Assembly: GCA_009859145.1 (NCBI GenBank)
Contig: VRVR01000036.1
Location: 136,604-200,603, forward strand
DNA from: Andalucia godoyi And28
Taxonomy: Eukaryota > Protista > Jakobida
Reading direction: 5' to 3'
DNA length: 64,000 nucleotides
Part shown: piece after piece, positions 1-64,000 of the stretch
Layout of the letters: each line of letters starts with the position of its first letter
Position numbering within the stretch: the first letter of the stretch is position 1
The notes under the pieces: generated by a model
What the model was told of the DNA's origin: nothing
The model's input: only the letters and a program-made list of their open reading frames with translations
The model's database searches: none
Translations under genes and position numbers: made by a program

Positions 1-517
1 CTACTCATCCGTTGCAGACATCGTGCATCTTCAGAGACAAGCCATTCTTAGCCTGTTCCCGAAACTTTCGACTGCAAGTCAGCTGCGTACTGTTTTAAGA
101 GTTGCAGAGCCGGAGGTTTCAAGTTCAGATCGGGTTCTTCAGGAGCTCTACGATGCTGTCTTCAAACATGAGGACGCGTGGCCATTCAAGCAGAGTATTC
201 AGGAAATCATTGATTCATATCCTGCTTACAGGGACACCATTAAGAATCCTCTAGATCTTTATATCATTTCTGAGAGAATGCAGAAATCGTTTTATCGGAC
301 ATATCAGATGTTCATCGCAGATGTTGTCGTGATGTTGAAGAATTGTCAACGTTTCAATGGTGATGGATCCGAGTACTCTCGGTATGCGTCCAAGGTTCTC
401 GACTCCTTCAAAATTGCATGCACTTCCAGAGGGAAAGACAAAGAATTTGATTCTGTATTTGAAGGGTTCCGATACATCTTTGATCCGGACCAGGTGAAGA
501 AGAACAAGAAGAAGTAG
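1..517 (+). CDS. C-terminal part of a bromodomain protein (GCN5/PCAF-like position), 5' truncated by the window edge
   Basis: Frame is open from the window start. HEDAWPF...YRDTIKNPLDL...FIADVVVMLKNCQRFN matches the bromodomain consensus (WPF, Y..I..P.DL, N-C-x-x-F/Y-N). Confidence 0.85.
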   Translation, partial: YSSVADIVHLQRQAILSLFPKLSTASQLRTVLRVAEPEVSSSDRVLQELYDAVFKHEDAWPFKQSIQEIIDSYPAYRDTIKNPLDLYIISERMQKSFYRTYQMFIADVVVMLKNCQRFNGDGSEYSRYASKVLDSFKIACTSRGKDKEFDSVFEGFRYIFDPDQVKKNKKK

Positions 518-569
518 CAGTATCAGTGGCATCTTGTAATTCTTCTTTGCCGAAGTTGCTGTTCGTCGA

Positions 570-1844
570 CTATCCTTTCGTGGAGAACACTGTTAAGTTT
601 AGTGATCCCAATATTTTCCCTACTACAAGAATCTCATCTCGACCTCGTGATCCATTTTCTAAAAGGGACCACCAACAGGTTGGTATCCAATCTGTGCCAA
701 ACGCTGCTCCACACATAGCTGCTACTAGTGTCGGGGAGCCAGGTGTTGTGGAAAGCTCCCGAACACTGTCGCAAATGCACAGTTCCGGAGATGAATAGTT
801 GAATTCTTCAAACTTTCGAACAGCATTCTGAACAGCTCTTCCAATTGCGGAATCATTGGACTTTTCATAGTTGTGAAGATCGATTTTCTTGTTCAGAATA
901 AGGTCTTTCAATACGACAACATACAAGACTGCGGCTTCCAGAATTTGATTGTTTGCCCCGCAGATGGGTGCCAGCGCTGCGCGAACAACCTCAAATAGAA
1001 CTCGAGGTGGTGCATTACGGTACACAAATGCCAATGGCGCACACCGCAGGACGGCTGATATTGCGAACGGTAGGTCATGTTCCTTGTTTGTGTCCGCGGA
1101 GACTATGTCCGCTGTCTTTGCGAGTTTTAAGAGCAATGCTGCCATGTATTTTGAATATCCTCTTGGTGGGGAATAAAACTCAGCGTATTTCTTCGCGACG
1201 CTGTTCATTTCGAGTCTTTGTCGTTCTGCAATTGAAAATGCAACCGCCAGCATCTGTTCTGTTCTGTCTGTGTACTTGGCGAATTTCCACGTTTTTTTCG
1301 CGTATGGTGGATAAGCGTCTGATTGTTGAAAAGTTTCGAGATTGCGGAATGTGCAATAAAGGCTGCCGTATGCTTTTTCTATGCTCCTTTGATTCCAACC
1401 GTCCACCGGCGCCTCCAGAATGTCTGCGCAGGCCACGCTCAGTAGTATTCCGCAAGCTTTAGATTGTTCGTCGTTTTGCATCTTCATGGAAGGTGTCGCG
1501 GAAGAGGCATATAAACTGGATTTGAGCCACCTGACAGTTTCAGAATCATCTGTTTCCCCATTGTTTCGCAGTGGGTTCGAGGACCATTCAACAAGCCAGT
1601 AACAGTAGTCATGAATGTCCCTCCCCGATCGGACGGTCTTCAGTGAAGGACAAGACTTTGGGCCTTGGCAGAAATCAACAGCCATATAATTGCTTTTTGG
1701 GGCACCAGCGTACTTTTTGGAGTTGGAGGAAAACAGAAATGGAGCAAGGAAGACGTATCCATCGGTCATTTTTTTCTTCGCAGTGTCGAAGGGAACGGTT
1801 TTCTGAGCTGTTTGCTGCGGCTGTGGAAAGAACCTGCTGTACAT
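570..1844 (-). CDS. ADP-ribosylglycohydrolase (ARH/DraG)-fold protein, probably catalytically degenerate
   Basis: GILLSVACADILEAPVDGW, KYTDRTEQMLAVAFSI, RGYS, VLRCAPL and AAMCGAAFGTDWIPTCW..LLENG.RGRDEI follow ARH motif order. Start placed at MYSRFF because the first ~14 ORF codons lie in repeat A; a later ATG is possible. Confidence 0.7.
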   Translation of the reverse strand: MYSRFFPQPQQTAQKTVPFDTAKKKMTDGYVFLAPFLFSSNSKKYAGAPKSNYMAVDFCQGPKSCPSLKTVRSGRDIHDYCYWLVEWSSNPLRNNGETDDSETVRWLKSSLYASSATPSMKMQNDEQSKACGILLSVACADILEAPVDGWNQRSIEKAYGSLYCTFRNLETFQQSDAYPPYAKKTWKFAKYTDRTEQMLAVAFSIAERQRLEMNSVAKKYAEFYSPPRGYSKYMAALLLKLAKTADIVSADTNKEHDLPFAISAVLRCAPLAFVYRNAPPRVLFEVVRAALAPICGANNQILEAAVLYVVVLKDLILNKKIDLHNYEKSNDSAIGRAVQNAVRKFEEFNYSSPELCICDSVRELSTTPGSPTLVAAMCGAAFGTDWIPTCWWSLLENGSRGRDEILVVGKILGSLNLTVFSTKG

Positions 1845-1861
1845 TTTCCCTCGCACACCTT

Positions 1862-2403
1862 CGCCTATATTATACACGGAACATGCATATCTACGAATAG
1901 ACATGCATAATCAGTCTTGCATCCCGTTGCCGGGAAGAGGATATGCCCCCCAACACGCCTCACGGCGCTCTTCAGATAGATGTTCCGCGCTCCGCTCCCA
2001 GTCTCGATCAATCTGTGAGCCACTTTCTCAGCGTGACACGTTGTTCCTGAGAAGGGTGCATTTTTTGATGCTGACGGCCCTAGCAGCAGGCGCTTTCGTG
2101 TCCTCAGTTGCAGCACTGGAGCTACGAGAGGAAGAGGCGGTAGGCGTAGTGACACGTGGTCTCTTAGGAGGTCTGCGGGACCTAGGAGGCCCTGGCATCG
2201 GGCGGCGTAGGCGAATGCGTCATCCCAGCGAACTCACGCCCATATTTGAATTATAAAAGTGAAACCAACGAATGATAGATGGCTACGCGTAAGCACGAAT
2301 TCCCCTGTGAAACAAACGTGCTAGCGTCGGCCGGTATTGACCGTGTCCGTTCATGTATACTTCCTTCCGTATGCATGACAATGACGTGTTATTTATTCAA
2401 CGG
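1862..2403. repeat. Dispersed repeat family A, copy 1
   Basis: Alignable by eye with 38407-38917 and 61521-62096, from cgccta...tacac to ttattcaacgg. Confidence 0.95.
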
Positions 2404-2522
2404 CACAATGTTTTAAAAGATACAACAGATGGAACCAAAAAAACAAAGACAAAGCAACAAAAATAAATACCCCCATTTTACTCATGTTTTATAAAATCAG
2501 TAGGATATCTTCTGCTGCAGCG

Positions 2523-5500
2523 CTAGGATGAAGGCGACGTATCGAACTTGCTATTCATGTTCCATCGAAGAAGAAGCTCGTCCAAATTGAGGGAGTTATC
2601 TCCAACAGCCTTGAAGCCTTTTGAGCCCAGTTTCTCCAAAACCATCTTACAAAAGAGGGCATACTGGTTAAAATGTTTTCTCATTCTCTCCAACTCAGTC
2701 GTCATCACTTGGATACGCTGCAGCTCACTGCACATTACCGCTTGCGCAACCACATCTCGGAATGCAGCTATGCAATCAAAGATGGAATACATTAGATTTC
2801 GGACTGCTTCGCACTCATCTGTGAGCATGCATCGTTCCATCGAGCCTCGAACGTATCGACACAATGACGAATATAGATCATCTAGGCTAGAATGCTGTGT
2901 CGGATCGTCGACGAAGGAATGGTCAGAATGCACAAGCTGCATGATGAGATGGCCTTGGAGATGTTCCACAAAAAACCTCATTTCATGATGAGTTCGAATA
3001 ATCAACGGCATGCATCTAAGAAACGGTCCTGTCGACGACTGAGAAGTTGAGATGAAAATCCAGGTATCACGCAAGCATTTCGATACCCACTTCAACTTTA
3101 AGAGAAACGAGAAAACGGAATTGTATGAGGCAAGTACTGTAGGGTCCAAAAATCTTCGCAGGGGAGTCGGGACACTGACTGCGAAACAGATGGAATCCAG
3201 AAACTTTGTTCCTCCGACCTGTGAGCCAGAGAACAGCCGAATTGCAGGTTCTGACAAACCATCCGATGTCTTCACAATCACAGCCGACGGAGAGTCTGCG
3301 TTAACTCTCAAGAGGAATTCTGTCTCCCCAGGAAGGTCCAGCCGGTCATCAAGGCGCTTTCTTGCATGTAGGAAAGTGTACTGCAGCGAACTCTGAGACA
3401 AGTACAAACCACCATCCTTGGAGGAGAGGAGTAGTCCCTGCGAATCTGTGTCATGGAGGTCAGACATTCCCCTTTGCGATGACAAGTCGAACAGTTCTTC
3501 AACGAAAACATCGAAAAGATCACCTCTTTCCATAAAAGCGTATTTCTGCAAAAAATAAATCCACTTCCGAAGACCCAGATTATTGAGAATCGCAGGAACT
3601 GCCAGGGAAGACGCAGCCAGAGCCAACGATTTGAAAGGAACAAGAAGAATTTCAGAGATGGCGGTAGGAACAGGAAGGACTGTAGGATCTGTGACCTCGT
3701 TGGCGAATTGACGATGGTCACCCGTGCTTACCGCTTGGGATTCACCTGCAGCAAAGATTCCAATAGGAGAAGAACAGTAACCCCATATGTCGGACGGATT
3801 CAATGCTTTTCGCGCCGATTCCGTTTCGGCAGCTTGGTGCGTGTCATTGGGTGGCTGAATTCGTTGGGTCTCTCTCTCTTCATCCTCTCCAAACTCTACA
3901 TCCGTCCTTGCCTCAGGTTGATGGTCAGGAAACAGTTCCGAAAATCCTCGGAGTTGCTCGTTGTCTCTGTTGGCAGACGGAGTAATTGACAAGTGAGGGG
4001 TGGGCACTGTCCCGACCTCCGCAGATGCCGATTTGTAGGGCGGTGCCACCACTTGACGAATCCTAATTTTTGGAGAAACGCCAGTGGACTCAACGAAACT
4101 ATGGATCATCTGCGATTCCACTTCCGCAACAGCAGCCTCTCGCTCGTCCCAGTACGCAGCAAGACGGCGTTCTTCTGAAGCAGAATGAACCTCCGCTTCA
4201 AGACGGTGTCTCTTCTTGTCATCGATGTCTTCCAGGATTTGTTTTAGCCTTTGTTCTTGTTTCCTTTTCTTTGTTTCTCTCCACTGCAGCCTTAAAGCAT
4301 TTTCTCGTTGCGCTCTTAACTTTGCAGCGTCATATCTACGCTTCATCACATCTGAGGAAAAGGAGTCCTTGGATAGAGATTCCTGATAGGAAGCCTCCAA
4401 AGCCTTGCGCAGTTGCTGGATTTTAACGGACAATGCAGACGACCACTGTGACTGAAATGCGATGACCGAACTAACCGATGAGTTGAGAGGGGGAAAGCGT
4501 GGGAAGTCTTGACGCTCGGGCAACTGAAGTTGCAAATGGGACAGCTGTGAGGTGCAGAGGAGTTGAAGACACTGTCGGACCATCAACAGAAAAGGGACAA
4601 GCGGCTGGAGAAAAGTGGTATTTTTCAACACGGAAACGGAAAATTCTGAATCGAGGAGGGCCAATTCCTCATGATCGCTGGGCGTTGTTGACCATTTTTC
4701 ATAAAGAGCAGAGTCTACCGAGGCACAAATTTGCGTGATCGAATCAACAAGCAGCCCATACGCAGCATTCGAGTACGGAGCCTTCTCAAAAAGAAAATTC
4801 AGAAACACATCGGCCGACTTGCCGACAAAGAGAGTGGATGACAACCTGCATATGGACGCGAGGTCCGTCATTTCGAACAACTGCGGTGCGTTGGAAAGGC
4901 CGAGCGCAAACTGAAACGGGGTCGACGATTTCTCGTTTAAGTTGAACAAGAATTGACGGAATATTCTGCATTTTTGCTTAAGTATATGGAAGACATTCTG
5001 CAGAAATGACGAATGATCGGCTGACGCGGAGCGCCCTGCAGTTGCTTCGACAATGAGAAGATCTTCTCTTATTTTTTTCATAGTGTTGGCTAATCCTCGT
5101 GGAAGCATAGAAAGTGCAGAGTCTGCAGAGATATGATCGCCGAACCCAAACAGATAAGAAGCCAATTGGGCGAGAACATCAGAATTCGTAGGTTCCGAAG
5201 AACGATGGAGGCGTTCCAATCGTGTCATGGGAAACGGTTCGCAACTCTTCAGTTCCTCAATTTGCGCATCGGTCCAGACGGGTGTCTCATTCGGAACAAC
5301 ATCCCGGCTGTCTGCCTTAACAGCAGACGACGGGAGGTCATTCGAGAATGTTTTCGCAGAACGCGACTGCGCATTCAACGACGTAGAACAAGAAGACGCC
5401 AGTTCTGCGGGTGTGAAGAAAAAACTCGCATTCGATTCCACAATGGGTGGTATAGATAATGGCAAAGTCACAGCACGACTGTTTTGGGACAGCGACGCAG

Positions 5501-5996
5501 TAAGCGTTTTCAATCTACGAAAAGCACTCAAGGCAAACGGACCAGAAAGAGACGAACCGCTAAAATACGATGTGGCCTGAGAATCATCGTGTGCGGACTC
5601 CATAGAAGATTGATAACCATAAACATCACTAGTACCCAGCCATTCATTGAGAAAGAGCGCCTTTCGTTTCCCTCCGAGGACGTCCATTTCAATCTGGGTG
5701 GTCGGAATGCAAGAGCAGATGGAAAACAGGGTCAAAATCTCGGATTCTTTCCCCGACTCGAGCACATTATCAAAAAGCCTTTCCAGCTTTTCAGCAGCAG
5801 AATCGGAGCCAGTCATTCGGAGGCACAGCAGGATGTGAGACAGGCGAAAGCACACATCATCCAGAGTCAGCTCTTTCGTTGAGAAGCTGCCGCTGTCCGT
5901 GAATCCAAGAACGACTTCAAAAGCACGATTGCTCAGGCCTCGACTGCCGTGCACAGTGCACAGTTTTTGAATGGAATCTTTGAAAGAGAAATTCAT
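2523..5996 (-). CDS. TUBGCP6: Gamma-tubulin complex component (Spc97/Spc98 family), GCP6-like
   Basis: 1157-aa ORF with GRIP2-like C-terminus (LQKYAFMERGDLFDVFVEELF; YNSVFSFLLKLKWV; HHEMRFFVEHLQGHL) and a central E/K/R-rich coiled-coil insertion typical of GCP6. Confidence 0.75.
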   Translation of the reverse strand: MNFSFKDSIQKLCTVHGSRGLSNRAFEVVLGFTDSGSFSTKELTLDDVCFRLSHILLCLRMTGSDSAAEKLERLFDNVLESGKESEILTLFSICSCIPTTQIEMDVLGGKRKALFLNEWLGTSDVYGYQSSMESAHDDSQATSYFSGSSLSGPFALSAFRRLKTLTASLSQNSRAVTLPLSIPPIVESNASFFFTPAELASSCSTSLNAQSRSAKTFSNDLPSSAVKADSRDVVPNETPVWTDAQIEELKSCEPFPMTRLERLHRSSEPTNSDVLAQLASYLFGFGDHISADSALSMLPRGLANTMKKIREDLLIVEATAGRSASADHSSFLQNVFHILKQKCRIFRQFLFNLNEKSSTPFQFALGLSNAPQLFEMTDLASICRLSSTLFVGKSADVFLNFLFEKAPYSNAAYGLLVDSITQICASVDSALYEKWSTTPSDHEELALLDSEFSVSVLKNTTFLQPLVPFLLMVRQCLQLLCTSQLSHLQLQLPERQDFPRFPPLNSSVSSVIAFQSQWSSALSVKIQQLRKALEASYQESLSKDSFSSDVMKRRYDAAKLRAQRENALRLQWRETKKRKQEQRLKQILEDIDDKKRHRLEAEVHSASEERRLAAYWDEREAAVAEVESQMIHSFVESTGVSPKIRIRQVVAPPYKSASAEVGTVPTPHLSITPSANRDNEQLRGFSELFPDHQPEARTDVEFGEDEERETQRIQPPNDTHQAAETESARKALNPSDIWGYCSSPIGIFAAGESQAVSTGDHRQFANEVTDPTVLPVPTAISEILLVPFKSLALAASSLAVPAILNNLGLRKWIYFLQKYAFMERGDLFDVFVEELFDLSSQRGMSDLHDTDSQGLLLSSKDGGLYLSQSSLQYTFLHARKRLDDRLDLPGETEFLLRVNADSPSAVIVKTSDGLSEPAIRLFSGSQVGGTKFLDSICFAVSVPTPLRRFLDPTVLASYNSVFSFLLKLKWVSKCLRDTWIFISTSQSSTGPFLRCMPLIIRTHHEMRFFVEHLQGHLIMQLVHSDHSFVDDPTQHSSLDDLYSSLCRYVRGSMERCMLTDECEAVRNLMYSIFDCIAAFRDVVAQAVMCSELQRIQVMTTELERMRKHFNQYALFCKMVLEKLGSKGFKAVGDNSLNLDELLLRWNMNSKFDTSPSS

Positions 5997-6372
5997 GTGC
6001 GCGTGCCAGATGTTTCACCCTCCCCCACTTCCAAGAAGAAACGGAAGAAGACGTTGACGTGGTCGAGGAAACTGGAAAAAGAGAGGACCAAAGAAAGCCC
6101 AAACGCCCAACTTGGCGGGAAGTTTACCACGATTGTGTGCATGGTACGTGCCTTTATTTTACGACTGTCGTGCAAGAAAAACAATAAGTTCGAATTCCGC
6201 CGTGCATGGTGAACTGGGAAGGACTGTTTGTGCAATGTGGAGGGCGGGAGCAGCGTCATGAAAGAGTATGGCGTCATTTAATCCTTATACATGTGATAAA
6301 TTACGAAGCAAAGCAAATGGCTTAGAATGCAACAATAGCGACATCAGGATGACCGGCTTCGAAAGCAGCTTC

Positions 6373-6567
6373 CTAGCGAATCAGAATATCAAGAATGTTT
6401 GACGTTACCGATGCCTTTCTTTCATAAAATTCAGTGAACCCGCATACTGTGCAAGTAGACGTGCTAAACTTTCTGGATTTGATGTTGAGCCACCGAGCCA
6501 ACAGCGAGCCAACAGTGTAGACCGTTCCTGTGCGCCATTGAACAGAGCCGCATTCTGAGCAGGCCAT
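6373..6567 (-). CDS. Small zinc-ribbon protein, bacterial DUF2082/COG3478-like
   Basis: MACSECG...LARWLNIKSRKFSTSTCTVCGFTEFYE...SNILDIL: two CxxC pairs with the spacing and C-terminal tail I recall for this prokaryotic family. Confidence 0.7.
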   Translation of the reverse strand: MACSECGSVQWRTGTVYTVGSLLARWLNIKSRKFSTSTCTVCGFTEFYERKASVTSNILDILIR

Positions 6568-6877
6568 GTGCTCCGGAACAACGAACACATGTGGACGGTT
6601 TGTCGCTACAACTCCACGAGTCGCATTCCCTTCTACTCGCAGGACTCCTCGCAAACTATCGTTCATCATTTAACGTCAGACTCGAACGACACGGTTCCAT
6701 TCCAGGAAAGAACGCGCTCCCCCGATTTCCCGAAATTCGGCAAGGATGCTCTGCACCCAGAAAGTCGACATTCTTCAACTCGCAGCAGCACGCACTCAAA
6801 AGAGCGGGCTTTTTTCTGTTTTTTGCGTGGATCATCATGAAAAAATTCCCTAATTCACTGGGCTGAGTTCCAACCTC

Positions 6878-7026
6878 TTTTCTCTCGTCTGTTTCCCTCG
6901 CTTCTTTTCTTTTTTCCCTTTCGTTTCTCGTTTCTCTTCTCTCTTCTCTCTTCTCTCTTCTACTTTTCTCTTTTCTCTTCTCTCTTCTCTTTTCCCTCTT
7001 TCCCTCTTTCCCTCTTTCCCTCTTTC
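6878..7026 (+). repeat. Polypyrimidine (CT-rich) simple-repeat tract upstream of 4E-BP
   Basis: About 150 nt of near-pure C/T made of TTCTC and TTTCCCTC units. Confidence 0.9.
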
Positions 7027-7065
7027 CGTGTGAAGCCTTCCTGGATCCCTGTCCTCCCTTGTGAA

Positions 7066-7506
7066 ATGTCGGCGTCCGGCTCTGGCTCTGTGGCTGGTCC
7101 GAAAGCGATTCCCACTCCGATGCGTGGAGACGTGCATGTCACAGACATCAGCCAGTCTGTTGGGGGAACAATGTACGGCGTGACTCCCGGTGGTACTCGC
7201 ATTGTGTACGACAGGAACCTGCTCTTGCACTTGCGAAACAGTCCCTACAGCAAGACTCCGCCTGTGCTTCCCGACTTTTCAGCAAAGTTTGCAAATGCAA
7301 CCAACAACAGCTCCAGCATCACCACCACCACCACCACGACCGCCACAACCAACAACAACAGCACTAACGTGAACAACGGTTCGCTGAATGCAAATCACAA
7401 CTATCACAACACAAACAGCAGTCAAAATCATGCAGCCAACGGTGCTGCTGCCGCGCCCGCGCCCAGCAAGCAGGCGCCCGCAGATGACATGTTTGAGATG
7501 GAGTAA
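7066..7506 (+). CDS. EIF4EBP: eIF4E-binding protein (4E-BP)
   Basis: GGTMYGVTPGGTRIVYDRNLLLHLRNSPYSKTPP contains YxxxxL-phi and the TP/SP sites; KAIP (RAIP-like) near the N-terminus; C-terminal FEME (TOS-like). Confidence 0.93.
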   Translation: MSASGSGSVAGPKAIPTPMRGDVHVTDISQSVGGTMYGVTPGGTRIVYDRNLLLHLRNSPYSKTPPVLPDFSAKFANATNNSSSITTTTTTTATTNNNSTNVNNGSLNANHNYHNTNSSQNHAANGAAAAPAPSKQAPADDMFEME

Positions 7507-8101
7507 TGAGGAGTGCTTTGAGCTTTTATCGCTGTTTTGAGGTTGTTTTCTTGCCTTTCCTAACCTCGCCGTTTGCTTCTTTGGCTGTTGACGGGGGTCC
7601 GTTGGAAAACGCAGGAATGCTCGTTCAGGTTTCCCCCCCGCTTTTCTTGTAGTACTGTACGTTTTAGACGATAGACGAATGATGTTCTTGATTTATTATT
7701 ATGGTGAATCATCCTTTTGTCCGGTAAAGGCACATTTTGTCGTTCAATCTTTTTTCACAAATTAATTTGTCGACATGTGACGTTGCGGGTTTTTCCATCC
7801 GTTTTTTTCCCCATGGTGTTTCCAGCTTTTCTACCTACGCGTTCTTCGCTCCGTTTCCCGCTTGGGAAAACTTCGGAGAATCGGAGTCATTTGCCGTAAT
7901 TGCAGTGCCCATTCGTCAATCGTCAGCATTCGATCGACGATCGTGACTGGCGCCTCCGAATTAAAAAAAGGCTCGCCATACTGTACGAACTGGCTGAAGA
8001 CGCCAGTCAGCCGGCTTTTCTTTCTTGACAAAGTTCACCGTCTTGTCGGCTGTAATCAAAGGTGGGAGTGCTGTCGTTTCGCGAAAGGAATTCAGTTTTT
8101 C

Positions 8102-8516
8102 AGCCGCTCGCCAAAACATGAATCATTACAGGTCATCATCGGCTAAGCTGTTGCCGAAGACAGGTCCAGTTTGGGGGCGAGCACCAGCTCTTCGATGCAG
8201 ATTGCTCTGCATCAAAAGGATCAACGGGTTTCTTGGTTCTCGGTGTCTTCGGGCATCGCCGGTTTGCGTTTGTCGAGAAGATCTCTCTCTGGAGCCATGA
8301 GATGTTTTGTCTTTGATGAATGGTGCTGCTTGAGGGTTCGATTATAAATATGAGAAACAAACCGAAAATAATAGAAGGAATAAAAGACGGTGAAGAATGA
8401 GAAATTCTGGACTAGACTACGGTAGGAACACATCGCGTCCCCCAAAGGAGTTTCGAAAAAACAAACTCTTCTGGCATGATGTTGTTTGATGTTCCACACA
8501 CAAAGCTGCCAGCCGT
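8102..8516 (-). repeat. Dispersed repeat family B, copy 1 (inverted relative to 30769-31191)
   Basis: Reverse complement is nearly identical to 30769-31191; both are bounded by CGGCT. Confidence 0.95.
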
Positions 8517-8599
8517 CTCTTCTTTCGCGTTCTGCAAAGTTTTTAGAAAAAATAATAATATAAAAATAAATAAAATTGAAACAAAATACGTACGTAACT

Positions 8600-11500
8600 A
8601 TGGGACGCAAAGAGTTTGTATTGCTGCGTGCGCGTCCAGTGTGGGCGCGGCGTGATATGCTCCCTTTTGTTGTCGCCTACGTACTGAATCTTATTGGTAT
8701 GTGTCTGGCACCTCACTTTCTCACTTCAAAACGTTGTTTTCTCATGTTGCGTGCTTTCTCTTTGTCCTTGTCCTTGTCCTTGTCGTGATCTTGTTCTTTC
8801 TTCTTCCTTGATGATAGGCATCATTGCATTTCCTGATTGGGACTTTTGGTTATTGGTTGCGCTGGGATGCGAGGTTCTTTGCCATGTTTTGTCTCTCCTG
8901 TCAACACAGTGGTCGTTTGCTTGGGCCGTGAAGGCGTCATTCGATGTGGTTTCTGCATCTCAGATCTCCGTCGCAACGAACGTGTGGATCAAGTATGCAA
9001 AGAAGAATCAGGCGGTTTCTGTCACTTCAAAGTCCGAAATATGCCAAATTCAAATTTGCAAGCAGACTAGGCAGCGTTTCGTCTTGCATCATATGAGGAG
9101 ATTCACATATGACGACGACAAGAAGGTTTTCGCAAAGTCCGAGTTCCCTATTCATCTGCCGTCTTCCGAGTATGCCCATGCCAAAAGCCTGTCGATAGAG
9201 CGCCATCGTGGTCTCGCGGATTTATACGGGCCCAACAAGTTCACCATTCCGGTGCCTTCCTTTTGGCCTCTCTTCCAGCAACACCTGTTTGCACCATTTT
9301 TTGTGTTCCAACTGTTCTGCATTTCTCTGTGGTTCCTCGACGAGTACTGGTACTATTCGCTGTTCACGCTCGGCATGTTGGTGTTGATGGAATCGGTTGT
9401 TGTGAAGCAGAGACAAGGAAATCTGTCACAAATGCGTGCTGTTGCGCAAAAGCCTGCGTCGCTTGTGTATGTCCTTCGTGCTGCGCAATGGTCTCGTGTA
9501 TCGTGCGAAGAACTTGTTCCTGGCGACATTGTCTCAGTGCACCACGCTTCTCCTCTGTTCTCGTCTCCTCACAAAAGCCATGATAAACTGAATTGTCCTG
9601 CGGATTTGCTGTTGCTGGAGGGCGATGTTGTGGTTTCGGAAGCAATGCTCACTGGAGAGTCGAAGCCGCTTCTCAAGAAGGGGATCGAGACATCTTCCGT
9701 TTCCTTTGGAGAGCTCAGTGTTCAGAAGCACAGGGATCATATTCTTTTTGGTGGAACTACTGTGTTACGGTCCTTCCCTTCTAGCTGGTCCGGATCCATC
9801 CCGTCCTCTGCGAAGAAGAAATCGGGGGGAACAGCGTTGTCGTCCAGCGCTCCTGCCGTGTCTTCGGGCCCTGCCCCTGATGGCGGGTGCAAAGCGTATG
9901 TGTTGCGTACTGGATTCGAAACGGAGCAGGGAAAACTGATCCGCAAGATTGTCTTTGCATCCGACAAGGCAAAGATAGAATCTGCAGAGGCATATGTTTT
10001 CTTGTTGGTTCTGTTTTTATGCGCTCTTGTGGCCGCAGTATATCTCTTTAAGAAGAGCCTGGAGCTTGGCGAGAAGTCGTTTTACAACATCTCCCTGGAC
10101 TGCATTCTGATTCTTACCTCCGTTGTACCTCCGGAACTCCCCATGGAACTCAGTTTGGCAGTGAATCATTCGTTGATTCTTTTAGCGAAGGGGTCTCGCG
10201 TTTTCTGTACCGAGCCTTTCCGAATTCCCATGGCGGGAAAGGTCGACACCTGTGCTTTTGACAAGACCGGCACACTGACCTCGGATGATATGCGTGTTGA
10301 GCAGATTGTTCCCTCAACTCCTGACAAGTCGAAACGAGACGCAGAACGTATTTTGGCGGCTTGCCACTCCCTTGTATGGCTGGATTCCGAACAGCCTGTT
10401 GGAGATGCAATGGAGGTTGCTGCTTTCGATTTTGTGCGCTGGAAACGGCTGGACAAGGACTATTATTCTGCCGACTCGAAGGTAGAAAAGGAAAGCGTGA
10501 AGATTCTTCACCGCTTTGGGTTTGATGCTGACCTGCGGCGGATGTCTGTGTTCTGCGGTATTTCAAAGGCCGGTTCTGCAGACGTCGACGACTTCGCAAT
10601 TCTTACAAAAGGTGCGCCGGAAACCATGAGGGAAATGTTTAATCCTGCTTCCTTTGATGCAGAGAAATTTGATGTGATGTGCAACAAGTTTACTGCCAGT
10701 GGAGCCCGTGTTCTTGCGCTGGGCATGAAAGTTGTGGGTGACTCGGCGAATCTTTCACGCAGATACAAGAAAGCACTCCAAAAATCAAACCGGGAAGGGG
10801 CAATAACGAATTTTGTATTTTCCGCGCTGATTTCAAAGGCTTCCTGCTCGCTAGACAACGAAGATGAACACGAGGTGATCTGTGAAGAAGCCGATCTCCG
10901 ACAAGCTGCGGAGGCAGGGTTGAGTTTTGCAGGGTTTGTTCTGTTTGTATCGCCGTTGAAGAAGGATACCGCAGCCTCCATCGAGGAATTGATTTTATCT
11001 GGTCACGATTGCATCATGGTCACGGGTGATAATGCCAGGACTGCTACTGCGGTTGCAATCCAATGCGGTATTATTTCAAAATCGTCTGAAAAGGAAATAC
11101 TTCAGTTGTCGGTAACTTCCCCGGATGGCGCACAGTTTGGCTGGGTGGATCAGCAGGATGCGGCGATCAAATATTCGCTGTTTGGAGTTCCTCACAAGAA
11201 TTTCGAATTCGTCATTTCTGGAGAGGTTCTGCGGCATATGTCGAGTACTGAGGCTTCCAATGTTCTGAAGGAGTATGCTTCGAATTGTCATGTGTTTGCT
11301 CGAATGGCTCCGTCTCAAAAGGAAGATGTCATTCATGTCCTGCAAGCTGTAGACCGACAAATCCTGTTTTGCGGGGACGGCACCAACGATGTGGGTGCGT
11401 TGAAAGCTTCCCATGTCGGTATCGCGATTGTTTCGAAAGAGATGCCTGCGGACATCGGGGTTCCTCGTTTGCAGAATTTTGATGAGGAGACCATCCTCAA

Positions 11501-12521
11501 GGATCCGATGCTACGAAGAGCACGAGATCTCCAGAAGTTCCTTGATGGTCCTGTTGGAACACGCATGACCGATTCTCGCAAGGAACAAATCCGTGGAATG
11601 ATAACCCAAATTGAAGAGCTTCGCCAGGAAAACGAGAATTTTGTGGCGCAGCTGGGAGATGCGTCCATCGCCGCTCCGTTCACTTCAAAGCGCTCCTCCA
11701 TTCGATGCGCTCTGGACATTGTCAGGCAAGGTCGCTGTACTTTGGTTACCACGTTGCAGATCTATTCTATTTTGGCACTGCAGTGTCTTTTGAACGCGTA
11801 CACGCTATCCGTGCTGCACTTACAGGGTCTAAAGTTTGGCGATCGTCAAATGACTGTCGCTTCCATTTTTACTGCTTTGATGTTCTTCCTCATGTCGAGA
11901 CCCCAGCCTGTCGAGCGATTGTCTCGTGAGCGTCCCTTCAAGTCGATCTTCTCTCCGTATTTTATTCTTTCTGTGTTTGGGCAATTTTTGCTGCATCTCT
12001 CTTGTCTGTTGTTCTTGGTGTATGTACTGCTTCCTTCGTCTTTGCTGCACGCAGAGACTCCGCAAGATGTCGAGAATCTGCGAAAGGAGTTTTCTCCGAG
12101 CATCTTGAACACTGTTTTGTTTCCGTTTTCGTGCATTTTGCAAGTCGCCACTTTCACAATTAATTATCGCGGAGAACCGTTCATGCAGCCCCTCAAAAAG
12201 AACAAGGCTTTTATTGTTGTGTCCTCCATTGCTTTCTTCATGTTTCTCTCTGCGGCCACGGGATCTAACCCAGAATTCAACGAGCTTTTCCAACTTGTGG
12301 AGCTTCCCCGAGACATTCCGTTGTGGATTGACACTGCCACGGCAGATTCAAGCTTCATTGCCTCCTTATCAGTGCGTGTGTGGAGCGCAATGCTCAGATG
12401 GGACCTTACTTTGCCAAACGTCATATGTGGAGTGATCGTATTTGATGTTGCAGTGGCATTCTTCTGGGATCGCGTGCTTCGGCTCACTTATCGCCAACCC
12501 GTTGTCACAGCTCCTCAGTAA
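8600..12521 (+). CDS. ATP13A1: P5A-type ATPase (Spf1/ATP13A1); exons 8600-8696 and 8818-12521
   Basis: TGES, PPELPMEL, DKTGTLT, KGAPE and GDGTNDVGAL motifs. GTATGT...ATAG intron at 8697-8817 joins MGRKEFVLLR.. in frame to GIIAFPDW. Confidence 0.95.
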
Positions 12522-12612
12522 AACCTTTTCCGCTTCCTTCCTCTCAATATACACACACGCATAAAAAAATCCTCGGAAAAGCGTCTAGTATTCGCAGACT
12601 CTTTTGTCCTTT

Positions 12613-15282
12613 TCACCCTTTGTCTAGGGCTGGTAACGTCGAAGATCTCAGGAATGGATGTGGTGGCGCGGGAGCCGATCGAAAAGACTGTCGCTCGTCC
12701 CTGGATTTCGACAACGACGCCAGTTCCTTCTCATACACGACATCGCTCTTGTCTCCTGCATCTTTCAAAAGGTGCACGACATTCGCTGCACGTTGCTGCT
12801 CATTTCTGGCGACGACAGTGTTGTTTTCAGAAGTGGAAGAACGCACAAACAAGTGATTCTCCACGAAATTCAGTTTTCTTATCAACGAAACGTCTTCAAC
12901 CTGTTCTCCCAGCTTGGTGGATGAACGAAGAGTCGGAAGGACGATGCTCATCAGTTTGAAAACGCAAACGGCAATGATGCTAGCACCCACAATGGCAGAG
13001 CAACACAATACAATATGTGACACAGCACGGTCAAATGTGAACGGAATCACAGACAGTAAACTGATCAAAGAAGGCACCAAATGAACTCCAACTACATTTG
13101 CAACATCATCCAGATGCACAAACTGACGGCGAAATGTCCTTGTTACGAATCTGGATGCAGCCGCCGCCACACATCCAACAGCAAAAGCAATTGGGGGTCT
13201 GATGATGTGAGCACTTGCAGATACAGCAATTGCACCCGACAACAAGCTTTCGAAATCGCCGCTCGATATGAGAAATGCGCTGCAGGCAGCAATGACGGAG
13301 TTGACAACACAGCGGACCTGAAATTCAACGCCATGCAAAGACGACACAATGTACAAAATGAATACCAAAGCGAAGAATTGAAAAAGAAGGCCGATTCTGT
13401 TCAAGAAAACTGCAGAACGCAAGAAATTGACGGAAACCCCATTCGACGCCGCAGCGCCAGAAAGACTGGAGCTGCCGCTCAGAAGAATGTTCTCGTCGGC
13501 GAATGCAGCGCGACGAGCCTCATGACGCGGTCCCACGAAGAAAAGACCAACAACCGCAAATACGGAAGAGCAACAGTGACAAATGAGAGCACCACCGAAA
13601 TCCGTGAAATTCCAATTCGAAGACCACACATGCTCTTTGGACGAAACAGACGTGAAACCGAGAGTGTTAAGGGAGTTCAAGCTCGTGATGTACGGCCAGA
13701 AAAAGCGTATCAACACAGGAACCACAACAACACACTGCGTAAGATTGCAGATCACATAAACGAGCGGCCGTGTTCTGCCAGAAAAGGATACAGTGGAAAC
13801 AAAGACGCATTGAAGTGTGAACATCGAAAATACGGAGCAAACCAGATAGACATTCTCCGACAAAATGCCATTCACAATGCTGTTCAGAAGATCTGACGGA
13901 TCCGGATGAAGAGACACCGGAGGACGACTTAGAAATGACCAGAGCCCAGAGGCAATTGGGAACCCGAGAACCGCTGACGTCGCAAGCCCAGTGCCAGCGT
14001 TTACCAACACCCGACACGTAACAGTGTACATTTCTCCGGGGGGAGTCATTGCCAATTCTCGAAACAAGAATCCAATCGTGATAAAAACACCGAAAAGAAT
14101 CACAAAAATGAAGCTTCGAAGCCGCTGCTCCAGAAATGCCAGTGTACCCTTCATGTTCGCAATTTCCTCTGACTTGGAGGGAATAAAAACGTACAGCTTC
14201 GGATACTCATGCAGAACTTGCGAAACATTCTGATGAAGTAAGGAGTTCCAGTCGAGACCAGCAAATTCGTTCAGCAGCGTCTTGTTGGCATTCGAAAGGA
14301 CTTCATTCGCTGACGAAAACACCTGCTCTAAATCTGAATGCTGCTCGAAAAGCCAAGACAATGTTGCATTCAGGCTCGTGACCTGCGCCTCGCGAACCCG
14401 AAACTCCGCATACACAGTTGAATTGGCGAGCGACAAATTGCCGGCCATCTGCGAGGCTGTTGCTGCAAGCAATAGCAGCTGATCTCGCATGAACAAAAAA
14501 TCTGCGGTTTCGTTATTCGACAACCGAACATTCACCAAGTAATCCTTCAATGCGGTAATGTTCCTGTTCAGATCAACGACTGCGGATTCCAGAATCGTCG
14601 CACGTTTCTTCAACGCATCGATTTCGCGAGTATGAGTATCAATTGTTGGAATCAGAGAATTCAAGGTTTGAAGCGAATTCCAAAGACTGGAATTCACAGT
14701 CTTCACCTGCGTGTCGAGTGCAGCAACAGTCGAAGCATGGTCACTTTGCCATGTGTACAGACTGTCATTTAGGAGCAATATCGAGCTATTCAGAATGGCA
14801 ATGTCCGACGATAAACTTGCAAGGAGCGACAAAAACAACTGATCGTTGGTCAGCAACGCCGCCAAAGAAGCGCGTGCAAGAGTAATGTTGGAAGTAAGAT
14901 GCACGATTGTGTCGAAGGACGCAATCACACTCTCTGTTCGACTGATGATTGCCGTATCGGAAAACCGAAGCGCGGCAATGGCGGATAACAGGGCTGCATT
15001 TTGTGAAATTGCAGCCCCGAGAGAACTGTTAACAGACGCTAGTCGTCCATTTAGCGCAGAAATGGCAGCGTAAAACGCCGTGTCGTTTGCCCACAGCGAG
15101 GCCATCGTGGCATTTGTGGATAACATAAACGTCGTCAAGTTCGCTAACACAGTTTCTGCCGTGAGCGGAATGATCCTCTCTTCCTGTGCTGCAACCAGTC
15201 GAACCGGCAGAAAAAGACATCCAAAACCAATGACCAGAACAACACAAATCAGCGTGTTCGAACTGTCTGGCCTGCGCTGCAT
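12613..15282 (-). CDS. Ammonium transporter (Amt/Mep/Rh)-like protein with signal peptide and long N-terminal coiled-coil ectodomain
   Basis: DFGGALICHCCSS..VG..FVGPRH and LDDVANVVGVHLVP are the twin-His Amt motifs; about 11 hydrophobic segments; signal peptide ending VAA-QE. Confidence 0.85.
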   Translation of the reverse strand: MQRRPDSSNTLICVVLVIGFGCLFLPVRLVAAQEERIIPLTAETVLANLTTFMLSTNATMASLWANDTAFYAAISALNGRLASVNSSLGAAISQNAALLSAIAALRFSDTAIISRTESVIASFDTIVHLTSNITLARASLAALLTNDQLFLSLLASLSSDIAILNSSILLLNDSLYTWQSDHASTVAALDTQVKTVNSSLWNSLQTLNSLIPTIDTHTREIDALKKRATILESAVVDLNRNITALKDYLVNVRLSNNETADFLFMRDQLLLLAATASQMAGNLSLANSTVYAEFRVREAQVTSLNATLSWLFEQHSDLEQVFSSANEVLSNANKTLLNEFAGLDWNSLLHQNVSQVLHEYPKLYVFIPSKSEEIANMKGTLAFLEQRLRSFIFVILFGVFITIGFLFRELAMTPPGEMYTVTCRVLVNAGTGLATSAVLGFPIASGLWSFLSRPPVSLHPDPSDLLNSIVNGILSENVYLVCSVFSMFTLQCVFVSTVSFSGRTRPLVYVICNLTQCVVVVPVLIRFFWPYITSLNSLNTLGFTSVSSKEHVWSSNWNFTDFGGALICHCCSSVFAVVGLFFVGPRHEARRAAFADENILLSGSSSLSGAAASNGVSVNFLRSAVFLNRIGLLFQFFALVFILYIVSSLHGVEFQVRCVVNSVIAACSAFLISSGDFESLLSGAIAVSASAHIIRPPIAFAVGCVAAAASRFVTRTFRRQFVHLDDVANVVGVHLVPSLISLLSVIPFTFDRAVSHIVLCCSAIVGASIIAVCVFKLMSIVLPTLRSSTKLGEQVEDVSLIRKLNFVENHLFVRSSTSENNTVVARNEQQRAANVVHLLKDAGDKSDVVYEKELASLSKSRDERQSFRSAPAPPHPFLRSSTLPALDKG

Positions 15283-15328
15283 GTTTTAGTAGAACAGAGG
15301 CTCTGCACACAGGCAACTTCTGTCTGAA

Positions 15329-15391
15329 CTGCGGACTGCGGACTGCGGACTGCGGACTGCGGACTGCGGACTGCGGACTGCGGACTGCGGA
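15329..15391. repeat. Perfect heptamer tandem repeat (CTGCGGA)9
   Basis: Nine exact units, 47 bp upstream of the Amt-like ATG. Confidence 0.97.
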
Positions 15392-15961
15392 GGATTTTCT
15401 GTTGAGCGATTGAGGAACGAAACGGATTCTCGTGACAGTTGACAGGACTGAAAAGGCCAACAGGCAGAGAGCTCAAAAGTCAAAACAGGAAGAATCGCTG
15501 TGCTTTCGATCATGTCGGACAATTCTCTGTGACATCGGGTCACATTTTCCGACATTTTTCCGCTCGGTGGGGTTAACTCGGCACTCGGCAGCCGTTTAGT
15601 TCTTCAGCTTTCGCACTCGGACTGTTGACAAGACTGCGGAATGGTTTACAAGTTCTTGATCTATCGCTGTCTACAGAGTCCACAAAATAAGAAAGGAACG
15701 GGTGGTGGGAAGAAGTTGTTTGTCGAAGCACACGGTTTCCAAAAAACCGATAAATTTCGTTGTTTTTTTAAATTAAAAAAACATGTTTTTTGAAGTCGGA
15801 CAGAGCAGTTCAGTGCAAAATTCTCTGAAGTTTTTTGTGCTTTGGAAAAACATTCCCTTTCTCAAAGAAAAAAAAAAGGTACTGCTGAAGGAAGATGGTG
15901 TGCGTAAAGACTAAGGAATGCAGTTTACCTGGAGAAACATCGCGCGCGCGAGTTTGTAGGG

Positions 15962-16393
15962 CTAGGTGCGCATGGTACGAATATGGTATCCAAGTCGAGT
16001 GAAGGTAAGTATGCAGTTGAATGCCAAATGACACAGAGCATCGGATGTCCAGCTGCACCCAAAGGCGAACATCGCATGAAGCCAAATGGTATTGTGCAAC
16101 ACATCGCCCACAGATAAAAACTGCATCATTCTGCGCTGTGCAATCGGCGATCCCCATCGCATAATTGTCTGGATCGTCAAGGCTAGAATAATGCACATCG
16201 AACAGAACAGACGTGTAAGAGACATTGTGAGCGGATGCGTAACGATCATATCGAGATTTGGATCCACTGTGAGCGGAACTAGGGCTCGGGCTTGCTGCGC
16301 AGGATCGAAGATTCCAGGAATCACAAATACAATCGAAAACAGGAATCCGTCCAGCCACAACAGCACAAAACGTTCGCAGGAATTCAGCTTCAT
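15962..16393 (-). CDS. Small multi-pass membrane protein (Erg28/DUF7704-like)
   Basis: 143 aa with four hydrophobic segments; ..MQFLSVGDVLHN.. resembles the L..aD.gH motif of that group. Preferred over the overlapping 218-aa frame. Confidence 0.6.
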   Translation of the reverse strand: MKLNSCERFVLLWLDGFLFSIVFVIPGIFDPAQQARALVPLTVDPNLDMIVTHPLTMSLTRLFCSMCIILALTIQTIMRWGSPIAQRRMMQFLSVGDVLHNTIWLHAMFAFGCSWTSDALCHLAFNCILTFTRLGYHIRTMRT

Positions 16394-16857
16394 GATGACA
16401 AGTACGTATCACTGAACGATTTTCAGCTGTGTTGACTTGTTTCCACCCCCGCACACACACACACAACGACTGTCAAAAACAACATTAAACCAAAAAACAA
16501 ACAAACAAAAAAACCAAAAGGAATGTAAAAAATAATGCTGGAAACAGCAATGGAGACTGTTCATTCTCCCGCCATCCAGCAGGCAAAGGCGTCGTGTCTG
16601 GTGGGTTGGAGGGAGATCTGAAGTGGGCAATTCTCCGTTTGGTCGCAAAGAAAAACGCAAAAAAACATTTCCGATCGAGCCAGCATGCATCATGGCAGTA
16701 TCTAATTGAGTTGCATACCCTTGGGGGGGCACCTCCGTACAGTAGTGCCGTGCATGCACATTGCCACAGTTTTTCGTGAATTTTTGATATGCGTTTTTGA
16801 GTGCAAAAAACAAGTGCATCAGTGCGTATAATATTATTGTGTGCATAATCGCGCAGC

Positions 16858-18069
16858 ATGGAACCGCATACCACCAATTTCGAGGGGAAGAAGAAGCCAG
16901 TCTTGTTTGAACCTCTTGCGTTCTCACATTCAAAGGTGCTGTCGAACAGGGTTGTCGTTGCCCCGATGTGCCAGTACTCTGCAGTAAACGGCTGTGCTAC
17001 AGACTGGCACCTGGCTCATTATTTAACGCTTTCCAATTCAGGAGCAGGGCTGCTTGTGTTTGAAGCCACTGCCGTTGAGCCACGAGGAAGAATCTCCCAC
17101 GGCGATTTGGGGCTGTATGACCAAGAAACGGAAGACGCACTGTGTAGAGTTGTTCGTGCTTGCAAGGCTTTAGGGACTGCCAAATTGGGCATACAGATTG
17201 CACATGCTGGACGGAAAGCCTCCCTTTCAAGGCCGTGGGAAGGGCCCGGACAGACCGTTACTGGGTCAGAATTTCTGGAGAAAAAAGTGTTCGTTTCGTC
17301 GAATGAATCCCAGGCTTCCCGGCCACTCACTGCAGAAGAGCATTCTTGGGAATGCATCGCGCCGTCTGCGATTCCCTTTTCATCTTCATGGCCAGTGCCT
17401 CGTGAGATGACCGTGGAGGAAATTAAGGAAGTGGTGCAAATGTTTGGGAATACGGCGAGGCGTGCTGTTCGTCTCGGTTTTGACGAAATCGAATTGCACT
17501 TTGCACATGGATATCTGGCCCATGAATTCCTGTCACCGCTTTCCAACAAGCGAACCGATTTGTACGGAACGGGCTCGCGTGTCGATCAGTTTCGGTTTGT
17601 GCTGGAAATTGCAGATGCTGTCAGAAAAGTCGTTCCGGAGCACGTCATCCTCGGTGCCAGAATCACCGGCTCGGATTGGGTGGAGGAGGGCGGCTGGACT
17701 CTTGAAGACGCTACGCAGCTGTCCCTTTCACTTGCAGATCATGGAATCGAATTCGTGTGTGTATCATCCGGCGGTAATGTGCAGACAAGGATTCCACTCG
17801 GGCCAAAATATCAGGTCCCGTTCGCGCAGCACATTAAACACGCCGTCGGAGATCGGCTACGAGTCCGCGCTGTTGGCCTGATCTCTCAACCGGAAGAAGC
17901 AGAGTCCGTGATTGCACAGGGAGAAGCAGATTTTGTCGCGCTTGCTCGACCGTTTTTGCACAATCCTCACTGGGCTTATCATGCTGCAGCCATTCTTGGC
18001 GGCCATGTTGAAAGGCCTCCACAGTATGCTCGTTGCAGTCCGTCTCTGTGGAAAGTTGCAAAATACTAG
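16858..18069 (+). CDS. NADH:flavin oxidoreductase / Old Yellow Enzyme (YqjM/XenA-like)
   Basis: NRVVVAPMCQYSA, GIQIAHAGRKAS, HFAHGYLAHEFLSPLSNKRTDLYG and ALARPFLHNPHW. Confidence 0.93.
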   Translation: MEPHTTNFEGKKKPVLFEPLAFSHSKVLSNRVVVAPMCQYSAVNGCATDWHLAHYLTLSNSGAGLLVFEATAVEPRGRISHGDLGLYDQETEDALCRVVRACKALGTAKLGIQIAHAGRKASLSRPWEGPGQTVTGSEFLEKKVFVSSNESQASRPLTAEEHSWECIAPSAIPFSSSWPVPREMTVEEIKEVVQMFGNTARRAVRLGFDEIELHFAHGYLAHEFLSPLSNKRTDLYGTGSRVDQFRFVLEIADAVRKVVPEHVILGARITGSDWVEEGGWTLEDATQLSLSLADHGIEFVCVSSGGNVQTRIPLGPKYQVPFAQHIKHAVGDRLRVRAVGLISQPEEAESVIAQGEADFVALARPFLHNPHWAYHAAAILGGHVERPPQYARCSPSLWKVAKY

Positions 18070-18595
18070 ACCAACACATTGATTATCCCACGCCCTCCTC
18101 CCTCTTTCAAAGTCCTCTCTTGCGTCGCACATGCTTTCTTGCGGAGATCCGAGCGACACACTGCAGCCCGTCGGTCGAGTGAAGTAAGAAGCGAGGTATG
18201 GAATGGTTTCGGATGGAGGCGTCCCACAAATAAAATCAAATCTCTTTATGATAGAAATGTGTCTTCCATTTGCCATGAACGACAAAAATGAAGGGGGGAA
18301 GTGGAAGAGATGTAGAGCGCTTTCAAAAAACCAAATAATGAAAAGCGAAAAAATAATGATAATAAAAATAAAAATACGCACACACATACATACGAACACG
18401 CACACACAGCAAACAAAGAAGATAGAAAATAATAAAAACAATAAGAAGGGGGAAAAAGAAGACAAAACTCGCCAGTGCAAAAGAAAATGTATAAAATAAA
18501 ATATAAAAAACAACAACACGAAACAGGGCTCAGGCAAGCAAATCATCAGCAGTCAGAACACACACGACAACTGGACACGCTCACCTCACGATCAC

Positions 18596-20872
18596 TCACG
18601 CAACGGGTGCATACTCTGGAGGGCACGGTCCTGGAGACGCGAGGTCATGTACATTCATAGGTTCATCGTATTCCTGTCGTTTGACTTGCCCAGTCGCTGC
18701 CAACTCGTCTTCCGAAGGTCTTGGATCGTTGTTGTTATTACCGCTGACGTTGTTGTTTTTTCGAGCAGACTGCGGACCATTAGCGCGATTCGCATATGCG
18801 GCGAACAGCATCGTTGAGAACGCACCTTCAGCGAGCACAGGCCCAGAGGAATTTCTTCGTCCACTGCTGCTTCCAGGAGGATTTCTGGGAGACGGAGAAG
18901 CCATGCCAAGGGGAGATCCCGCTCGATCAGTTCCACTCTCGACATTCTGCAGAGCTTCTCGCATAATCATAGGAGAAACAGGCTTTTGAAGCGACCTGAT
19001 TGACGGAGAAGGTGACGAGGAAGTCTGGCCACGAGAACGAGATCTTGAAGACAACCTCGGTTCCACTGGGACCGTAAGTTCCGGAGTCCAGTTTTCTCCA
19101 GAGGCGTGAGGAACCACCTTTGACTGTTCACGTAAAACCCGAGCCTTTTCTTGCCTTCTCAAGAAATCCTCCAGTCCTGGAACGTCATCTTCGTTCAAGG
19201 ATCGCGAGGAACTTGGGGATGAATACCCAGAATTATCATTTGCTCCGGGGGCGGAAGACGACGGCAGCGATGGAGTCATCGGCTGGAACGTACATTCCTG
19301 CACTTCACGAGCATCTTTGGCTTCCCGTTCCTTGTGGATCCTTTCATCTTTCCGCTTTGCCCACACAGAAAGACGCTCCACAACATCCGCATCCCCCAAA
19401 TCGACATCATATTCCTCGTGATGCAGCCGATTTTCAGATGTCGTCGACACGCGTTGGGGTCTGAATGTGCATTCGGAAAGCATGCGCTGTTCGTTCTCTT
19501 CCCTCATCCTTTGCAACTTCTCGATTTTTGATCTAGACTTTGCGTGCAAATACTCGCCTCGGTCTTGATACGACGTGGCAACCTTCGACGATAGCTTCTT
19601 CGAGTTTCCATCAATCTTGGGATGGAACGTACATTCTGCCAACTCCTTCAACAAGAAGTCCGGGTCCCTTGGAGCTGGAACCACCTTTGGAGAGAGCAAT
19701 CGATCCCAAGATGAAGAGGGCATGCGATTTGCCATGTACTCCGACGTCGGGTTCATTTTTGCAGGCGCATACAACTTTGCCATCTCAACTTCCCACTTGG
19801 CCTGGATTTTCCGCTTTGATTCTTCTGAACGTTTCAAAATGACATCCTCCGGATGAGCACTCTGCGACCGAGTAGGGGATGAATTCAGCGAGGGATCAAG
19901 CTCCGCCTTGCACCGCCTTCGCTTCTCCTCAATGTCTGACGCCATTTCGTAAAGACGGTCAAATGGGTTTCCGTTTCTCTTCAATGCGGCTGCTCGTTCT
20001 GTGATCTGTGGGTGCCCGGGATTCTCCACTGCATCGACTTCAGTCTGAAGATCCAGAAGATGCAGTCTGCGCTTCATGTCATATTCAAGCAGATGATCCT
20101 CGACTCGTTCGCCTTCCCGCCGCGATTTTGAAGCCAGTTTTGCAGATCTGCGATTGATGTCCGGTTCAAAACGTGCCTCAGCGGCTTCCGATGCTTGTTT
20201 CTCCTGACGGAGCTGTTCAATACGTCGCTGGCGATCCGCGTCCCAAACGTATATGGCATCCACATTGCGACCGGCCACACGCTCTCCGTGTTTGGATATC
20301 TTTGGCTTCAGAGTCAGCTCACCTTGCTCAGCCTCTTTTGCCTTGACTTCCTTGTCCGTTCTTTCTTTCTCCAGTTTTTCCTGCGATGACGCATATCTCT
20401 CGATGAGTCGCACATAGACAGGAACCTCGGATTTGATGTTTTGTGCCTTTTTCGACAGTTGGGGAGACGAAAGCGCTTCTCGTTCCGATTGGATCTTTTG
20501 TGTTCGCTGGTTCTCGATCTTTTCCTGAGACGCCTTCCAGAACGTCATTAGTCTATCTTCAACACGAGGCCCGTCTGGAGACCGCGGACTCGACGTTGAT
20601 TCCCCATTGTTCGACAGGTACGCTTGGTGCTCCTCCAGCTGAGACCGATGAGATGCGAGTTCGGCGGCATACCGATCCAATCTTGCTTGACTACCAACCC
20701 ACAGTAACAAACAAGGAATACGAAACACCAACAACACAAAAAACATCATCATCATAAAATACGATCATGTAAGAGAGGCTGACTCATACAGAAAACTAAC
20801 ACAAGAAAGCAGGAGGAAAACATGCAAAACGACATACATTTTGTAAGCAATTGAATCATTCGGCGAACTCAT
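18596..20872 (-). CDS. Charged coiled-coil protein with ECTFxP repeats (likely cytoskeletal); probable exon 1 20872-20838 and exon 2 from 20690
   Basis: ECTFHPKI, ECTFRPQ, ECTFQP and related ELTLKPKI/RFEPDIN repeats. GTATGT..GGTAG intron gives in-frame MSSPNDSIAYKIQARLDRY. Confidence 0.75.
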
Positions 20873-21477
20873 TTTCAAAAGTTTCTTTTTGAGGTCTTCT
20901 TCGTCTTCTCTCTTTTCAAACGACAATCAAGAACGGGATATTTCGGAACCGGAGGCGAATCAGTGCAAATCTGTTAATAGCGCAATGACGTCCGCAGACA
21001 AAAGCAATACACGAGAATAGAAATACTAGAAAGGGTACAGCGCACTGGATGCTTTTTTTGTTTTGTTTTTGGACGAAAGAAAACAAAAAAGCAAAACGAG
21101 GAAAATCGATCGAACGAGAAAATTGAGGTAGATTAAGGAAAGGAAAGCAGTCTTAAAGGACAACCGTCAGGCTCAAACGTCTCCAGCGTGCACTGACACA
21201 TTCCCCCTCTCTCTTTGAATGCGTCTCCGAAGAGGCGCTGACAAGAATGACAGTTTTTTTTGGATGCATGCTTACATATGTAATTTTTTCTTCTTTCCTT
21301 TTGACAAAAGGCAACGTCGTCGCGGGGCATCACTTGAAGCTTTGTCAGTTGTCAGTCAGTCTCGCTGACATGTCATCCTGTCGCTCGTGACCTCAAAGAC
21401 TTGCTGCTCTTCTGTATGCGCGTTCTTTTCGTCTTCTTTCTTGTCTTTCGAGCGAGATTGAGCGCAGAGAAGAAGAA

Positions 21478-23547
21478 ATGTCCACGTTCAACGAGGAAAA
21501 GTTCATTTTCAATGAGCCGGAAGTCCAGCTCAACACAGATTTTTCAAATTGCGTGTTGATCGACAATGTCCCAGTCGTCGGCCAAGATAAACTGTCAAAG
21601 TTGTCTGCGGCACTTTCCAAGACGTTTTCCAAAGTCATTTCAAAGATCCCTGAAGACGCAAAGTTCATTCCCGTGGATGCTCAAGGCAACACACGTGGTT
21701 TTATGTTCATTGAACTTCCAGACAAGGCCTCTGCCGATCGATTCCGTGAGAAAATGGACGGGCACAAGTTTGACACGAAGCATACGTTCCGCGTAATATC
21801 TGTTGCAGAACTTGTGGACCTGCGTTCTATGACTGACGAAGTTCCTGAATTTTCAGTACCCGAATATGCCGCCGGCGAACGCGCGCATCTGCGTGACCAT
21901 TTGACGGATAAGCGTGCTCGCGAACAGTTTTTGATTCGTGTTGGAGCCAAGTCAGAGTTGTACTGGAAGGACAATGTTCTGCAGAGCAAATTGGTGGCTT
22001 CAAAGGAAGACTGGACATCTGATCGTCGAGATGTCATCTTTTCTCCGCTTGGAACGTACGCTGCAACATTCCACATGCAGGGCATTGCAGTCCACGGTGG
22101 ACCGAATATGGAGCGTATCCAGCGGTTTAAGCATGAGCGATCGGATCAGGTGCCGAATCTTGCTGCATTTTCACCATCCGAAACATTCCTCATGACATGG
22201 TCCAACTATCCCGCAGACCGAAAGGATGAACCAGGAAAGGTTCGCATTTGGGACGTGTCGACGGGCATTGAAGCGTGTGCTGGGTTTGACAATGTTGTTG
22301 TTTATCCTTCTGATGCAGGTCCCAATGCAGAACCGAGCAACTGGCCTGCGTTCAAGTGGTCTCACAACGACGAATACCTCGCCAGAATCGAAGAAGGTCA
22401 GTTGGCGATCTACGAAACAAGGGGCTTCAAGCTGCTGGGGGGTTCCCGCATTGCGATTGACCGACTTGTGGACTTCCAATGGTCTCCTCACAAGAACATT
22501 CTTGTGTACTGGGTAGCCGAATCTGGAAATATTCCTGCCAGAATTACGCTTATGGCAGTTCCGGATCGCGCTGAATTGCAGAAGAAGACAATTTTTAATG
22601 TCGAGAAGTTGCGCGCCATTTGGCATCCCCATGGAGATCTTTTGGGAATGATCGCAGAAAAGACCCCCGCCTCGGGTCTTCCGACGACATTGGAAGTGTT
22701 CCGAATGAATCACAAGGGAATTCCTGTCGAAAGTATTGCACTTGATTCCAAGGAGCATCTTGTGGACTTTGCGTTTGAACCGAACTCGACTGCTGATCGA
22801 TTTGCTGTAAGTTTTACAGTAGAGGGTCTTCCCACTACCAGGACGAATGTCCGGGTCTATGCTATCGAAAAGGACAAGCTCAAGGTTGTCGGGACGCTCG
22901 AAAAGAAGGTCTGCAATGTGCTGCTTTGGTCTCCTCGTGGACGATTTCTGGCTCTTTGTGGTCTGTGGCGCCCATACGACAACCCCAAGTTCCAGGGCTA
23001 TGTTGAATTCATCGATGTACAAGGCGAAGGAAAATCGTCTCCACCGTTGTCAACTACTGGCCAAGCGGAGCATGTTTTCATGGACACTGCTACGTGGGAT
23101 CCTTCAGGCCGGTATTTTGCTGCAGCAGTCACTTTCCACAATCGTCAAGGCGAGAACGGCTTCACGATTTACAACGCCCGCGGTCGTGCTCTTGACCAAC
23201 TCAAGAAGGATGCGTTCTGGCAGTTCACGTGGCGCCCTCGTCCTCCTCTGATGCTTTCTGCTGACGAGATCGCGAAGGTCAAGGCGTCACTCAAGGATCG
23301 CACTGCCAAGTACCGAAAGGAAGACGATGCCCTCAGTCACAACCTTTCCGAAGAGGAGATTGCTAAGAGAAGAGAACTCACAGAAGAATTCACCAAATGG
23401 CAGCGCAAGTGGGCGGAAGGCACAATGCGGTACCATTCCGAACTCCGTAGAGCAAATATTCTTCGCGAGTCTGATGCAGACGAGTGGGTAGAAGACACTA
23501 GAGTGGAAGAAACCGTTGTGGAGGAACAGACAGAGCGCATTGAGTAA
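21478..23547 (+). CDS. EIF3B: Translation initiation factor eIF3 subunit B
   Basis: N-terminal RRM (VLIDNVPVV...TRGFMFIE...DGHKFDTKHTFRV), beta-propeller region (FSPLGTY, WSPRGRF, WDPSGRY, WRPRPP) and C-terminal helix. Confidence 0.96.
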   Translation: MSTFNEEKFIFNEPEVQLNTDFSNCVLIDNVPVVGQDKLSKLSAALSKTFSKVISKIPEDAKFIPVDAQGNTRGFMFIELPDKASADRFREKMDGHKFDTKHTFRVISVAELVDLRSMTDEVPEFSVPEYAAGERAHLRDHLTDKRAREQFLIRVGAKSELYWKDNVLQSKLVASKEDWTSDRRDVIFSPLGTYAATFHMQGIAVHGGPNMERIQRFKHERSDQVPNLAAFSPSETFLMTWSNYPADRKDEPGKVRIWDVSTGIEACAGFDNVVVYPSDAGPNAEPSNWPAFKWSHNDEYLARIEEGQLAIYETRGFKLLGGSRIAIDRLVDFQWSPHKNILVYWVAESGNIPARITLMAVPDRAELQKKTIFNVEKLRAIWHPHGDLLGMIAEKTPASGLPTTLEVFRMNHKGIPVESIALDSKEHLVDFAFEPNSTADRFAVSFTVEGLPTTRTNVRVYAIEKDKLKVVGTLEKKVCNVLLWSPRGRFLALCGLWRPYDNPKFQGYVEFIDVQGEGKSSPPLSTTGQAEHVFMDTATWDPSGRYFAAAVTFHNRQGENGFTIYNARGRALDQLKKDAFWQFTWRPRPPLMLSADEIAKVKASLKDRTAKYRKEDDALSHNLSEEEIAKRRELTEEFTKWQRKWAEGTMRYHSELRRANILRESDADEWVEDTRVEETVVEEQTERIE

Positions 23548-23783
23548 TTAATGAAGAAAAAAAAAGGATAGCATGAAATGATACTTGTGTTCAATACGTT
23601 TTTTGTTTCGATGCTTAAGTTGCAGAATAAAAATACTGCAGGGACGAGAATGAGCATCATCATGCAGGACTGCCAGGTCAGGTCAGGTCAGGTCTGGGCA
23701 GGTCGTGATCGTCACGGGATAATTCACGTCCAAGACGTCCGGACGATGCGGCATGATCTGTATAATGGAAGTTTGACAAAACA

Positions 23784-23824
23784 GAAGAAGAAGAAGAAGA
23801 AGAAGAAGAAGAAGAAGAAGAAGA
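23784..23824. repeat. (AAG)n microsatellite between convergent 3' ends
   Basis: Direct reading. Confidence 0.95.
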
Positions 23825-23846
23825 AAGTTCAGAAGACGGATACTCT

Positions 23847-26800
23847 TTACCTACGGACATACGGAGTGCAGAAGACGTTCGAGCAGTGAGCGATTCGTAT
23901 GTCCTTTAGGGATGTCACGCTGTTCACTGCTCGGAAAACGGTCAGAGGAAGACCGTCCGAACCAATCACCATGTCCAGATCGTCGGTCAGCTGCCAAATG
24001 TTACCTGTGGAATCCCCCTGGTCCACGATCTGGGGAAAGGCACTGTCACAGACGTCATTGTTGCAGTGCAAGAACGAAATGACTGCATTGGACAAGAATC
24101 CAGACGACGTCGACGTAGATACAAGGGAGATCGCGGCGAATCCGTCAGAACCAAAGCGAACCGAACTTCGAGAGCCATCGACTTGAAATCGTTGGGCCAT
24201 CACGGAGCTGTCCGGGTAAAACATTGTGCACGATGCGTCCAAACACGAAACCATCTGCACTTTGCCATTCGGCAGTCGATGGGCGATAAGAATGAATCCT
24301 GAGCGAGTTAGCGAAATCGAGGGCATCAGTCCTCCGGCTTCGATGGTGGTCAGCGTCTGGTTTTGGGCGCATGCTACAGTGGTCATCAAGCATGCCAAAA
24401 CAGTCAGTGACGATGCTCGCTGGAAGGCAAAGACCGGGTCACCATTTGCAGAAACTGCCACAACAGGCCCATCGGTCACAGAAGCAATTGTGGTGGCCGA
24501 TGAAACGTATCCAACAGCACAGATCACGTTGGTATCGAAGCACTCTACAATTTTCATGGTCGAGCTCATTCGGTACGTGACGATCAACGTCCCTCGTGCC
24601 GTAATGGTAGCTTCCATGCAATCCGGAAATGCAGACTCGGTGACAAGAACTGCGCTGATCGCCGTGAACGATTTGCAACTGGAGTCTGCACAGTGTCCAA
24701 TACGAACTCCACTGGTCGTTGAAAAGACAATCCTCATCAACCCGTCTGGTCCCAGCACTCCAATAGGATTTCGACCTTCCACCAAAAGTCCGCTGGCGTC
24801 CGACTGCAATACTTTGTACTTCCTTGTGGTTGCGCATGCAGTGTCGAAGCAGTGCACCACTCCCACGTAATCTTTCGTCTGGTAGGTAAACGAAAAAGTG
24901 ATGAATGCTTTTCCGTCCTTACCCAGAGCGATTCGGGGTCTTCCGGAGATCTGGTACTGAACGCCGAATGCGTACGTCGCGTTGGTAAAGAGCGCCGAGT
25001 ATCCTGGATTGATGTTCACTGCAGCATAAATGATGCCATCTACGGACATGTCGTTGGCAACAAAGAGAGAACCTTGGATGGAAACGTCATTCGGTGTTTC
25101 CAAAGTATTATCGGCAGATGAATATAGCTCGACATCCGTGGCTCCGCCGGTGAACACCAGTCGCGCAGAAGATGCCCCTAAAAGGACGTCTCCCGAAATG
25201 GTGACTGAATTCTTGACCTGCATCACACTCTCAATTGTCATGGAGCCTTTCACGGACAGGTGGGCGTCAGTGACAAGAGTACTGTCTAGCGTAGCTGACC
25301 TGTACAGATTTGTGGGAACGGAGGTGGAAGATCCAAAGATGAGCTTTCGATTCGTTGCGGCGCTTCCCGAGTTCTCCAAAACGATGTCTCCGAGAACGAC
25401 GAAGCCCCCATTGAACAGCGAATTTCCGTCGACGGCCAGAGTTTTTTCGACGGCAAACGAGTCGGATGTTCTCAGAGATTTGAAATCAGCTGTTTGATAC
25501 AAGCGCGTTGTTTCCTGGTCTGACGCACCAAACAGGATACCTTTGTCTCCATTCGCTATGCTTACTTCTCCAGCGAACGTCCCCTTCCCGGCCACTGTCA
25601 GATTTCCTCGGATGCTCGTCAGCGGCTGCATAATAAGCAAGGAAGTTCTGTCCTCCATCGTCATGACTGTATGTGCTGCCGAGGTTCCATCGTAAAATTT
25701 GAAATTCAAAAGGTTTGCGCTGGTTCGTACGTGCTCGATTTCATACCTGGCGTTTCGACTGGAGAGAATCATCTTGGCGGACAAATCTTGAGCGCTCACG
25801 AGCAGTTCGGCATTGGCAGTCTTGGAAACGATCTGAAAATTTGCAATTAGTGGTGATTCGACAGTGAAGTCTTTTGTGTTGATTTGGACAGTCTTGGCAG
25901 CAGAAGTCGCAGAGTTTGCGTCGATGGTGATTAAGCTGTCGGCTCCCTTGTTGATTTTGAAGATTCCTTGGCCTTCGTTCAGCAGCGTGAAGTTTCCAGA
26001 GACGGGATTTCCAGCGTGCAGCAACATCAACGAAGCGGACGCACCGGCGGTCAGCGGTGCAGCGGTTTGCAGAACCAGCGACGAGCTGGCGGATGCACTG
26101 CTGAAAGTTGCCTGGAATGCTTCTGAGTCTGTGCCGATGTTGAGCTCTTGCGTTGTAAGCTGCAGAGCGTTTGCAGAGTCAAAGACAAAGAAAGGCTTGT
26201 CCCGACGACTCATCACAAAGCTTTTGTTTCTGGTCTGCTCCAGAACGTATTCATTGACGATTGTAGTGTCTTGTGGATCTGACACCTTGAAAACAAGTGA
26301 CGCCGACGAGTTGACCGCAGCTGCGATTGTCATTGTTGAGGACCCGATTTTCGAACGAAACTCTGTTGTGAGAGCGTCAGAGTAATACAGCCGAATTTCT
26401 TCGGAAAGAAGACTCAGCTCGCCATTGGCGTCATACAGTAGAAACGGGGAGCTTCCGTCTTGCATCGAAAACTTTCCATCCATTCCAATGCCCATCCGGT
26501 ACTCCTGCTTTCCCGTTATCCAGCGAACACAAGATTCATATCCTGCGCCGGTTCGAATCGTCATGTAGGCGGAGCCGTCTTTGTTGTAGACTCGTGAGGC
26601 TTGAGTTGTAATCTGTTCGATCGACAGTTCGGTACCGTACAAACCGGACTTGGCATACAGCGAATCTGCTTTAAAAAGCCCGTTGACGGAAAAGGAACCA
26701 TCCGAAGCAATCGAAAAGAGTGACATGGATGTGTTTCCAGTTTCTCTTCGCACCGCGAAAGACCCTTCGTCGTTCACCAAGCGAAGGAACTCTCCCTTCA

Positions 26801-28037
26801 TCTGCAGAGTCCCGTCGCCTGCGACCGAAACAGTTGCAGCTGGGTTTGCAATCTGGACGGATCCCCGCAGGGCGATTTCTCCAGAGACCACAAGATCCGA
26901 AGCCAAGAACATGTTCCCTCCTGAGAACTGCAGCTGACTTGTCACGCCGGATTCTACGTTTCCCGTTGTAGTGCTGTTTGCAGAAGGGGAGGAAGAAGAC
27001 GAAGTGGCGGACTTCGTCTCGATGACCATGACGTGTTTCAGCGACACTCCAGTCTTGAACTGACCGCTGTCGTATGCTCCGAACTGAATGGTCTGACTCA
27101 TCGCACTCGCGCCACTGCCTCCCGGGACGATATTCGAAAGCCTCAGCACGGAAGGCTTGTTGTCTATGTTTTTGATTTCGATTGCCGTACCAGGCGACGG
27201 AGCATTAATGCCGATTCTTCCGGCTTTGCTGATTGTCAGTGCCCGATTGATGATCATAGTTTCCTGCATGGTAATGAGTTCCCCATACAAGAACGTAAAG
27301 GCAACCCAAATCGAAACGGGCACTACCAGCGCGATGGAGATCACCATAAAAACCAGAATGTAGGTCATGAACTCCTTCCACGACATGGGGACTTTCCTGT
27401 TTTTCACCCCGCCCCCCGCCCCGGCTTTGCTCGGCGATGCACCTTCATTCACAGGTTTGATGAGCGGCATTCCAACTGTCGAGAAGTTCGAGTTCACAAT
27501 CTCTCCTTTTCCAGGAGTAGCGGGGCTCCCTGGCGGCAGATCCTGGACGAACGAGTTCCTTTTGAACGGCGACGACGACGCTCCGGCACCGTTTGATTTC
27601 CCAAAGTCCTGACCTGATCCTCTTGAGCCTGGACTCTGTGAATTCTCGCTGAAAGACGCAGAGCTGCTGCTGTTTGTTCTCTGGAGCAGCTTTGGAATCT
27701 CGTCTCTTCGTCTCTCGGCCAAAATCCGGTTTCGAAGCTTTCCCGGAGACGAACTTTCCACCTCTAATCTTTTTCGCATTTCACTCTTTTCTTCTCTTGC
27801 ATTCTCAAACAGCGACCCACGAACCGTGACAACCTCGTCTTTTTCATCATCTTGCAGAACTATCGACTTCCTTCGTCCGTCTCCCGTCTTCAGTGTCTTT
27901 GGAACCGCCGACGAAGCTGCCGTGACGGGACTTGATGAAACGGCAGAGCTCGTCTGAAGCGTGGCCGCGGATGGCGACTCTGGAGAGCTGTCCGCGAAGC
28001 TGACCGATGCGCGCCGAACTCGTCCTGGAGAACTCAT
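23847..28037 (-). CDS. 1396-aa type II membrane protein with tail-fibre-like beta repeats and a seven-blade Cys-stapled C-terminal propeller
   Basis: Intronless ORF from MSSPGR; S/P-rich N-terminus, one TM (FMTYILVFMVISIALVVPVSIWVAFTFLY), GRIGINAPSP motif, three LY(R/Q/S)(S/T)A..L.T repeats and seven C-x4/5-C blades. Confidence 0.88.
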   Translation of the reverse strand: MSSPGRVRRASVSFADSSPESPSAATLQTSSAVSSSPVTAASSAVPKTLKTGDGRRKSIVLQDDEKDEVVTVRGSLFENAREEKSEMRKRLEVESSSPGKLRNRILAERRRDEIPKLLQRTNSSSSASFSENSQSPGSRGSGQDFGKSNGAGASSSPFKRNSFVQDLPPGSPATPGKGEIVNSNFSTVGMPLIKPVNEGASPSKAGAGGGVKNRKVPMSWKEFMTYILVFMVISIALVVPVSIWVAFTFLYGELITMQETMIINRALTISKAGRIGINAPSPGTAIEIKNIDNKPSVLRLSNIVPGGSGASAMSQTIQFGAYDSGQFKTGVSLKHVMVIETKSATSSSSSPSANSTTTGNVESGVTSQLQFSGGNMFLASDLVVSGEIALRGSVQIANPAATVSVAGDGTLQMKGEFLRLVNDEGSFAVRRETGNTSMSLFSIASDGSFSVNGLFKADSLYAKSGLYGTELSIEQITTQASRVYNKDGSAYMTIRTGAGYESCVRWITGKQEYRMGIGMDGKFSMQDGSSPFLLYDANGELSLLSEEIRLYYSDALTTEFRSKIGSSTMTIAAAVNSSASLVFKVSDPQDTTIVNEYVLEQTRNKSFVMSRRDKPFFVFDSANALQLTTQELNIGTDSEAFQATFSSASASSSLVLQTAAPLTAGASASLMLLHAGNPVSGNFTLLNEGQGIFKINKGADSLITIDANSATSAAKTVQINTKDFTVESPLIANFQIVSKTANAELLVSAQDLSAKMILSSRNARYEIEHVRTSANLLNFKFYDGTSAAHTVMTMEDRTSLLIMQPLTSIRGNLTVAGKGTFAGEVSIANGDKGILFGASDQETTRLYQTADFKSLRTSDSFAVEKTLAVDGNSLFNGGFVVLGDIVLENSGSAATNRKLIFGSSTSVPTNLYRSATLDSTLVTDAHLSVKGSMTIESVMQVKNSVTISGDVLLGASSARLVFTGGATDVELYSSADNTLETPNDVSIQGSLFVANDMSVDGIIYAAVNINPGYSALFTNATYAFGVQYQISGRPRIALGKDGKAFITFSFTYQTKDYVGVVHCFDTACATTRKYKVLQSDASGLLVEGRNPIGVLGPDGLMRIVFSTTSGVRIGHCADSSCKSFTAISAVLVTESAFPDCMEATITARGTLIVTYRMSSTMKIVECFDTNVICAVGYVSSATTIASVTDGPVVAVSANGDPVFAFQRASSLTVLACLMTTVACAQNQTLTTIEAGGLMPSISLTRSGFILIAHRLPNGKVQMVSCLDASCTMFYPDSSVMAQRFQVDGSRSSVRFGSDGFAAISLVSTSTSSGFLSNAVISFLHCNNDVCDSAFPQIVDQGDSTGNIWQLTDDLDMVIGSDGLPLTVFRAVNSVTSLKDIRIAHCSNVFCTPYVRR

Positions 28038-28101
28038 CTTTTTTAAGATCACAGCAAACAGCAATAACAACAGACAAACAGACAAAGAACAGTACTAGTA
28101 C

Positions 28102-28125
28102 TTCTTCTACTACTACTACTACTAC

Positions 28126-28184
<59 letters not shown>

Positions 28185-28214
28185 TGATGAGAATGATGAG
28201 AATGATGAGAATGA
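28102..28214. repeat. Compound microsatellite (CTA)n(AAT)n(ATGATGAGA)n upstream of the fibre gene
   Basis: Direct reading. Confidence 0.95.
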
Positions 28215-28452
28215 TAAAAAGAAAATGAAAAAGAAAAAACTGCTTTTTGCAATACTGGATTGATGTATCATGCTTTTCCATCTGGCTTTTGACTATCCGT
28301 AAAAGGGGGATTTGCAACTTCTGTAGCAGTTCTCGGGGGGTGTTTGTGTGTTGTGCATTTCATTACGACCGCAGAAAAACAGCGGGGAGAGAGAGAGAGA
28401 GAATAGATAGCCGTTGGAAGTGGGGGGAGGGAGCGGCCCTGCCAGATCTGGA

Positions 28453-30636
28453 TCAATGCGGCGGTGCTGCTGCGACTGCTTCAAACAGAGCGAGAAAGGG
28501 CTCGAGAACCCTTTCTCTTGATACTAAATCAGTCTCGCAAAGGCCATTTTGGATACTTTCATAGAACACCTTCACTTTGGGATCGGCGCGGATGGCACGA
28601 ACGTCAACGTCATCAAGAAACAAACCTTCTAAAGCACGGACTCGACTCAGAGCAACATATGCCATCCCGACCGCAAAGATGTCTGTGCCGATGGAAACGC
28701 GCAGGCAGTCCAGCGTCATGCCTTGGCCTTTGTGGATCGAAGTAGCCCAGCCAAGGACAAGAGGAACCTGCTTACATTCAAGCTTTGCGTTCGCTCGGAA
28801 GTCCGTGCGGGACCAAGTTCTCGGCACGACTACAATATCTAAAAATTCAGAAACGGGCTTCTGGAGCGACGACTGCAATGCATTCGGAAGAGTGGGGCTG
28901 CAGCTGCAGGCTGGCTGTCTAAATCGAACGACGGGATATCCGTGTAGGTCCGCCCATCGAACGACAGTCCCGACGCTGCCGTTGTACAGTCCGTCATCTC
29001 GATAGTCGTTTGTGGTGAGGATGACAAGAGCTCCAATGCACAACTCAACAGTCATTCCGCAAGACAAGTCGGAAGCAAACTTTTCTAGTGCAACGGCATC
29101 TGCAGTGGCAGAGGAGCTGCTCAGTACTGCAGTGAATTGTTTCGGGATTTGGCTGGTCTCCGTGCACAGCTTCTGCAGCATTTCGTGGTTGACCTTATCT
29201 ACTACTTTGCGATGCGCATACATCCTGGGGACAGCGGTAATAAAATCGGTCCACTCTTGGTCTGTAAATGAACTATGTGGAGCGCGGTCTCGCAACAGAC
29301 TCGTCTTTCTCGAGTACAGAAGATCAAGGGTTTTCGACGATATCTCACCATGGCGAATCTCGCTCAGTGCCGTGACAAAACAGGACTCGGACTGCCGGTG
29401 CACTTGTTCAAGCTGCACACAGTCAAAGTTGCATAGCCCCCAGGACTCTGTTTCGAAGACAAAGGTATGAATTTTGACGTCCGCATCCACCGCAGCGTCC
29501 ACTGGACTTTCCTTGCCGCAGTACAACAGCGAAAGCATCGTTTGCAGAGACTTTTCTGTCCCCTTTGTCGCTATCTGACTTCCGAAAAGCATTTGCTTGA
29601 GGTGGCTTCCGCGGGAGGCCGATGATCCCGTCCCGGTCTCCATGCCTGTTGCGGTCACAGGGGGAAGTTGAAAAAAGTCGCCGCACACGATCAGCTGCAT
29701 TCCTCCGAACGGCCTATGTGGTGAGTTTCGCACAAACCGCAGCAAGAGGTCGCATTTGCACCAGAATACTGGATCTGCAAGGCTGACTTCGTCTAAAACA
29801 AGAATATCCGTCTGTACCATTCGTTTAGCGTTGAATGGAAAACGGGCTTTCGCGAGAAGCGTGCTCAAGGAACCTTCACCGACACCGATTCCCATAAACC
29901 CATGCCACGTCCCCGCCCCGACAGTGAGGTTTCCAGCAGCAATTCCAGTTGTTGCAGCAACAGCAACATTTTTTCTCTTCCTTTTTCTCAGCTCGTCAAT
30001 CATCTTGTGCAGTGTAAAGGATTTTCCGACGCCTCCAGGTCCTGTCAGGAACACGTTTTCACCCGAGCATGCTGCTTGTATAGCTCTTTGCTGTGCGGAT
30101 GTCAGGGTTCGTTCTGCCTTTACGGGACTTTCTTGGTGCTGATGGCGGAAATGGTGCGCTGGCATCGCAGAAACCGTCTGCAGGGCAGCTGAATTCAAGA
30201 ACGAAGCACCCCCAAGCCGTTCATCCGCAAAGATCGATCGCGCCACATGCTTCTCAGGATGACTGGTATTTTCCTTGTTTGCCGTTGCCACAATCGACAA
30301 CGAGCACCTCTTTGAAAATGGCTCCATCACTGGAGACCTGTCCAGTTTCGTTGCCAAAATCATCGACATTGGCGAAGCTGGGGTTCTCCTCCTCTTTTCG
30401 CCAATTCTTTTTTCATAAACAGACTTTGGTTGATCATCTTTCTTCACCGCCAGAGAAGAAGACGCGGAGGAAGAATGCGCTGTGTTAATCGAGGTTGCGC
30501 TCAGTGGCCGCGACGAACTCTGCGCTTGATTTCTGTTTGCCAAAAACAACGCAAAAGCAGGATTCGCAGTGAACGGAGTCTTGATCTCAGCCTGCTTTTT
30601 CGCCTCCACTTCCAGCTTAGGTCGAATTGATTTCAT
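28453..30636 (-). CDS. PIF1: Pif1-family 5'-3' DNA helicase
   Basis: GPGGVGKS, ILVLDEVS, FGGMQLIVCGDFFQLPPV, HRQ, SIHKGQGMTLD and GMAYVALSRV. Confidence 0.94.
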   Translation of the reverse strand: MKSIRPKLEVEAKKQAEIKTPFTANPAFALFLANRNQAQSSSRPLSATSINTAHSSSASSSLAVKKDDQPKSVYEKRIGEKRRRTPASPMSMILATKLDRSPVMEPFSKRCSLSIVATANKENTSHPEKHVARSIFADERLGGASFLNSAALQTVSAMPAHHFRHQHQESPVKAERTLTSAQQRAIQAACSGENVFLTGPGGVGKSFTLHKMIDELRKRKRKNVAVAATTGIAAGNLTVGAGTWHGFMGIGVGEGSLSTLLAKARFPFNAKRMVQTDILVLDEVSLADPVFWCKCDLLLRFVRNSPHRPFGGMQLIVCGDFFQLPPVTATGMETGTGSSASRGSHLKQMLFGSQIATKGTEKSLQTMLSLLYCGKESPVDAAVDADVKIHTFVFETESWGLCNFDCVQLEQVHRQSESCFVTALSEIRHGEISSKTLDLLYSRKTSLLRDRAPHSSFTDQEWTDFITAVPRMYAHRKVVDKVNHEMLQKLCTETSQIPKQFTAVLSSSSATADAVALEKFASDLSCGMTVELCIGALVILTTNDYRDDGLYNGSVGTVVRWADLHGYPVVRFRQPACSCSPTLPNALQSSLQKPVSEFLDIVVVPRTWSRTDFRANAKLECKQVPLVLGWATSIHKGQGMTLDCLRVSIGTDIFAVGMAYVALSRVRALEGLFLDDVDVRAIRADPKVKVFYESIQNGLCETDLVSRERVLEPFLALFEAVAAAPPH

Positions 30637-30768
30637 CTCGTCATGAAGATTGCTTAATAGGAAGCTCTTTTTTCTTCCTCTGTTTCTTATCTGGATCAGA
30701 CTTTTTTTTTTGAATTCCGATTCCCGAGGAGAATTTGAAATGGGCTCCGCACGAACTGGAAATGATTA

Positions 30769-31191
30769 ACGGCTGTCCATTTTATGCATCAACGTTGAAA
30801 CATCAAACAACATCATGCCAGAAAGTTTTTGATTTTTCGAAACTCCTTTGGGGGACGCGATGTGTTCCTACCGTAGTCTAGTCCAGAATTTCTCATTCTT
30901 CACCGTCTTTTATTCCTTCTATTATTTTCGGTTTGTTTCTCATATTTATAATCGAACCCTCAAGCAGCACCATTCATCAAAGACAAAACATCTCATGGCT
31001 CCAGAGAGAGATCTTCTCGACAAACGCAAACCGGCGATGCCCGAAGACACCGAGAACCAAGAAACCCGTTGATCCTTTTGATGCAGAGCAATCTGCATCG
31101 AAGAGCTGGTGCTCGCCCCCAAACTGGACCTGTCTTCGGTAACAGCTTAGCCGGTGATGACCTGTAATGATTCATGTTTTGGCGAGCGGCT
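30769..31191 (+). repeat. Dispersed repeat family B, copy 2
   Basis: Near-identical to the reverse complement of 8102-8516; CGGCT at 30770-30774 and 31187-31191. Confidence 0.95.
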
Positions 31192-31537
31192 TGTATGAAC
31201 TTGAGCTAGCGACTGTGGTCCACAGGCTGTACGACCGCTCTGCGGCGAGCAGCCCAGCTCGTCCGCTTTCAAAGCCGAACCTTGTCAGATTTCTGTCGCT
31301 CCCCCAAGTTCGCAATCCAATGAGCATTTTTTTTTGGTCTTGAGGCGATAGGCGAGTGTGCACAACAATAAAGAAAATTGTCGACTCTTTTCGTCTTTGG
31401 AGCTGCCGGCCGTAGTGCTCCCCTTTCCCAGCGTAGACATCACAAACGGAATCAAAACACGCGAGGTTTGGATTGGAGGACACTGCAGCTTACTTGGTAG
31501 TCCGTACAGTACCTGGGTGCGCGCGCTCAACGCTTCC

Positions 31538-32509
31538 ATGCCGATGCGGCTCTCGTTCTACAAGCTGCATGCTCTTGGAAACTCCTATGTGTATATTCCG
31601 CTGCTGCACGACGAAGACGCCGAGGCTGCGATCGACTATCCGTCGTTTTCGAAGCATGTGTCATTGCCGACTACGGGCGTTGGATCCGATGGGCTGATTT
31701 TGCTGCGCAGACCGAGGCTTTCGTCTGTCAATTCGTGCTGGATGCGCATATTTAACAAGGATGGGTCGGAGGCGTTGAGTTGTGGAAACGGGCTTCGATG
31801 CGTCGCGTTTCTTCTGGATCATCTGCATCTGCATTGTTCTCCAGCCGTCGCCACCACCACCTCTTCTTGTCGCCCCTCTTCTCCTTCGTCTTGCTGTAAT
31901 GTTTTCAGAGTTGAGAACTCAGCAAGCCAAGTAAGCGAGTGCCGAGTGTTTCGGGACTCCGGCATGGTCCAGATCTCGATGAATGTGGTCTCTGTGCAGA
32001 ACCGCACAGGTCCTTTGAATGCATGGGCGGACAACCGAAACGACCGAGACATTCACAGTGGCAGCGAGAGCGAGGATGTGTTGGTAAATGTTGGGAACTT
32101 GCATTTAGTGCGCTTGTTTGCGGATGTGGACATGGAGGTGGATGATGAGTACTTGCGCACGGTAGGGTCGGAAGTGGAAAGAACTACGGATCGCAACTTC
32201 ATCTGTGTCTCGATACTTGGGCAGAAGCGTGTCAGAATGCGAGTTTGGGAACGCGGGTCCGGGATCACCCGAGCGTGTGGCACAGGTGCATGTGCAGGGG
32301 TTGCCGCGCTGTGCCACTCCTTACAGTTGTCGTATTCGATAGTGTCGGAGAATGACCGGAACGAACGGGGAGTCGAGGTCGTCATGGATGGCGGATCCGT
32401 GTGGATTCGGCTGGATCCACGTGGCAATGTGCTCATGACCGGTGAGGCAGTTATGATCTGCGAAGGTACCATCATTGTCCCGGACTCGTGTCTCCTTTCT
32501 CATTCGTAG
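31538..32509 (+). CDS. dapF: Diaminopimelate epimerase
   Basis: FYKLHALGNSY, MRIFNKDGSEALSCGNGLRC, NVGNLHLV and RVWERGSGITRACGTGAC; both catalytic Cys present. First ATG used, though the frame is open 60 codons further upstream. Confidence 0.92.
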   Translation: MPMRLSFYKLHALGNSYVYIPLLHDEDAEAAIDYPSFSKHVSLPTTGVGSDGLILLRRPRLSSVNSCWMRIFNKDGSEALSCGNGLRCVAFLLDHLHLHCSPAVATTTSSCRPSSPSSCCNVFRVENSASQVSECRVFRDSGMVQISMNVVSVQNRTGPLNAWADNRNDRDIHSGSESEDVLVNVGNLHLVRLFADVDMEVDDEYLRTVGSEVERTTDRNFICVSILGQKRVRMRVWERGSGITRACGTGACAGVAALCHSLQLSYSIVSENDRNERGVEVVMDGGSVWIRLDPRGNVLMTGEAVMICEGTIIVPDSCLLSHS

Positions 32510-32826
32510 AACACACCTGCGTCTTGCATCCATCAATTGGCTTCCCAGAGTTTCTCCAGTGACATACCTACTTCTTTCTTATTAGCTGACAAGGACTGAC
32601 ATTGTGACCAACGCGCACTGTTGTACTTTCACCCTTTCGGGGGGTTTCTTTCTGCTCCCGGGCTGTGCTGTGCTGTGTATATGCTGTGTGCACAAACGCA
32701 ATACGCGCTGCAAGGAGGAAACAAAAACAAAAAAAGAAACCAATTTAACAGGAAAGAAAACAAACAAACAAACAAAGACAAAAACACACAAAGCAGCACT
32801 ACGCCTCTTAAGAAGCATTAAGAATC

Positions 32827-33612
32827 ATGGAAGATCTACTGGTATTGTACGCGGACGAGGACACCTTCTTAAAGCAACACCCATTCAAAAATTCATTTTA
32901 TTTCAATAGCATTGTCCCGTTTGTTGAAAAGACACAATCGCTACTGGAGAAGCATATCGACTGGAACGGTACCTCCGCGTCCTCCATTTACTTTGCTGCG
33001 GTCTCAGATACCCATCTCCAGCCTCTGCAAAGCTTTCTTTCTCAAAAAGGGTATCTCGTGACACTGAATCCGTGCGTAAAAGTTGAGCTGTTCCATGACG
33101 AGTCGTCGGCAAATGACGTGCTGACACAAGAACACCGGGATCTGCGACTGGAGGTTTCGGAAATGGACGCTTCTCATGTGGAACGGGCGAATTCAGTATG
33201 GCCTTACAAGCACGAGCGGTCGGCACAGTACATCCAGCACTGCATTTCAAAACGACCAAGTGTAGTGGTCTCTGTTGCCGACACTGGTTCTTCAGAAAGG
33301 AAAAGGCCGTGTGCATGGGTCTGGGTTCACAGCGACGGAAGCATAGGCGGACTGCATGTTGAACCGCAGTTTAGGAACCGTGGACTTGGACGACTTGTTT
33401 TGCGAGTGCTGATTTCGAGGATGAAAACCGAGTTCGGCGCAGATTATCAACCTTTTGCATACGTGACGGTGCACAACGAGCCTTCATTTCGTCTTTTCCA
33501 GGCCATGGGATTCAAGCAAATGGAAAATGCTACCTGGTGCGAGTGCCACGCATCGCCCGAGGAGCTTCGACACTCCAAAATCCAATCGTCGGCGGGACAC
33601 CACTTGTCGTAA
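32827..33612 (+). CDS. GNAT acetyltransferase (FR47 / glycine N-acyltransferase-like)
   Basis: IGGLHVEPQFRNRGLG acetyl-CoA motif A and NEPSFRLFQAMGF motif B. Confidence 0.88.
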   Translation: MEDLLVLYADEDTFLKQHPFKNSFYFNSIVPFVEKTQSLLEKHIDWNGTSASSIYFAAVSDTHLQPLQSFLSQKGYLVTLNPCVKVELFHDESSANDVLTQEHRDLRLEVSEMDASHVERANSVWPYKHERSAQYIQHCISKRPSVVVSVADTGSSERKRPCAWVWVHSDGSIGGLHVEPQFRNRGLGRLVLRVLISRMKTEFGADYQPFAYVTVHNEPSFRLFQAMGFKQMENATWCECHASPEELRHSKIQSSAGHHLS

Positions 33613-33850
33613 AAAAATAATAAATAAAAGTACTGTACGATGAACCAAGCGGTCAGACTGCTATGACAGTTTCCCTCGCTGACATTTTCCTGATGACAAT
33701 TTTCAAGTGTCGCAATTAATGAAACGGAAAATCATAACAAACAAACAGACAAACAAAACTCGTACGCGAAGCGAGGGCAAAGAAACTAGAAAAAGGGCGG
33801 TTGTGATATATATTTTAACAGGGGAGACGAGAGGAAACGAGGAGGAAAGG

Positions 33851-34831
33851 ATGTCACATCATTTTACTCCATCGACGACTTCCCAGCAAATTGCGAGCCT
33901 CGAAGCACAGCTGAAGAAGCACGGTGTTAGTATTAAGAAGCTGCGGGCGTCGATAACCGCCGCCACGGACGATTCCGAGCAGCATGTTACAGCCGTTGCG
34001 ACGGAACAAGACAAGCGGATTGCTGCGCTGGAATCGCAAGTCGAAGTGCTCCGAAGGGCATTCGACAGTGTCTCGGATGCGCTGGCGTCGGAAATCAAGA
34101 CTCTGCGGCTGGAGACGCGTGAATCGATAACGTCTCTTGATTCTAGATTATCTGCGGTTCGGAAATCCGTCGCTGCTGCAGCCGCTGCACAAGCTGCACA
34201 AGCTGCTCTCGGTCCGCAATCGCATCCGCACGTCGCAATCGCATCGGCAGCACCGACAGCACAGGTGGCCGCCGTGAGCACAGTCACTGCTGCCGAGATC
34301 TCCAATCTCCATTCGCTGGTGGATGCAGTTCGACTTGATCAGCGGGTGCTCTCGGATGACATCTCGAAAATCGCCTCGGAGCTCTCCAAGACGCGGCACA
34401 CTGTCGCCTCGGACCTCGATGCACTGCGGTCCCATTTCTCCGAAGTAGGTCGACATGTGTCAGTTGCATCGGAAACGTCCAAGCGAGCATCGACAAAAGT
34501 TGACATGTTTACAGCCCGACTCTCGCATGTCGAGGACGAGCTAGAGTCTGCGCTGGAGACACGGTCCAAGCATGCGCTGGAAGCCGAGACCATGTATCGT
34601 GGATTCCGCGTCGAGATCGACGAAACAATTCGGGAGATGAATGCGTGTTATCGCAAGAATTTTGAACGGATCCGTGAGTGGATTTCCAGACGTGAAAAGA
34701 GAGAAAAGGACGAGGCCGAGCGCGTCAGAATCGAAGATGTCAGGGCGTCATTCAACGCCATTCATGACATTGTTCAACAACAAGAAGAGCAGCAGCCGCA
34801 CAAACAATGGCAGTCACAAGAGGCATTGTGA
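33851..34831 (+). CDS. Coiled-coil protein of unknown function
   Basis: Continuous heptad-rich ORF from MSHHFTP with an Ala-rich linker. Confidence 0.75.
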   Translation: MSHHFTPSTTSQQIASLEAQLKKHGVSIKKLRASITAATDDSEQHVTAVATEQDKRIAALESQVEVLRRAFDSVSDALASEIKTLRLETRESITSLDSRLSAVRKSVAAAAAAQAAQAALGPQSHPHVAIASAAPTAQVAAVSTVTAAEISNLHSLVDAVRLDQRVLSDDISKIASELSKTRHTVASDLDALRSHFSEVGRHVSVASETSKRASTKVDMFTARLSHVEDELESALETRSKHALEAETMYRGFRVEIDETIREMNACYRKNFERIREWISRREKREKDEAERVRIEDVRASFNAIHDIVQQQEEQQPHKQWQSQEAL

Positions 34832-34857
34832 ATACGCATTCTAACGCTTATCCGCGT

Positions 34858-34858
<1 letters not shown>

Positions 34859-34908
<50 letters not shown>
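34859..34908. repeat. (CA)25 microsatellite
   Basis: Direct reading. Confidence 0.97.
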
Positions 34909-34910
<2 letters not shown>

Positions 34911-35075
34911 ATCATTGTACATTTTCCATAACGTTCAACGCTGGCAATAACCATCAACATCGCTGCGTCATCTTCTTTTTAAATTATTAACTATTAATTG
35001 TTTATCATGTATCAGTACGTTGATGGGAGGAAGGGGAAAAAAAACCACAAAAAAACAACAAGAAAGTCGATAGAA

Positions 35076-37652
35076 TTACTTTTCGTCCATGACAATGACT
35101 CCTCGCCAGTCTGGGCCTGGAGGCTGTATTCTAAGGCGATCGCACTGTTTCATGTACATCATACTTAGAAAGTCCTCGTAGCCAGCCTGGATGTACTTTG
35201 CCGAGTCCATGTATCGTGAAAAGAGCTCGCGGGCAGCTGCAAACTCTCTTCTGTAGAAGGCGTTGAGCGCTTCTGTGAAGATTCCAGCAAGCGCAATTGC
35301 AGATTCTTTAGGGAATTCTTCTGGCGAAAGAATCTCGTACAGAAGAACAGGAGCTGTCAGGCCCACGACAATGACTTGCCCAACAGGACGCATCACAATT
35401 CCGTCCTTCTGTAGTCCTTCTAACGACCCCGCTTCACGAACCGTCTGTTCGGCAATAAGCGTGCGAGTGTGGAAGTGTTTGTTGAGCGACTCGAGACGAC
35501 TTGCAAGATTGGCATTCTTGCCAACAAGAGTGTACGCCATACGCTTGTGAGACCCAAAGTTCCCGACGAGACAATCACCGGTATTGAGACCAATGCGGCA
35601 GTCAAGCTGAGGAAGACCTCGCTGGGCCCACCCAACTTGCAGCTCTTTCAAGCGCTTTACACACTCGCCGACAGCATCAAGAGCCTTGCGAGGGTGGTTT
35701 TCGACGGACACAGGGGCGTTCCAAAACGCCATGATGCAATCGCCAATGAACTTGTCAATCGTTCCATCGTGCTTCATCACAATATCACTCATTTCACCCA
35801 GGAACTCTGCCATCACCTCGCAAAGCTCAGAGGGCGAAAGCGTCTCGGAAAGCTGCGTAAAGCCTTTCACATCCATGAACATCACGGTCAGACTCACATC
35901 GTCCATTCCAAGTCCAGTCGCAACGCGCTGCGTCAAGATAAGCTTCACCAAACTTGCGGGAACATAGAAGGAAAAAGCTTCAATTCCGGTTCTCATCACT
36001 TTGTAGGACTCGTTCAACGAGTGAATCTCGTGCAGATACACTCGGTTGCGCTTGCGAGTCGCGTTCGACCGGCCGTCTTCAAAGTTGAGGACGGCAAGCT
36101 GGCGCATGTTGTTCCCAAGCTTGTCGAGAGGCTTGACGATCCAATGGGCAAGCAGAACTCCGAGAAGTGTTGCAGCTACCACGATGCAAATGACGACAAT
36201 CAGCGTATTTCTGTTTGCTTCGTCGATACCCTGCATGATGGAGTCTCTGGATTTCATAACGACGAGCACATAATCTGCTTCAAGATACCGGATCCGGAAC
36301 GTCTCCAAAAAGTATTGGCCACTGCTGCCCGTGGTCAGAGTCACGGAAAGGCTGTCTGGCATACCAAGGAAAGAGCCATACTTAGAGCGCAGATAGTTGG
36401 TTGCATCCACAATTGGTGGCGCAATGTATCCGAGGTCTGTCGGCGACAGACGTGCAGTTCCGGTAGAGATGGTACCATGAGAGGTAGCGATAAGCAGTCC
36501 CGCATCCGTACGTTCAAAGATATACACATACCCCGAGGTAATAACGGACGACAGATAGGTTGACAGGGAATCCATGGAAAGACCCTTTCCAGCGACTCCA
36601 CGCAGTGTTCCGGTGCTGCTAGTATTTCCTGGAATTGCGAACGTCTGAATCTTCCAACCGCATGGCACATACAGCGAAGGCTCCGTAGTACCTCCGCCGT
36701 TTCGGAAGGAAACGGGGGCGATCGAAATCGAGCCATCCTTCTTTCCAAACACCTTTCCGTACAGATACCAATCCTTGGTCTTCACATTCCAGCCAGTGAG
36801 CGTAAGCATCGGAGGCAGCTCGCGCCCCTTCTTGGGTAGACTGTTGTCAAATGGCTGGAACGTAAGATTCGTCGTAGCGGACTTGATATTCCAGATCCAA
36901 GATGTGGAGTTCTCCTTGATCAACGAAACGACTTCGTTGTTTTCGTTTCCGAGAACATTCACAGTCGGCGCATCATCGCCGAAGGTGCTCATCTGGTTCA
37001 CCCACAGATTATCTGCAAGATCCAACATGTCATTGTACGACAAGACACTCATATTTCTGTTCTCAAAGTACGACTTGTCCTGCTTTGCTAGTTGTTCAAG
37101 CACCTCAAGCTTTCTTTGCACACGCTCACGAACTCGCATTGCAATCGTGGACCGCAGATCGGATGCCAGCGTTGTTACGGAGTCGGAGGCAGTGGAAAAA
37201 GACAACCACCAGCAAACGACTCCCGTGGTGACAATCGATGCCACCAGAACAAAAACGAAGAGAACGCGAATCGAAAACAGCTTTCTCATAAACGACTTGC
37301 ATCGCGACTCTTTCTTCCTAGTCCCTTGGGTCGGATCCTGTGCGCCTACTTGGTGCGGACCATCGGGGCGAGGGGACTTGGTTTCGTCTCCGGCAGATTG
37401 ATTCGCATTCACCGAATATCTGCGCTTCTTCATAGGGGTTCCGTAGAACGACGAGTTTGCCGATCGTGGGGACGAGAGCCCGTCGGACCGGAACGAAGAA
37501 GTCTCTTTCAAGTTGCCCTGGTTCTCCAAGTCATCAAACTGACCAATCACGGGAGTGTTGGGGGTTTGGATGCGGTTCGGATCAGAAACGCTACCCACGC
37601 TGTCCTTTCGTCCTTTTGAACCGCTGACGTCGACAGGAGTAACTTTCGTCAT
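35076..37652 (-). CDS. Receptor-type class III adenylate cyclase (TM-Cache-TM-HAMP-cyclase plus helical tail)
   Basis: Two TMs flanking a ~330-aa ectodomain; HAMP (IVKPLDKL...EIHSL); MFMDVKGFT, DKFIGDCIMAFW and AYTLVGKNANLASRLE. Confidence 0.92.
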   Translation of the reverse strand: MTKVTPVDVSGSKGRKDSVGSVSDPNRIQTPNTPVIGQFDDLENQGNLKETSSFRSDGLSSPRSANSSFYGTPMKKRRYSVNANQSAGDETKSPRPDGPHQVGAQDPTQGTRKKESRCKSFMRKLFSIRVLFVFVLVASIVTTGVVCWWLSFSTASDSVTTLASDLRSTIAMRVRERVQRKLEVLEQLAKQDKSYFENRNMSVLSYNDMLDLADNLWVNQMSTFGDDAPTVNVLGNENNEVVSLIKENSTSWIWNIKSATTNLTFQPFDNSLPKKGRELPPMLTLTGWNVKTKDWYLYGKVFGKKDGSISIAPVSFRNGGGTTEPSLYVPCGWKIQTFAIPGNTSSTGTLRGVAGKGLSMDSLSTYLSSVITSGYVYIFERTDAGLLIATSHGTISTGTARLSPTDLGYIAPPIVDATNYLRSKYGSFLGMPDSLSVTLTTGSSGQYFLETFRIRYLEADYVLVVMKSRDSIMQGIDEANRNTLIVVICIVVAATLLGVLLAHWIVKPLDKLGNNMRQLAVLNFEDGRSNATRKRNRVYLHEIHSLNESYKVMRTGIEAFSFYVPASLVKLILTQRVATGLGMDDVSLTVMFMDVKGFTQLSETLSPSELCEVMAEFLGEMSDIVMKHDGTIDKFIGDCIMAFWNAPVSVENHPRKALDAVGECVKRLKELQVGWAQRGLPQLDCRIGLNTGDCLVGNFGSHKRMAYTLVGKNANLASRLESLNKHFHTRTLIAEQTVREAGSLEGLQKDGIVMRPVGQVIVVGLTAPVLLYEILSPEEFPKESAIALAGIFTEALNAFYRREFAAARELFSRYMDSAKYIQAGYEDFLSMMYMKQCDRLRIQPPGPDWRGVIVMDEK

Positions 37653-37789
37653 CTTCCGTCACCCTGGAAAGCAGCACAGTGAAAAACTACTAATATTTAG
37701 GGAGAATGAATATTCCAAAACACTCGAATGTTTTCCCTCACAAGCTCGGCAATGCCCTTGAGTACAAAGAATGGATTGGGGGCAATTTA

Positions 37790-37873
37790 GGAAGAGGAAG
37801 AAGAGGAAGAAGAAGAGGAAGAAGAAGAGGAAGAAGAGGAAGAAGAAGAGGAAGAAGAGGAAGAAGAAGAGGA
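37790..37873. repeat. Purine-rich (GAAGAG/GAA) simple repeat upstream of the cyclase
   Basis: Direct reading. Confidence 0.95.
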
Positions 37874-38406
37874 ACAGGACGAAAGAAAACTTCGTTGTTG
37901 TTGTCCTCGGAGGTTGTGGAACAGCAAAAAAATGCATGTTTTTTAACCGGCATGTTTTGTGCCGAATGGTTTTTCTTCTTTCGTTCGGTGCACATGTGTC
38001 CAAGCAAAGTATCCTCGGATCGGTTTTTCATTGTACGCGGCGAGGGCTCGTCGCAGCTAGGTGCTAGATCCTCGGATGAATTCTTTGACAGTCTTACAAA
38101 AGCTGCCCGGTAGAAATGTCAAAAACGTCAGCAGGGTGCCGTTCGTGCTTCGACACAACGGCAAAACAACTTGAACCGAGTCCCTCAAGCTGGTTTGCAG
38201 TACAACGAGGCAAAACGTCCATGAATGGAACCCCGCCGGAGCAGATGGGCTCTCTGTGCTGCTCCTCCAAGATGAGCAGTTTCGGAATTCGCAGACTGCT
38301 CTGGTGCACCCGTCCACGATGCAGCCAAAGTGTTTGTAGGGATTCGGAAAATGAGACGAAATTCCAGTCCTCCGACGATCCGTCGCCTTATGCGGAAAAG
38401 AACACA

Positions 38407-38917
38407 ATACGCCTATATTATACACTGAGCATGCATATCTACGAGTAGACATGCATCTTCAATCTTGCATCCCGTTGCCGCGAAGGGGATAGGCCCCAAC
38501 ACACCTCACGGCGCTCTTCAGATAGATGTTCCGCGCTCCGTTCCCAATCTCGATCAATCTGTGAGCCACTTTCTCAGCGTGACACGTTGTTCCTGAAAAG
38601 GGTGCATTTTGATTCTGACGGCCCTGGCAGCAGGCGTAGTGACACGTGGTCTCTTAGGAGGTCTGCGGGACCTAGGAGGCCCTGGCATCGGGCGGCGTAG
38701 GCGTAGGCGTAGGCGAATGCGTCATCCCAGCGCACCCACGCCCATATTTGAATTAAAAAAGTGAAACCAAAAAGCCAAAGCAACGAATGATAGATGGCTA
38801 CGCGTAAGCACGAATTCCCCTGTGAAACAAACGTGCTAGTGTCAGCCAGTATTGACCGTGTCTGTTTATGTATACTTCCTTCCGTATGCATGACAATGGC
38901 GTGTTATTATTCAACGG
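38407..38917. repeat. Dispersed repeat family A, copy 2
   Basis: Alignable with 1862-2403 and 61521-62096. Confidence 0.95.
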
Positions 38918-38920
38918 TCG

Positions 38921-39168
38921 ACGGCTTTGTGCATCAACGTTGCACATTAAACAATATCATTATAGTCAAGCCCAGAATTTCTTTCATTCTTCACTTTTTT
39001 ATTCCTTCTATTATTCTTTCTGTTTGTGTTTTTTTAATAGTCGAACCCTCAAGCAGCACCTTTCATTAGAGACAAAACACATCTCATGACTCCCAAAGAG
39101 GGATCTTCCCAACAAACTCAAACCGGCCATGCCCAAAGATACCCAGGACCAAGAAACCCGTTGATCCT
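38921..39168 (+). repeat. Dispersed repeat family B, copy 3 (diverged, internally deleted, 3' truncated), abutting repeat A copy 2
   Basis: acggct..catcaacgttg, cagaatttct..ttcttca, tcgaaccctcaagcagcacc, agacaaaac..atctcatg and ccaagaaacccgttgatcct all match B in order. Confidence 0.88.
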
Positions 39169-39500
39169 CCTCTCGTCACAACTTGCTGAGCAAGTTGATG
39201 ATCATCAAACCACGGAGATGTGGTCGATTGCGCGTTCGGAATGCGCTTTCAAGTCAGAGAACAAGAAAGAGTAAAGGCAAAAGCGTCGTCAAGCGCAGCC
39301 TCGTTCGCCGACCACATTCTGCATACGTATCTCGATCTCTCCCTAACGGCCTGTGTCAACAGCACCAAATATTTGACTTCATGTCGGGTTTGTCTATTTA
39401 AAATTTAACAATGACATATAATAAAAACCAGCACAAATCACGCATTGCAATTCTCTCTATTTTGTTTGGTAAATTACAACACGTGACAGTTTCAAAAGTC

Positions 39501-42080
39501 TCAGGACTTCTTCTTTCCTGACTTGCTTGCTGTCTTCTTGTCCAACTGTGCAAGGACAGCATCGACGACGCCGTCCATGTCGGTGTCGTCGATCTGCAAG
39601 TCACTTGCAAAGACTTGCCGCAGAATCTCTGAAACCTTTCGCTTCTTTTTCGCAGTCCACTGAAGTCTTCTGCCAGTCATGACCGGGTTTCGGTTCGCCG
39701 GGTTCGCCACTGCGTTTCGCGGATTCATAGACGTTGCTCTCATTGTGCGACTGTATGGATCTCGCTGCGACTGGTCGGAGATCTGCAACACATCGGCTTC
39801 GTCAAGGTTTCTTTGGACATCGACCACTCCGAGTGCATTGACGCGGAGCTCAATTTCAGATCGAGAATCTGCGGCTCCCGAGTCCCAGTAGCTGGAGAAG
39901 GATTCCATGATGAACGCCATGATGATGTTCAAAAGAATGATTACTGCAACAATGTAGAATATGATAAAATACAAGCGGGCCCACTTGGACGTTACCGTCA
40001 CATAGCCAGACGTGACTGTATCCCAGTTGTTGAGCACTTGCAAGATGAACAGCGTTCCCATTGCGTCCTGGAAATTGTTCATTGAAATGGGATAGTAGTC
40101 AGACTGGCCAAAGGGATCGGCCTGAAGAGCAACATTGTTCTTATCGATGAGACCAGCAAAGGCCTGCATTCCAACCATTGCAAACACGTAAAAGCAAGAA
40201 AACTGAATTGCACCGTAGGAAATGAGCGCCGGATACACCTGGAAAAGGGTATTCAGGATCTTTGCATAGTCATCAAAGATACTGATGACTCGAATGCACC
40301 GGCATGATCGCATCAGCACAAGGATACGCAGACTCAGATCGTCACCAGCATTCACATTCTTCAAGACGATGACGATCAGCGAGATGAAGATCAGAATCGC
40401 ATCGAACTTGTTCCAAGACGATGCCCAGAATTTCTTGAATCCATAGCCATAAATGCGCAGAGACACCTCGAGCAAGGTCAAGGAAAACACAATCGCGAAC
40501 CAAATGTCAAAGATCTCATTGTGCGAGGCCGCATCCTTGGATGACCCGTTGATAAGTAGATTGTAATACACAACCACAAACCCAATGTTCAAAACTATCA
40601 GTGCGTCCCAAAAATACTCAAAATAAACGTGTCGCACAGCTTTGATGAGCGCCTGAGAAGGTCGTGAGAAGTAGATGAACGGAATAAGGAAGACAAAGCA
40701 CGGCTCCACGCTTTGCTTCGGACGGATGAACACATTGAGCGCATCGACAATAAGCGAAAACCGCGCAAAATTCAATCGCCCTTCTCCGTCCACATCCATT
40801 GCCCTAAAAATGATATCGGTCTTTGATGCTTCGTATCGACCGCGGAGCACATACATCAATTCGAGAAATCGCTCTTCCGTAATGCCGTTCTTGTCCTCGA
40901 CAAACGTACGACTGGAATCAGTATTTGAAGCAGCACCACGATCCATGTTCTTTAGCTCGGTAGGCAGCGGTGGCGGCGACAGCTGCTCTGTTTGTCCGTG
41001 TCCGTGTCCGTGTCCGTGTCCGTGTCCTCGTCCTCTCCATCGCCCTGCTTCATCCCCGCCACCTCCACCACCATCATCCCCCTCATCTCCAGAATCCGAG
41101 TTTTCGCCGTCCGATTCCACGTCTTGAATATCCGTCTCTCCAAACATGATTTGCGAACCGCTTCCCAAGATATCGGATTCTTGTTCGTTCTCCGCATCGA
41201 GAGACGTCAGCACCCGGTATGCCAGCATGAGCGCAGTCCTCTGCCGCTTGACCTGCGACTTCACTTCGATCGACAGAAAGTTTCGATAACTGTCATACGC
41301 GGTACCGAGCAACAGAGTCATCAGAAAATACATGTTGATTATCAGGTAAGAAAAAAAGATCAACCCATAGAGCCTGTCCTCCTGGTACGCAGGGATCATG
41401 ACTGTTGGAAAGTTGGAGTTTGTTAAACAGACAAGCATGGAGAACAAGCCGTCGAGAAAGCTCTCGAAGTTTTGATCTCCCTCCTCCGTACCAAAGAACA
41501 GGACGGTACAGAAAATCGTGTAGAGAATCAACACAAAGAACACAAGTCCCAATAGCTTCAAGATTGCAGGAAGCGTCCGTCGAATGTCCCGGACACAAGC
41601 CCGAAGCGTGTCGAAGTGAAAGATCAGATAGTACGGTCGGAACCACCGCGTGATGCGGACCGGCACACCACTCCAAAACATAAGGACGTCCAAGAAATTC
41701 AAGCTCAACAATGCAAGATACACCTGGTTCCATCGATCCGTCTTGAAAATAAACTCGTACCGAGAATTAGTCAAATGCAAAAGAACCAAATCAACAGAGT
41801 ATATGCTTAAAAATAGCGTCTCTAATGCCAGCGGCAGGTGCTTTGATACTGCCACAGTCGCGGGAGGCTCAATGTATGCGAGCAACAGGTGCAGAATGGT
41901 AGCCAGTCGAAAGAGAAATTGAACCCACTTGAATCGGTAAATATTGTAAATCTTCAAGCTTGCATAGTCAGTGTTGTGCCGAAAGTCTCTCACGTTTCGC
42001 GCATCTTCCACGAACGTCGCCGCCTGCAAAATACGAAGTTTGTGCAAATCCGACAGATTCGACAATAGAGATTCCCTCAT
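39501..42080 (-). CDS. TPCN: Two-pore channel
   Basis: Two 6-TM Shaker-like halves; filters LTNSNFP and QVLNNWD; N-terminal LQAATFVEDA; EF-hand-like linker. Confidence 0.92.
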   Translation of the reverse strand: MRESLLSNLSDLHKLRILQAATFVEDARNVRDFRHNTDYASLKIYNIYRFKWVQFLFRLATILHLLLAYIEPPATVAVSKHLPLALETLFLSIYSVDLVLLHLTNSRYEFIFKTDRWNQVYLALLSLNFLDVLMFWSGVPVRITRWFRPYYLIFHFDTLRACVRDIRRTLPAILKLLGLVFFVLILYTIFCTVLFFGTEEGDQNFESFLDGLFSMLVCLTNSNFPTVMIPAYQEDRLYGLIFFSYLIINMYFLMTLLLGTAYDSYRNFLSIEVKSQVKRQRTALMLAYRVLTSLDAENEQESDILGSGSQIMFGETDIQDVESDGENSDSGDEGDDGGGGGGDEAGRWRGRGHGHGHGHGHGQTEQLSPPPLPTELKNMDRGAASNTDSSRTFVEDKNGITEERFLELMYVLRGRYEASKTDIIFRAMDVDGEGRLNFARFSLIVDALNVFIRPKQSVEPCFVFLIPFIYFSRPSQALIKAVRHVYFEYFWDALIVLNIGFVVVYYNLLINGSSKDAASHNEIFDIWFAIVFSLTLLEVSLRIYGYGFKKFWASSWNKFDAILIFISLIVIVLKNVNAGDDLSLRILVLMRSCRCIRVISIFDDYAKILNTLFQVYPALISYGAIQFSCFYVFAMVGMQAFAGLIDKNNVALQADPFGQSDYYPISMNNFQDAMGTLFILQVLNNWDTVTSGYVTVTSKWARLYFIIFYIVAVIILLNIIMAFIMESFSSYWDSGAADSRSEIELRVNALGVVDVQRNLDEADVLQISDQSQRDPYSRTMRATSMNPRNAVANPANRNPVMTGRRLQWTAKKKRKVSEILRQVFASDLQIDDTDMDGVVDAVLAQLDKKTASKSGKKKS

Positions 42081-42535
42081 TCCAAGAAAAGCATCATTCG
42101 CTCTCCGCACTCAGAATCTTCTCCCCGCGCCCACGGATAACAACCCCTTGGAGAGTGCACTGAAAAAAATTTAATAAAAATATCAATTACCTAAGCAAAT
42201 GAATAATATGTCGAGTTCGTGATTCAGCACGTTTTTGACGAAAAAGGACTTTCAGCATTCGAAAAACAAACGTAAGGAAAGAGGAGAGAGAGAGAGGGGG
42301 GAGGGGGGGGCGGGGGGACTGTTGTACACGCTGACATACTGACACGCCGCTGACATTTCTGTACTGCTTGTCCTCCGACAATTGTCCGATGTGTTGTCTG
42401 GCGTACTGTACGAGCGTTGCGGAATTTACCTTTATGGTGCAACGTGCACCTGAAGTGGAGGAGGAAGAAGAAGAAGAAGAAAAGAGAGAGAGAGAGAGAG
42501 AGAAACAAAGGAAAGGCAGCAGCAATGTGTGACTT

Positions 42536-43972
42536 TCAGTTCACGCCTCTCCAGTAGAATGTGGAGTCTGGGAATTCGGCAGCGCGACGCAAGAATAGGA
42601 CATAGCGGGTTAGCCCAGAGGTTCTCTCGTAGTCAATTCCGTGGCCCACAAAGACACTTGCTCGGACGGACACCATGAGCTGGATGAACATTTCATCCTG
42701 CGCATGCTTCCATCGTTCGGCAACGGGTGTGCTCTGAAACCACGCACATGAATTGCAGTCTCGATCAATCAAGAATTGCACTGTATTGCAGGGAAGAGCG
42801 GAGTCTAGGTACACCAGCTCTCTTGGATTTCCAGAATTTGTCATTAAAAACACTTGTTTCAAAGAGTGCTTCCGCAGAATCGGGTCGAGAAACTTGACGA
42901 GCTCTTCCGCCGAGTTTTCGTGATAGCGCAGTAGCCCATCCTTTGGATCATCGGAAGACCGGTCTCCTCTTCTCCAGTGAACCGCAAGAAACGACTGGTC
43001 CTGAAACCTTTCTCGGATGAAGAAATCTGCAGTCTTTCCGAACCGTGCCACAGGCTTAAATTTGCCCAGAATCTTGAAATACTCGGGCCGCACCCACGGA
43101 TTCCAGTTCACAGAATGCTGCACAAAGTCTCCTCTTTCAAACGCGAGGCCAAGGACGCACGCAGCCGATATCTTCTCTCGAATTCCAGATACATCAAACG
43201 AAGCATCGAGCACCACGAATTGATTGCCGTTGAAATCGATGGTCCGGTTCGGTTCCGGAAGTCCCAGCTTCATCGGCCGAAGAGAGAATGCAAAGTCCAC
43301 CACATACCGCTGCTGCTCTGCTGTCGATTTCACCAGCTCCATTCGGTTGCCGTTTGCTTCCATGGTCTGTTCCAACGTCGCAACATCAATGTACTCGCTC
43401 AGCTCCGAATAGTCAAAGTAATCGGACAGCTCCTGAATGCGAAGCCCCAGAGGCGGAACAGCAAACAACGGTACAATGCCCCGCTCCATGTACCATTCAA
43501 TCCCGGACACGTTCTGCGGAAAGATGCGCACCTTCGGCATAATAAGCGCACGACCGCTCCGTTTGGCCAAGTATGCGAGCTCGGTGATGTAGTGCAGCTG
43601 AGCAAAGAACTGCTCACCGCGAAATGGGCCTTCGTCCCACGTGATGTACATGATCGAAGGACTCCGGCATGAATCGGGACTGAATGCCTCCAGCTGCCTC
43701 CGTGTGCTGAACGATGAAAATGTGTTTTCCGCCTCCAAAACAGAGAGAGCGCGATCGGTATGTCCCGCATGCCGCTTCGAGAATGAAAGATCGCACATCT
43801 CAGAATACGAAATCGAAAAGTAGTCCACATAGCGCACTGGGATCATCGGATCGTATTGGACAAGTATATGAACCACAGTCATCATCGCAAACACACTTAG
43901 CGAACACACTACCAATAGGAACACCTGATACGAATTAGTATTCCACGGCACACTATTCTGACTCGGTCTCAT
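42536..43972 (-). CDS. GDP-fucose protein O-fucosyltransferase-like (POFUT2/GT-B) type II membrane enzyme
   Basis: N-terminal TM; FLAVHWRRGD GDP-fucose-binding motif; VFLMTN; ASVFVG..S..T. Confidence 0.8.
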   Translation of the reverse strand: MRPSQNSVPWNTNSYQVFLLVVCSLSVFAMMTVVHILVQYDPMIPVRYVDYFSISYSEMCDLSFSKRHAGHTDRALSVLEAENTFSSFSTRRQLEAFSPDSCRSPSIMYITWDEGPFRGEQFFAQLHYITELAYLAKRSGRALIMPKVRIFPQNVSGIEWYMERGIVPLFAVPPLGLRIQELSDYFDYSELSEYIDVATLEQTMEANGNRMELVKSTAEQQRYVVDFAFSLRPMKLGLPEPNRTIDFNGNQFVVLDASFDVSGIREKISAACVLGLAFERGDFVQHSVNWNPWVRPEYFKILGKFKPVARFGKTADFFIRERFQDQSFLAVHWRRGDRSSDDPKDGLLRYHENSAEELVKFLDPILRKHSLKQVFLMTNSGNPRELVYLDSALPCNTVQFLIDRDCNSCAWFQSTPVAERWKHAQDEMFIQLMVSVRASVFVGHGIDYERTSGLTRYVLFLRRAAEFPDSTFYWRGVN

Positions 43973-44485
43973 TTTCGCACCCGCCTACTCGTCTTCATAC
44001 GTCACAGGAGTTCGGTATCGTCGCAGCACTCGACTAATCACGCACGAAATCAGAGAAGGAATCCCAAATCAGGTAATAAAAATATGGTGGCCGCTCGACG
44101 GAGTTTGTCGGCAAACTGATAAACTGCTAAACAATCAGCCAATCGCACACCCAAACACACAAACCAGTAACCTAAACGGTTTGCGCCCGAGTAAAAATGG
44201 AACTACGGTACTGCACAGAATGGCAATACCGAACCAAACACGTGTTGAGAAAGCCCGGAGGTCGGGATCGGCAAAAAAATCAGCGTGTTCTTTCGCGGAT
44301 TTCCCCTTTTATTCGTTTGATTTGCGTGATGCCCAAGATTGGGGAAAGGTGAAAAAAAATGAATTACAATTTTTTACGGCAGGTGGACCACTGGCCCCAA
44401 GACCGAGGGGAGTCTCTGTTTTCTCGCTCGGATGTCATGCCGAGTAGATGGATGGATGCACAGAGGAAAGAGAGCAAGCGAAAAC

Positions 44486-46245
44486 TTACGATTTCCCATA
44501 CATTCTTGTAAACGACTCCTTCAACTGTCGGTACTGTTGAAGCAGTGTTTGTTTTGGCTTGGAGGGTCCCTCGTCGCGATCAAAGTCGCCTCGTTGTTGC
44601 CTCGTCGAAGCCCTTCCCTTTGCACTCGTATTGAAGGGCGACGAAATCTTCTTGGGGACTTGGTTTTGTTGTTGTCGCAACGCTGATTTCGATCGAAGTT
44701 GCCTCGGAGTCGACAAGTCCGATACGAACCCATCATCATCATCATTATAATTATTGTCGACGACATTGCGAGTGCCGTTGCGAGTGTCATTCATGTTTCG
44801 GATTTCCCGATGAATGCTTCTTTGGTGCGCGACTCTCTTCTGATCCGAGTCTGAAGAAAAAGCTGCAAAGTTGCTTTCTCTCACAGAAGCAAATCGAGAC
44901 CGAGATCGAGAACCCGATGTGGAAGGCAACGGAGACAGTGAAGACGACGACGACGATGATGAGAACGACGCCGACGGAAGATTGGATGATCGGCTATGTT
45001 GACAAGCCGCAGACACAGACGCAGCCGGAGCCCCAGCTGCGTTTGCCGTTGCGGGTCTTTTAGAACAGGGTGCGTCTGCCTTGCTCTGATTCCTCGATTC
45101 CACATGTACAGCCTTCGTTTGTTCCGATGCAGAAGACGGTCTTTTCTTTTCGACTGGTTTCCTCGATGATGCCGATGCCGATGCCGCTACCGCAGGTGTC
45201 GCAGATGATGACGGCAATGCCAGAGAAGAAGACGATGGATTCTGTTGTCGCTTGAGCAGATACAGTCTCATCATTTCAGCAATCTGAAGAATCTCCTGCT
45301 GCTGCTTTTCAATGCTTCGCATGCGTTCCGAGACTTGCAAATGCTTTTGCTCGTGTGTTTCGACCCGCCTCTCCATGGACACAAGCTGCGATCGAAGCCG
45401 ATCAGAAACAGATTCCTGGTTCACCATCCTAGAAAGCAGCGCATCTGTTAAATTCTGCTGCTGCTTCAGCGCATCGGACGAGAGCAGCTTTGACGACATC
45501 TGCTTGCTCTTACCCTCTTGCTGCTTCTTCAAGGTTTTCAGCTCGCGCTCGATTTCACGCTGCGAAACAAACCGCGCCTTTGTCTCTGATTTGATTCCTT
45601 TAATCTCATCCTGCAGCTTCACAATCAGCGGATCTTTGCTCGAGAGTCGTCCAGAAGAAGCAGGTGGTGAAAACGGCTTGCTTAGATGCAGCTGCGGGTG
45701 CCCATGCAGTTTGGACATGTGGGCAGTCGAAGCCATAGATGGACTTGTGCGTCGGTGATTCATCCTCATCTTCGTCTTATTCTTGTGCTCGTGCTCGTGC
45801 TCGATCTTTTTCAGAGTCGAGTGATCCGAGAAAGACGCAGAAGAGACCGACGCAGCAGAGCACGTGGATAATGTAGGCGAAGTCGACGGTCTCTTCCTGG
45901 CCGATTTCCGCTTCTGAGCCGACGATGATGACGAATATGGAAGCGATTCTGACAGTAATAATACGGGGTCTTGCATAGCCAAGTTCTCAAGATAGCTGTC
46001 CGTCGACTCGTAGCCCTCATCTGCCGACAATACATTTCTGCCCACCAAACCACATTAATTAAAACAAATTCCATAAATTTCAGAAGCATAAATTGGAAAA
46101 AAAAATGCATTATGAACCCCCATCACCAACAAAAAATAAAAAAAAAGAAAAAAAAAAGAGAGAAATGTTCATACTCTTGATAGTGAGATTTGGAGTCCAT
46201 CACTTTCTTTCGGAGTTCCTTGAGCGATGTGCGTTGCGAGGTCAT
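44486..46245 (-). CDS. Ser-rich coiled-coil protein of unknown function; exons 46245-46175 and 46037-44486
   Basis: GTATGA..GGCAG intron joins MTSQRTSLKELRKKVMDSKSHYQE in frame to NVLSADEG; central heptad region. Confidence 0.7.
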
Positions 46246-47241
46246 CGGCTAGAGACTAAGAAACAAGAACATCCAACGCCTTGAATTTTCACAAAATGCG
46301 CTGTCCTTCTCCAATGTATGAATCGAATACAAACTCGGAAGCAGAAAAAGTCAGAAGCAAAAACAACGACAAAACAGAGCGGAAAGGAGAGCAGTTGGAC
46401 TACAGTTGCTCCCCCGCATGAACTACGGTAAGCGGAAGGCTTTTTTAAGCAAATTTATTTTATACAGAGCAAGCAGCAGACAGCAAGCCGGAAGGGGTCT
46501 CTGGTCCAAGCGGCGACTGGTGGGGTGATGGTTCGTGGCAGTGGAGGGAGGGAAGGGAAGGGAAGGGAAGGGAAGGGATTGGAGGGCGGAAAGCAGACGC
46601 ACGGGATAGCCACGAAGGAGTCGGAAAGAAAACGTGTGGTGGAGCTGAGGGTGCGACGACAAAGTGGAAGCCGTCGATGGATGCTCGTTTCGATGCAAGC
46701 AGGGAATTCTGGAGGGCGGGCCTTTTCGAAAACATATGGAGGCGGCAGGTATGACATAAAGAGGCTGTTGCGCAACTTGTCTTTCAACGTGTATCCGAGA
46801 CGTCGGGGGAAATGTCACTGGCATCGAAGCTGAATCTCGGAGCCCTCCAAATCCGGTTTGTATCGTCCTAGCGCATTTCGACAATTTCAACATCCGCTGT
46901 GACATCCAAGAAAGTTCGAAATGCGCAAGCTGATCGCTACAGAGCATCCGAATTGTCCAAGAAGGAAATATAGGCATTGCAACATTTCTGTGAACTTTCC
47001 CTGCGGCAACCATGATCCACCCGCACTTGCATTCCGCAACGTTTTGTCTCACCAGCAAAGGCTATTATTGTCTGCAGCTCTGTCGCTTTTGTGCGTGCTT
47101 CTCTTTTTTTTTTTACATTGTAATTTTTGTTTGTTAAACATGCCTTTCTATCAACAGTTTCGAACGGGTCTCATTGTTTCAGTGAGTTTAGTTATCTGTT
47201 GAAGGAAGGGGAGCGAAAGAAGATATCCATAACGAGGGAAA

Positions 47242-48057
47242 ATGTTCGACGTCATTGTGAATCCACGGTTTTGTGCAGATGGTCCGAGTGCAAAAGTCGA
47301 CATTCGATCCGGCCGAACGTCGTTTCATGCCTGGACCGACAGCTCCGATCCTGTCATGTTCCGAACGGCAGTGTACACCGTACGAGCCGAAGTGGCCGTG
47401 CAGGTGAATCAGCAGTCTGAAACGAGTTTGTTCACGCACACCAGTGTTTCGAGTATGAAGATTTCTCTGAAACTCACAGTCGTCAGCGCGGACACTGGGT
47501 TCCCCGTACCCAATGCGATCGAGTCTCGCAGTTGCCGCACCGCAGCGATCGCGGAATCATTCTTTGAACCCTCAGTCTTTCCGCTTGGTCCGCTGATTGG
47601 AGAAACGGCCCCGTTTTCGTTCGGAAAGCTGTACTCTCATCTTTCCCGAAGATTCCCACATCAGCGGTTTCGACTCTGCATCAGCGCGTTCAGCGAAGTT
47701 CCATTACCAGGCCACCTTTCTCCTCCACCGCCTAGTTCTTCCGACACAACATTCTCTCTCAGGACTGGCCGATGCTTCCAAAACACGCATCTGTTCAGCA
47801 TTGTGTCACCACCTTTTCTGGTCAAGTCGAAGAAAATCGTCTCTGCTCATGTACCGCGTTCTCTGTTCGCACAGCATGTGCTCCACGCGCACCTCGAGCC
47901 GGTCTACGTAGACTGTGCAGACAGCAGCAGTGAAACATCCGGTGGCAGCTGCGAGGAATGGGCGCTACCAGAGATGGACTATAGGCTATCGGAGGAGTTC
48001 TTGACTGCATTCTGGATGCAAGATTGCTTTCTTCAGTCCATAAATCTCTGTGTATAG
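47242..48057 (+). CDS. Uncharacterised protein, tandem paralog 1 (candidate Ig-fold DNA-binding domain)
   Basis: Shares AKVDIRSGRTSF..W, FRTAVYT, GETAPFSFGKLYSHLSRR.PHQRFRLCISAF and SP.F.VKSKK with 48952-49935. Confidence 0.8.
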   Translation: MFDVIVNPRFCADGPSAKVDIRSGRTSFHAWTDSSDPVMFRTAVYTVRAEVAVQVNQQSETSLFTHTSVSSMKISLKLTVVSADTGFPVPNAIESRSCRTAAIAESFFEPSVFPLGPLIGETAPFSFGKLYSHLSRRFPHQRFRLCISAFSEVPLPGHLSPPPPSSSDTTFSLRTGRCFQNTHLFSIVSPPFLVKSKKIVSAHVPRSLFAQHVLHAHLEPVYVDCADSSSETSGGSCEEWALPEMDYRLSEEFLTAFWMQDCFLQSINLCV

Positions 48058-48951
48058 CTCTCCCAAGCATAGCAAATAAAAAATCGTCATGAATTTTTTT
48101 CTCTTCTTCTTCTTTTTCTTCAAAAGAAAAACACACCCAGAACATAGCAAAGGGGAACGTGATTCCCCGTCAATTTTTTGTGCAATGTCTCAACTCGCTG
48201 CTTTTGCACGTTGCGTGGTCATCATGACAACGTTCCAGACTCGCTACCCGGGGTCTGCTCGCCTCTCATGGAGCGACATGTGAGCAGCGCCGGAGGGCAA
48301 ACATGCGGTCATTACTTGATGATTGTCCTAATGGATCTAAATGGGGATTATAAATATAGCAGTGTGTTCCGTCAACTTCCGAGCCACGCCTTTCCCCACC
48401 AGCCTTCAACGCCGGCAGACCGATCTATTATTGAGCACTGCTCTTCCCCTAAACTCGCCGAAATGGCATAATGATTCCGCCGATTTGCCTGCATGCAGAT
48501 GCATTTCAGTTTCTAGTAGTACCTCCGCATTCATTTGAACCCACCGTTGCCTGTTTAAGATTTTCCCGTCGCTTTCACGAAAGACTTCTGGTTCCACTGT
48601 CGACGCACGACCGATGGCTCGGCGAGTAACAGAATGCACTACATCTCCGGCCGTTTCACGGACACGTCGTTGTTTGCAGCTTGCAAAAGCCCGGTAGCGT
48701 GTGGAACGGATACCGGTTCATTGTGCAGAATACCGTTTTCCTGCCGAAGAAAGTTATGGTGCAAGCTGGCGCACCCTCTTGCACTGGAGGTGGGAAAAAA
48801 GCCTATTTTTATCTGTAGATGTCCTGGTTGGTTGGTACGACTTCTAATGTGTTGTTCGCTTTCATGCATAGCATTCTTATCCGCCGTTCGAAAAACAACA
48901 TTTCTGTTCCCTGCTTTCCCAGAGCAAAAGGGTGGATTTGTTTGGACGGTA

Positions 48952-49935
48952 ATGTTTGAAGTCATTGAAAACACAGAGCTGTTTTCCGGAAGCTTGCGGT
49001 TGGCTGCAAAGGTGGACATTCGTTCCGGCCGAACATCATTTCGTGAATGGACGAGTAAAACCAATACAGACCGTGTGCTGTTCCGGACTGCTGTTTACAC
49101 ACTTCGTGCACAAATATCCGTGCAGCAGAACGGCTGCCAGACGGCTCCACATGCCGATCGACCATTTGGGTTGCTGATGTGTGCCATGAACATGCGTGTG
49201 CGTCTGAAGGTCGACGTAATTGACAGCGATACCGGTTGCATAGTCCCCAGTGCTATCGAACACCGCGGCGGTCGCACAGCTCAGATAGAATCCGTCTTCC
49301 AGCCCTCATCCTTTCCTTTTGGCCCCATGGTCGGAGAAACGGCCCCGTTTTCGTTCGGAAAGCTGTACTCTCATCTTTCTCGAAGATCCCCGCATCAGCG
49401 GTTTCGACTTTGCATCAGCGCGTTCTGCGAAGTTCCTTCGTGCTATGTGGATGTGCATACTCTGCATCATCAGGAGCCAAGCTTTCGCTTCGCCGCGGAT
49501 TCGCCGACGTCTTCCGACGCAAAGGGCTCATCTCTCGGTGGCTGTTACCAGGATGTGCATTTATTCAGTGCACTCTCTCCTCAGTTTGCGGTGAAATCGA
49601 AGAAGCCAGTTCGTGTCTTCTCCTTTCCACCGAGTGCCGCTCTCGATAGTGGGCTAGAGCATTCTTGTAGATCGATCGGCACACTTAGAGCGTACTCGAG
49701 CCCCCTGTCGAACTGTCATTCCCTCGAAGAACTGATCGCTTCCCCTGCTGCTGCGCCGATTTCCGCATGCAGCGAAACGGCGATCGAGACTTGCAACTTC
49801 AAGCTTTCGGATCAGTTTTTGTCAGAATTTTGGGCAGAGGACTGGGGAAACTGTCAGTCGCTCCTTCGGTTCGTCGATCTTGCCATACTCCCCACCGTTG
49901 GTTCTGCTACTGCAATGTTGGCGAATAACTCGTAA
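48952..49935 (+). CDS. Uncharacterised protein, tandem paralog 2
   Basis: Starts at MFEVI, aligning with MFDVI of paralog 1; same conserved blocks. Confidence 0.8.
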   Translation: MFEVIENTELFSGSLRLAAKVDIRSGRTSFREWTSKTNTDRVLFRTAVYTLRAQISVQQNGCQTAPHADRPFGLLMCAMNMRVRLKVDVIDSDTGCIVPSAIEHRGGRTAQIESVFQPSSFPFGPMVGETAPFSFGKLYSHLSRRSPHQRFRLCISAFCEVPSCYVDVHTLHHQEPSFRFAADSPTSSDAKGSSLGGCYQDVHLFSALSPQFAVKSKKPVRVFSFPPSAALDSGLEHSCRSIGTLRAYSSPLSNCHSLEELIASPAAAPISACSETAIETCNFKLSDQFLSEFWAEDWGNCQSLLRFVDLAILPTVGSATAMLANNS

Positions 49936-50156
49936 AGAGAAAATAAATTTAAGAAAAAGAAAGAGCTTGTTTTTGTTTTTGTATTTGTATTTTTGTTGCT
50001 GCTCGGAAGTACTTCCGGTGGTACTGTACTTTTACTCTTTGGTCTTGCGTTCATTTTGAGCTGTCGCCATTTCTCCTCGCCAGACAGTCGAGCGAGAATT
50101 TTAAAAAATCGGATGAATAAGCAAATTTTGTACAAGTGGGCGCTGACCGGAACGAT

Positions 50157-52016
50157 TTACACGTTGGAAAGCACCAGTTTGGCGACGGAAATGTACCATG
50201 ACGCATTTCCGATTCCAACGATTTGGACAAGAAGATCAGGGTCGCCGCCGCAAACAGCAAGCAACGTTTCTGCAATGGCGGTTTTGATCTGAATGTCGTG
50301 ATGGCAAAACAATGGTTTCCACACTTCTGGGTCAGTTGGACAGCGATCGAGAACCATCGACTGGCCCTCCTCCCAATTCTCAACCTGACTCTTGATCGCG
50401 TAGATCACAGAAGTCAGCCGCAGTTTGTCCTGCTGCGATTCGGCCTTTACAATGGCTTGTGTTCGTGGATCAAGGTAGAACTGGAATCTCTCCATCAAAT
50501 AATCCAATATAGGTGCAGAGTAGCAGCCAAGGACCACTAGTAGCCGCTCGATATGGTCCCGTTCTTTACCCTGAGAAACCGTAATGTACGTTTCGACGAG
50601 CGTCTGCAGAGCAGGAAAGCAGGACTTGTGTTTGAGATCCTCACTCATCACCGAGAGGTGATGTGCCCAACCATAAAGCGCTTTGAAAACATTTTCACGC
50701 ACGGCAGAGGGCCAGGTGAGGTAGCAGGTCTGGTCAAGGGTATGGCAGTTTGTGGAGGCAAGCGCCACAAGGGACTCCACAACTTTGAGATCCAGCCCGA
50801 ACTCGGTGGCGTACAAGAACAGCAGTGACGACGCCACTGTCCATCTCCGGTTTCGGTCCGAGTCTGTTTCGTCGGAGACCGTGCGGACCATGTCCTCGTG
50901 GACCTGCGTATCGTCCACAGAGCTAAAGCCCTTCTTCAACGGAGAGCTTCGCGGAGAGTCGTTGGAGCCGTGTCGAGACGTAGCTGGCGAGATCACTGGA
51001 CTCCTATGCACTTTTGGCCGCAAAAACTCACCATCCCCGTCCTCCCCGTCTTCCAGCATGACCAATTCATCGCTATCCGCCTCGGCATCACCGTCGTCAT
51101 CATCTTCTTCACAGACTTTGGAGTGACCACGGCTATCGTTGTTTCTATTCTTATCCCCATCCCTCTCCTTCTGCGTATTGCAATCATCACCACCGTTACC
51201 ACAACCATTACCATTGTTGCAGTTGTTGCAATCGCTCTTTCCAGAGCACCTGTTCCGCTCATTACGAACACCATTCCCACTCCCACTCCCACTCCCATTG
51301 CCACTGCCACTCCGACTCCGATTCCGACTACTGCTACTGCTACTGCTACTGCTGGAGTTGCTGCTAGTCCGAGCACTTGTCTCATGAAGTGAATCATCAC
51401 CTCTTCCTCTTATCGAGCTTTCTGCCCCAAAGAACAAAGCCGAGGAAGCCAGAGGGAGTGAGTTTCGAGGGAACTGAAGTGGCAGAGGCAGGCTTCCAGG
51501 CAGACTGTTCCTTTGCAAGACCGGGGAAGACGAAAGCCGTGCGATTGAAGGCGGCGGGGGCGACGAAACGACACTGAATTTCGACGCATCGACGTACGGA
51601 CTCATCATATCCAAAGCAAGAAGCACGAGTTTTGGGTATTTTTCAAGTTCGCGAATGAGATCATTTGACAAAATGCATGCATTCACGATCAACGCGCCAG
51701 CCTCGGCGAAAAACGCGAGTGGATTCTGAAGGAGCAAATGACAAAACCGGTGTAATATAGGCTTATTCTGCACGAGAAACATCGGGAAGTACCGTGCAAT
51801 GATCCGGAATGACTTTGAAAAGGTTCTTGGGTGCTGCGAAGCGTGCGTTGAAAGAAACTGCAAAAGCATGCTTGCGTCCCGCACTGGCCAACTTGCCACA
51901 AACTGGATCGAAGCAGGATTTGCATCATACAGAGCATTAAACGACTCGAGAGACTCCATGCACCGATCATGGCCCAAATCATGAAGAAGTTTCGCGGGCT
52001 GCATGGACATTTCCAT
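50157..52016 (-). CDS. Uncharacterised helical (ARM-like) protein with central low-complexity insertion
   Basis: 619-aa ORF; Leu-rich helical flanks around an S/G/N/D-rich tract. Confidence 0.7.
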   Translation of the reverse strand: MEMSMQPAKLLHDLGHDRCMESLESFNALYDANPASIQFVASWPVRDASMLLQFLSTHASQHPRTFSKSFRIIARYFPMFLVQNKPILHRFCHLLLQNPLAFFAEAGALIVNACILSNDLIRELEKYPKLVLLALDMMSPYVDASKFSVVSSPPPPSIARLSSSPVLQRNSLPGSLPLPLQFPRNSLPLASSALFFGAESSIRGRGDDSLHETSARTSSNSSSSSSSSSSRNRSRSGSGNGSGSGSGNGVRNERNRCSGKSDCNNCNNGNGCGNGGDDCNTQKERDGDKNRNNDSRGHSKVCEEDDDDGDAEADSDELVMLEDGEDGDGEFLRPKVHRSPVISPATSRHGSNDSPRSSPLKKGFSSVDDTQVHEDMVRTVSDETDSDRNRRWTVASSLLFLYATEFGLDLKVVESLVALASTNCHTLDQTCYLTWPSAVRENVFKALYGWAHHLSVMSEDLKHKSCFPALQTLVETYITVSQGKERDHIERLLVVLGCYSAPILDYLMERFQFYLDPRTQAIVKAESQQDKLRLTSVIYAIKSQVENWEEGQSMVLDRCPTDPEVWKPLFCHHDIQIKTAIAETLLAVCGGDPDLLVQIVGIGNASWYISVAKLVLSNV

Positions 52017-52307
52017 CCCTTTTGTTTCTCCCCTTTAGCAATGTGCACAAATCAATACAATCAAACTAAATTTGCATACTTTAAATCTGTGGAGTCCGAA
52101 ACAAAGAAAACCAAGGAAAAAAGAAGGTCTGTTTTCCGAAAGAAAACCAAAACCAAAACCAAAACCAGAATGAAAATGAAAATGAAAATTAAAATGAAAA
52201 TACGGATGCTTCAGACCGCTGGAGACAACGCTTACGAGAGGGTCGAGAGTGAACTTGAAAAAGAGAGTGGTTGCAGCAGAGTGCAAACGTTTACAGGGTT
52301 TATTTTT

Positions 52308-54017
52308 TTACAGCTCAAAGGTTTCGGTGTGGACATCGAAATGGACTGATTCAAAAGGAGGGATTCCGATCCCCGAGAGAGCGACGGAGGATGAACGAAC
52401 GGAGCTGAGCATTGCGAACGGTCCACACGCCAAGACAGCCACACGAACTGTCTCCGTTCCGTTCTTGTTCGGGTCGGATGGTGCAGGATCTGCAATTGCG
52501 GTTCGCGCGGCATTCTTCAGTACTTCAGGAATCGCAAGTCGACCTGGGCCTACATGGACTTCGATATCCACGCCAACTTTTTTTGCTATGAGCGTCTGAA
52601 GCTTGTCCATCTCTTCCTTTGCGATCTCCGATGTCCTCGTGAACTGCAGTCGGACTCGGAGAATTGCAGGCAGCGACCAGCGCAATGCATGATCATTTGC
52701 AACTTGGCTGGCTGCATTCGAGGACTTCCGGGGCCCAGGCAATGCAAGCTGCTCCAACACGGAGATTGCGAATGGGACTTCGCGGCCTTGCAACGACCAG
52801 CAGAGGTTGACGACCACCGGTGACGCAGTCGCGGTTTCACTCTTTTCCACATCCATGTCAAAGTTTGTTGTCGTCACTGCCGTCGATGTTGGTGACACTG
52901 GTGACGCAGGCGACGATGACGACGACTGTGCGTTGTCGTACTTGTGAGTGTTCGATGCAACGATCCAGTTCCAGAAGCTGAGCATTGGGGTGATTCCCAC
53001 ACCACCGGCAATGAGGGAAAAATTGGTGTACCTCGCGAGATCAAGAGCCGAGGATCCAAACGGGCCGTCGACCGCGACCTTTGGTCCTTCGCCGCGGGCA
53101 TTGACTTCAAGCTTGGTCATATATTGCGTATACTGGCCGAACTCCCGGATGAAAAACCCAAGGATGATAGCACTGCTGCCCCCCTTTCGATGGGCGCTCT
53201 GTTCCTGATCAAAATTCGGCTGCTCCAGAGGCCTCGTGTAGGCAATTGAGAAAGGGTGCATTTGCGACCACTTCAGCGACGGCACGTACAGATACACGTA
53301 CTGCCCCGGCTCTGCATATGCATTTCCAGCATTCTGCACCAAGATTTCCCACTTGACAACCCGCTGTCCTGGCTTTCCAGAGACAACGGTCGCGGAAAGA
53401 ATCGTTGCATTTCGTCGAACTCCAACGAAGATCCGCGCAACCCAGTCTGCAGCGTACAGAATCACAGGAACGATGCACCGCAAAATCAGCCCACCTGCAT
53501 CTTCATGAAGAATCGCAAAGATGTACGCAATAGGAGCCAAGACGTAGTGTGACTTCATGAATCCTTCATATAAATTTCGTCGAATCCAGGCCAACGACGT
53601 GAGGAACAGCATGAGAAACGCAGTCATCGCAATCAGTCCGGCTACGTTGGAAAACTGATTCATGTCGTTCCCAAAGACCAGGAAGAAGAAATGGATCACA
53701 GTGAGGATAACTGTCGCATATGAGATCCATCTGTGGAACTTAATCGCTCGTTCAAAGGGAACGTTCAGAATAACGAGAAGCGGCGAAACTCGCTTGGTGA
53801 CCGGAATAAGCAAGAATGCCATGTTCCACTGGATGGGCCCACCCGTCGAGCGTCCTCCGTCGCCGCGACGAAGCGACTGAGCACACAACGCAAGCTCAAC
53901 GCCGATAAACGCCAGCAGAAACATCACGTCACCAAAAGACACATTCGGGAATATTGCATGGATTGGCTTGTGCATCCTGCGCAACACAGGATACAACACT
54001 CGAGGAATCAAGTGCAT
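52308..54017 (-). CDS. Ferric reductase / NOX-like transmembrane oxidoreductase
   Basis: Heme His pairs (KFHRW..IHFF; KSHY..ILHE), HPFS, VAVDGPFG, IAGGVGITP, ACGP and C-terminal E.FEL. Confidence 0.92.
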   Translation of the reverse strand: MHLIPRVLYPVLRRMHKPIHAIFPNVSFGDVMFLLAFIGVELALCAQSLRRGDGGRSTGGPIQWNMAFLLIPVTKRVSPLLVILNVPFERAIKFHRWISYATVILTVIHFFFLVFGNDMNQFSNVAGLIAMTAFLMLFLTSLAWIRRNLYEGFMKSHYVLAPIAYIFAILHEDAGGLILRCIVPVILYAADWVARIFVGVRRNATILSATVVSGKPGQRVVKWEILVQNAGNAYAEPGQYVYLYVPSLKWSQMHPFSIAYTRPLEQPNFDQEQSAHRKGGSSAIILGFFIREFGQYTQYMTKLEVNARGEGPKVAVDGPFGSSALDLARYTNFSLIAGGVGITPMLSFWNWIVASNTHKYDNAQSSSSSPASPVSPTSTAVTTTNFDMDVEKSETATASPVVVNLCWSLQGREVPFAISVLEQLALPGPRKSSNAASQVANDHALRWSLPAILRVRLQFTRTSEIAKEEMDKLQTLIAKKVGVDIEVHVGPGRLAIPEVLKNAARTAIADPAPSDPNKNGTETVRVAVLACGPFAMLSSVRSSSVALSGIGIPPFESVHFDVHTETFEL

Positions 54018-54463
54018 CGTTTTTTCTTCGGTGCCAAAAGTCTACCTTGTACTTCAAACTTCTTTCCTTTTTAAATTATATTAATCACAAACTCAAAACC
54101 CCGTCGGTCTTCCCTCCTTTTCTCTGTCTTCTTTAACATAGACGTTGCGCTTATTTTGCAATTTTTAAAGGCTGCTCATTTAGTGCGTCGGAGAATTTAG
54201 GCTGGAGCGGGTATTTTTTCTTCTATTTTTGTCCAGATCTGGTGTTTCTGAAAAGTCGTGTCTGCTCGTATTGAAGCTGCAAAGAGCTACGACGTCGCAT
54301 CACGGAAAAGAGGAGCTCCGCCCCGATTTTGGTCGTAGGCTTTCTCAGTTTAGAGACTGCTTCACGTTATCTAGCTCTTTCTTTTTTCCCCCCTCATTTT
54401 ATTTTCAAAGTCACCGTAACAGGTCACGCGCCTCGCGTTTTTTGCATAGAGTTCATCATCATC

Positions 54464-54496
54464 ATCATCATCATCAACAACAACAACAACAACAAT

Positions 54497-54534
<38 letters not shown>

Positions 54535-54541
54535 TAACATC

Positions 54542-54589
<48 letters not shown>

Positions 54590-54619
54590 AATAATAATAA
54601 TAATAACAACAACAACAAT
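54464..54619. repeat. Long (CAT)n(AAC/AAT)n microsatellite in a divergent promoter region
   Basis: Direct reading; ends ~30 bp before the ATG at 54648. Confidence 0.96.
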
Positions 54620-54647
54620 AGTCTAATAGTAATTGTAGAAATTGGAA

Positions 54648-57197
54648 ATGGCAGATCTCGTTGTTCAGCCGCAGGTAAGCTTGGTCAAAGGCGATTTTAA
54701 CAGGTTCCTGTCGTTTGTTGGATATCGATATCAGCTCGCGAACGCAGATTATGATCTCCGATCTCCATTTGTATCCGAGTTTGGTCTGATGCTCCAGACG
54801 CAGCAAGGTTTGCTTGCGAAAAACCCTATTCGAATCGCCATTTCGGAAAATTTGGATCCTTCAGACGATGCAGAATGCATTGTCCTTGCACATGGAGTAA
54901 CCGGGACACTGTCCTTTGTGAGGCGCGTCGTGAAATCCCTCGAGGAAAACGTGTTCCAGTTCCTGTGCAACAATCCACGGTATATTGGACTTGAAAACAG
55001 CACCGCGGACTCTTTTTCGAAGCCCGTGGTTCGACGGGCATTCTGCGCACTCGCGAAGACGCAATCGCCTATTGTGCGAGCTTTGGTGATCAACGCATTG
55101 GAGCTTGGACTGCGTGTTCGGCAGAATGTGCGGGACATTCCGAGATCTCTGGGAGACATTCAGGTTCCGAATCCTCTGGATGTGCATGTTTCACTGCTTG
55201 GACAGCACGCAGGCGCTGAGTCCTTCGGCTGCGTGGCGCCGTCCATGTGGAGCGTTGATATAGTTTTGATTCACAGCTTGCATGGCCCAGCGGAATTCGT
55301 GTTTGGGCCTCTTCCCGAAGGCATACTGGATACCACCACCTCAGCAGCATTCGAGAGCATTGGTGATGGTGTTTCATCTGCATCATTATCGCGGACTTGG
55401 CCGACAATGCTTCCCTACTGCATCCACACCGCAGATCCGTCCACCATGCCACCTCCGACTGCGTTTCGTGTGATTAATCTCCGTCATAACGTCGATGTGT
55501 TCACAAAGATGAATTCAACGATGCGCCAGTGCCTGGACGACTTTGCGAGCATACTGACGTCTTGCAAGGTCGGCGAGCAGAATCGCACCGTCTTGTTTGT
55601 GGCGCATCATATCGGCGGCATCTTGCTCAAGCAGGTCTTGCCGCGATGGGAAAATGCAAAGAACACAGGTGGAATCGTCTTTCTGGATGTTCCACATTTC
55701 GGCTTGCCAATCACGCTTACGTCTCTCAGTTTCGTCAATGCAAATGCTGCCGACTTGCTGAACAACCGAGAACAACTGCAAAAGATTGACTCGCATTTTA
55801 AGGAGTTCGTTGCTGGCCACCAACGGTCGATTGGAAGCCTTCCGGAAAACACGCTGCCTGTTCTCGATTGCGTCACTCGCCCTCCGATTCTGCCCAGTTC
55901 GCAGACGACTTCAGCACTCGATGACGGTGGGGCAGCCTCCTCGGTCGAGACTCCAAGCAGTGCTTGGTATGCAGGCAGCCAACGGAACTTCACGGTCTCC
56001 ACGCAGCACCTCGCATTGATGAAGGACCATCTCGTCGCGTGCTTGCGTGCATCGGGAGCAGCGCACTTGATGAAACTGCAACTTGACGAATTGGCTGCAC
56101 TCGTCTTGCAGAAGAGTCCTCCGGTCCCGCAGCCGTCCAGCGAACCTGAAATGTGGTCGATTGTTCCGGATGAAAGCTGGAGAGCTGTCTCGGCACTCGT
56201 GATCTTCGCGCGCCGGGACCAGCACGAAGCTTTCCAAACAATGATCAGCGGACTTTCTATTTCTGACTGTCGCGTTATCCAAACCCGAGTCAGTCATTTG
56301 CCGGCGTTTCTGAAGAGATTGACTTCGCAGTGGGAAGCTATCAAGAACGAGTTCTTGCTTGTGCGTGCGAAAGACTGGCTCAAAGCCGTCTTCTCTCCGT
56401 GGGCGGGCCAACAGCGTGAAACGTCGTTTGACATGTCCTTGTTAGTCCCGGAGCGCCAGCCGAACTTTCTGATCGCGCTGATTGGCGACCCAACCGGGAA
56501 ATTACTGTCGACCTCCGTTTGCCGCAACGTCGTTCGGGCCTTCAAGGACCTCAGCGTACCGATTCACAGCGTGATCCTTCCTTGTGCAGGGTTTGAGAAT
56601 GCTGGGCATCAGCTCGAGCTGAAGCGAGTAGTAGATTCTGAGGCCTGCCACTTCCTAACCATGTGTAACCAAGAATCCCCAGGAGACGTGGTGTTGGAAG
56701 GGCTTCGACATTTGCTTCCAAAGTGGCGCTTCCTGCTTTCCGGAGTTGCCTACAGTCTGACAATGACTCTCCAAGAAAAGTTTGCCAACGAACCCTATCT
56801 TGTTTCTTTTCTCTTGGAGCGAAAGTTTTTTCAAAACTGGGTTGCATCCATCTTTGATGATCTTGCGGATGTTGGGATATCCGGCCGCATGGTGTGCACA
56901 TCACGTTTTGAGGATGAAACTCGGCTTTTGATGTTGCATTTACTAGCTTCTCAAGAAGTCGGTGCTCTGTCGTCCAGAAAAATGCAGTCGATTATGCCAC
57001 TGCTGGCATGTGAGCTACCTCGATGGATATACAATCATACTCCCGATGCGCTCCGCGACTGCTTGATTCCTCCTGTGCGTTCTGACGTGGTAAATACGCA
57101 AAGAATCACGCAAGCAGAACTCGCGTCGTTTCGACAGAGGATCCGAGAATCTCTTCTCCACGAATTCGACGACCAGAAGCAGATCCATTCGGAATGA
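54648..57197 (+). CDS. Protein with a SERAC1-like alpha/beta-hydrolase module lacking the nucleophile Ser
   Basis: DIVLIHSLHG, VLFVAHHIGGILLKQVL and GGIVFLDVPHFG parallel DIVFVHGL.G, IFVAHSLGG and GIVFLGTPH.G. Confidence 0.7.
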   Translation: MADLVVQPQVSLVKGDFNRFLSFVGYRYQLANADYDLRSPFVSEFGLMLQTQQGLLAKNPIRIAISENLDPSDDAECIVLAHGVTGTLSFVRRVVKSLEENVFQFLCNNPRYIGLENSTADSFSKPVVRRAFCALAKTQSPIVRALVINALELGLRVRQNVRDIPRSLGDIQVPNPLDVHVSLLGQHAGAESFGCVAPSMWSVDIVLIHSLHGPAEFVFGPLPEGILDTTTSAAFESIGDGVSSASLSRTWPTMLPYCIHTADPSTMPPPTAFRVINLRHNVDVFTKMNSTMRQCLDDFASILTSCKVGEQNRTVLFVAHHIGGILLKQVLPRWENAKNTGGIVFLDVPHFGLPITLTSLSFVNANAADLLNNREQLQKIDSHFKEFVAGHQRSIGSLPENTLPVLDCVTRPPILPSSQTTSALDDGGAASSVETPSSAWYAGSQRNFTVSTQHLALMKDHLVACLRASGAAHLMKLQLDELAALVLQKSPPVPQPSSEPEMWSIVPDESWRAVSALVIFARRDQHEAFQTMISGLSISDCRVIQTRVSHLPAFLKRLTSQWEAIKNEFLLVRAKDWLKAVFSPWAGQQRETSFDMSLLVPERQPNFLIALIGDPTGKLLSTSVCRNVVRAFKDLSVPIHSVILPCAGFENAGHQLELKRVVDSEACHFLTMCNQESPGDVVLEGLRHLLPKWRFLLSGVAYSLTMTLQEKFANEPYLVSFLLERKFFQNWVASIFDDLADVGISGRMVCTSRFEDETRLLMLHLLASQEVGALSSRKMQSIMPLLACELPRWIYNHTPDALRDCLIPPVRSDVVNTQRITQAELASFRQRIRESLLHEFDDQKQIHSE

Positions 57198-57409
57198 TGG
57201 GGACTTTTTTCGCTTGTGTTTTCTTCTTCTTCTTTTACATCTCATTTTTTTCTCTCTCCCCGCCTCGCCTTCAAAGAAACATCACTGGTCGGGACAGTAC
57301 CTCTCCTCGCGTCGATGCGTAAACAAGCACTAGGCAATTCTTTCTCGAAGTCTCACAACAGTTGTCATCGTCAAGTCGCCATCGCCATCGCCATCGCCAT
57401 TGCCATGAC

Positions 57410-58930
57410 CTACAAGGTGACAGCCTCTGCCTTCATACTCAGGCACTCCTCGCGAATCTCATCAAACATAGTCGTTGACAGGTAGCGTTCTCCAAACGAC
57501 GGGATGATGACCACGATTCGCTTGCCAGCGTTTTCCTCTCGAGCCCCCAGGCGAATCGCGGCCTGGACAGCAGCACCGGACGAGATGCCGACCATCAAGC
57601 CTTCCTCGAGGGCCAGTCTTCGTGACATCTGGAACGACTCCTGGGAGTTTACCTGGATAACCTCATCCACGTACTCGGAGCTGTACACTTTGGGCACAAA
57701 TCCAGCTCCGAGTCCCTGAATTTTGTGGGGACCGGGTTTTCCACCGGACAGCACCGCCGACTCGACAGGCTCCACCGCCACCACCTTGACGTTCGGGTTC
57801 TTTTCCTTCAAAAACTTTCCGGCACCCGTAATTGTTCCACCAGTACCGACTCCTGCGACAAAAAAGTCCACTGTGCCTTCCGTGTCACGCCAGATCTCAG
57901 GGCCCGTCGTTTCATAATGGATCTTGGGATTCGACGGGTTCTCAAACTGCTGCAGCATGACCGCGTTCGGAGTATTTCCAACGATTTCGTTCGCCTTTGC
58001 AATGGCGCCCTTCATTCCAAGTGATCCAGGAGTCAGAATCAACTTTGCTCCAAGTGCTCGCAACATCATTCGACTGATTCAATGTCACGGAGGGAAAGTA
58101 AGTACGTTAAAAAACAGAAATCGAAAGAGAGACGCAGCAAATACAAGAGCGATTAAAAAAAGCCCTGAGTGAGAAGAAGAAAAGAAGAAGAGGAAGAAGA
58201 GGAAGAAGATTCGAATATGAAACAAATAAGACAGGAGAACATAAGAAAGGAATAAAATAGTCGACATACCGCTCAAGAGACATGGTCTCTGGCATCACGA
58301 TTATGCAATGATAGCCCAATGCAGACGCAACAAAGGAGATTCCCTATGACACATTTCACGAACAGTGGAAGGAAACACACACACACACACACACACACCC
58401 CAAAAAATGCAAGATGAAGTGAAAAAACAAAGACTGTGAGAACTCCACTCAATGATTGCCACCGTGTTGTGCATAGCGCATGATTACGAAGACCACATAC
58501 AATACCGGTGTTTCCCGACGTCGGCTCAACGAGGATGGACACTCCTGGACATGGCAATCAAGATACACGTATATTCATGTATACACATAATAGCAGTCAG
58601 CAAACGGGCATCAAAAATCGAGGAAATGCAAAGGCCAAGCTGCCAAGGTAAGGTATGGCCAACGTAGGCATGGCCAAGGTAGGATGAATGCAGCTAGGTG
58701 AAGATCGTCATACCTGGAGTGATTTTTCCTTCTTGCTGAGCTTCGCGGATCATGGAAAGAGCAAGACGGTCCTTGACGGAGGAGCACGGCTCGAGAGACT
58801 CGAGTTTTGCAAGGATTTCCGCCTTTGAATCCGACGAAACCTTGTTGAGCCGAACGAGCGGAGTGTTTCCGATGAGCTCGGTGATGTTGTTTGCGATCGG
58901 ATTCTTCCGGGCTGCGTCAAATGAGGCCAT
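57410..58930 (-). CDS. cysK: Cysteine synthase A (O-acetylserine thiol-lyase); exons 58930-58714, 58544-58501, 58343-58270, 58073-57410
   Basis: [15 protein letters not shown] (PLP Lys), [16 protein letters not shown] and [11 protein letters not shown]. Three GT-AG introns restore one frame. Confidence 0.96.
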
Positions 58931-59349
58931 GTTGGAAAATCCTGAGAAAAGCCACTAGGTAATAGCAGTAATAGTAATAGTAGTAGTACTGAACTTGGGG
59001 CAAAAGCAAGATTTGATCCTACAAATAAACCAAACGAATCAAAAAGCAAAAACAAAAACAAACCATTAAATTAAACTTAAAAAAACCGACGAAAAAACGA
59101 CGGAAAATCGAAAAGCACTATGCGGAAGTTTCCGTCTGGAATTCCCGATTTCCACTGCTGAATTGGGAAACTTGATTCAAGTCTGCGCTGCTGCGAACTA
59201 CAGTACTTGAACGTGTGTGTGAGCGGGATTTGCTACAGACGTTTTTACGATTTATGATTCAATTGCTTCAACATACATCCCCCTGCACACACAGAGATTC
59301 ATACACACATACACTCATAATATGGCGCCGAATGCAGTCAATGTCATTT

Positions 59350-61030
59350 TTAAGCCACAAAGAGTCTTCTTCGCAATTCTTTCTGCAGAATTCCAATCTC
59401 TCGGGTTGTGCCACCCATGATATCCGAGTTCTCCTGGAGCCTTCTCGTGAGATACGGCATGACTTGGCGGACTGGACCGAAAGGCAAGTACTTTGCAACG
59501 GGCATATGCGCGTCTGCCAGAGTGTATGAAATCGAATCCGCCATCCCAAGAAGCTGACCGAACCCAATGTCCGCCTTCCTGGACGCGACCATCGATGTCA
59601 GCCCCAGCGAGTCTATGAGCGTCAGAGCTTTTGCAACGGTCCGTGGATTGTGCGTCGCCACGAGAATATCCAAAGGCGGCCGACTGCCCTTTTCTATTGC
59701 AGATGCAATTTGCTGAATCGCGTACGCAACGCCGGAATCATAGGACGCGTGAGTCTCTTCCACATTATCCCAGATGGCCACAGCGCGTCCGGCATTTCCC
59801 GCCTCAACGCGCTCGGAATCCTTGTACGCACCTCGCACCAGCTTCGCGCCGAGCACAAATCCATGACCCTTTGCACTTTGAAGGTCATTCACAAGCTGCG
59901 ACGGGCCCGACTTGAGATACATTTGGTACGTGGATCGAATGAGCCCAGAGGACTTGTTGTATTTCTTCATCATTTCCAGAGCCAAAAGAGCCATCGCAGG
60001 CTGCATTCGCCATTGTTCAGCATCGATATACAGGCATACGTTGTCCCGAAATGCAACTTCGCAGATAAGATCGAGTCTGCGCATCGTAGTTGACCATTCC
60101 TCGACATCCGATTGCACAAGCCCAAATGCCCCAGGGTTCTTGAACACGACTTCACCAGCATCCAGAAACGAAACAGGAAGCTGATGCACATTCCAACCGT
60201 TGCTTGTGCCTTTCCCATCTCCGTGGACATTGGTGGTGCTCGTCGGCACTGGCGAGGAGGAGAAAAAGACGCGCTCCACATTGGGAGTTTCCTCCAAAGC
60301 CTGCGACGCACGAGAACCCTGGACTTGCATAAGCGCATTCGACACATGCTCAAGAGCTGAAACAGGACCAAGCGCCGAGATCTTCAGACATGCCGAAGCT
60401 TGATTTCGCACCGACGAAGCAGGAATCGACTGTGTAAACGACGCCGCAGTTCGAACTGCAGATTGCAGGACCCGAACCGTCGAGTCAAACGCGCTGCTTT
60501 TCACGTCCAAGTCACCGCTATTCATGCACGCAACACCATTAAGCCAACCAGTTTGGTAAGGAAAGAAAAAAACAATGAAAAGAGAAAGGAGCAGAGGTAA
60601 TGGAAGGAAAAGGAGTAAGAAATTCATACGACTCTGCTTCGACAGAATAGTCGACGATGCCTGCGACGCCTCGATTTGCGAGTCTTCCCAGCGTGACCTT
60701 CACTTCAGCGAGCGTCTCTCCCGCGCAGAAATGCTCAAAGAACGAGTGTTTGATTCCCCAAAAGACTGGGGCCGCAAGCGACCCCGAGGCCGAAGCAGTA
60801 GCAATGATTGCCGGAGCGCTTTTGACAAGCGGAGAAATGCGACACGCCCCAAGATGCGCGAGCGAAGACACAATTGACGGTGTCGTAAGCTTTGATAGCG
60901 GGGAGACCGGAACAGCCGTCAGACTCGGCGAGTCAGAAGAAAGAAGAGAAATCGCAGACGCAATCGACAGCTTTGCATCAGCTGCTTTCGAACCACTGCC
61001 ACTCGAAAATCGTCGAAACACTGTCAACAT
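59350..61030 (-). CDS. PRODH: Proline dehydrogenase, mitochondrial; exons 61030-60630 and 60517-59350
   Basis: HFCAGET, IDAEQ, TYQMYLK, GAKLVRGAY, VATHN, FGQLLGM and KYLPFGP..YLTRRLQEN; presequence-like MLTVFRRFSS. Confidence 0.94.
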
Positions 61031-61520
61031 ATTGCTTCAAAAAGTCCTGTTCCTCTCCCTGTTCCTCTTCCCTCCTTGCGCGTCGCCTTTTTCTTGTCGG
61101 TTTTTTCTGTTCTTTCCTGCTCCTTTTGCTTCCTCGTTGTTTCGGACACCTTTCGTCTCAATAGTATAATAAAACTGTCTTTCCCCACCCACCTTCTTTT
61201 TCCTCCTCCGTTTACCGTTGTTCGAGCAGAGACTGCCTTTGCGTTGATGAAGAGCAAAAATGAAGAGAAGACGAGTCCAGAGTACCCTTGGCAACTCTTG
61301 AGAACGGTTCTAAAGCATCTTGTTTTAATGTGCGTTTTCTTTTCCTTCGTGTTGATTTTCCTCCATGCTGGCTAAAACTACGGTTGACAGCTTTTGCTCC
61401 CGACGTTGGTCTGTGCTGCGACTGCAGTTGCTCTTCGGACACATTAAGGCCCAGGTTGGAAATTGCCCGCCGTACGATCAGCACAATAAGGACAGTCCGT
61501 CAAACGAGCTGCTTACGAAC

Positions 61521-62096
61521 ATACGCCTACATCATACACTGAACATGCATATCTACGAATAGACATGCATCTTCAATCTTGCATCTCGTTGCCGGGAACG
61601 GGATCGGCCCCAATACGCCTCACGGTGTTCTTCAGATAGATGTTCCGCGCTCCGTTCCCAATCTCGATCAATATGTGAGTCACTTTGTCAGCGTGACACG
61701 TGGTTCCTGAGAAGGGTGCATTTTTTGATTCTGACGGCCCTAGCAGCAGGCGTAGTGACACGTGGTCTCTTAGGAGGTCTGCGGGACCTAGGAGGCCCTG
61801 TATCGAGCGGCGTAGGCGTAGGCGAGTGCGTCATCCCAGCGCACCCATGCCCATATTTGAATAAAAAAGCGAAACCAAAAAAAGTGAAACCAACGAATGA
61901 TAGAATAGATGGCTACGGATGCTGCGTTAAAGAGTGTCGAAAATGCAGAGCCCGTGTCACCGGCTGAATTTTGGCCGAGCGTGCGTAAGCACGAATTCCC
62001 TGTGAAACAAACGTGCTAGTGTCGGCCAGTATTGACTGTGTCTGTTCATGCATACTTCCATATGCATGACAATGACGTGTTGTTATTATTCAACGG
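61521..62096. repeat. Dispersed repeat family A, copy 3
   Basis: Alignable with the other two copies; carries an extra ~65-bp internal segment. Confidence 0.95.
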
Positions 62097-62288
62097 CGTA
62101 CGTGTAACGAAACACATGCAAAACAAGCGCTGTATTCTCTTTTTCCAAAACAAAACACCTTAACTCTATACAAAGCTTGCGTTTCATTTTTCTCATTTTC
62201 ACATTCTCGGGTCTTTTCAGCATGCTATTTTTCAGTGTCTGGTTTTAAATGTTGTAATGTACTGAATGTACTGTTATTTGGAGAATTG

Positions 62289-64000
62289 ATGGTGATCATT
62301 CATCTGCAGAACATTTCGCGTCTTGTGTTTCATCTCTTGGCGTTCTTTGCCTTGTTTTCTCCTTTTTATAATTTCTCCTATGCTCAGAACTGCGCAGTCG
62401 GGTCCTATTGGGGCGGCGCTTCGTGTCTTGTATGTCCAACAGGGACGTTTGGCTTTATGCCGTCGCAGACTTCGTGCACACAATGTCCGGCAGGTTCGTA
62501 TCAGGGGCTTACGAATATAATGACGCCGGCAGGATGCATGCTTTGTCCGCAGGGTCATTACGGTCCGACAGCGGGCCGCACCGCATGTTTGCCGTGCGCT
62601 GCAGGATCCTACAGGAGTTCCACGGACCTTGTCTCGAGTACGACGTTTTCTGTTGGAGGACTTATCAAGAAATCGTACTCAGGAAATCCGTATCTTACGA
62701 CGCTGACATCTGTCACGTTCGACACGACGAGTCCGCTGAGCATTCCGTACAACTCAATTACGGGCAACTTGATTTCGTTCGAGTGGAGCGGGTACGTCCG
62801 AATTCCAGTGACAGGGTCCTATGTGTTTTCATCGACTGCGGACGATGGACAAAGACTGTATCTGAACGGAGTCTTGGAAATCAACAATTGGGTGGATCAG
62901 CCATCGACCACTCAGACAACGACTTCGAGGAGCTATACCGCGGGGACATTTTTGCCAATCAAAGGACAGATGTATCAGAACGGGGGGAACATAGAGTATG
63001 CAGTGAAGTGGACGTATCCGGGGAACCCCACCTTTTCCTTGATTCCGACGTCAATGTTGTATCCAGTGTCGTTGTCGGCGGGTTCAACAACTTACATTTC
63101 GGGGCTTGCAACGTCGTGTCTGCTTTGTTCTGCCGGGTATTTTGGCAATTCTACGGGACAAACAACTGCTGGTGACGCATGCTATCCTTGTCCCGACAAT
63201 GCGTATTCGACTGCAGGAGCTTCGTCTTGTACATCGTGCTCTCTTGGATGGGTGTTGAACGCCGGAAAGACGGCGTGTGTGCAATGTCCATCGAATCAAT
63301 ATACAAACTCGTCGACTGGATACACTTGCCAAACTTGTCCTCCTGGAAATGAGCCTTCTGCGGCGCATTCTTCTTGCACAAAATGCACTCTCAATAAGTA
63401 TTCGTCTTCGTCCACTTCGTTTGTTTGCCAGACTTGTTCCGCTGGGTCACAACCGAATGTTGTGGGTACTGCGTGTGACGCTTGCTCTTCAACAACGTAC
63501 TCCAATGCGTCAACCGGTTTTCTTTGTGCAAGTTGTTCTCCAGGCAATGAGCCGAACTCTCTCAGAACGGGTTGTTCCAAGTGTGCTGCGAACATGTACT
63601 CGAATGCATCGACGTCGTTTGTGTGTTCTGCGTGCCCTCCGCTTCAGGAGCCAAATGCAGCGCTCACTGGGTGTGTTCCGTGCCCGTCTAATTCCTACTA
63701 CAATGCATCGACGAACGGCCGGTGTGCGTACTGCCCTCCCGGGTCCGGACCGACTGCTGGTCAGAGTGGGTGCGGTAGCTGCCCGACGAACAGGTATTCG
63801 AATGCCAGCAGCTTGTTTGTCTGCACGTTGTGTCCTGCAATGCATCAGCCGAATTCTGGCCTGACGGGATGCACGTCGTGCCTCGGGAATACATATTGGA
63901 ATGCATCGACGAGTGGCCTGTGTGCGACTTGCCCGGCTGGTAATGAGCCAAATTTGCTCAAGATCGGTTGCCAAAGTTGCGCGTCGAACATGTACTCGAA
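62289..64000 (+). CDS. Secreted/surface protein with PA14 domain and Cys-rich GCC2/GCC3 (ephrin-receptor-like) repeats, 3' truncated
   Basis: Not in the ORF track because it has no stop in the window. Translated by hand: MVIIHLQ..signal..CP.G repeats, then FEWSGYVRIPVTGSYVFSSTADDGQRLYLNG..INNWVDQ (PA14), then CxxC/CP.G repeats. Confidence 0.88.
   Translation, partial: MVIIHLQNISRLVFHLLAFFALFSPFYNFSYAQNCAVGSYWGGASCLVCPTGTFGFMPSQTSCTQCPAGSYQGLTNIMTPAGCMLCPQGHYGPTAGRTACLPCAAGSYRSSTDLVSSTTFSVGGLIKKSYSGNPYLTTLTSVTFDTTSPLSIPYNSITGNLISFEWSGYVRIPVTGSYVFSSTADDGQRLYLNGVLEINNWVDQPSTTQTTTSRSYTAGTFLPIKGQMYQNGGNIEYAVKWTYPGNPTFSLIPTSMLYPVSLSAGSTTYISGLATSCLLCSAGYFGNSTGQTTAGDACYPCPDNAYSTAGASSCTSCSLGWVLNAGKTACVQCPSNQYTNSSTGYTCQTCPPGNEPSAAHSSCTKCTLNKYSSSSTSFVCQTCSAGSQPNVVGTACDACSSTTYSNASTGFLCASCSPGNEPNSLRTGCSKCAANMYSNASTSFVCSACPPLQEPNAALTGCVPCPSNSYYNASTNGRCAYCPPGSGPTAGQSGCGSCPTNRYSNASSLFVCTLCPAMHQPNSGLTGCTSCLGNTYWNASTSGLCATCPAGNEPNLLKIGCQSCASNMYS

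Follow-up and report, generated by a model that had tools for sequence, protein, structure and literature searches.

A divergent Amt-family protein with a predicted glycosylation-site-rich helical ectodomain in Andalucia godoyi

One gene in the window, i.e., the whole 64,000-nucleotide stretch of Andalucia godoyi DNA that was analyzed, raises the question of whether the membrane fold of the Amt/Mep/Rh family can carry a long helical ectodomain and, if so, what such a protein would do. The features of the gene product are collected in Table 1, and positions 14120-15186 of the window correspond to aa 33-388. Met1 is preceded by an in-frame stop one codon upstream, and the EukProt entry, an annotated protein, is the identical 889-aa sequence, with the deposited gene model covering the full frame. 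GC and GC3 are continuous between the stalk and Amt parts; codon usage bias is weak, so that this supports no statement beyond the absence of a discontinuity. These data agree with the preliminary description, which had presented the stalk and the Amt domain as one continuous product, and the locus could be read as a single intron-free gene that would give a type-I-like polytopic membrane protein. Genes in the window change strand every 1-3 genes, an arrangement that speaks against a kinetoplastid. An Rfam search of the window gave no match, and no paralogue of the Amt protein was found in it.

Table 1. Features of the open frame, with positions in the window and the basis of each assignment
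Feature	Residues	Positions	Strand	Basis
Whole open reading frame, 889 aa and stop	1-889	12613..15282	(-)	single open frame
Candidate signal peptide or signal anchor	1-32	15187..15282	(-)	read from sequence
Predicted extracytosolic, all-helical heptad-repeat segment with 15 N-x-S/T sequons	33-370	14173..15186	(-)	periodicity, register, sequon enrichment, predicted helices
Predicted membrane-proximal heptad helix, containing Met377 (conceivable internal start)	371-392	14107..14172	(-)	AlphaFold, register
Divergent 11-TM Amt/Mep/Rh domain	393-785	12928..14106	(-)	Pfam, phmmer, HMM, hhalign, Foldseek
Equivalent of AmtB Asp160	Asp561	13600-13602	(-)	alignments
Equivalent of AmtB His168, first twin His, in ICHCC	His569	13576..13578	(-)	alignments
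Enlarged TM5-TM6 cytoplasmic loop and TM6	587-651	13330..13524	(-)	four conflicting alignments; pLDDT 41-72
Equivalent of AmtB His318, second twin His, in GVHLV	His734	13081..13083	(-)	alignments
Cytosolic C-terminal region	786-889	12616..12927	(-)	alignments, domain search

The assignment of the membrane domain to the Amt family is solid, and the domain is extremely divergent. PF00909 (TC 1.A.11) scores 60.7 bits (E=1.4e-16), above its gathering score of 23.2, hhalign against the Amt family alignment gives 98.5%, and a phmmer search of the PDB retrieves Ks-Amt5 (6eu6) and Sd-Amt1. In Foldseek comparisons, the predicted model shows target-normalised TM-scores of 0.58-0.71 to Sd-Amt1, Ks-Amt5, Af-Amt1, AmtB, Rh50, and RhCG, and of 0.64-0.71 to Amt structures, a match that is partly circular because the AlphaFold input itself consisted of Amts. 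This input held only bacterial sensor Amts and the fragment P0008, a truncated relative, and conflicts with other alignments around TM6; pLDDT over TM6-TM7 is 41-72. In the model, the 11-TM fold with its pseudo-twofold relation between TM1-5 and TM6-10 appears to be present, and the Amt fold first recognised from the sequence is supported. With respect to divergence, the NCBIfam subfamily TIGR00836 'amt' scores 47.9 bits, below its cut-off of 343.3, and 24 of the 67 near-invariant family positions are kept, the twin His among them. Members of the Amt/Mep/Rh family are homotrimers with an N-out, C-in topology, which we assume for the 889-aa protein, and the distribution of loop charges, derived by hand from the AmtB alignment, would fit the same topology.

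The pore retains some of the canonical residues and lacks others. H569 and H734 are aligned to the twin His in every alignment made, in line with the two pore His reported in the preliminary description, and H734 is preceded by Asp725-Asp726, the equivalent of AmtB D309/D310. Trp148 of AmtB is kept as W529. Both gate motifs had also been described as unrecognisable; this holds for WFGWxGFN, on which four alignments disagree, but only in part for FQxxFA, which is degenerate yet still allows AmtB Phe107 to be aligned with F488 in FSMFTLQ. The TM6 signature GWFGFNAGS (Trp212, Phe215, Ser219) is deleted or replaced in aa 587-651: hhalign sets FILY on AILY of AmtB and then opens a 6-residue gap across WFGFNG, and in the remaining alignments the signature positions are occupied by S, A, L, H or N. 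By these alignments, the canonical set of S1 site and Phe gate is incomplete, W529, D561, and F488 being present and W212, F215, and S219 of TM6 missing. E409 falls at the position of AmtB Tyr32 and Sd-Amt1 Glu29, and E678 at that of AmtB Ser263 and Sd-Amt1 Asn269; the two residues probably line the cytoplasmic exit of the pore. In the C-terminal region, the conserved Arg is kept as R786, and the ExxGxD motif, as defined in work in which its mutation inactivates transporters (PMC4852598), is degenerate (GEQVED), with the Asp alone remaining; the motif is intact in P0008 (EEQGLD). No Pfam or NCBIfam domain was found in aa 786-889, of which about 80 residues extend beyond the motif.

When 1.84 billion cluster representatives were searched exhaustively with HMMER, the stalk gave no homologue and the Amt part one truncated relative, P0008/P0010. 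This relative, 32% identical, comes from contigs Ga0456364_0021238 and Ga0456364_0113004 of JGI sample 3300042934, both of which stop 20 bases upstream of the fragment with the frame open to the contig end. The nearest named relatives are bacterial sensor Amts. Word-indexed homology searching returned the query itself or nothing, whether the whole protein or the Amt part alone was used, and an exact-protein look-up placed the 889-aa protein in singleton clusters only. A metagenome scan with the two-sequence profile retrieved five bacterial Amts, four of which are histidine-kinase fusions, and in all five TM1 lies close to the N-terminus. The proposed novelty of the architecture withstood these searches (HMMER, word-indexed, and metagenome), in which an Amt with an N-terminal extracytosolic helical segment was found nowhere else, and literature searches turned up no account of an Amt that bears an extracellular coiled coil.

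The segment that precedes TM1 was described at the outset as a long heptad-rich stretch of A, L, and S with 15 N-x-S/T sequons, predicted to form a coiled coil, and each of these points is upheld. Over aa 33-388, L (16.6%), A (12.9%), and S (11.8%) are the commonest residues, followed by T (8.4%) and N (7.9%), and there are just four Pro and five Gly, neither of which occurs at heptad phase shifts. The power at period 3.5 is 4.17 versus 0.22 in shuffles (0 of 2000 shuffles reach 4.17), and a period-3.67 signal is absent. Heptads run unbroken for 83, 59, and 80 residues (aa 43-125, 126-184, and 185-264); L/I/V/A/M/F make up 70-80% of positions a and d, with I/V/L, i.e., beta-branched residues or Leu, at a and Leu at d. 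A Pro-containing linker, aa 343-370, closes the segment aa 33-370, no internal sequence repeats were found in the stalk, and AlphaFold predicts it as all helix. The sequon count is exact and exceeds both a free shuffle (5.5 +/- 2.0) and a shuffle that preserves the composition of each heptad position (6.5 +/- 2.0; P about 1e-4). Outside the segment, 3 sequons occur versus 3.4 expected, so that the excess is limited to the ectodomain. Judged from the sequence, the predicted N-glycosylation sequons of this ectodomain segment of ~360 aa are under selection. Upstream of it, the N-terminus (MQRRPDSSNT-LICVVLVIGFGCLFLPV-RLVAA/QEE) contains RR in the n-region, a hydrophobic core at aa 11-27, and VAA/QEE as a possible cleavage site, matching the signal-like start ending in VAA-QE that had been noticed before, and AlphaFold places a low-confidence helix at aa 7-30.

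Two readings of the N-terminal half would alter this picture. The Amt might begin at Met377, 15 residues ahead of TM1, which would give it a normal short N-terminus, with the upstream 376 codons serving as a 5' leader or a separate isoform of a locus with two products. We regard this as very improbable: 376 stop-free in-frame codons have a chance probability of about 1e-8 at the local GC content, the upstream frame carries protein-level signals (heptads, sequon enrichment, signal peptide), translation begun at Met1 necessarily continues into the Amt, and the gene model as deposited spans the full frame. It is also unlikely, to a lesser degree, that aa 1-32 remain uncleaved as TM0, a twelfth helix like that found at the subunit interface of RhCG (PMC10794816), in which case aa 33-392 would be a very large extracytosolic loop held in the membrane at either end and folded into a two-stranded antiparallel hairpin of ~25 nm that turns near Pro212. 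The hydrophobic core of 17-22 residues is long for a cleaved signal, Pro212 is the exact midpoint of aa 33-392, and the structures most like the stalk in Foldseek, the Smc arm (TM 0.53) and the chemoreceptor cytoplasmic domain, are antiparallel hairpins. However, VAA/QEE fits the -3/-1 cleavage rule well, the helix is unbroken at Pro212 in both AlphaFold runs, and the heptad discontinuities lack mirror symmetry about residue 212. In the favoured reading, the N-out, C-in homotrimer known for the family implies three ectodomains on the extracytosolic face, which would stand on the cell-surface or organelle-lumen side of the membrane, each with its final heptad helix (aa 371-392) running straight on from TM1. 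This junction, also drawn in the preliminary description, is predicted by low-confidence AlphaFold monomer models, in which aa 371-410 form one helix from the heptad segment into TM1. Most likely, the ectodomains would together form a three-fold assembly of heavily glycosylated helices that extends for at least 15 nm.

As for the course of the chains within this assembly, a fold in which every chain turns back into antiparallel helices of ~100 residues has slightly less than an even chance, and a single rope, ~45-50 nm long, in which the three chains run parallel is a little less likely still. Both AlphaFold monomer runs (pLDDT about 62, and 55-75 over the ectodomain) break at aa 144-146 and 254-259, leaving three helices of ~100 residues each, and the break sites carry capping-box-like sequences, T-N-D-Q and S-N-N-E-T. 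Helices of similar length are a hallmark of fold-back bundles and count against the parallel rope. So do the likeness of the stalk-only model to antiparallel Smc arms, the chemoreceptor hairpin, and ClyA-type bundles, all at E > 0.01, the combination of I/V/L at a with Leu at d, which presumably differs from the trimer-typical coiled-coil pattern, and the location of 13 of the 15 sequon Asn at the flanking positions e or g. When the stalk model was compared by Foldseek with the PDB and viral libraries, only generic long-helix matches emerged, all with E > 0.005; the hits to ClyA-type toxins are not taken as homology. On the other side, the heptad runs are long and in phase; the AlphaFold break at aa 143-146 leaves the phase intact, and of the five other shifts four are +3 or +4, as in a stutter or stammer, which would fit a continuous rope equally well. 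The near absence of Pro and Gly, the helix predicted to run unbroken into TM1, and the presumed contribution of TM1 to the trimer interface in AmtB structures also argue for a rope. In its specific form, in which the cleaved chains of the Amt trimer would build a continuous parallel three-stranded coiled coil of ~300-340 residues on the three-fold axis, serving as a surface filament or tether with an expected length of ~45-50 nm versus ~15 nm for the bundle, the rope is possible and is put forward tentatively.

Regarding function, an ER signal or anchor, a ~360-aa glycosylation-site-rich helical ectodomain, a divergent Amt trimer, and a short tail may together constitute a receptor or slow conductor, an explanation to which we give an even chance. 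By alignment, the residues for ammonium recruitment and deprotonation (W529, D561, F488, H569, H734, D725/D726) appear to be kept, the TM6 Phe-gate signature and the ExxGxD activation switch appear to be lost, and two Glu would sit at the cytoplasmic exit. This combination points to a putative receptor that binds ammonium, or to a slow conductor with atypical regulation, rather than to a bulk assimilatory transporter, and the ectodomain could act as a trimer clamp, a spacer, a glycan shield, or a ligand-binding part. The earlier suggestion of a possibly non-transporting Amt base gains from the atypical pore, which makes a loss or change of transport plausible; continued transport would be just as compatible with the retention of the twin His, Asp, and Trp. 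The Amt body may instead be an ordinary working transporter to which the ectodomain adds a glycocalyx, a protease shield, or a cell-wall spacer without signalling, a somewhat doubtful alternative. The equivalents of the twin His, Asp160, Trp148, Phe107, and D309/D310 survive extreme divergence, and yeast Mep2 stripped of its extracellular N-terminus still functions (PMC4852598), a sign that transport can do without N-terminal parts; both points support this alternative. It is opposed by the disappearance of GWFGFN (W212/F215) and ExxGxD, by a Glu at each exit-lining position, and by the low TIGR00836 score and the few near-invariant positions kept. A bolder proposal, for which we see little likelihood, is that the Amt trimer forms the membrane base of a eukaryotic extracellular three-fold coiled-coil receptor or filament whose stalk events are coupled via the stalk-TM1 helix; an input to the stalk (ligand, contact, or force) would then pass through this helix to the ammonium pore or the cytosolic tail.

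Under the favoured explanation, the protein is a divergent member of the known Amt family, probably a trimer, with an unusual glycosylation-site-rich helical ectodomain. The characterised add-ons of Amt/Mep/Rh proteins are, to our knowledge, all cytoplasmic and comprise PII binding, modules of the kinase or cyclase type, and tails regulated by phosphorylation. N-terminally fused Amt modules are mentioned in passing in one paper (PMC11152129). A large glycosylated extracellular module on a TM1-continuous helix would, if true, be a different use of a very stable trimeric fold, and the coupled receptor, if true, would establish a new class of surface receptors or transceptors for which no counterpart has been described. 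The protein could also be a natural test case for the extent of pore divergence compatible with the twin His, given the lost Phe gate and CTR switch and the exit Glu pair. It is so far an orphan, represented by one organism and one truncated metagenomic relative, and its wider importance hinges on more family members and experiments.

Among known systems, glycosylated coiled-coil or long-helix ectodomains are found in the class A macrophage scavenger receptor, the laminin coiled coil, and the bacterial trimeric autotransporter stalks, and the three-helix-bundle surface proteins of trypanosomes (VSG, HpHbR, and GARP) are of a similar type. They hold long heptad helices outside the membrane, bear N-glycans, and serve as spacers, receptors, or coats; by these general descriptions, the present ectodomain would work alike as a rope or as a bundle. 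Neither HMMER nor Foldseek, the latter run on the PDB and viral libraries, found sequence or significant structural similarity of the stalk to known coiled-coil ectodomains. Such ectodomains are anchored by single-pass helices, GPI, or beta-barrels, and we know of none anchored by a channel fold. RhCG and RhAG share the superfamily fold, and TM0 of RhCG would parallel an uncleaved anchor; Rh glycoproteins are without a large ectodomain and an S1 site, and match more weakly than Amts. In fungal Mep2 transceptors and plant AMT1, the N-terminus is extracytosolic and N-glycosylated (Asn4 in Mep2), and its extended form touches the adjacent subunit and probably stabilises the trimer (PMC4852598). 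This resembles the present extension with its predicted sequons, but the scale differs, 20-25 residues and one glycan versus ~360 residues and 15 sequons. Mep2 and AMT1 are less similar in sequence than the bacterial sensors (ranks 15-16), and they retain the Phe gate, the S1 site, and ExxGxD, whereas the protein here has lost the Phe-gate signature and ExxGxD.

The best sequence and structure matches are the sensor Amts (Ks-Amt5, 6eu6; Sd-Amt1, 8qj3, 8qj4, and 8qpf; and Amt-histidine-kinase fusions of Bacillota and others), which likewise combine an Amt body with a non-transport module. Glu29 and Phe25 of Sd-Amt1 correspond to E409 and F405, the Phe lying four residues before the Glu, and E678 recalls the bulkier residue of sensor Amts at the exit position Asn269. 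The N1/N2 ligand signature of ammonium receptors, Q-x6-E-x15-N-x2-D-[FT]-x54-60-T-x2-[ST], fails on mapping through the family HMM (T402, E409, V425, N428, F494, T497), with matches only at the Glu (E409) and the final S/T-type position (T497). This mismatch counts against the favoured explanation. A C-terminal transducer module of the kind found in ammonium receptors (HK, GGDEF, or others) is absent from aa 786-889 in Pfam and NCBIfam searches. The sensor Amts are bacterial and conserve the Phe gate and the CTR motif, whereas the protein here is eukaryotic and has lost both; their extra module is a C-terminal cytoplasmic kinase or cyclase, whereas here it is N-terminal and, as predicted, extracytosolic and structural.

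Although extremely divergent, the 889-aa protein encoded in the window genuinely belongs to the Amt/Mep/Rh superfamily; its Amt body bears an N-terminal ectodomain, a combination that was found nowhere else. The ectodomain, or stalk (aa 33-392), the Amt part (aa 393-785), and a cytosolic tail of 100 aa with no known domain found lie in a single ORF, as the preliminary description had assumed, and an in-frame stop is present one codon upstream of Met1. The exact protein is deposited with EukProt as its sole source; seven annotated proteins of the window, this one and six neighbours, are EukProt-only singletons at 90% identity.

Membership in the superfamily is indicated by the match to Pfam PF00909 (60.7 bits versus a gathering score of 23.2) and by an hhalign probability of 98.5% against the Amt family. 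The top PDB sequence matches are the bacterial sensor Amts Ks-Amt5 (6eu6, E=1.8e-4) and Sd-Amt1. The degree of divergence can be seen from a family HMM built from AmtB (NC_000913.3) and 113 retrieved Amts, which scores the protein at 45 bits versus 372 bits for AmtB itself, from a TIGR00836 score of only 47.9 bits, below the cut-off of 343, and from the family's 67 near-invariant positions, of which the protein retains only 24. The full-length AlphaFold model (mean pLDDT 61.8; TM helices up to about 90) gave target-normalised TM-scores of 0.58-0.71 against Sd-Amt1, Ks-Amt5, Af-Amt1, AmtB, Rh50, and RhCG, a match that is partly circular because the input alignment consisted only of bacterial sensor Amts and a fragment of a metagenomic relative (P0008). 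The protein qualifies neither as a canonical transporter nor as a member of the sensor class described so far.

With AmtB numbering checked against the AmtB sequence, both pore histidines are retained, as had been claimed (H168 as H569 and H318 as H734), together with W148 (W529), D160 (D561), and D309/D310 (D725/D726). The gate motifs had been considered unrecognisable, which holds for the TM6 signature GWFGFNAGS (W212, F215, S219) but not for F107, whose equivalent is still alignable as F488. Four alignments conflict at TM6; in the global hhalign, FILY is matched to AmtB AILY and VVNSVIAA to FVNTVVAT, with a 6-residue gap over WFGFNG. The TM5-TM6 loop is ~40 residues long, versus about 15-21. 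At the exit position of AmtB Ser263 and Sd-Amt1 Asn269 stands E678, which is Glu in the sole relative too. In the C-terminal region (CTR), the Arg is kept as R786 and the ExxGxD motif is degenerate (GEQVED); mutations in this motif inactivate transporters (PMC4852598). An extra sequon, N558-F-T (aa 558-560), lies three residues before the D160 equivalent at the outer pore mouth.

In line with the cleavable-looking signal, the N-terminus (aa 1-32: MQRRPDSSNT, LICVVLVIGFGCLFLPV, and RLVAA, followed by QEE) is of the signal type and offers a good -3/-1 site (VAA/QEE). Its hydrophobic core of 17-22 residues is long, so that an uncleaved anchor may be present instead. The following segment (aa 33-388) abounds in L, A, S, T, and N and has only 15% charged residues, four Pro, and five Gly. 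Its long heptad-rich character was confirmed by a hydrophobic periodicity at 3.5 residues of 4.17 versus 0.22 in shuffles (~19-fold; 0/2000 shuffles reach 4.17), and no hendecad (3.67-residue) signal was seen. When the register was tracked along the segment, the heptads continued without a break over aa 43-125, 126-184, and 185-264, and shorter runs extended up to aa 392, with L/I/V at position a and L/A at position d. The count of N-x-S/T sequons is exactly the 15 reported, versus 5.5 +/- 2.0 expected from free shuffling and 6.5 +/- 2.0 from a shuffle in which the composition at every heptad position is preserved (P about 1e-4), while the other 497 residues contain 3 versus 3.4 expected. This excess, confined to the ectodomain, points to selection for glycosylation sites and hence to a probable lumenal or extracellular exposure. 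The sequon Asn occupies heptad e or g in 13 of the 15 cases, in the motif L-N-x-[ST]-L. Neither internal repeats within the segment nor a paralogue of it within the window was found. A dibasic K-K-R is located mid-stalk (aa 225-227).

Helices fill the stalk in both models: aa 42-103, 110-142, 147-179, 183-252, 258-284, 292-314, and 316-341 in the full-length monomer, where a single helix (aa 371-410) continues into TM1 as described, and aa 42-143, 147-255, and 260-342, accompanied by two short helices, in a stalk-only model predicted with no alignment (pLDDT 62, pTM 0.43). The two runs break at identical sites, around aa 144-146 (T-N-D-Q) and 254-259 (S-N-N-E-T), both of which resemble helix caps. 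The closest structures to the stalk model are antiparallel long-helix assemblies, such as Smc arms, the chemoreceptor hairpin, ClyA-type bundles, and a designed three-helix bundle, all at E > 0.01 and TM ≤ 0.53; a viral structure library returned generic coiled coils. These models tentatively suggest a fold-back helix bundle of about 15 nm as the leading reading.

Ranking a close second, an unbroken rope about 45-50 nm long may form instead. The heptad phase is the same on both sides of the 143-146 break, and independent register fits for each helix (phases 4, 0, 0, 4, 3, 0, 0, 3) give stutter- or stammer-like shifts of +3 or +4 in four of five cases, with Pro and Gly absent there. Pro212, the exact midpoint of aa 33-392, would form the apex of a 25-nm hairpin if the signal were kept as TM0, an arrangement that seems unlikely. 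Overall, the observation made in the preliminary description is confirmed, and its interpretation is supported in part.

The architecture had been described as unfamiliar, and the searches returned no second example of it. A word-indexed search returned the protein itself only, and HMMER, run exhaustively over 1.84 billion cluster representatives (E ≤ 0.001), yielded three proteins, namely itself, P0008 (254 aa, 32% identity over aa 668-808), and P0009, a fragment of a bacterial Amt-kinase, with no homologue of the stalk. The truncated relative represented by P0008 and P0010 is encoded on two JGI metagenome contigs; these end 20 bases upstream of the fragment with the frame open, and the region where a stalk would lie falls beyond the contig end. 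Next to P0008/P0010, a Cys-rich repeat and multi-TM gene (L001:2660-4440, minus strand) resembles the Cys-rich protein at the window end by tblastx, which hints that the contig may derive from a related organism. Only bacterial Amts emerged from a profile search and a metagenome scan; they were mostly histidine-kinase fusions, and their TM1 lay near the N-terminus. The literature searched contained no description of an extracellular coiled coil on an Amt, and N-terminal modules fused to Amts are mentioned without detail (PMC11152129). The significance of the architecture is bounded by the orphan status of the protein.

The gene content of the window is eukaryotic, also including a gamma-tubulin complex protein, eIF2A, and PIF1 helicase; ORFs are long and uninterrupted, the strand changes every one to three genes, and GC is 46-53%. 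Three first-ATG ORF models have no counterpart in the protein collection, so that their deposited gene models probably differ. The heptamer array lies 46 bp upstream of the target ATG, presumably in the 5' leader or promoter. Only 91 bp (12521-12613) separate the stops of the target and the convergent P5-type ATPase, whose 3' UTRs must therefore overlap or be very short. Two neighbouring ORFs without a Pfam match have long conserved blocks in common, e.g., AKVDIRSGRTSF and GETAPFSFGKLYSHLSRR, and are tandem paralogues. The domain order of the cyclase (TM helix, ~400-aa sequon-bearing extracytosolic region, second TM helix, cyclase) is that of a receptor-type enzyme.

Features of the window, with positions in window coordinates
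Feature	Position	Strand	Remark
P5-type ATPase ORF	8694-12521	+	convergent with target
Target ORF, 889 aa	12613..15282	-	one long ORF
Heptad-rich segment	14120-15186	-	aa 33-388 of target
ACTGCGG array	15328-15391		nine perfect copies
Diaminopimelate epimerase (DapF)	31358-32509	+	no obvious targeting presequence
Adenylate/guanylate cyclase	35076-37652	-	PF00211
Two-repeat Ion_trans channel	39501-42110	-	EF-hand; two-pore-channel type
Paralogous ORF	47242-48057	+
Paralogous ORF	48634-49935	+
Ferric-reductase/NOX-type oxidase	52308-54017	-
Cys-rich CxxC-repeat protein	~63174-64000	+	window end

Proteins of the Amt family are trimers with N-out topology, and TM1 takes part in the subunit interface of AmtB. 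In the proposed arrangement, three glycosylated helical ectodomains, rigidly joined to TM1, would stand on the outer or lumenal membrane face, where they could serve as a trimer clamp, a spacer or shield, or a ligand-binding part. The pore would still be able to recruit and deprotonate ammonium; because the second Phe of the gate and the activation switch of the CTR are lost and the exit is acidic, binding, sensing, or slow conduction is favoured over bulk uptake. In Mep2, the N-terminus is likewise extracytosolic and glycosylated, and the N-termini help to hold the trimer (PMC4852598). RhCG has a TM0 (PMC10794816), which the N-terminus of the target would parallel if its signal stays uncleaved. 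In comparison with Sd-Amt1, E409 (AmtB Tyr32) and F405 match Glu29 and Phe25, whereas the published sensor signature of N1/N2 ligands (PMC11152129) is otherwise not matched, the corresponding positions being T402, E409, V425, N428, F494, and T497.
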